28,484 nt of DNA from a virus (taxonomy: Duplodnaviria > Caudoviricetes), in IMG/VR virus record IMGVR_UViG_3300020043_000805, positions 1-28,484 of that record. One strand, written 5' to 3'. Within the stretch, counting starts at the first letter, position 1, and every line of letters starts with the position of its first letter. The notes under the pieces were generated by a model. That model was not told the DNA's origin and did not search any database. It saw nothing but the letters and a program-made list of their open reading frames with translations. Below, one piece after another: positions 1-28,484 of the stretch. The position numbers and the translations under genes are program-made.

Positions 1-1636
1 CGTCTAAATCTATCTTCTTATCCGGCGTTACTGGGGCACTCTTTTTAGATCTAGTGACTCCGTTTTCTTTATACATCGTACCTTGTGTAGGTGACGCACT
101 TGGTGTTTGAGCAGTAGCAGTTTGTGGTGGAGTCTGTGGAGTGGTTGCACCGCCTGTCCACGCATCGGGTTGAGTGTTATCTTGAGTACCAGACACCTTA
201 CTGTTAATAGCTGAGCCTATGTTTTTAGCCCAATCAGGTAAACTTGGTACTGCCATTAAATCTTTTGCTACTTCAGGCATATCACCTTGCATAGTGCTAC
301 TTGGGGTTTGCCCAGACAAAGCTTGAGCTAACAGCGCGTTAGACCCACCTGTAAATTTATTTGCCATAGCAAGGTCACCAATAGGCGACAAAGCACCCGC
401 TATTTTAGCGATTGGGCGACCAACAGCACTAGCTGCTTCACCTAAACTACCTAACCCTTGTTTTGCTTTAGCCGCCATTTCCTCAAATGTCGTCGCACCA
501 GGAGCCATAGGGTCACCTAGTTTAATATCGTTAGCTTTATCAGCCGCCGCCATTCGTGATGCCATCGTATCTATACGTGGTGGACTTTGAGCTGCCGCTG
601 ACATACCTTCAGTCATAGATGGAGATGGTGCTGTTTTTGGTTGAACACTAGCTCGGTGCATAGCATTTAGTCTATCGGCTTCACTCATCTTAGCCCACAT
701 TGTATCTAATGGGTTTTGTTTAGCGGCAGCGGACATTTGCTCAGTCATAGAAGGTGGAACATTTGGTATTACGTTTCTATTAGTGACATCGCCCAACTGC
801 ATTTGGCGACCCATATCAGTAGCTTTTAGCTTAGCTGCATTCTGGGCTTCTTGTTCCATTAAACGCTTAACCATCGGGTGAGTGTCACGTTCTAGTTGTG
901 ATAGCACACCTCTATTAGCTGCATCGCCTAAGTGCATTTTCCGCACCATTTCAGTGGCTCTTAACCTAGCCGCATTTTCGGCGTCTTGTGCTTCTAGTAG
1001 TCTCGGGTCAAGTCCACTGCTATTAAGATTAGGGTCATAGCCAAATAAAGATCCACCCTCTACAAAACCACGAACATCACCGCCTTCAGCGAAGCCTCGA
1101 CTAAGGAACTTTCCAGACGCCATATCTCCAAGGTTGCTCATAAAGTTTTCGGTGGTAGGTGCTTTAAAGATAGAATTGTCTATCATAGACTGAAGCAGCC
1201 CATGTTTCTTTTCTTGGGCGTTAGGGTCTTGTGAGTTAGGCGGCATATAGTTAGGCATACGCGCTGAGGTAGCTGGCTGTTGGTTTGGCACCATAATGCC
1301 TGCGTAAGTTCCAGTGCCTGGTTGTGTTAGACCGCCACTCGCATAGCCTTGAGCCGCAAAGTTAGCAGGTATCTGACCTGAACCAATAAGCTGAGCAAGC
1401 ATCTGGGATTTATATAAGTCAGCGTTTTGCGCTTCACTTTCCTGCTTCATTTGAGCATCGATAAGCTGTTGCTGAATGTTACCCGCTACTGTGCCTTGTG
1501 GTGCTTGACCTTGAGGCTGTCTCATTTTATTGCGTTCTAGCATTTCTGACTGCGCGACAAGTTTTGCCCAAGGGGAGTTATTAGGGCTTTGTTGAACCTG
1601 ATTTAGTTGTTGGTCTTGTAAATATTTAATGCTCAT
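1..1636 (-). CDS. Putative ejection/internal virion protein, 3'-partial (runs off left edge); missing from the ORF track
   Basis: ATG at 1636 preceded by AGGGG SD. Translated by hand: MSIKYLQDQQLNQVQQSPNNSPWAKLVAQSEML...GYASGG...RGFAEGGDVRGFVEGG...VTPDKKIDLD, same frame at both ends and at internal checkpoints. Q/A/P/M-rich, directly downstream of another ejection-type gene. Confidence 0.75.
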   Translation of the reverse strand, partial: MSIKYLQDQQLNQVQQSPNNSPWAKLVAQSEMLERNKMRQPQGQAPQGTVAGNIQQQLIDAQMKQESEAQNADLYKSQMLAQLIGSGQIPANFAAQGYASGGLTQPGTGTYAGIMVPNQQPATSARMPNYMPPNSQDPNAQEKKHGLLQSMIDNSIFKAPTTENFMSNLGDMASGKFLSRGFAEGGDVRGFVEGGSLFGYDPNLNSSGLDPRLLEAQDAENAARLRATEMVRKMHLGDAANRGVLSQLERDTHPMVKRLMEQEAQNAAKLKATDMGRQMQLGDVTNRNVIPNVPPSMTEQMSAAAKQNPLDTMWAKMSEADRLNAMHRASVQPKTAPSPSMTEGMSAAAQSPPRIDTMASRMAAADKANDIKLGDPMAPGATTFEEMAAKAKQGLGSLGEAASAVGRPIAKIAGALSPIGDLAMANKFTGGSNALLAQALSGQTPSSTMQGDMPEVAKDLMAVPSLPDWAKNIGSAINSKVSGTQDNTQPDAWTGGATTPQTPPQTATAQTPSASPTQGTMYKENGVTRSKKSAPVTPDKKIDLD

Positions 1637-1649
1637 TTATGTTATCCCC

Positions 1650-3926
1650 TTATTTTGTTTGTACTACTGTACTAGCGTTGCTATTTTTTATCCCAGCGTT
1701 TTCAGATATAGCTTGCCCTTTAGTTAAGTCTAGCATATCCATTTCTTTTGATTTAGCTATCGCTGCTTCTAGTAGCGCCTGCCCTGCGGCTCTTTCGCTA
1801 GCATCAGTGCTGTTGAGTAGGTTAGTTGCAAGCTGTACATTATTGTTATATGCAGTATCAATAGCCGCTAAACCTTGTGCTCCTGTAAGCCCTGTAGTAT
1901 AAGCATTTATTGAAGCGTTAAGCGCAGCTAACCCATTTTGAACATTATTCTGCGTGGCAGTTGTAGACATCTGAGCTGCTTGTTGCGCCGCTTGTTCTTT
2001 TGCAATAGAGGCTTGTAGTGCGTTAGCCGCGTTAGCGGTACTTGCCGTGAGACCCATCTGACCTGCTTGTTGTTTCGCTTGTTCGTTAGCGATAGCCGCG
2101 TTAAGCGCGTTAGTCGCGTTAGTAGAGCCTGCAGTAATAGCTTGTTGTCCAGCCGATTGTTTCGCTTGTTCCTGTGCAATAGCCGCGTTAAGTTGATTAG
2201 CTGCGTTAGCGGTGCTCGCTGTAAGACCCATCTGACCTGCTTGTTGTTTTGCTTGCTCGCCTGCGATAGAGGCTTGTAGTGCGTTAGCTGCGTTAGCGGT
2301 GCTCGCTGTAAGACCCATCTGACCTGCTTGTTGTTTCGCTTGCTCGCTTGCAATAGAGGCTTGTAGCGCATTAGCCGCATTAGCTGTCGCCGCTGAAATA
2401 CCCATTTGACCTTCTTGTTGTCTTGCTTGCTCCTCCGCGATAGCTGCTTGTAGAGCATTAGCCGCATTAGCTTGGCTTGCCGATAAGTTTCCAGCCGCCG
2501 CCGCTTGTTTTGCTTGCTGAACAGCTTGGTAAGCATTTATGGTGTTAGAGGCATTATTTTGCTCTGCTGTTAGTTTAAGCTGAGCTGCTGTCTGTTTTGC
2601 TTGTTCTAGGGCTTTAAAGTTTTCCATAGAGTTATTTTCGTTGAACTGCTGTACTGCTACGTCCACCGCTCTATCTGCATTAAACTGAGCAACAGCCGCA
2701 TTATAGGCTTCTTGCTGTCCTTTAGTGGTTATATCACTGAGGAGCTGGTTGTAATTTCTCTCTCCCTCTGCTTCAACAACCCCTTGACGATAGCCACCAA
2801 ATGCACCTGATTGCGTCGCCGCTGTGTTTTCTTTTAGTCTTTCTATCCCTCGTTGACGCTCCGCTTCACGCAAAGCAATATCGACTACACCTTTAGTGTA
2901 TGGACTCATGTACTGGTCCATCGCCGCTTGGTTCCATTTATCGGCTGTTACGTCTTTAATAGTGTGTGTGCCAGCCGTATAGTCGCTAGTCACAGCGGTA
3001 TTAATTTTATCCATCTGGTCTGGCGTGTAGCTGTACGACACTGTTCCAGGTGTGATGGTTCCCGCCTTGTAGTTACTCGCTATCGCCGTTCCAGGCGATA
3101 TTGTCCCAGCCGTATAACCACTTGATACTGTTCCAGGCGATATTGTTCCAGCCGTATAGCCACTTGATATTGAAGATGGCGCCGCGATGGTTCCCGCAGT
3201 GTACGCACCTGTCACTTTATCTGGAGCTGTGATGGTTCCGCCAGTATAAGGGCTAGTTATTGTTGTTGCACCTATTGTTCCTGGTGTAGTGTAGGTGTTA
3301 GATACTTGATTTGGTTGAACGCCTGTCAGACCAAATAGACCACCAAGATTGGCATTAGTTATCATCTGAGCAAATAAATTAGGATTACCTGCATTACCTG
3401 ATGAGACTTTAGCTGTGTAATCTCCACCGGATACCGTGTCGTTACCTGAAGCACCAACGAGCGTGTCTTTAGTCAGACCACCAGCGAGCGTGTCTTTTAG
3501 TGGGGTAATTCCAGCATTATTGGTACCTACTGCTGGAGGATTAGCATTTAAGTACCCCTGCATAGCAGCCGTATCCGTGTAATCTCCTTGATACCCTGCA
3601 TTAACCGCTTGGTTCTCTAACTGCTGCTGACTAAGAGGTGTGTAGGTGTTATCCACTGGTTGAGCAGTAGTGCCTCCCCCGTCTTCAAATCGCCGCACAC
3701 TGGTTATTCCTCCCTCGGCAAACCTATTGGAGAGCTTATGTGCCATGTCCTGAGCTTTATACCAGTCCGCTGTTCTACCAGCAACGAGAGGGCCTTTATA
3801 TGTCGGTCCATTATAGCTATTTGCCCATTTGTCAAAGTAACCCATCGACTTTTTTAGAGCCGCCTGACGGGTTGGGTCGAGCATTGTGGTCTGCGTAGTG
3901 CTTGATGGAACTGATGAACCGCCCAT
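1650..3926 (-). CDS. Ejection (DNA-transfer/pilot) protein, P22 gp7-like by position and motif
   Basis: Start moved from 3968 to ATG 3926 (GAGGA SD 7 nt upstream; removes overlap with the preceding gene). N-term MGGSSVPSSTTQTT, core YMSPYTKGVVD...SGAFGGYRQGVVEAE, long A/Q/N helical repeats; follows the GNAT-like gene. Confidence 0.7.
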   Translation of the reverse strand: MGGSSVPSSTTQTTMLDPTRQAALKKSMGYFDKWANSYNGPTYKGPLVAGRTADWYKAQDMAHKLSNRFAEGGITSVRRFEDGGGTTAQPVDNTYTPLSQQQLENQAVNAGYQGDYTDTAAMQGYLNANPPAVGTNNAGITPLKDTLAGGLTKDTLVGASGNDTVSGGDYTAKVSSGNAGNPNLFAQMITNANLGGLFGLTGVQPNQVSNTYTTPGTIGATTITSPYTGGTITAPDKVTGAYTAGTIAAPSSISSGYTAGTISPGTVSSGYTAGTISPGTAIASNYKAGTITPGTVSYSYTPDQMDKINTAVTSDYTAGTHTIKDVTADKWNQAAMDQYMSPYTKGVVDIALREAERQRGIERLKENTAATQSGAFGGYRQGVVEAEGERNYNQLLSDITTKGQQEAYNAAVAQFNADRAVDVAVQQFNENNSMENFKALEQAKQTAAQLKLTAEQNNASNTINAYQAVQQAKQAAAAGNLSASQANAANALQAAIAEEQARQQEGQMGISAATANAANALQASIASEQAKQQAGQMGLTASTANAANALQASIAGEQAKQQAGQMGLTASTANAANQLNAAIAQEQAKQSAGQQAITAGSTNATNALNAAIANEQAKQQAGQMGLTASTANAANALQASIAKEQAAQQAAQMSTTATQNNVQNGLAALNASINAYTTGLTGAQGLAAIDTAYNNNVQLATNLLNSTDASERAAGQALLEAAIAKSKEMDMLDLTKGQAISENAGIKNSNASTVVQTK
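1944..2639 (-). repeat. 8 x 87-nt (29-aa) tandem coding repeat, consensus AANALQASIAxEQAKQQAGQMGLTASTAN
   Basis: First and last EQAxQ Glu codons at 2606 and 1997 differ by 609 = 7 x 87; near-identical DNA copies begin at 2201 and 2288. Confidence 0.95.
2937..3293 (-). repeat. 8 x 14-16-aa tandem coding repeat, consensus YTAGTIxPxxVxSx
   Basis: Units YTTPGTIGATTITSP / YTGGTITAPDKVTGA / YTAGTIAAPSSISSG / YTAGTISPGTVSSG / YTAGTISPGTAIASN / YKAGTITPGTVSYS / YTPDQMDKINTAVTSD / YTAGTHTIKDVTADK; 42-nt DNA period at 3088 and 3130. Confidence 0.9.
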
Positions 3927-3928
3927 AA

Positions 3929-4330
3929 TTAAATCCTCTTTTCGTAAATGGTTTCGCCTTCTCTCCACCCAGGTATCTTGTTTATGGCTTTATGCCAACC
4001 TCTACGGGAGGAAGTAAATGATATTTTGCTTGCACCAAACTCTCTGGCTATGGTGTCAACGTCTTGGTGATACTTAACTAAAGCTTCACCTTCTAAACTA
4101 TAGGCAGCCCATACGAATAACGAAACTTCATGTGTCAACTCGTCTGTAAGCAGTTTGAATACGATAACCCCGTCTGGAGTCCTGTAGACTCTGGCTTGCC
4201 CTAATATAGCCGCCATGTAAACATCTTCAGGAATCCAACCTTTGGTATTCGTTTTATTTATGAGACATTCTAAAGCATTACGGATAAAATCCCAAGACTC
4301 TCTAATGTTTTCGCAGTAGATAAGTTGCAT
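3929..4330 (-). CDS. GNAT-fold acyltransferase-like virion assembly protein (T7 gp13 / P22 gp14 positional analogue)
   Basis: 133 aa; C-half pattern LFVWAAY...IAREFGASKISFTSSRRGWHK resembles phage GNAT-like proteins; lies between ejection genes. Confidence 0.6.
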   Translation of the reverse strand: MQLIYCENIRESWDFIRNALECLINKTNTKGWIPEDVYMAAILGQARVYRTPDGVIVFKLLTDELTHEVSLFVWAAYSLEGEALVKYHQDVDTIAREFGASKISFTSSRRGWHKAINKIPGWREGETIYEKRI

Positions 4331-4331
4331 A

Positions 4332-5951
4332 CTACACAGGCATTACAGATTGAGGTTCTACAGGGTTCGCTTGTTGTATGTGCCCATAAGCTTGTTGACG
4401 GACTCTATCAAGCATTTCATAAAGCACCTTTGCTCCAGCTTTGGTTGAACCAGACCCTAATGCAGATACCACATCAGCGGGGATTACAAACTCAGAATCA
4501 GCTAAACGTACAGGCTCTTGACCTTGCTCACCTTCAATCAAGCCAGCAATTCCATCACTTTGCCCTGTACCGGGGCCATGTAATAAGCCTTCGTCACCGC
4601 CGCCAATATCACCACCTTCAGCGTAGCCGTAACCAATAGCGCCACCATCAGCATACCCAATAACTTCATGGCGAATAGGTTGTGTGGATTGCAAAGGTTG
4701 AGCTTGTGGCATCATGCTCTGTGGGTAGAAATTGGACATGGACTGCTGGTTAATGTAGCCAGACGGAATAGCACCTAAACCCTGAACGTCACGAATTGTA
4801 CCGCCAGCGGCAAAGCTTTTTCTTTTATTAGCAATATCGGTTAGCCCTTTGGGTAATTCATTAGGCATAATCCCTGCTTTTCTATACTGTCCAACAATAT
4901 CCGCTGCTTGTTTTGCGCCAGCTTGTTCAGTTAAACCTTGTTGTTTATAGCTATCTTCAAGCCCCGCCATACCTAACTGTGCTGTGAGTAGACCCTGATG
5001 TTGCCCTGGATTCATTACGGTGTTTTTTAAGCCAGTAAAGCTTTGGCTCATAGCATCACCAAAAGATGGGTTTGGGTTAGCTAAGGTTGGGTTAGTGTAG
5101 GGTAGGCCTGTATGATTTGTGTCTAGGGCGTTATAAGACATAGACTCACCTGTGAGCGGGTCTTTTTCTACTGTCGGTATTTCACTTGCTTTAGCTAAAT
5201 CTGCGGGGGCGTTTGTAAAATTAACAGGAGCAGCGCCAGTAAGCTTACCTGCGTTAGCCATTATTTGATCGGACTTAGCTAAGTCTGCTGGAAGCCCTGA
5301 AAAACCTGCGCCATCAACTGGAGGTACGGTTGAGGTAGCAAAGTCAGGTGTTATCAATTTAGATGCGTCACCTAGCAGGTTAGTTTGTGTTGCCGTTGGC
5401 GCTAGATTTCCTAAACCCTGAGTAGCACTATCCGTTAGCCCTGGAGTAATAGCGTCTTTGGCTACGTTGCTTATATTTTGCGCCGCTACATTACCTGTAC
5501 CTTCTGCCACTGCTGCATTACCTGCACCCGCAGCTCCACCTAGACCACCAAGCGCACCAGACCCAGCACCAAACGCTGCTGCCATGCCAATATCTTGGTC
5601 ACCTTTAATAGCCGCTTTACCTGCATTAAGACCTGCACCTGTGGCGGCACCAGCAAGAGCGCCAATACCCATAGCACCAGCACCACCAGCCGTTACACCC
5701 AAAAGAGCAGGAGCGGCAGCGGCAGCCGCGCCGCCTGTAAGAGCGGCAGCTATACCAATACCAAGACCTGCTAGGATGTCAGTTAAGTCCATCGCTTCGG
5801 TCATACCTGTTACTGGGTTTTTTGAGAGAGGGCGCTTGTTGACTAGATGGTTAAGAGCATTAAGTCCAGCCACCTCTGCTTGATTCATGTGGACAAGCGT
5901 GTCATCGCCTCCACGACCATATTGTGCTAATTTATTGGCTACGCTGTGCAT
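4332..5951 (-). CDS. Putative ejection/internal virion protein with Gly/Ala-rich hydrophobic segment
   Basis: Start moved to ATG 5951 (AGGAG SD). N-term LAQYGRGGDDTLVHM...NPVTGMTEA, glycine-zipper-like ILAGLGIGIAAALTGGAAAAA, C-term YAEGG...GPGTGQSDGI...VRLADSEFVIPADVVSALG. Confidence 0.65.
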   Translation of the reverse strand: MHSVANKLAQYGRGGDDTLVHMNQAEVAGLNALNHLVNKRPLSKNPVTGMTEAMDLTDILAGLGIGIAAALTGGAAAAAAPALLGVTAGGAGAMGIGALAGAATGAGLNAGKAAIKGDQDIGMAAAFGAGSGALGGLGGAAGAGNAAVAEGTGNVAAQNISNVAKDAITPGLTDSATQGLGNLAPTATQTNLLGDASKLITPDFATSTVPPVDGAGFSGLPADLAKSDQIMANAGKLTGAAPVNFTNAPADLAKASEIPTVEKDPLTGESMSYNALDTNHTGLPYTNPTLANPNPSFGDAMSQSFTGLKNTVMNPGQHQGLLTAQLGMAGLEDSYKQQGLTEQAGAKQAADIVGQYRKAGIMPNELPKGLTDIANKRKSFAAGGTIRDVQGLGAIPSGYINQQSMSNFYPQSMMPQAQPLQSTQPIRHEVIGYADGGAIGYGYAEGGDIGGGDEGLLHGPGTGQSDGIAGLIEGEQGQEPVRLADSEFVIPADVVSALGSGSTKAGAKVLYEMLDRVRQQAYGHIQQANPVEPQSVMPV

Positions 5952-5959
5952 GACTGCTC

Positions 5960-6187
5960 CTATACTATTTTTACTGTACCACTGTCGTTCCACAAAGACC
6001 CTGATGCGAGTCCCGCGCTACTGGTGGGTAAATCGGTTAATGTGATGGTTGTAGCCCGCATGGGGCCTGGGTTCTGTAGAGCAGTGAAATAAAAGTTAAG
6101 GATACGCACCACTTGATTCGCCCAGTTTTGGTCATATTGTACTGGAGGCACGGGTAAAATGGGTACTTGTATATTATTTGAAGCCAT
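5960..6187 (-). CDS. Small conserved virion protein downstream of the nozzle gene
   Basis: 75 aa, LPVPPVQYDQNWANQVVRILNFYF...SGSLWNDSGTVKIV; tightly packed between neighbours on the coding strand. Confidence 0.7.
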   Translation of the reverse strand: MASNNIQVPILPVPPVQYDQNWANQVVRILNFYFTALQNPGPMRATTITLTDLPTSSAGLASGSLWNDSGTVKIV

Positions 6188-6190
6188 AGG

Positions 6191-8062
6191 TCATCTTTTG
6201 CCATCAGGAGTTAATTCAAGTCGCGGTATGCCAAGTGACCACTGCGTACCTGTAGATTCGCTTTCAATTCTAAACGCTATTTGACGCCCACGTAGTCGTA
6301 ACCATTTTTGTTGTGTGAACTCTTCAATAGGCACCGCTGTTGTCCGCGTAATAGGTTCGTCAGTTTCTTGGTTATACGGACCGCCCGGAAAGTCTTTAGC
6401 GTACAGTTTCATTGTAACAGCAGGGGTTGTATCTGTAGACCCTGAGAACGTAATATCAGGAATAAGTCGTTTAACAAATGTAAAATGATCTCCATCATCG
6501 AGATCAAAATCCGCTGACTGAATAAAGGCGGCTATAGGCAATTCTGTCCCTGTCGCATTATCCGCTAGTCCGTTCTCTTGATAGATTAGATTTCCGTCTA
6601 TTGCAGCAATAGGGTAAGACCTTTGTGGGCAGTCAATCCAGGCTGTTCTGTCTATAGTTCCGTAGTACCAAATACGTTCTTGGTAGTTGTAAACCACATA
6701 TTTATCGGGGGATACGGCATTAGCGGAGCAGTAGAACCACCAGATTTCACTAAATTCACCAACAGACCCAACAAACGTCTGTGTTTCTTGAGCAAAGTTA
6801 AAGTCGTCAAATATGTACTGGCGAAGTGAGCAAGGTAGGGTTTCAACTGTACCGTTGTAGGTAAAGAACTTTTTATGCCCCATCCAATAGGTGATGTTGT
6901 TTACCGATATGGCTGCAAAAGGCGATGCTATTGTGATGTTAGTTGAGCGTGGTTGAAAATTAAAGGTGAAAGGTGTCCCAACGTACTGTGCTCCATACAG
7001 TGCACTATCGGTAAAGATAAGTGTTTCTTGACGTGTTTTTATTGCTGTGACAATGGAGTCGCCATAAGTTAACCTATACCCACCAGCCGAAGTAGTTATG
7101 CTTGGTGTCCAAAGTGCGGGGTTGTTTTGATCTGCCCAACGTACAAGCATAGGCGTTTTTGTTGTCTCACCTATTGCATTGCATCCAAGTGCCATTACGT
7201 GGTTTTCATCTGTGACAATAATGCCAGTAACAACTGTGGGGCAGTCCGCAGCGCTGGGAAGGGAGCTAAGTTTAACTGCTTCAGTGTTAGGTATGCCATA
7301 GGCGTCAACACTTGTAGATGTTGCCCAATAATAAATTTCACCGTTTGATGGAGCAAGTATTAGTTGTTGTCCGTATGTGTCTTGTGTCCAATACCCAAGT
7401 TGTTGAGGAATACCGCCAGATGTAGCCGCACTACCCCAAGGACCTCTGCCCCAAGTACCAGCACCCCAACCAAGACCCACTACGTTAATAGGCAATCCCG
7501 CAGAAGCTTCAAATTTTAATACAATAACTGACCCACCATCTGAAGCTGTTGTTGTAGCAGGGGTTGTTACTTGAAATGTAAACGTGCTTGTATCTAATAC
7601 AGTTATTTGGTGAGTGGTGTTAATTTCCGCTGCGGGTACACCGCTAGTGGTCATCACTGCGCCAGAGATTAAAATATAGTCATTTGTAGACGCGCCGTGA
7701 TTAGCATAAGTTATGCTCACAGTCCTTTGCCCTGAAGTTAAACTTAGGGGGTTAGCAGGGGTGAGAGGGGAAACGATAAGTCTATAGGGTGTGATGTTAT
7801 AAAGCGTCCCGCTAAACTCTATGAAGAAACGAATGTTTGTGCCTATGCCTGTATAGTTATTACCTACAATCGACGTCCAGTTTCTTAGTGACCGACATAC
7901 ATCTGTATAGCTATTAAAGTTAAATTTTTGCCACCCACCAATATTTTGGGGAAACCCTGAGCGAAATCTTACCTTATTGCAGGCGTACCAACCACCCTCG
8001 TTGGCATAATTAGTCCCTTCACGAGATACCCCAGGGCGAAAAGTTATCGATTTAAGTGGCAT
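6191..8062 (-). CDS. Tail nozzle / packaged-DNA stabilisation protein (P22 gp10 / T7 gp12-like beta-propeller) with a small FCCH-like inserted domain
   Basis: 623 aa; MPLKSITFRPGV...GGWYACNKVRFRSGFPQNIGGW, LVRWADQ, EIWWFYCS...KYVVYNYQERIWYYG, C-term LRLRGRQIAFRIES...PDGKR; AAGGTG SD; upstream of the ejection genes. Confidence 0.75.
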   Translation of the reverse strand: MPLKSITFRPGVSREGTNYANEGGWYACNKVRFRSGFPQNIGGWQKFNFNSYTDVCRSLRNWTSIVGNNYTGIGTNIRFFIEFSGTLYNITPYRLIVSPLTPANPLSLTSGQRTVSITYANHGASTNDYILISGAVMTTSGVPAAEINTTHQITVLDTSTFTFQVTTPATTTASDGGSVIVLKFEASAGLPINVVGLGWGAGTWGRGPWGSAATSGGIPQQLGYWTQDTYGQQLILAPSNGEIYYWATSTSVDAYGIPNTEAVKLSSLPSAADCPTVVTGIIVTDENHVMALGCNAIGETTKTPMLVRWADQNNPALWTPSITTSAGGYRLTYGDSIVTAIKTRQETLIFTDSALYGAQYVGTPFTFNFQPRSTNITIASPFAAISVNNITYWMGHKKFFTYNGTVETLPCSLRQYIFDDFNFAQETQTFVGSVGEFSEIWWFYCSANAVSPDKYVVYNYQERIWYYGTIDRTAWIDCPQRSYPIAAIDGNLIYQENGLADNATGTELPIAAFIQSADFDLDDGDHFTFVKRLIPDITFSGSTDTTPAVTMKLYAKDFPGGPYNQETDEPITRTTAVPIEEFTQQKWLRLRGRQIAFRIESESTGTQWSLGIPRLELTPDGKR

Positions 8063-8075
8063 AGTTCACCTTTAT

Positions 8076-8429
8076 TTATCCGTTCCAACGTGCAATTTTA
8101 CCATCACGAACATCAATATGCGTAAAAGAATTGTAGCGTCCAAGTCCTTTGCACTCTAAGTTAAAATGCTTCATTAGGTATTCTTGCACGTCATTAGGCT
8201 CAACCCCTTTTACTTGAATATCGGCTGCATTACCTAGAACGTGTTGGCTGTTCTTTGCACCGCCTACTTTAGTGTTATGTGCTTTACAACGCCTACCACT
8301 CATAATGGTAATCGGTTTACCAAATGATTTTCGAATACGGTCTAGCAAGTCAACGAGTTTTGGGTTTACGTCCTTCTCTCCGCACCCGCAGTGACACTCA
8401 AATTCTTCTGGCTTAAAGTATTCGCTCAT
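8076..8429 (-). CDS. Endolysin, peptidase M15A family (Zn D-Ala-D-Ala carboxypeptidase fold)
   Basis: Start moved to ATG 8429 (MSEYFKPEEFECHCGCG). Motifs SGRRCKAHNTKVGGAKNSQHVLGNAADI (SxHxxGxAxD) and FTHIDVR (HxD). Confidence 0.92.
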   Translation of the reverse strand: MSEYFKPEEFECHCGCGEKDVNPKLVDLLDRIRKSFGKPITIMSGRRCKAHNTKVGGAKNSQHVLGNAADIQVKGVEPNDVQEYLMKHFNLECKGLGRYNSFTHIDVRDGKIARWNG

Positions 8430-8430
8430 A

Positions 8431-8619
8431 CTAGCTACCTTCTGATACAAATAACCCAATCATACCAAAAACAACACCAGCCGCAGTTAAGCCATCGTGA
8501 ATAGGACCAGCTTCGATATTCATACCTGCCATCGTTGCTAAGGCTGCCACACTCGCGTGTGTAGACGGCTCTTTTAGTCGAGCCGTTAAGTAGTTCCATG
8601 CTTTAAGTAATTTACCCAT
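8431..8619 (-). CDS. Putative holin
   Basis: 62 aa, basic N-term, RLKEPSTHAS motif, two hydrophobic stretches, immediately upstream of the endolysin. Confidence 0.65.
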   Translation of the reverse strand: MGKLLKAWNYLTARLKEPSTHASVAALATMAGMNIEAGPIHDGLTAAGVVFGMIGLFVSEGS

Positions 8620-8620
8620 T

Positions 8621-8872
8621 TCACAGCTCCGCTAATTTTTGACGTAGTTGATCGATTTGTAGTTCAATATCTGCAAGCCAGCCGTTGTCTGTACCTAAAA
8701 TAGCTTCACGGGTTCTACGAGGTGTAATCGTTGCTTCAATTGCTGCAATTTCAGCCTTAATTAACATTTTAGGTTGCTCTTTTGCGTAGACTGCTTGTTC
8801 CTCAGCCCATTTTATTTCTTCTTCTGGTGTAAAAGGAATGTTACCTTCTGATGTTGCGTGATAGTTTGGCAT
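8621..8872 (-). CDS. Putative tail-fibre assembly chaperone
   Basis: 83 aa, IPFTPEEE...AEIAAIEATITPRRTREAILG...IDQLRQKL; directly follows a fibre gene. Confidence 0.6.
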   Translation of the reverse strand: MPNYHATSEGNIPFTPEEEIKWAEEQAVYAKEQPKMLIKAEIAAIEATITPRRTREAILGTDNGWLADIELQIDQLRQKLAEL

Positions 8873-8881
8873 AATATAACC

Positions 8882-10312
8882 TTATGATTTAGAAACGCCG
8901 TAAAGACGAAATGTTCCAGATAAAATAGTCCCAGACGAAGCATAAAATTGAATTCCCGTCATAGCAGACGCAGTGGTGGTGTTCCACCCTCCACTACTAA
9001 TTATTTCTGCTTCACTGGTTGCTCGACACACACCAAATACATCAATCGTTTTTTCATTGCTAGTAGATGCAGGGCTGTGTATATTTACGTTGAAGCTTGT
9101 TGGGCGATTATTTCTAAGATAATTTCCGCTAAATAGTCTTATTTCATTTAGCAGAGTTCCTGGATCAATAGATGATCTGTATGTAGCTGTAGTCAAATAA
9201 CTGCCGCCAATCTTCATTCTTACCATTAAATTAACGGAATCTGTAGTTGTATAAAGGTTTGTTACTTTTAACACATATTCATCGTATGTCGCGTTAAATG
9301 TAGTTTCAATATCTACTGTAGCTGAAGAAGATGCGGTAACAGTAGAAAGAAAAACAAGCGCACCAGATGCAGATGATGGTGTACCCCATGTAGGCGCACC
9401 TGCACCCGAAGATGTTAAAACTTGACCCGATGTCCCAGCAGCAAGCATGGCTGTTGTGCCAGACGCTGATTGATATGGAATTGTACCTGCGCTACCAGAA
9501 GCTAGGTTTGTAGCTGTAGTTGCCGTGCCTGTCGTATTTTGATTAAGCGTCGGGAATGTACAATTAGATAAATCACCGCTGGTAGGAGTTCCTAAAATAG
9601 GCGCAATTAAAGTTGGCGTGTTATTAAATACATTTACGCCTGTACCAGTTTCATCAGTTAATGCCGCTGCTAAATTAGCACTAGATGGTGTTGAAAGAAA
9701 TGTATCTACGTTTGTCCCAAACTGCGTAGAATTAAACGCAATATTCCCCGTCATCGTGCCGCCAGTGGTTGGCAAGTAACCAGTTACTGATAATGATTGA
9801 AAGCTAGGAGGCGTGCTTCCCCCATTAGAGGTATATACATACCCTGCTGTACTTGCTGGAGCCAAATTAGTTGCAACAGCTGGGGTAATCTCAACAAAGT
9901 CAGAACCATTCCAAGCTACTATAGATGTTTTACCTGAAAGAATTGTCACACCTGTTGTAGGTCCAGCGCCTACGATTTTAACTGACCGAGAGGTGGATGT
10001 TGCATTGATAACAACATAGGTTTTATCTGTTGCTGGGGCAGTGATAGTCAACAAACTTGCAGGGGAACCTGTACAACGAATAATCTGATACTGTGAGGAA
10101 CCCGAACTTCCTGACCCTACTTGACTTAGACTTGAACCTGTCGTTTTAGATAATGTAACCGCTGTCGAACTACCGCTAATAACTTGCGCTCCCGCAATAG
10201 AAGAATCTAAGTAGTTAGTGATATAGTTATTAACTGTATCCCCCCAAGTACCAGAAAGCTCCCCTGTAACGGGTAGGGCTAACCCTAAAAGTGATGTATA
10301 TGATGTTGTCAT
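8882..10312 (-). CDS. Tail fibre / receptor-binding protein
   Basis: 476 aa S/T/G-rich; N-term anchor LGLALPVTGELSGTWGDTVN, shaft motifs LPTTGGTMTG and GTSGQVLTSSGAGAPTW, C-term tip GALVFLSTVTASSS...GIQFYASSGTILSGTFRLYG. Confidence 0.8.
   Translation of the reverse strand: MTTSYTSLLGLALPVTGELSGTWGDTVNNYITNYLDSSIAGAQVISGSSTAVTLSKTTGSSLSQVGSGSSGSSQYQIIRCTGSPASLLTITAPATDKTYVVINATSTSRSVKIVGAGPTTGVTILSGKTSIVAWNGSDFVEITPAVATNLAPASTAGYVYTSNGGSTPPSFQSLSVTGYLPTTGGTMTGNIAFNSTQFGTNVDTFLSTPSSANLAAALTDETGTGVNVFNNTPTLIAPILGTPTSGDLSNCTFPTLNQNTTGTATTATNLASGSAGTIPYQSASGTTAMLAAGTSGQVLTSSGAGAPTWGTPSSASGALVFLSTVTASSSATVDIETTFNATYDEYVLKVTNLYTTTDSVNLMVRMKIGGSYLTTATYRSSIDPGTLLNEIRLFSGNYLRNNRPTSFNVNIHSPASTSNEKTIDVFGVCRATSEAEIISSGGWNTTTASAMTGIQFYASSGTILSGTFRLYGVSKS
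9744..9765. repeat. 22-nt exact direct repeat ttccccgtcatcgtgccgccag, copy 1 (encodes GGTMTG on the minus strand)
   Basis: Identical to 16170-16191; 9731-9766 also matches 16226-16261 at 32/36 nt. Confidence 0.95.
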
Positions 10313-10321
10313 GTTTTTAAC

Positions 10322-11161
10322 CTAGTTTGTAATGATGGGTGTCCAATTTGGGTCTTGTGATGCGGTAATTGATGTCCAGTTAGCAGTCTGTGTATCATCT
10401 ATAAGCTCCCATAAAAAACGAGCGGTGACGGAGTCAATTGTATAAACTGTTTCATTTATTGTAATTGAATATACCACATTAGAACTAACTACGTCAGTAG
10501 CACTGTTTGGCTCTATTATATCAACTAAGAATGAAGCTAAAGCTAGTTGAGAATCGCTTGTAGTTATACTTTCTAATATATCAACAAATACAGATAATCC
10601 ACCAATTAACGTGTCAGTAGCTGTAGCTGCTTCTGTTAGGTCACACTCAATATCTAAGGTAGTTGTTTGTGTGTCACTAGCTGTAGCAGACTCGGTTAAA
10701 TTACCTGCAAATAACAGTCCAGCGATTACAGATGAATTTGCAGTTACAGACTCTGCCGCATCTACACTTATTGATATTACTGCGGTTTGGTCATCTAATA
10801 AAGTAGATAACTCTGTTAAGTCACTCGGTATGGATAAGGTGCATAAAATGCTATCTAATGAGGTAATTGTCTCTGTAATTTGCGCTAAAGCAGATAAGTT
10901 ATTTACCTGACTATCAACGGCAGTAACGCTCTCTGATATTACTGTTGAATAAACTATATAAGCATTCTGTGCATCTGAAGCGGATACTGTCTCTGCAATT
11001 ATACTACTTGGTGTACCTCCCCACGCATCTTGCCCCCATGTACCATATCCCCATGTGCCAGGATTAAGAACAATACCTACTAAATCAGACGGTGCTTTTA
11101 AACTGCTAGCCAACCCAAAATTAATTGGGTTCATTATTCCTAAACTTGATATTAAAGGCAT
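10322..11161 (-). CDS. Virion protein with ten 20-aa E-x5-D repeats (putative fibre ruler/core)
   Basis: Glu every 20 residues from aa 57 to 237 (nt 10394-10993), Asp at +6 in 9 of 10 units; N-term WGYGTWGQDAWG; C-term Trp-spaced WELIDDTQTANWTSI...NWTPI. Confidence 0.65.
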   Translation of the reverse strand: MPLISSLGIMNPINFGLASSLKAPSDLVGIVLNPGTWGYGTWGQDAWGGTPSSIIAETVSASDAQNAYIVYSTVISESVTAVDSQVNNLSALAQITETITSLDSILCTLSIPSDLTELSTLLDDQTAVISISVDAAESVTANSSVIAGLLFAGNLTESATASDTQTTTLDIECDLTEAATATDTLIGGLSVFVDILESITTSDSQLALASFLVDIIEPNSATDVVSSNVVYSITINETVYTIDSVTARFLWELIDDTQTANWTSITASQDPNWTPIITN

Positions 11162-11170
11162 AAATAATCC

Positions 11171-12136
11171 TTAAGCAAATTTAGAAACAGCAGCTAAAAC
11201 AGTGAAAGTTGCATTAGCAGTTTTAATAATAGCATAAGTATAAACATCAATTGATGATGCGTTTCCAGAACTTGGTGCTGTTCCACCTTGCCATTTTGGT
11301 GTTACTGTTGTTCCATCTACTTGTACCACATTATTATAAAAAGCAGTTGCCCCATTTGTTACCATAAACGTAATGGTTATAGTTTGCCCTACAGACATTG
11401 CAGTATTTAAAGTTGTCCCTGCTGAATGACGAAGATTTAATGTCCAGTTAGCTGAAGCATTTGTTGTGTAATACATAACAGATTGCGTTGCTGTGTAATA
11501 AGCAATCGTACCAGTAGCCGCAGTAGCAGAAACCGTAGTTGTTTCAGCCGCATTTGCAAAAATAGCCGCTAATGTTGTTGATGTGCCATTAAATGTTTTA
11601 GTTCCTGTAAATGTGCTTGAAACATTTATAACATCAATATTTGCTCCAGCTAAAGTAGTAGCACCTGTACCGCCAGAACCAATTGCTAAAGTAGCTGATA
11701 ACCCTGCGGCTGTACCAGTAGTGTTTTGGTTCCATGTAGGTACAGTACCGCTTAGATTGGCGTAAGTATATCCAGTAGCGTTTGTAAGCGTACCACTAGA
11801 AGGTGTTCCTAAAGGACCGCCTTGGTAAGTTGCTTTTCCAGCAGGGTAGGTAACAAACACATCCTTAGTTCCCGCAGTAAACGTAACTAAGCTACCAGCG
11901 TTACTGGAAGCTAATACTGTGTCACGACTTAATGTATTACCAGATGTTGTATAAGTACCAATCCCTACTTCCCAGTTAGCGCCAGTTTGGTCTGCTATGG
12001 TGTAGTAAGTCGTGTTTGCATTACCTACTGCTGAGGAGAATGTCTGATACCCTGTAGCAGCACCAGCTAAAGTAATAGCGGTAGTGCCTGTAGATGTCGT
12101 TGTTTCCTTAACTCTATCCGCTAAAACTAAAGCCAT
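11171..12136 (-). CDS. Fibre/appendage protein
   Basis: 321 aa T/A/G-rich; N-term MALVLADRVKETTTSTGT...WEVGIGTY...TLSRDTVLASSN, C-term PKWQGGTAPSSGNASSIDVYTYAIIKT. Confidence 0.7.
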   Translation of the reverse strand: MALVLADRVKETTTSTGTTAITLAGAATGYQTFSSAVGNANTTYYTIADQTGANWEVGIGTYTTSGNTLSRDTVLASSNAGSLVTFTAGTKDVFVTYPAGKATYQGGPLGTPSSGTLTNATGYTYANLSGTVPTWNQNTTGTAAGLSATLAIGSGGTGATTLAGANIDVINVSSTFTGTKTFNGTSTTLAAIFANAAETTTVSATAATGTIAYYTATQSVMYYTTNASANWTLNLRHSAGTTLNTAMSVGQTITITFMVTNGATAFYNNVVQVDGTTVTPKWQGGTAPSSGNASSIDVYTYAIIKTANATFTVLAAVSKFA

Positions 12137-12145
12137 ACATCACCC

Positions 12146-12724
12146 CTAAACTGAAGCTGTGTAAGTAACAAGAAGTGAGTCGCCAGATACAACAGCGCGG
12201 CTACCACCAGTAAAACTACCAGCAGAATAGAGAATACCAGCACCGCCATTAGAAGCTGTATTACGAGCTTGTGTTGTACACATAATCGCACCAAGTACAG
12301 TACCTGTACCACTAATCGTAAATGTAGTTGCTGTAGTTGCTTTTGAGCCAGCAGAAGCTGACCCCCAACTTGGTGTTGCTCTGTTTGTTGAACTTCCTGA
12401 AATAGTATAGTCTAAAAACTCAAGCCAACCAGCGTGCGAAGCAAGTGTATCACCCGCCGCGTAAGCACTAAATGAAGCATTGTCTACAAGACCCATGTAC
12501 CACCCTGCGGTATAAGCTGACCCTGAAAAGTATTTATCCAGTAAGTCATTTTTACCCACAGTCACTACTAAGTTTTTAATAGAGTCTTCCCATTTCAAGT
12601 TACCATCTGCATCAAGGCATTTAACTTCGTATGAGCCTGTAATGTTTACTTGTTCATCAGCACTGCCCCCACGGATAAGGTTTACACCTGCTGAGTCTTG
12701 CGCATCTACTTTTTCTGAGTGCAT
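12146..12724 (-). CDS. Small beta-rich virion protein, putative fibre subunit
   Basis: 192 aa; GSYEVKCLDADGNLKWEDSIKNLVVTVGKNDLLD...WYMGLV...RAVVSGDSLLVTYTASV. Confidence 0.6.
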   Translation of the reverse strand: MHSEKVDAQDSAGVNLIRGGSADEQVNITGSYEVKCLDADGNLKWEDSIKNLVVTVGKNDLLDKYFSGSAYTAGWYMGLVDNASFSAYAAGDTLASHAGWLEFLDYTISGSSTNRATPSWGSASAGSKATTATTFTISGTGTVLGAIMCTTQARNTASNGGAGILYSAGSFTGGSRAVVSGDSLLVTYTASV

Positions 12725-12744
12725 ATTTATTACCTAATTATTAG

Positions 12745-13182
12745 TTATGAAAAACATATTAAAGCTGTGTTTGGAGCTGCTATAGGCATCGTAATTGTAA
12801 AAACCCCGTCAGTTGCAGACACATCAAGCCCAAAATTAAGAACCAAAACTGCTTTATTTGACTTAGAGCTATTATAAATCAAAGCGCCTCGCGCTACTAT
12901 ATCTGTACCAGTCCACTCTGCGTTATCGAACGTAATATACGTCTGCGGTCCAGTTTGAGGTTGAGCTACGGTTATAGATTGCCCAGTAAGTATCTCACCG
13001 CCTGTAGTGTACCCAGTAGCCAAAACCTCTCCTGATACAGTGTAAGCTGTTGTGGTAGCCCCAATCTGTGCGTTATCAGTGTAGAGAGCTATTTTAAAAA
13101 CGTCTCCACCAACAGCGGAAAAGTTATGAACCCCTTGAAACAGTTCTTCTCGAAAGCTATTACATAAACATTGGGTAATCAT
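12745..13182 (-). CDS. Small beta-rich virion protein, putative fibre subunit/attachment protein
   Basis: 145 aa; CNSFREELFQGVHNF...FKIALYT...GYTTGG...ARGALIYNSSKSNKAVLVLNFG...FTITMP. Confidence 0.65.
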   Translation of the reverse strand: MITQCLCNSFREELFQGVHNFSAVGGDVFKIALYTDNAQIGATTTAYTVSGEVLATGYTTGGEILTGQSITVAQPQTGPQTYITFDNAEWTGTDIVARGALIYNSSKSNKAVLVLNFGLDVSATDGVFTITMPIAAPNTALICFS

Positions 13183-13190
13183 ATCTTTTC

Positions 13191-13469
13191 CTATTTAACC
13201 GCAATTCTAGTTTGACCAGAACGATAAGCGTCTTGACGTTGTTTACCATCACCAAGTTCTTTTAAGATACCTAGAGCTTCAGTGTACTTTTGATTATATA
13301 AAGTAAGTAGCTCGGTTTCGCCTTTCATATAGGTGTAAGCTTCAACTAACGATCCATACAGTAAGACAGGATCAAAATTATCACCAAGCCAAGTAGTTCC
13401 GGCAGTAACAATAGACTCTGGGTAGTAAAAATAATGTAGCTCAACTTCGTAGTCATCATCGGGCATAGG
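13191..13469 (-). pseudogene. 5'-truncated head-tail adaptor (gatekeeper) gene fragment of the short-tailed phage
   Basis: PMPDDDYEVELHYFYYPESIVTAGTTWLGDNFDPVLLYGSLVEAYTYMKGE...YNQKYTEAL...QDAYRSG matches the remembered C-terminus of ~200-aa adaptor proteins; I find no matching N-terminal half in the window. Confidence 0.65.
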
Positions 13470-13931
13470 ATTGTTTTTTCCAGTAACCCAAGGTTTTGGC
13501 TTTCCTATTTGATACGTTGCTATTTTTAGCTTAGTTTCGTCTGATAGTATTTTACCCTTATTACCAGCTCTAGTATTGTATGTACATAAATCTATAAATA
13601 CGTTTCCTACTTCATACGCACCTAAATCACCTATTCTACACATACAGTATTTACCTTTACCTCGCCCTCTTAAGTGTAATTTATCAGATTTTTCCCAAAT
13701 ATCTAGCCATTCTTCGTATGATAAGTTAAAAGAAATTCCTCGTGTTTTAGCATTACTCTTATGCCGTAAAAATCCACCGTAAGGAGTGCCTTTAAGTTGA
13801 TTTAAGTACGCAAGGTATCTAATTTTTTCACATTTTTTGCAATTGCTTATAGGTCTATTTGTACCTGTGCGTTTTGCAAATTCCAAAATATCTTTTGTTT
13901 CTTTACATTTTGAGCATATTTTTTGTATCAT
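13191..13931 (-). CDS. Chimeric ORF: Zn-finger/HNH-like/NUMOD3 homing endonuclease fused in frame to the C-terminal ~90 aa of a head-tail adaptor
   Basis: Likely start ATG 13931 (AGGTGG SD). CSKC...CKKC, AKTRGISFNLSYEEWLDIW...YCMCRIGDLGAYEVGNVFI...N, LSDETKLKIA...GKNNPM, then abruptly PDDDYEVELHYFYYPESIV. Confidence 0.75.
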   Translation of the reverse strand: MIQKICSKCKETKDILEFAKRTGTNRPISNCKKCEKIRYLAYLNQLKGTPYGGFLRHKSNAKTRGISFNLSYEEWLDIWEKSDKLHLRGRGKGKYCMCRIGDLGAYEVGNVFIDLCTYNTRAGNKGKILSDETKLKIATYQIGKPKPWVTGKNNPMPDDDYEVELHYFYYPESIVTAGTTWLGDNFDPVLLYGSLVEAYTYMKGETELLTLYNQKYTEALGILKELGDGKQRQDAYRSGQTRIAVK

Positions 13932-13960
13932 AGCCACCACCTTTTGTTAAGTAATGGCTA

Positions 13961-13988
13961 AGTATACTATAGTTTACGCTACGCTCAA
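13961..13988 (-). promoter_or_regulatory. Possible sigma70-type promoter for the endonuclease gene
   Basis: Minus strand TTGAGC-16 nt-TATACT, 30 nt upstream of ATG 13931, overlapping the end of the fibre gene. Confidence 0.3.
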
Positions 13989-15857
13989 ATAAATGTAAGA
14001 AGCCCCGTTAATGTTCGTGGTAGTCGATGCTGTTGAACCTAACGTAAAGCCACCTGTTGATGCGTAGACACCATTATTACCTGTGACCTCTGCGGCTGTG
14101 CTGTTGAGTAGCAAATATGGACTTGAGCCGCTTGTTAACCCACGAGCCGAATCGAATGTGTACCAACTACCAGTAGAGTCTGTACGCTTAATTAAAACAA
14201 ATCTTGCACCACCAGAGAATCCACACGCGATAGCTTGCCCTGTTCCATTACCTGTATATGAGCCTACTTTAGATATACCAGCGAGTGTGGCGAATAGGTA
14301 GGCGACAAATGTTTGTGCTGATGCGTTGACGTTTGTAGCGGTTCCGATTGAAAACACGCTTGCTGTTGGTGTTGTATTGTTCCAAGCTGTTGACGATGTA
14401 GTTGGGATTGCTGTTGAGTTTAATACAGAGTATTTTGTATTACCTACCGATGACACATACACCCACCAATTATTTATTGCAGACCGTTCTTTAACAATTA
14501 TCAACTCTGGCACAACAGTCAAATTATGCGCTTGCGTGGTAGCACTCCCAGTCCCCGTATAACAAACCTCATCAAAGAATCCGGGGGCGCGTTTGAAAGT
14601 CCAATTTACTGCTCCTGCTTGTAAAGCAGTAAAACCTGTATTATCCCACCCTTGTGATGAAGCATTTGTATTAGTTTCTGCCGCGCTAGAACTTGTTGTA
14701 ACTGTTAAAGTCGATGCCGCTGTGGGCGTAGTTGACACTCCCCTTAACCTGTCCATCATTGCTGGAAACCCTCCTGCTCCTGCTCTAATTCCCTGTAGTA
14801 ACGCATCTACTGTAAAGCCCGTAGTAACATATCCGGATGCGGCTATACTAGGCAAATAAACCTGCGTCCCCGTTGTAGGCGGCTTGTTTGGCATACGGAT
14901 TGCCATGTAGATAACTGTCATATTTGCGGTAGAACCTACATTAAAACCTGTAGCTTTAAGAGGCGATACACCTAAGCCGTAAGTTGGACCACTACCTTCA
15001 GCATCACTTGTGTCAGCAGTTAATGGGTTATTACCACCAACACCTCTCATTACATCTTGAATACTCCAATTTCCAAGTGCATCTGTTCTTTTCATTAATA
15101 AATATTGTGGCTCCCAACCTAAATTCACAGTTGCATTACCGCTCCCATCCGTTGTAAACGACCCACACTGAATAATCCCAGTTGATGACGTGTCGTGGGC
15201 GTATAAGTAAGCAACGTAAGTGCCACCAGAAGCATTAACCGTTGCATCTGTACCCACAGAAAATACGGAGCTTGTTGGTGCTGTTGAGTTCCATACCGTA
15301 GGTGCTGAGGCTTGTGCATCAGTTAAATTTAACTGTATTGAATACGCGGCTGATGTTAAACTTCTGTGATAAACCCGCCAATTTCCCGTCGTGTCAATAC
15401 GCTTAACAATCACCATTCCCGGAGCAACACCAAGACTATGTGCAATCGTTCTTGCACTGCCTGTCCCCGTATAAGTCACCACATCAAAAAACTTCGCGGC
15501 TTTGCGGAATGTCCATGAAGCATATGTATACGGTGATATATTTGGCCAGCTTGAACCCATTGTAAAACCATTAGAGTTGAAAGCAGTTATGGAATTAGTT
15601 ACAGATGATTCTGATGTTGACGAATCTGTATATAATTCTTTATTAACACCTCTAGCTGTATCGAATAAACGATGAGAACTTGCTAAATCCCTTGGTTTTG
15701 TCCAAACCATCCCACCTTTCCCAGCCAAGTCAATGCCGTTAGTGATGGTTTGCGTTGAGCCGTTGCCAGTATAGAGCCAAGTAGAAAATACGTCATCGAC
15801 GTAGAGCGTTGCGTCTGCGCTGTTACCTGCGGCTTCTTTTAATTTAGTAGATAGCAT
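13974..15857 (-). CDS. Repetitive tail-fibre/receptor-binding protein (tandem YTGNG/YTGTG beta domains)
   Basis: Start moved to ATG 15857 (TAATG overlap with upstream stop). Repeated units FSTWLYTGNGS, FFDVVTYTGTGS, IIQCGSFTTDGS, FFDEVCYTGTGS, SKVGSYTGNGT, each followed by ...K.R...W...D..RG...YxAY-like strands. Confidence 0.75.
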   Translation of the reverse strand: MLSTKLKEAAGNSADATLYVDDVFSTWLYTGNGSTQTITNGIDLAGKGGMVWTKPRDLASSHRLFDTARGVNKELYTDSSTSESSVTNSITAFNSNGFTMGSSWPNISPYTYASWTFRKAAKFFDVVTYTGTGSARTIAHSLGVAPGMVIVKRIDTTGNWRVYHRSLTSAAYSIQLNLTDAQASAPTVWNSTAPTSSVFSVGTDATVNASGGTYVAYLYAHDTSSTGIIQCGSFTTDGSGNATVNLGWEPQYLLMKRTDALGNWSIQDVMRGVGGNNPLTADTSDAEGSGPTYGLGVSPLKATGFNVGSTANMTVIYMAIRMPNKPPTTGTQVYLPSIAASGYVTTGFTVDALLQGIRAGAGGFPAMMDRLRGVSTTPTAASTLTVTTSSSAAETNTNASSQGWDNTGFTALQAGAVNWTFKRAPGFFDEVCYTGTGSATTQAHNLTVVPELIIVKERSAINNWWVYVSSVGNTKYSVLNSTAIPTTSSTAWNNTTPTASVFSIGTATNVNASAQTFVAYLFATLAGISKVGSYTGNGTGQAIACGFSGGARFVLIKRTDSTGSWYTFDSARGLTSGSSPYLLLNSTAAEVTGNNGVYASTGGFTLGSTASTTTNINGASYIYLSVA

Positions 15858-16705
15858 TATGCAGACTTCCCAACCAGCGCACCGTAAAGTGTTGTGCTGA
15901 TTTTCCAAAATACGAGTGTGTTACTTGCACTAAGTGTAGGTGCAGTATTGCCAGCCGCTGTCACCCATGTCGTTGTAGGCCAGTTAATTGTGTATGAGCT
16001 ACCGTTAGTGAGCAGTAAAGAAATGCTTTGACCAGAGGATAAGCTGTCAGTAAATGTGACTGTGCCTGATGCCGCGCATGATAATGTCGTACCTGTAGAC
16101 GGATTTAAAGCAATCGTCCCAGACGTGGCAAGGGTTGCCACCTTCTCTGTATAAGCATCTAGGGTTAAGTTCCCCGTCATCGTGCCGCCAGCTAACGGCA
16201 AAGTTCCCGTAAATGTCTGACCAGCATTAAATACAATGTTACCCGTCATCGTGCCGCCAGTTAACTGCAAATATGAACCTGCTGACGTAACACTGATAGA
16301 CCATGCTGATATTGTTCCACTGCCATTAATTGTTGTTACATTTACAACCAATGATGTTCCTGAGAACGATGTTATTTGCCCAACCATATTATTTGATGGT
16401 GATGCAGTTGATGCAATAATTACATATTGCCCAACAATATATGCTTTTCCAGATTCAACAAGCGTTAATGATTTTGAGCCTGTGCCAATAGCTAAAGATG
16501 TTGTGCTTGTTGAATTTGTTGTTGCGCCACCTAAAACGGTTAATGCTGTATTGACAACATAATTTGCAACGGCAACTTGCTGTGTAAAACATGGCACAAA
16601 TCGCGTTTTCCAACCTCCATCACGCAAACCTGTTGTTGCATTGTTGTCATCGGTAACGGTTGAGCCATCACCTCCAACCGCAACGTCAAATGTAACTGAA
16701 CTCAT
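15857..16705 (-). CDS. Tail fibre protein (proximal/anchor)
   Basis: 282 aa; STSTTSLAIGTGSKSLT...NNMVGQITSFSGTSLVVNVT, two GGTMTG motifs, C-term YTINWPTTTWV...APTL...LVFWK; ATGA overlap with the upstream gene. Confidence 0.75.
   Translation of the reverse strand: MSSVTFDVAVGGDGSTVTDDNNATTGLRDGGWKTRFVPCFTQQVAVANYVVNTALTVLGGATTNSTSTTSLAIGTGSKSLTLVESGKAYIVGQYVIIASTASPSNNMVGQITSFSGTSLVVNVTTINGSGTISAWSISVTSAGSYLQLTGGTMTGNIVFNAGQTFTGTLPLAGGTMTGNLTLDAYTEKVATLATSGTIALNPSTGTTLSCAASGTVTFTDSLSSGQSISLLLTNGSSYTINWPTTTWVTAAGNTAPTLSASNTLVFWKISTTLYGALVGKSA
16170..16261. repeat. Copies 2 and 3 of the GGTMTG-encoding DNA repeat
   Basis: ttccccgtcatcgtgccgccag at 16170-16191; cccgtcatcgtgccgccagt at 16242-16261. 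Confidence 0.95.
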
Positions 16706-17556
16706 AGTAATTCCTTAATTTCATATGTTGTTTGGTAACGTGTGTTATATGGCTGAGAAATTGGCGACAATGCGCGCAAACGCCCAAGAAATGCGCGTCT
16801 ATGCAAGTCTAGTGCCGTATTGTCATCATAAATATAAACCACTTCTGCGTCCACTCCGCTTATCTTTATAATGTCGCCATTTATAATTGATTCATTATAT
16901 GTCAAATGATCTAAAGTAAATTGTGCCACGCGGTATGATGTTCTTCTATCAAAAAATTCTGCACCGCTTAAAGCCACATCAACAACGGTATTTGTTTCAT
17001 CACCAATTGACGCGCCAAGACTCATGTTTAATGTTGGCTGATAAATTGAACCCACAAAAATACGCCCTAATTCAACATATCCATCAGTGTTTGTGCTGTC
17101 AAAAAATTCAACTTGATAATATTGCGCTGATTCAATTGTATCTGGAACGTAAGTTAATGTTTTTGTAAATAATGCAATTTCTTCATCTGATAATTGCAAA
17201 TCCCAAAAATTTTCATCTTCCCATTCATAACTGCCAAACGGCATAAGCGGCCAGACGTTAATTGTTCCGCTATCATACACAAGCGTTGAATATCCACTGT
17301 CTGAATAAACGCGATAACGCCATGTAGCATCTTTTTGCATATTGTGATTAACAATAGCAACTGAGCCAATAACACGCGCTGAATCTAAAGAAAAACGTAA
17401 TTTAGTAGAAGAATTTGCAGCGTTAGTTGAACGTGCTTTTCGTGAAAGTGAACGTGTTTTGATATTTGTTAACGGCAGTGTCGTTGACCATGAGCCGTAA
17501 GCCGCAAAGGTAGCTGCATCAATTCTATTTTGATAACCAATGATTGTGTTACTCAT
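16702..17556 (-). CDS. Siphovirus tail-tip structural protein
   Basis: 284 aa; LPLTNIKTRSLSRKARS...AIVNHN...GYVELGRIFVG...AFLGRLRALSPI; second gene after the tape measure. Confidence 0.65.
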   Translation of the reverse strand: MSNTIIGYQNRIDAATFAAYGSWSTTLPLTNIKTRSLSRKARSTNAANSSTKLRFSLDSARVIGSVAIVNHNMQKDATWRYRVYSDSGYSTLVYDSGTINVWPLMPFGSYEWEDENFWDLQLSDEEIALFTKTLTYVPDTIESAQYYQVEFFDSTNTDGYVELGRIFVGSIYQPTLNMSLGASIGDETNTVVDVALSGAEFFDRRTSYRVAQFTLDHLTYNESIINGDIIKISGVDAEVVYIYDDNTALDLHRRAFLGRLRALSPISQPYNTRYQTTYEIKELL

Positions 17557-17557
17557 A

Positions 17558-19081
17558 TCATCCCCAAAGCGTTAATGTGGCGCGGTTTTTTGAATAATCC
17601 GATTCAATGCCAATAATTTTAAATAGTTTACCAGAATTTAAGCCAAAACGATTCATTGTTACGTTTACAACATTGTTTAGATCGGGCAATGTGGTTGTTA
17701 AATCCAGCGCAATTGTGACAGTGTATAAATCGCGGCTTGTTTTGTACAAGTTGAGTAGCCGCGTTGCCTCCGTTTGAGCTGCTGTAGCATCAACAAGCAA
17801 CGATTCTTTTTCAATTGTAGGCGCAAGCGCATACTGTGTTTTTATGGCGGAATCTTCTGCTGATTTTGTTAATGCAGGCAAAGACAAAACACTTCTACGC
17901 GCTGCGGTAACTGCTCCAGCTAAATCTGTTGTTTGAATATTATAATTCTTTTGATAACTTAAATTAATGCGCCATGCTGGAATGCCTTTGTCAGTGTCAT
18001 TTGTGCGCCCATGCTCAATGCTTAAAATATTATTTATATCAATTTCAAGCGTTGCGCTACCCGTTGGCGCAGTAAATAATCCCATTCTCAACGACCCAAG
18101 CGCGTCAAATCCAAAGTATGCACCAATCGATTGAGCAACTTTATCCATTGCCACCATCGCTGAATCTGTGCCATCAATCCATATTCCAATAACGCTATTA
18201 TTTGCCGTATCTAACGCGGTGACATCGCTCGAATTTATATCACCCGATGCAATGCCAGCCTTTATCGCCATTTCCTTTAAAACTTGCGCCACTGTGCGAT
18301 TAGATGACGTTGCACCTTGTGTTGCGTCACACGTCAATAATCCTGTTGGCACAGCACCTAATCGAATATAGCCAAGTGCTAAACAAGTAATAAATGTGCC
18401 GCTTGCCGGTGACGCCGCGTGTAGTGCCGTCACGTTTGCATAATCAGCACCAGCTGTTAACGCAATGCCTTTATCGTAAACATTGCTAACAGATTGGATT
18501 GCACCATCATTAATTTGATATGTGAGTTTTGAGCTATTTACCATGATTGGCGCAATATTAAACACTTGCCCATATAATAATGGCTTAGGTGATTTTGCAA
18601 TATCAGCAACGCCTTCCACGCCATCAGGCAGTGCATTATTGCCAGCATAAAGCGTTGTCTGTAATGGCATATCAACAATAGCGAGTTTATCCCGTGCTAA
18701 TATCGTTACTTTTGAAAATGTAAACTCTACCTGCTCCATTGTGCCATTTAAAATAGTTGTAAATGCAGAATAAGTGTCGCCTTCATTTCCGATTTTAATA
18801 ACAAGCGAACGCCCATCAAACGAATAATTGAGAATTGAATCCAAACCACCATCAACGTTTGTTAATTCAACCGCGCCATAATTTACACGGCTTGCACCGC
18901 TTGTTGTTCCGCTACTGTATAACGACCTGCTTATTGACGCTGGGTTGGTAATCCTATCATCATAAAACGTATTTGCAGGCGTATCAGACGGTTTTGTTGT
19001 GTAAGGTTGTGAAGAATAACGCAACGTGGTTGTCGTGCCTGCTGCGTCAATTGCCGCTACTATTTCAACAATGTAAATCAT
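17558..19081 (-). CDS. Siphovirus tail-tip/hub protein
   Basis: 507 aa immediately after the tape measure (ATGA overlap); GAVELTNVDGGLD...SFDGR...KPLLYGQVFNIAP...TLTLWG. Confidence 0.7.
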   Translation of the reverse strand: MIYIVEIVAAIDAAGTTTTLRYSSQPYTTKPSDTPANTFYDDRITNPASISRSLYSSGTTSGASRVNYGAVELTNVDGGLDSILNYSFDGRSLVIKIGNEGDTYSAFTTILNGTMEQVEFTFSKVTILARDKLAIVDMPLQTTLYAGNNALPDGVEGVADIAKSPKPLLYGQVFNIAPIMVNSSKLTYQINDGAIQSVSNVYDKGIALTAGADYANVTALHAASPASGTFITCLALGYIRLGAVPTGLLTCDATQGATSSNRTVAQVLKEMAIKAGIASGDINSSDVTALDTANNSVIGIWIDGTDSAMVAMDKVAQSIGAYFGFDALGSLRMGLFTAPTGSATLEIDINNILSIEHGRTNDTDKGIPAWRINLSYQKNYNIQTTDLAGAVTAARRSVLSLPALTKSAEDSAIKTQYALAPTIEKESLLVDATAAQTEATRLLNLYKTSRDLYTVTIALDLTTTLPDLNNVVNVTMNRFGLNSGKLFKIIGIESDYSKNRATLTLWG

Positions 19082-22000
19082 GCTGCTGCCTCAAGTTTAG
19101 CTTTGCGTGAAATCGTATTAAGTTCTTCTTTCATGCCTTGCATCTCGTTAATTAAAGCTACGTTTGCATTGGATTGCAGATTTACCAATGCTTTCAATTC
19201 AATAATTTGCTCTTTCAATAACACGCTTTGGTCGTCAATAGCATTTCCGATTGAATCAAATAAGCCAGCAGTTTGTGAATGGCTTGTGACGTTAGCAGGT
19301 GAATTAAAGTTGATTAATTCTGCGCCTTGTTCACCAACTAATGATAACCCGCTTGCCATACCGCCATTGGCGAATGGTTTAACTTCTTGAACAACTGTTG
19401 TTAATGCTAACGAATCTTGAATGTTTTGCTGTCTTGCTTCCATTGCATCTGCGTAAGCCGCTGCTGCATTTGCGTTTGCTATTTCTACTGCTTGCGCTGC
19501 TGCTGCTGCTGTTGCCGCGCTTGCCGCTGCCGCTGTTGCTACTGCTTGTGCTGTTGCATCAATAATAGCTGATTGGCTATCTGCAATGCTTGTTTTGATG
19601 TTATCTAATAACCCTGCTGTTCTTTCTACAAATTCATTTTTTGTTAAATCAGCAGCAATATAATATTGAACAGCTTGAGCTAATTTTGCAGTTTCATTCC
19701 ATACTGTATCAGTTGATGATTTTAAATCTAATAAATTTGCATTTGCTGAAACAGCTTGAGCTAATTGCAAATTCATTATATCAATTTGTGTTTGAGCTTT
19801 TCCAATTGCATCAGCTACATTTTGCTTAACAAGCTCTTTATCTTTTTCATATTGTTCTTTATCAATTTTTGCTTGTTCTTCTAATGCTTTATTTAATTTT
19901 TCTTCTTCCTCTTTTACTTTTAAAGTTAAATCTTCAATGCTGGCTAACGATTTTGTTGCTGTTGTAAATAATCCAATTTGTTGACTTAACTGATCTATTT
20001 GTGTATTTGATTGTATTATTTGTTGATTTAACTGTTCAATTTGTGTGTTTGACTGTAAAACTTGCAAATCAGCATTGGTTTTTACTTGAGTTGCATTGGC
20101 TATTACTAAAGCCTTATCTTCTTCATAACGTATAGCTGCCGCTTGTGATTCTGAGTCTAATGCGGTTTTATAGGCTTTGATTGCGTCATCAATTGACAGC
20201 GCACTTGCGTTTAAATCAATCAAACTTTTATCGGCTGATTCTGCGGCTGATAATTGTTTGTTTAAAATATCAATCTGGCTATCAACTTTTGCAATTGAAG
20301 TATCAAGCGAGCCTAAAACAGATTGATAATCTGCTTGATAATCCATGCCAGTTGCATTGTATTTTAATGACGCGTCTAAAAACGATTTTGCAATGCTTGG
20401 CAAATCGGTTAACGCTTGCTCGTTGCCGCCAGCGGCTAAAATTTTTGCATCTTCAAACGCTTTTTTAGTAGATGTATAAATTGATTCTGGCGAACCTTGT
20501 GGTGTACCTGCGCCAGTGATTTCTAATTTATAATCCACTAATGATTGTCTAATAGATTTAAACTTATCACGCAAAGCAACAACTGCATCATAAGCCGTTT
20601 TTAATCCTGCTTTTGACGTATCAATTGCATCTTTAAATATTTTTGTTGAATCATCAATTTGAGTTTTTGAAATACTTAAAAAATCTTTTGCAGTATTTTC
20701 TAAGTCTTGCAACGCCTGCTCATCACCTGCTTTTGCCAATGCAGCAATTCTTAAAAATTCTGCTTTTGCCGCATCATAATTTTGTGATTCATTAGTTAAC
20801 TCTTTTAAGTAACTTCCAAGCGATTTGCTGACGCTTAATAATTTATCTCTAAACGCAGTAATTGTGCTAACGCTTTCTTTCAATGCGCTGACTTGGTCTG
20901 CTAATGCTTGTTTTTGATTTGACAGCGCTTGCTTTTGCGCTTCTTGCGCTTGAGCTGCTGCTGCTTCTTGAGCTGCTGTTAAATCATTTTGAGCAGATAA
21001 TAATGCAGATTTTGCAGTGTTAACTGAATCTTCTGCTGCTTGTATTTCAGCGTCACTTCTTGCTTTAGATGCTGACAAAAATGCTTCTGAAACTGATTTT
21101 AAATCATTTAATGCTTTTTGATTATCATCACTTTTTGCAAGTGTTGCTGTTTCTAAAAATAACTCTTTAGCTTTTTCATAATCAGTTTTAGTGCTATTTA
21201 AATCTTTTAAATATCCGGTAAGGCTTCCTGATGTATTTACATAACTATCACGCATTGCGCTTACTGATTGATATGCAGATTTTAACCCAGCAGACGCTTC
21301 GTTTAATACATTAATAACATAAGTTAAATTATTTAATGCAGTAACAACGCTTGCAGATTCAGAATCTAAACCTCTTACTGCTTTTTCACGTTCAAGACGT
21401 AACGCTTCTTCTTTTGATGCTAAATCAACTTCACCTAGTTTTTTATAAACAGAAATCAACAAGTCAGTTGATTTAACAATATTGCCTTGTTCAGTTTTAA
21501 TCGTTGCCGCTATTTCTGATTGTTTAGCTTTAAACTCATCAAGCGTTTTGTTTAACTCATCAGTGGCTAATTTTGCAGTTTCTGTTGCTACTGATGCAAA
21601 GTCATCAGCTAATGCCAGCAATTTAACAAACGCAAATTGACCTGCTTCAGTGGTGTTTTTAGCGGCTTGTTCTAATATGTATTTATAAGCATTGATTGAA
21701 TCTTGCGCACTACCGCCTAAGTTTGGCATTGTTATGCCTAAACTTTCAAAACTTGATGATACTCGTGATGTTTTAATTCTTAATTGTTCTTCAGGTGATA
21801 ATAATGATTTTGATAAATCGCTTAATGTTGAACTAAACGCAGATATTCCGCCAGCGACATTAATCATGTCTTGTGTTAACTGAACTGAACCTAATCCAAT
21901 TGATGCAAAACTTTCTTTTAATGAAGTTAAACCTTTAAACGCTTCAATTTTATCGTCTGCTGTTCCCGGCAATTTTCCTAAGATTTCATTAATATCTGCA

Positions 22001-25000
22001 AATGATGAAAATAATTTTAATGATTGAGTAACCATTTCATTTTCAACATCACCCTGTTTATTAATAATGTCAGTATATTCAATGGCTGTAATGCCCATTG
22101 CTTTTAATTTAGTTTGAGCCGTTGTTATTGCAGTTGATACACGGTTTAATGTTTGAAAGTATCCTTCGCCTACTTGTTGAAAATCTTTATATGAATAATT
22201 TGCAATAATAGCCATTAAATCTGCTTGCTTTGATAATGCACCATTGATGATTTCAGTATTTGCTGCTGCATCTTTTCCAAGCGGCATTTTTCCTAAATCA
22301 ATTTCAAAGTTTTTTAATTTATCTGCGGCTTCTTTTCCAAACGCGCCAGCCAATGAAACAACATTTTCTTGAATCTTTCCTAATGAATAAGCAATTGACG
22401 CGCTTATTTCTTCATTTAAAGGTGACCATTTTGTTGCAATATATTGCTTTGTTGACGCTCCAATACCTAAAAATCCACTTGATGTTTTTGTAACAAGTGC
22501 TTGAATATAATTTTTACCGGCAATAATTCCACTTTCAACAATATTTCCTAGTGTATCTTTTACAAATTTAATGCCGCTACCAGCAAATTCTTTTGTTGTT
22601 GTGGTTGTCATAAAGAAACCACTCGTTGATGTTCCAAGTCCAAGAGATGAGGTATCAACACCGTAATTTTTTGCAATGGTAGCTGACACGCCTTTCATGG
22701 CATAAGATAAAACTTCAAGACTTCTAGCCATGCCTTTTGTGTAATCTAAATCAGCACTAGAATTTGAACTAATGTTTTCTAAAGCATCAAGTATTGAATT
22801 TGACATGGCTTCACTGCCTAAAACAGTTCCACCTTGTGATGATTTATATTTATCAGTTTCTTTTGCTAAATAATCTGCGCCTGTCATTGTAGCAGCGGCA
22901 GCACCACCGCCACCACCAGCCATAGCACCAATGGCAACCATAAATGCAAGCATCATTGCACCACGCGCTAACCCAGTGTAAGGGTCACCTTGTGACGCAT
23001 CAGCAACGGCTTTAGTTGCAGACGCTCCAGCACCAACAGTATCAGCGGCAACACTAGCTGTTGATGAAGTTACTTTTGCAGTTGTTTTAGCTGTTTCGCC
23101 AAATAAATACGTTGCAACAGTTTTTCCCATATCTCCAATTTGTTTAGCCATTGATATTGCAGATTGAGCCATTTCAAACGCGCGGAATACTTTAGTGGCT
23201 AAACCTAGCGCGTTATATCCTGCTGTGCCTTTCTTGAAGAAACCTTGAGCGGCTGCCGCCATATCACCGTACGACTTAACTTGCAGTTGTGATTGTTTTT
23301 GATTTGCATCAGATATTGCCTTGTCTTTTTTAACTTGATCGCCTTTACCATCATTGAGTTTTTGAATCTCAAATAATTGGTTTTGCAATCCGTCAGCAAT
23401 GGCAGCCTGTGATTTTTCATAAGATGCAAACGCAACACCTAATCCACCAATTGCACCACCTACACTACCAAACGCATCAGCAAGCCCTGTTGCCGCTTCT
23501 TTTGCTGCATCTAGGTTAGCTGTAAGTATTGCCATTTGAGCCGTTGACGCTGTGTTAGCGGCTGTTTGAGCATCATCAATGGCTTTAATGGCTGCTAATC
23601 TATCATCATTGGCTTTTTTCTCTGCATCAGCTCTTGCTTTAATATCTTGTTGGCTTGCTGTTTCGCCTATGATTGCCTTATCAACTTGCAAACTAGATAT
23701 TTGAGTTTTTAATCGTAATTGTTCAGCCAGAGTTAAATTGTACTTGTCTGCATTGTCCAATTCAGACTGTGCCGCTGCAATTTTAGCGTCAATCGTTTCT
23801 GCGCTTTGATTAGTTAGCGCATCGCGGATCTCTTTTTCTTTTGCAAGTAGCGCATTGGTCGCATTTTGCGATTCATTTAAAATACGCGCTTTGTCTGCAT
23901 AACTGGTTGCGTGTTGATACTCAATTGACGCTTTATCAATAATGGATTGTTTTTCTGCTTCAATCCCAGCTAATTTAGTTTGTTGCTGTGCTGCAAATAA
24001 TTTGCCTGCGTTTTCTGCGGCTGCTACTTGTGCGTTAAGTTGTTCGTTAAAATAACGTTCTGCTTCAGCTAAATCTTTGCTTGCTTGCGCTGCCTCTTTT
24101 TTTGCCGCTGATTCTTCTTTGGTTAATTTAGTTTGTGCTGCTGTAATATCTTTATGAAAATATTTTTGATGTATCTGCTCTTTCATTGATGCAGTTACTT
24201 CACCATAAGTATCTTTAGCCTCTTTTAATGCTTGGTTTTCTTGTTGTGCGGCTGTTCCAAATTCTTTAACTCTTTTAATTTCTAAATCTCTTAGGCGTAT
24301 AGTTTCATCTTGAGATTTTTGTATAGACTTATCATTTTCAATTTTTTTTGTGGTATTTGCAGCTTCAGCATCAGCCAATTGTTTTTGTCTTTTTAATTGG
24401 TCGAGCATAATTTGCTGCTGCATATAAGATTCATTAGCTGCTGCATAAGACGCACTACTTTTGTTTTCAGGTATATTTTTCTTAGCTGCTGCAACACTGA
24501 CTTCTAAATCTGCAATTTGTTTTCCAACACTTGTTCCAAAACGTTCTGTTAAATAATCTATTGATTTAATCATGCCAGAAACAATGTTTCCCAATATTCC
24601 ACTGGCTTTGTCATTTAATAAAACATCTTCAAAATTGTGCCATGCCTCACCTAGCATATCTACTTTGCCGCCAAGTGTTTGCATTTTATTTGCACTTGCG
24701 TCAACTGCACTGCCGCCCATTGCATGAATTAAATCTTCAATGACTGGTCGTGTTATTTTGCCTGCCTCCATCATCTTTAAAACTTCAGATGTTGTTTTTC
24801 CAGTTACTTGTGAGAGTAATGAATAAATAGGAATACCGCGTTCAATTATTGAATTTGCATCTTCTGCTTGAAGTTTATTTTTTGCGTATGCTTGACCTAA
24901 TTGGCGAATAATCCCAGATAATGTATCTGCATCACCGCCAACTTTAGATGTAATATTGGTTAAATCTCTCATGACTTGCATTGTTGGCTCAATACCAAAA

Positions 25001-25353
25001 TTCTTTAGCATCATGTAAGACTTTGTAATTTCTTGAAGCGATTGTGGTGTTTCGCGTGAAATCTTTTGAATATCTGCCATTGCTTTAGCAGCCATTACTG
25101 CACTACCTGTTACAGATAGCAATTGCGCACGCATATTTTCAAATTCAATATTGACGCGCAAAATATCTCTAGCAAGTGCCGCAACACTAATTCCAGCTAA
25201 TGCTGAGCCTGCAATTTTTGCAACACTACCTAAACTACTCAAAGCGCGCTCACTTCGCCCTGTTGCTTGCTCCATTGCAGTTAAATTGCGCGTGGCTGTT
25301 ACTGCACTGGTCGAATCGACTGCGACTTGTATAGAGTAGGTATCTGTTGTCAT
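19078..25353 (-). CDS. Tail tape measure protein
   Basis: 2091 aa, Ala/Lys/Gln-rich helical; N-terminal tape-measure domain FENMRAQLLSVTGS...ETPQSLQEITKSYMMLKNFG...QLGQAYAKNKLQAED...ERGIPIY; C-term PFANGG...LVGEQGAELI; follows a frameshifted chaperone pair. Confidence 0.95.
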   Translation of the reverse strand: MTTDTYSIQVAVDSTSAVTATRNLTAMEQATGRSERALSSLGSVAKIAGSALAGISVAALARDILRVNIEFENMRAQLLSVTGSAVMAAKAMADIQKISRETPQSLQEITKSYMMLKNFGIEPTMQVMRDLTNITSKVGGDADTLSGIIRQLGQAYAKNKLQAEDANSIIERGIPIYSLLSQVTGKTTSEVLKMMEAGKITRPVIEDLIHAMGGSAVDASANKMQTLGGKVDMLGEAWHNFEDVLLNDKASGILGNIVSGMIKSIDYLTERFGTSVGKQIADLEVSVAAAKKNIPENKSSASYAAANESYMQQQIMLDQLKRQKQLADAEAANTTKKIENDKSIQKSQDETIRLRDLEIKRVKEFGTAAQQENQALKEAKDTYGEVTASMKEQIHQKYFHKDITAAQTKLTKEESAAKKEAAQASKDLAEAERYFNEQLNAQVAAAENAGKLFAAQQQTKLAGIEAEKQSIIDKASIEYQHATSYADKARILNESQNATNALLAKEKEIRDALTNQSAETIDAKIAAAQSELDNADKYNLTLAEQLRLKTQISSLQVDKAIIGETASQQDIKARADAEKKANDDRLAAIKAIDDAQTAANTASTAQMAILTANLDAAKEAATGLADAFGSVGGAIGGLGVAFASYEKSQAAIADGLQNQLFEIQKLNDGKGDQVKKDKAISDANQKQSQLQVKSYGDMAAAAQGFFKKGTAGYNALGLATKVFRAFEMAQSAISMAKQIGDMGKTVATYLFGETAKTTAKVTSSTASVAADTVGAGASATKAVADASQGDPYTGLARGAMMLAFMVAIGAMAGGGGGAAAATMTGADYLAKETDKYKSSQGGTVLGSEAMSNSILDALENISSNSSADLDYTKGMARSLEVLSYAMKGVSATIAKNYGVDTSSLGLGTSTSGFFMTTTTTKEFAGSGIKFVKDTLGNIVESGIIAGKNYIQALVTKTSSGFLGIGASTKQYIATKWSPLNEEISASIAYSLGKIQENVVSLAGAFGKEAADKLKNFEIDLGKMPLGKDAAANTEIINGALSKQADLMAIIANYSYKDFQQVGEGYFQTLNRVSTAITTAQTKLKAMGITAIEYTDIINKQGDVENEMVTQSLKLFSSFADINEILGKLPGTADDKIEAFKGLTSLKESFASIGLGSVQLTQDMINVAGGISAFSSTLSDLSKSLLSPEEQLRIKTSRVSSSFESLGITMPNLGGSAQDSINAYKYILEQAAKNTTEAGQFAFVKLLALADDFASVATETAKLATDELNKTLDEFKAKQSEIAATIKTEQGNIVKSTDLLISVYKKLGEVDLASKEEALRLEREKAVRGLDSESASVVTALNNLTYVINVLNEASAGLKSAYQSVSAMRDSYVNTSGSLTGYLKDLNSTKTDYEKAKELFLETATLAKSDDNQKALNDLKSVSEAFLSASKARSDAEIQAAEDSVNTAKSALLSAQNDLTAAQEAAAAQAQEAQKQALSNQKQALADQVSALKESVSTITAFRDKLLSVSKSLGSYLKELTNESQNYDAAKAEFLRIAALAKAGDEQALQDLENTAKDFLSISKTQIDDSTKIFKDAIDTSKAGLKTAYDAVVALRDKFKSIRQSLVDYKLEITGAGTPQGSPESIYTSTKKAFEDAKILAAGGNEQALTDLPSIAKSFLDASLKYNATGMDYQADYQSVLGSLDTSIAKVDSQIDILNKQLSAAESADKSLIDLNASALSIDDAIKAYKTALDSESQAAAIRYEEDKALVIANATQVKTNADLQVLQSNTQIEQLNQQIIQSNTQIDQLSQQIGLFTTATKSLASIEDLTLKVKEEEEKLNKALEEQAKIDKEQYEKDKELVKQNVADAIGKAQTQIDIMNLQLAQAVSANANLLDLKSSTDTVWNETAKLAQAVQYYIAADLTKNEFVERTAGLLDNIKTSIADSQSAIIDATAQAVATAAAASAATAAAAAQAVEIANANAAAAYADAMEARQQNIQDSLALTTVVQEVKPFANGGMASGLSLVGEQGAELINFNSPANVTSHSQTAGLFDSIGNAIDDQSVLLKEQIIELKALVNLQSNANVALINEMQGMKEELNTISRKAKLEAAA

Positions 25354-25736
25354 TTTTTCTTGCTCCGTTGTGCAATTTGCTCGGCTTGGATTGTTAAGTA
25401 AGCACTATCAAGGCGCATAATAGCACTTACTTCTAATGGTGTTAATTCAATATTGGTCAATCGTGACCAAGCGTCAATCTCACTATAACTAATTGGATTT
25501 TGACCAAATCCATTGCTGGAACGTGTGCGGCTTAATTCACCAAACCACGACCAGCAATGTCTGTAATTTTCTGGCATAGGCAGCGACTTATAATCGTCTG
25601 GTATCTCATGCCCCATTGCAACAATAGCTTGAGCTTCATCGCGTAAACTTGACCCGTTATCGTTTGTTTTGCTGAGTTCAAACTCGCGTTTGCCAAACGT
25701 AACAAGGTCATCAATTAGGCTTTGGTGAAGTTTCCC
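25350..25736 (-). CDS. Tail assembly chaperone, -1 frameshift extension (lambda gpT analogue)
   Basis: The -1 frame is open from the slippery site: LHQSLIDDLVTFGKREFELSKTNDNGSSLRDEAQAIVA-MGHEIPDDY...WSWFGELSRTRSSNGFGQNPISYSEIDAWSRL; ends overlapping the tape measure start. Confidence 0.85.
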   Translation of the reverse strand, partial: GKLHQSLIDDLVTFGKREFELSKTNDNGSSLRDEAQAIVAMGHEIPDDYKSLPMPENYRHCWSWFGELSRTRSSNGFGQNPISYSEIDAWSRLTNIELTPLEVSAIMRLDSAYLTIQAEQIAQRSKKK

Positions 25737-26107
25737 AAGTTATTACTTGCCTCAAATACTTGTTCACGCAATTCGCTGTTACGTTCCATTAAAATCAAAG
25801 CGTTCTCATGTGAGTATGATTCAGTAATACCGCGCCACCCAACAACACGAATTGCTGCTGCATCAATGCCGAATTGCTCATCATCTTCAATTGTGCGCTC
25901 AATTTCTTTGCCGCGTTTTGCCGCTAATTGGTCTTGTGATTTTCTGCGGTTAAGTGTTTTGCGAACCCAGTCCTGCACTTTAGGTGCTTGTGCGCCTAGT
26001 ACCGTTACAAAAACACCTGTGTCACTGCCGTCTGGTCTTAGATATTCAAACTCGTAAGCGTTTTCTGACGCGCTAACTAAATCCAAATCAGCAGTTGAGT
26101 TAGGCAT
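25715..26107 (-). CDS. Tail assembly chaperone (lambda gpG analogue); first ~5 codons probably not native
   Basis: DLDLVSASENAYEFEYLRPDGSDTGVFVTVLG...VVGWRGI...LREQVFEASNNLGNF; MPNST derives from the antisense strand of the capsid fragment. Confidence 0.85.
   Translation of the reverse strand: MPNSTADLDLVSASENAYEFEYLRPDGSDTGVFVTVLGAQAPKVQDWVRKTLNRRKSQDQLAAKRGKEIERTIEDDEQFGIDAAAIRVVGWRGITESYSHENALILMERNSELREQVFEASNNLGNFTKA
25730..25736 (-). promoter_or_regulatory. -1 programmed ribosomal frameshift heptamer G GGA AAC
   Basis: TTG GGA AAC TTC ACC AAA GCC TAA; X XXY YYZ pattern in the correct phase, four sense codons before the stop; analogous to lambda G-T GGGAAAG. Confidence 0.88.
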
Positions 26108-26294
26108 TCGCCCACCTGCAATGCCTAACGGTGGTGATTCTGCTGTTGACGTGATGACAGTACAAGACCCAACAAGCGGTTTAGTATTTGAAATTGCAGT
26201 CTATAAAGGTTACATGAAAACCATGCTTGAAGTGCGTTGTTTATATGGCGTAAAAGTATGGAAACCAAACCACGTTGCTACGTTGCTAGGTTAA
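26085..26294 (+). pseudogene. C-terminal fragment of the major capsid protein (P22 coat-protein-like); missing from the ORF track
   Basis: KSAVELGIRPPAMPNGGDSAVDVMTVQDPTSGLVFEIAVYKGYMKTMLEVRCLYGVKVWKPNHVATLLG*; in-frame TAA at 26055 upstream, so the 5' bulk of the gene is absent; followed by a hairpin and head-completion genes. Confidence 0.85.
26099..26129. repeat. Perfect 10-bp inverted repeat GTTAGGCATT-N11-AATGCCTAAC beside the inversion junction
   Basis: Read directly; extends imperfectly via aatcagca (26086-26093) / tggtgatt (26132-26139). Confidence 0.9.
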
Positions 26295-26302
26295 TTTTTC
26301 TA

Positions 26303-26347
26303 GGGGGTTCGCGTTCGTTCCTGTTCGTGTTCCCCCGCCTTTATTTA
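26303..26347 (+). terminator. Post-capsid hairpin, possible leaky intrinsic terminator or mRNA stabiliser
   Basis: GGGGG-TT-CGCG-TT-CG-TTCC-TG-TT-CGTG-TT-CCCCC then GCCTTTATTT, 8 nt after the capsid stop. Confidence 0.5.
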
Positions 26348-26357
26348 TGGCGGACTT

Positions 26358-26837
26358 ATGAAGCATTACGTTTGCAAAATAGCAACAAAACCAACCACCG
26401 TGACAGCGGGCACAGTTTATCAGGCGTTTGTTAATACCAATGAAACGTCACTGCGTATCACCAAAATGCACATTCAATTAGATAGTGCAGATGCCGGTGG
26501 CAATGGTAATTCAGTATATGCGTTTGCTCGTATTAAAGGCACGCCCACAAGCGGAACAACACTAACTCCAACAAAATACGATAATCAAAACGAGCCTAGC
26601 AAAATGCTATGCTTACGCAATCAAGCGGGTTTAGATATGACAGGCGTAACACAAGAGCCTTATTTTATGGAACGCTCGGTTATTTCTAAATCTACTGGAA
26701 GTGCATCAACCATTGAATTTGATGATAATGGCGAGGGTTTTATATTGGCAAAAAATGAAGGTTTAATTATTTTTGCAGATCACGATGTTATTTCTGGCAG
26801 TGGTGTTTACGGCATGATTGAATGGATGGAGGACTAA
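26358..26837 (+). CDS. Hypothetical beta-rich protein, possible head decoration/spike base
   Basis: 159 aa, GGCGGA SD-like sequence, located between the capsid and adaptor genes. Confidence 0.6.
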   Translation: MKHYVCKIATKPTTVTAGTVYQAFVNTNETSLRITKMHIQLDSADAGGNGNSVYAFARIKGTPTSGTTLTPTKYDNQNEPSKMLCLRNQAGLDMTGVTQEPYFMERSVISKSTGSASTIEFDDNGEGFILAKNEGLIIFADHDVISGSGVYGMIEWMED

Positions 26838-27368
26838 ATGGCGTTAATCGTTGAAGACGGTACTGGACTTGCAAACGCTGAAAGCTATGTATCAGTTGCA
26901 GACGCGACAACCTACCATGCAAACATTGGCAACACAGCGTGGGCAGCAATTACCAGCGATGCAACAAAAGAGCAATTACTACGCAAAGCCACAGACTATA
27001 TGGTGGCGCAATATCGTTTACAATATGCGGGTTATCGCAGATATTCAACCCAGTCGCTTGATTGGCCGCGCTTATACGTTCCATTAATTGATTCATTATC
27101 GGCAAATGTTTTTCCGCAATATGTGGATTTTGACATTGTGCCAACTACTGTAAAAAATGCGTGTGCTGAATTAGCGTTGAAATCTTACACAGCAATTTTA
27201 ATGCAGGATTTAACACAAGGCGTTATTCGTGAAAAAGTAGATGTTATTGAGGTGGAATATGATAAATATTCACCACAGCAAACACGCTATGCTCAAATTG
27301 ATGCCATGTTATCCGTGTTTTTTAAACAACAGGGTAATGATATGTCGAGATCATTGGTGAGAACATGA
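26838..27368 (+). CDS. Head-tail adaptor (family often annotated DnaT-like ssDNA-binding protein)
   Basis: MALIVEDGTGLANAESYVSVADATTYH...LRKATDY...QSLDWPR...VKNACAELAL...REKVDVIEVEY; GGAGG SD. Confidence 0.85.
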   Translation: MALIVEDGTGLANAESYVSVADATTYHANIGNTAWAAITSDATKEQLLRKATDYMVAQYRLQYAGYRRYSTQSLDWPRLYVPLIDSLSANVFPQYVDFDIVPTTVKNACAELALKSYTAILMQDLTQGVIREKVDVIEVEYDKYSPQQTRYAQIDAMLSVFFKQQGNDMSRSLVRT

Positions 27369-27724
27369 CACTTGATGCTCGCGCTCGCTCTACAGCAGAT
27401 AAATTGCTCGATAAGTTTGGCAAATCAATCACGCTAACGTCTATTGTTGAGGGCACTTATGATCCAACAACAGGCGAGTTATCGGGCGGAACAACAACAT
27501 CAACCAATCACACTGCCGTTATCAAAGATTATAACGGGATTGATTTTATTAGCGGTGTAGTGCAAGCAGGCGACAGAAAGGTAATGATTGCAGCGTTAAG
27601 CGCACCAACGCCACAACCAGCCGATAAAGTAACAATTAACAGTGAAGTTTATCAAGTTATCGCGGTTCGTTATGTTTGGTCGGGTGAATTACCCGCGCTT
27701 TATGAAATGCAGGTGAGAAAATGA
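27365..27724 (+). CDS. Head-tail stopper/closure protein
   Basis: ADKLLDKFGKSITL...GTYDPTTG...VQAGDRKV...LYEMQVRK; ATGA overlaps on both sides. Confidence 0.78.
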   Translation: MTLDARARSTADKLLDKFGKSITLTSIVEGTYDPTTGELSGGTTTSTNHTAVIKDYNGIDFISGVVQAGDRKVMIAALSAPTPQPADKVTINSEVYQVIAVRYVWSGELPALYEMQVRK

Positions 27725-28080
27725 CAGGCTCAATGTCGCAAATTGTTGGACGCATCAACGGGCGCATTGATAATAAAATCAGAGCTGCAACCAGTGAAGT
27801 TTTTTCTAATATTATTCAAATGACACCGGTTGACACTGGACGCGCTCGCGGTAACTGGCAATGCACAATCGGTGCGCCTTTTGTCGGTGAAGATGCAAGC
27901 GGTAGCGTAATGAAAGCACAAAGCGTTATCCCACGCAGAGCAGGCAGTGTTGTTTACTTAACCAATAACGTGCCATATATTAGAGCATTAGAATATGATT
28001 TTCACAGCAGGCAAGCACCGGCAGGCATGGTGCGCGTATCTGTTGCATTATTTGAAGGAGTTTTAAATGGCACTGGTTGA
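27721..28080 (+). CDS. Tail completion protein, HK97 gp10 family
   Basis: TPVDTGRARGNWQ...YLTNNVPYIRALEY..HSRQAPAGMVRVSV. Confidence 0.88.
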   Translation: MTGSMSQIVGRINGRIDNKIRAATSEVFSNIIQMTPVDTGRARGNWQCTIGAPFVGEDASGSVMKAQSVIPRRAGSVVYLTNNVPYIRALEYDFHSRQAPAGMVRVSVALFEGVLNGTG

Positions 28081-28474
28081 GATACGAACAGCGTTAGAAA
28101 CTAAACTGAACGCGCTTACGCCTACACTTGCAACAGCATGGGAGAGTGTGCCGTTTACACCCATAGTCGGCACAGCATATCAGCAAGTTAATTTAATGAT
28201 TGCAGACACGCTTAACCCAACACTGGGCGGCACACATTATCGCATTAAAGGATTTATGCAGGTACTTTTGTGTTATCCACCAAACGCAGGCGCAAAAACA
28301 GCCGCAACCCGCGCTGATTTACTGGTTAATCATTTTAAACGCGGCACAAGTTTAACAAGTAGCGGCATAACTGTTATTATTGACAAGACACCATCAATTG
28401 CACCGGCATTGATTGACGGGGTGCTTTATAAAATTCCGGTATCAATTTATTTTTCAGCAGATATTTACTCTTAA
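28067..28474 (+). CDS. Tail terminator protein (DUF4128-like)
   Basis: IRTALETKL...AWESVPFTP...GFMQVLLCYPPNAG...ADLLVNHFKRGTSL...IPVSIYF; followed by a GAGGT SD for the next gene (expected major tail protein) at the window edge. Confidence 0.8.
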   Translation: MALVEIRTALETKLNALTPTLATAWESVPFTPIVGTAYQQVNLMIADTLNPTLGGTHYRIKGFMQVLLCYPPNAGAKTAATRADLLVNHFKRGTSLTSSGITVIIDKTPSIAPALIDGVLYKIPVSIYFSADIYS

Positions 28475-28484
28475 GAGGTTACAA

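Follow-up and report, generated by a model that had tools for sequence, protein, structure and literature searches.

A 758-residue protein encoded in the window, the 28,484-nucleotide stretch of phage DNA analyzed here, belongs to a predicted ejection module and carries two arrays of eight repeat units each, one predicted to be non-helical and the other helical, which likely pair unit by unit in an antiparallel hairpin within a predicted parallel three-chain rod. Across relatives of this protein the two arrays are matched in length, from which a chain doubled back to make a thin rod seems likely. The parts of the gene are the following:

1650..3968, minus strand: open reading frame with a GTG start (ORF list)
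1653..3926, minus strand: focal coding sequence of 758 aa, the start being taken as the ATG at 3926, with the stop codon at 1650-1652 (ORF list and translation)
3672..3926, minus strand: conserved N-terminal domain, residues 1-85, with the FAEGGITSVRRFEDGG motif at its end (near-invariant columns in three alignments, A1, A2 and A4)
3402..3671, minus strand: variable linker, residues 86-175 (most divergent region among the homologs)
3294..3395, minus strand: conserved N-side anchor NAGNPNLFAQ...GGLFGLTGVQPNQVSNT, residues 178-211 (invariant or near-invariant columns, A2)
2937..3293, minus strand: N array, eight units of 14-16 aa each, residues 212-330, predicted to be non-helical (unit parsing)
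2808..2936, minus strand: linker and first core helix (WNQAAMDQY-MSPYTKGVVDIALREAERQ...ATQS), residues 331-373 (invariant columns; AF2 helix 342-372)
2793..2807, minus strand: GAFGG turn, residues 374-378, putative hairpin apex (invariant G374, A375, G377 and G378)
2640..2792, minus strand: second core helix, residues 379-429, continuing into the C array (invariant columns; AF2 helix 378-478)
1944..2639, minus strand: C array, eight units of exactly 29 aa each, residues 430-661, helical (unit parsing and Tandem Repeats Finder)
1653..1943, minus strand: C-terminal region, residues 662-758, comprising the GAQGLAAIDTAY anchor (about 679-693) and a tail of some 70 aa (near-invariant columns)

The ATG at 3926 yields the N-terminus MGGSSVPS, which is common to the homologs, and AF2 places helices at residues 18-37 and 53-70 of the N-terminal domain with low confidence. 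The N-side anchor forms the distal end of the N-side segment whose length is compared below. In the core, the invariant columns of the first helix segment are Y339, M340, P342, Y343, V347, E354, A355, R357, A370 and T371, with MSPY at residues 340-343 (window 2898-2909), and those of the second helix are Y379, R380, G382, A386, E387, R390, D398, I399, G403, A407, Y408, A411, Q414 and F415; both AF2 models interrupt the helix at GAFGG. The C-terminal tail has a constant length in the homologs (70-75 aa).

The original observation of eight units on either side of the MSPY...GAFGG core is borne out, positions 1944-3293 bracketing both arrays exactly. The N array (119 aa) parses into residues 212-226, 227-241, 242-256, 257-270, 271-285, 286-299, 300-315 and 316-330, with the consensus YTAGTIsPGTVssG and a 5+5+4 sub-pattern of the form h-T/S-x-G-T, and the C array (232 aa in total) has the unit consensus AANALQASIAsEQAKQQAGQMGLTASTAN. 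Tandem Repeats Finder recovers a period of 87 (5.8 copies, score 460) at 1968-2471 and a period of 42 (2.0 copies, 95% matches) at 3088-3169. Going outward from the core, both arrays start with divergent units (1-2), as had been claimed, neighboring units there being 37% and 18% identical in the N array as against 41% and 37% in the C array, and units 4 and 5 are indeed the most similar neighbors in both (97% of amino acids and 93% of nucleotides in the C array; 73% and 78%, respectively, in the N array). The proposed length of about 35 nm for each array also holds, since 232 residues at 1.5 Å give 34.8 nm and 119 residues at about 3 Å give about 35.7 nm. The accompanying geometry of 29 residues over eight turns (3.625 per turn) is recovered only in the predicted trimer interface described below and not in the hydrophobicity spectrum of the C array, which peaks at 4.15, 2.225 and 3.225. 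The N array shows a hydrophobic period of 2.925 residues (power 50.1 versus a shuffle 95th percentile of 39.1). By eye, and in P0001 (the focal protein), P0003 and P0004 only, AP-type N units and GQQ-type C units display a partial overlap.

For comparison across homologs, the N-side segment was taken from the Q-anchor to MSPY and the C-side segment from GAFGG to IETAY, with both anchors picked by the analyst and set by hand for P0050 and L004. In 68 homologs, whose sequences derive from short-read metagenome assemblies and may therefore have identical repeat units merged or multiplied, the two segment lengths are linearly related over 24 distinct (N,C) states, with a Pearson r of 0.992 for all 68 rows and 0.969 for the distinct states (slope 1.94); leaving out a swarm of eight near-identical sequences gives 18 states, a slope of 1.985 +/- 0.053 and an r of 0.994. 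The resulting law, C equal to about 1.94-1.99 times N plus about 51-57 residues, has an intercept that fits the second core helix segment (residues 379-429), and it spans both lineages with sequence-unrelated unit types, which fall on the same line at (40,134), (55,156), (78,203), (112,266) and (92,228), and repeat-free lineages, where the step from (25,101) to (30,112) adds 5 aa on the N side and 11 aa on the C side. Unit counts are equal in 12 of the 22 array-bearing sequences (4/4 in three, 5/5 in one, 6/6 in three, 7/7 in two and 8/8 in three), and close relatives lie up to five unit pairs (about 22 nm) apart. Even rare short units are matched, a 9-aa N unit pairing with an 18-19-aa C unit at equal index: P0008 has two short units per array, whose outward indices are 5 and 7 in the N and C arrays alike, while P0013 and P0018 have one in each array at index 7 and index 8, respectively. 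Distant family members likewise show paired periods, namely 18/36 in P0126 and 16/33 in P0180 and P0080.

Shared ancestry was controlled for with a tree built from the flanking regions only. Among its 67 contrasts, 28 are non-zero, and in 24 of these both arrays change in the same direction, as against two in opposite directions and two in one array only. Nine of 14 branch-disjoint pairs also change in the same direction (median dC/dN 2.04) and the remaining five are discordant (one opposite, two N only, two C only); the sign test on these pairs gives p=0.021 for same versus opposite and p=0.42 for same versus all others. Standardized independent contrasts give an r of only 0.33 and a slope of 0.46, values dominated by zero-length branches in the swarm P0011-P0018; since such branches distort standardized contrasts, the sign counts and branch-disjoint pairs were used instead. 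Within this swarm the N and C counts vary independently and drift by one to two units despite identical flanks, the (N,C) values being (95,275), (137,275), (123,304), (137,304) in three sequences, (123,333) and (137,333). The 1:1 co-variation of repeat counts, on which the pairing had been staked, thus holds approximately across homologs (r 0.97-0.99 for the segment lengths) but not in the near-identical swarm, whose members are one to two units off. Logan contigs from four freshwater runs are short pieces, the longest listed having 707 bases, apart from a sole longer contig of 1198 bases that covers the 5' end of the gene and the region upstream. In run X7, there are joints that skip 87 nt and 42 nt, which are not linkable on one molecule and may come from relatives or repeats.

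The AF2 monomer renders the C array helical, with block pLDDT of 74-88 over residues 521-560 and 581-650 and 45-74 over 430-520, and the N array as coil or non-regular structure with pLDDT below 50. Neither of the two AF2 monomer models contains predicted strands, and both are poor overall (mean pLDDT 52.8 and 48.7), with the N segment lacking a confident placement. Three copies of residues 271-546 given to ESMFold2 scored 0.52, versus 0.00 for the best of three controls; in the calibration, which used two copies as against three here, this mark was reached by 20 of 30 pair-solved proteins and one of 23 single-chain ones. Contacts in the complex agree to at least 70% between runs and partner pLDDT is at least 66; one of the three runs scored 0.22. 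The modeled trimer is a parallel bundle with helix contacts in register and an interface spacing of 4,3,4,4,3,4,4,3; residues 273-332 of two copies lie within the predicted interface, one listed contact pair joining residue 429 to residue 325 of another copy, and the top-scoring run leaves one copy's N array out of the confident interface. For the idea that extended units pack along helical ones in an oligomer, the N array in the modeled trimer interface is a prediction in favor, and the AF2 monomers are uninformative.

We posit the following arrangement. An α-helix rises by 1.5 Å per residue, which together with the slope of about 1.94-1.99 corresponds to about 2.9-3.0 Å per N-side residue. 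The N-side chain would then run nearly straight, in a polyproline-II-like or β-like conformation, along the helix over its whole length, with the invariant GAFGG turn as the tip of the rod and the N-terminal domain, the NAGNP...PNQV motif and the C-terminal 70-100 residues meeting at its base. With about 4.35 nm gained per unit pair, eight pairs would make about 35 nm in addition to about 8 nm of core. In the model of three copies, the helices would associate as a parallel coiled coil in register, and the N arrays of neighboring chains would lie in the interface. From its genomic context, such a rod would probably sit inside the capsid and serve in genome delivery as a fixed-length strut or needle. 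The trans-envelope conduit or zippering element suggested at first goes beyond what the gene context supports, which is a place among ejection proteins. A bolder extension, which we offer as speculation and on balance doubt, would see in this protein a large unnamed podovirus family of trimeric needles, with every helical repeat gripped by one extended repeat from the same set of chains, giving a rigid rod thin enough for the tail channel and tuned in 4.35-nm steps by paired gain and loss of repeats; it might be ejected before the DNA at a length suited to how thick the host envelope is, or alternatively might be packaged unpaired and then zip up, driving penetration of the envelope in the manner of a viral fusion hairpin.

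How the arrays came to match is a separate matter. The shared 4/5 pair had been read as a sign of coordinated expansion, and this reading did not survive the wider comparison: the youngest duplicate has an equal index in both arrays of P0001, P0002 and L003 and an unequal one in most others of the 22 array-bearing relatives, and the shared index was accordingly dropped as evidence of simultaneous expansion. With the most similar neighbor pair at different indices, the expansions look independent and matched later. Slippage or recombination seems to alter each array separately, after which selection would restore their equal length.

Its context predicts that the gene is part of a podovirus-like phage's internal-virion (ejection) module. 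Its neighbors in the window are:

3929..4330, minus strand: 133-aa gene (PHROG 610), candidate IVP-A-like assembly protein, ending two bases before the focal start codon
4332..5993, minus strand: Gly/Ala-rich protein (553 aa) of this module (match to phrog_342 'internal virion protein with endolysin domain' over residues 71-271, E 3e-07)
2..1636, minus strand: downstream module gene, 545 aa visible, continuing past the contig edge (ORF list and relatives)

The 133-aa gene also directly precedes the focal gene in L003 and L005-L007; among named Atlas clusters, viral GNAT acetyltransferases come nearest to it (0.84-0.85, a lead only), and BLASTP finds no similarity between its product and the acetyltransferase of Ochrobactrum phage OH. 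The Gly/Ala-rich protein has three [FY]A.GG motifs. The downstream counterpart in relatives has about 810-985 aa and is followed by a protein of 1480-1928 aa with a lysozyme-like domain, the full order there being an M15 endolysin, a 623-aa virion protein, the Gly/Ala-rich protein, the 133-aa gene, the focal gene, the protein of about 900 aa and the lysozyme-like giant, all downstream of the terminase, portal, capsid and SU10-like adaptor. The tape-measure gene of the window was found in none of five contigs of relatives. In two isolated podoviruses the core gene lies between an acetyltransferase and a cell-wall hydrolase, with the annotated acetyltransferase directly before it in phage OH and one 218-aa gene in between in DB virus 2; this agrees with the IVP-A/IVP-B gene order as given in PMC4819975.

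The core domain is present in 3570 cluster representatives at E <= 0.001, and none of the 29 proteins scanned has a Pfam family for it. The focal protein itself has no PHROG match at E <= 0.001, and 17 of 26 distant core homologs match phrog_4287 'DNA ejection protein' at E <= 0.01 (best 2.7e-30), so that its link to PHROG 4287 is transitive, via the shared core. Against 50,697 phage records, tblastn with the whole protein and megablast with 25 kb of the window returned no match, nor did tblastn with the distant members P0180 and the L018 ORF, and the 97-aa core alone matched six phage records. A search of PDB sequences with profile A1 gave one match at chance level (E 0.13).

Several other explanations of the matched arrays must be weighed against the paired hairpin. 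The C array could be a rigid helical rod and the N array a mere linker that makes no specific packing on the helices, a reading we regard as unlikely. Here, the N-terminal domain would have to dock at the C-terminal end of the rod, so that the linker must be as long as the rod; co-variation is then predicted too, and the N array that AF2 leaves unstructured, the mismatches of one to two units tolerated in near-identical sequences and the unmatched index of the youngest duplicates are all accommodated. However, a slack linker predicts an inequality, in which N is simply long enough, and not a tight line at about 3.0 Å per residue with deviations in both directions; nor would it call for conserved, Tyr-anchored N units with a hydrophobic period of 2.925, short N and short C units at equal index, or residues 273-332 in the confident interface of the trimer model. 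Co-variation alone likewise cannot separate direct contact from a common external length, and the arrays could each match some other length, such as that of a partner protein, of the portal or tail channel, or of the host envelope, without touching one another; ejection proteins do act as multi-protein assemblies, according to PMC4819975 and the bioRxiv preprint 10.1101/2025.06.11.659172. We consider this quite improbable, in that the sizes of the neighbors do not track the arrays (upstream proteins of 881, 503, 508 and 501 aa and downstream ones of 984, 876, 955 and about 811 aa at C lengths of 286, 101, 101 and 101), differences of up to five unit pairs between close relatives are hard to fit to a fixed channel, the index match of short units needs register between the arrays, and a homotrimer modeled without any partner has N-C contacts.

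A trimeric tail fiber or needle that stays outside the virion and is not ejected could have an identical rod architecture, and length variation among close relatives, which is common in fibers, would suit it. The intramolecular chaperone Peptidase_S74 is typical of trimeric fibers and spikes, and it is found at the C-terminus of two of the 28 relatives scanned (L017, 46.9 bits; L037, 31.3 bits; both above the Pfam cut-off). Its presence in these distant core relatives also fits a trimeric state for the family. Homologs in isolated phages are annotated as 'tail fiber domain-containing protein' and 'tail spike protein/chaperone'. However, the S74 domain is absent from the focal protein and its 62 close homologs, a Pfam scan of the focal protein finds no recognized receptor-binding domain, separate fiber genes lie upstream, PHROG 4287 is labeled 'DNA ejection protein', and the gene follows the endolysin, between the internal-virion-like Gly/Ala-rich protein and the lysozyme-like giants at the far end of the structural operon; overall, a fiber seems to us an unlikely identity for the protein. 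Adenovirus and reovirus fibers have 15-residue triple β-spiral repeats, which the 14-16-residue units with their Gly/Pro turns and 5+5+4 sub-pattern recall, and one might therefore picture an N-terminal β-spiral or β-helix and a C-terminal coiled coil set end to end, with equal counts a product of coincidence or shared ancestry. We find this hardly credible: it leaves unexplained a 1:2 residue law that holds over 24 states, unrelated unit types and repeat-free lineages, as well as the index-matched short units, and no strands are predicted.

Turning back to the paired hairpin, its closest known architecture, by analogy, is the stalk of the streptococcal antigen I/II adhesins, a hairpin of α-helix and polyproline-II helix. 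In antigen I/II, the A repeats are 82 aa long and the P repeats 39 aa, which is close to 2:1. In SpaP/P1, SspB and BspA, the helical A-region and the polyproline-II P-region intertwine as a stalk with a globular apex, as outlined in PMC7732690 (citing Larson 2010 and Heim 2014). The focal protein shares the plan of matched-length helical and extended arrays on either side of an apex domain (r 0.97-0.99, slope 1.94-1.99). Unlike the adhesins, to which it bears no sequence relation (a Pfam scan found no AgI/II A, V, P or C-terminal domains), it has the reverse order, with the extended array N-terminal and the helical one C-terminal, and much shorter units (14-16 and 29 aa); its extended units are rich in Thr, Ser and Gly with one Pro, as opposed to Pro-rich, its Tyr lies on the extended strand and not on the helix, and it is a predicted parallel trimer of a phage ejection module, in contrast to a cell-wall-anchored adhesin.

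Among phages, the focal gene follows a small, putatively IVP-A-like gene, in a position resembling that in T7 gp13-gp16, P22 gp14/7/20/16 and Pa223 gp53-56, and the module is, like other podovirus ejection modules, a run of large, mostly helical proteins ending in a lysozyme-bearing giant (PMC4819975 and 10.1101/2025.06.11.659172). Unlike this shared layout, the proteins show no profile similarity: a core profile of 184 sequences gave hhalign probabilities of 0.2 or less against P22 gp7, gp14 and gp20 and T7 gp13, gp14 and gp15, including 0.1 each for the IVP-B proteins P22 gp7 and T7 gp14. Pfam P22_gp7 is matched by neither the focal protein nor 28 relatives, and is an Atlas lead only (0.88, with a 22% share). 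A literature search found no report of length-matched flanking arrays in podovirus ejection proteins. In the post-fusion forms of influenza HA2 and Ebola GP2, a central parallel trimeric coiled coil is met by a chain that returns antiparallel on its outside, partly as an extended 'leash'. The rod proposed here would resemble these class I hairpins by analogy in both the central coiled coil and the returning chain; unlike it, they have no tandem arrays, and nothing in the focal protein shows a conformational switch or membrane insertion. The eukaryotic filament protein SF-assemblin forms a segmented coiled-coil rod of 29-residue repeats (PMC2119799), without a paired extended array or sequence relation to the focal protein.

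The ejection proteins of short-tailed phages are among the least-understood parts of the virion, being fast-diverging, mostly invisible in cryo-EM reconstructions and reshaped on ejection. For one such protein, comparative sequence alone gives a quantitative rule, two helical residues per extended one over a five-fold length range, which would fix its topology and predict its length to within a few nanometers. Given 3570 core representatives lacking a Pfam family, the rule may apply to many phages. The two tandem arrays of this gene also appear to be a clean natural case of compensatory evolution, and would extend the α/extended hairpin-stalk design of the streptococcal adhesins to phage proteins.

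Finally, the variable linker bears an RTX-like GG.T.DT..GG stretch at residues 145-169. The sole Pfam match of the focal protein is HemolysinCabind, which is sub-threshold (E 0.0011; 19.3 bits versus a 23-bit cut-off). At the nucleotide level, a 27-bp tandem repeat lies at 3435-3494, inside the same linker.

The two arrays lie within one gene on the minus strand, whose ORF (1650..3968) has a GTG start; the ATG at 3926 gives the focal protein P0001 (758 aa, window 1653-3926), which begins with MGGSSVPS, an N-terminus common to its homologues. Its elements are:

window 2937-3293, minus strand: N array, residues 212-330, eight units (consensus YTAGTIsPGTVssG), each 14-16 aa long
residues 340-378, minus strand: the MSPY...GAFGG core of P0001
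window 1944-2639, minus strand: C array, residues 430-661, eight units of exactly 29 aa

Tandem Repeats Finder detects both the C array (period 87, 5.8 copies, score 460) and the N array (period 42, 2 copies, 95%). The original prediction described eight units on each side of the core, with divergent units 1-2 and near-identical units 4/5 counting outward from it, and this holds as written: units 1-2 are divergent in both arrays, and neighbouring units are most alike at 4/5, in the C array (97% aa, 93% nt) as in the N array (73% aa, 78% nt). The protein also carries an RTX-like stretch of GG.T.DT..GG nonapeptides at residues 145-169 (window 3420-3494), inside which lies a 27-bp tandem repeat (window 3435-3494); the Pfam HemolysinCabind match to this stretch is under the cut-off (E 0.0011), and precomputed PF00353 occurs in the same variable linker of four homologues (P0025, P0028, P0035 and P0042).

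A search with the core (residues 320-445) recovered 62 homologues of 436-810 aa out of 516 candidates, and scans of viral and metagenome contigs added further full or partial genes. N length was measured between the Q of P.Q[IVL]...Y, a motif that comes after a conserved Gly-rich NAGNP... motif, and the M of MSPY, and C length between GAFGG and the I/L in the conserved motif ...IETAY. Both anchors are present in 68 of the 71 family sequences (in P0050 and L004 both were placed by hand); the truncated L049, L050 and P0010 were dropped, and P0062, P0063 and the distant loci, all of which lack the family's extended motif, do not enter the length measurements. The 68 rows occupy 24 distinct (N,C) states, from (25,101) to (137,333), and the co-variation expected of mirror-matched arrays is borne out across them, with a Pearson r of 0.992 over rows and 0.969 over distinct states and C = 1.94 N + 54-57; with eight near-identical sequences set aside, the slope over the remaining 18 states is 1.985 +/- 0.053 and r is 0.994. 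The same rule is followed by array-free lineages, where (25,101) versus (30,112) amounts to 5 more aa in N and 11 more in C, and lineages whose units are unrelated in sequence also lie on that line, at (40,134), (55,156), (78,203), (92,228) and (112,266). The length rule is independent of the repeat family. Both arrays are genuine, and their lengths are tied together so that each extended residue goes with two helical ones.

We controlled for kinship with a tree built from the flanking regions only, the arrays being left out (68 rows, 280 columns). Non-zero independent contrasts number 28 of 67, with 24 in the same direction, two opposite and two affecting a single array; the standardised contrast correlation is low (r 0.33) because the zero-branch-length contrasts of the swarm, the near-identical sequences P0011-P0018, carry huge weights. 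Among 14 branch-disjoint pairs nine are concordant (dC/dN median 2.04, range 1.71-3.22), one is opposite, two change in N only and two in C only, and four of the five discordant pairs fall within the swarm, whose flanks are identical or nearly so. In the long term, N and C arrays are strictly matched, while in the short term either array changes independently by 1-3 units. The swarm sequences are short-read assemblies in which identical units may be collapsed; a mismatch of at least one unit is probably real, since the state (137,304) recurs in three distinct swarm sequences. Each of twenty runs from 11 studies contains 21-46% of the words sampled from the gene; most are metagenomes of freshwater, lakes or other aquatic sites, with one from soil and one from an estuary. 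Contigs from the runs X1, X2, X3 and X7 over window 1600-4000 fragment within the arrays, and in X7 one joint omits 87 nt (one C unit) and another 42 nt (one N unit), either of which may stem from relatives or from the repeats.

At the level of individual units, 12 of the 22 array-bearing sequences have equal counts in the two arrays (three with 4/4, one with 5/5, three with 6/6, two with 7/7 and three with 8/8). One subclade possesses a short 9-aa N unit (YTAGTF[NK]N[DG]) together with a short 18-19-aa C unit: its member P0008 has two such units per array, at outward index 5 and 7 in both, the short unit shares its index between arrays in P0013 (index 7) and P0018 (index 8), and in mismatched swarm members it is penultimate from the distal end in both. 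Taken together, these matches amount to about two independent events. In array-bearing sequences the youngest duplicate usually has one index in the N array and another in the C array; hence, the coincidence at units 4/5 of P0001, which had been read as a sign of coordinated expansion, is not evidence of simultaneous duplication. The core alone extends to 3570 cluster representatives at E <= 0.001, and in some distant members paired periods flank it (18/36 in P0126 and P0135, 16/33 in P0180 and P0080), the N-side repeat scores being weak (5-17). The repeats of these distant lineages are unrelated in sequence and peculiar to each, with period ratios near 1:2, and the C-side periods across the core family (18, 29, 33, 36, 44 and 58) are each a sum of 7s and 11s.

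An alpha-helix rises 1.5 Å per residue, at which the slope of 1.94-1.99 would correspond to 2.9-3.0 Å per N-side residue, such that the N side would be a nearly straight PPII-like or beta-like chain with no slack. On the same helical rise, the short units (9/18.5) give 3.1 Å per N-side residue and the 5/11 difference 3.3 Å; the duplicated two-unit block of P0008 (23/47) gives 3.07 Å. The intercept of ~51-57 residues would fit a 34-residue first core helix paired with the start of the second, with the invariant GAFGG turn as the likely hairpin apex. The hydrophobic period of the N array, 2.925 residues, exceeds the 95th percentile of shuffles and is a harmonic of the unit length, and its agreement with a PPII chain of three residues per turn is only suggestive.

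The AF2 monomers are poor (mean pLDDT 52.8 for P0001 and 48.7 for the repeat-free homologue P0048); both have a non-regular N segment, a helix break at GAFGG and a single long helix along the C array, for which block pLDDT in P0001 is 74-88 over residues 521-560 and 581-650 and 45-74 over 430-520. Three copies of residues 271-546 (N units 1-4, core and C units 1-4), modelled by ESMFold2 with the homologue alignment A2, scored 0.52 (runs 0.52, 0.54 and 0.22) versus 0.00 for the best of three controls; of proteins solved as pairs, 20 of 30 attain the 0.52 mark, as does one of 23 solved as single chains, a calibration made on two copies for a job of three. The runs agree in at least 70% of contacts, with partner pLDDT of at least 66. 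In the predicted trimer the helices are parallel and in register (427-428 and 441-443, for example), with eight interface positions per 29 residues at a spacing of 4,3,4,4,3,4,4,3. The confident interface includes residues 273-332 of two copies, and residue 325 of one copy contacts 429 of another. In the opinion of this model, the 325-429 pair combined with the slope would set the first N unit across from the last C unit, give or take ~10 residues. Overall, the protein is best read as an alpha/extended hairpin rod, antiparallel and probably a trimer, with its length set in ~4.35 nm steps by paired units.

P0001 has no PHROG match, nothing in Pfam beyond the sub-threshold RTX hit and no sequence relative in the PDB. 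In its relatives the genes are arranged in this order:

upstream block: terminase, 822-aa portal, capsid protein, SU10-like adaptor
next: fibre genes, M15 endolysin
next: 623-aa virion protein, phrog_3287
next: Gly/Ala-rich protein resembling 'internal virion protein with endolysin domain'
next: 133-aa gene, phrog_610, then the focal gene
after the focal gene: protein of ~810-985 aa, followed by one of 1480-1928 aa that carries a lysozyme-like domain
end: primase gene, on the other strand

Podovirus internal-virion (ejection) operons are laid out in this way: a small acetyltransferase-family IVP-A is followed by IVP-B and then by large helical IVPs (PMC4819975), and the Pa223 preprint describes the same operon logic (bioRxiv 10.1101/2025.06.11.659172). 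Viral GNAT acetyltransferases make up the closest named Atlas clusters to the 133-aa protein (0.84-0.85), a lead only. A core-domain gene with an acetyltransferase on one side and a cell-wall hydrolase on the other occurs in Ochrobactrum phage vB_OspP_OH and Octadecabacter DB virus 2, and phrog_4287 'DNA ejection protein' is matched by 17 of the 26 distant homologues of the core. A 184-sequence core profile showed no similarity to P22 gp7, gp14 and gp20 or T7 gp13, gp14 and gp15, which speaks against plain membership of that group. From gene context only, we infer a role in genome ejection. An external fibre is the alternative kept alive by two distant core relatives (L017 and L037) that terminate in a Peptidase_S74 chaperone domain, a domain typical of trimeric fibres; these same relatives also favour a trimeric state. 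Another distant core-domain protein (L014:9500-12949) is fused to a glucosaminidase domain (E 9.4e-25).

The motif [FYLMW][AGSV][EDASQN]GG (e.g. RFAEGGITSV, GFAEGGDVRG, GYADGGAIGY) is found in four proteins of the window, with seven copies in the three of the ejection module:

window 2-1636, minus strand: ejection-module protein
window 1653-3926, minus strand: ejection-module protein (P0001)
window 4332-5993, minus strand: ejection-module protein
window 19078-25353, minus strand: tape-measure-like protein, two copies

It is absent from the other 20 ORFs scanned and may be a putative common docking or packaging signal.

The proposed hairpin resembles the post-fusion hairpins of class I fusion proteins, and its closest architecture is the stalk of the streptococcal antigen I/II adhesins. 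There, an Ala-rich helical array and a Pro-rich PPII array belonging to a single chain wind around each other to form a stalk longer than 50 nm, which bears a domain at its tip and is closed by an N-C lock at its base (PMC7732690). P0001, in contrast, is unrelated in sequence, has the array order reversed and shorter, proline-poor units, and is phage-borne and predicted to be trimeric. A coiled-coil repeat of 29 residues has been described for SF-assemblin (PMC2119799). We found no description of length-matched flanking arrays in ejection proteins in the full-text literature, a scope outside which most subscription journals lie. This is a known kind of architecture, here in a new form within a large unnamed phage protein family.

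The contig itself looks chimeric or mosaic, window 13191-28484 differing in its affinities from window 1-13940. The left part (1-13940) matches podovirus-like relatives, the window's tape-measure gene being present in none of five of their contigs; the right part matches 60 siphovirus-like contigs. The features at issue are:

window 13191-28484: right part, with a 2091-aa tape-measure protein, a chaperone and 507/284/282-aa genes
window 13191-13940, minus strand: 249-aa ORF with an HNH/NUMOD-like N-terminal half and only the C-terminal part of an SU10-type adaptor

All 60 siphovirus-like contigs lack the endolysin, the ejection-module genes of 623, 553 and 133 aa and the 145/192/249-aa genes; three have a short tblastn match to the focal protein inside the 3' end of the tape-measure gene. 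The locus of these relatives runs from adaptor through tail terminator and chaperone to tape-measure, whereas the window has its adaptor-to-terminator genes (26358-28474, plus strand) inverted and lacks the tail tube gene. GC drops from 0.45-0.48 (1-8 kb) to 0.35-0.39 (19-26 kb). The 249-aa ORF covers positions 109-188 of 194 in PF24175 and 118-192 of 208 in phrog_2941, a whole 218-aa adaptor being present in the relative G004, and this ORF is likely the junction of the two contig parts. Finally, a 476-aa protein of the podovirus-like part (window 8882-10312, minus strand) has tblastn matches in 19 of the 60 siphovirus-like contigs, downstream of the tail genes (71% identity in one locus, L096), which suggests a fibre or receptor-binding module common to both phage types.
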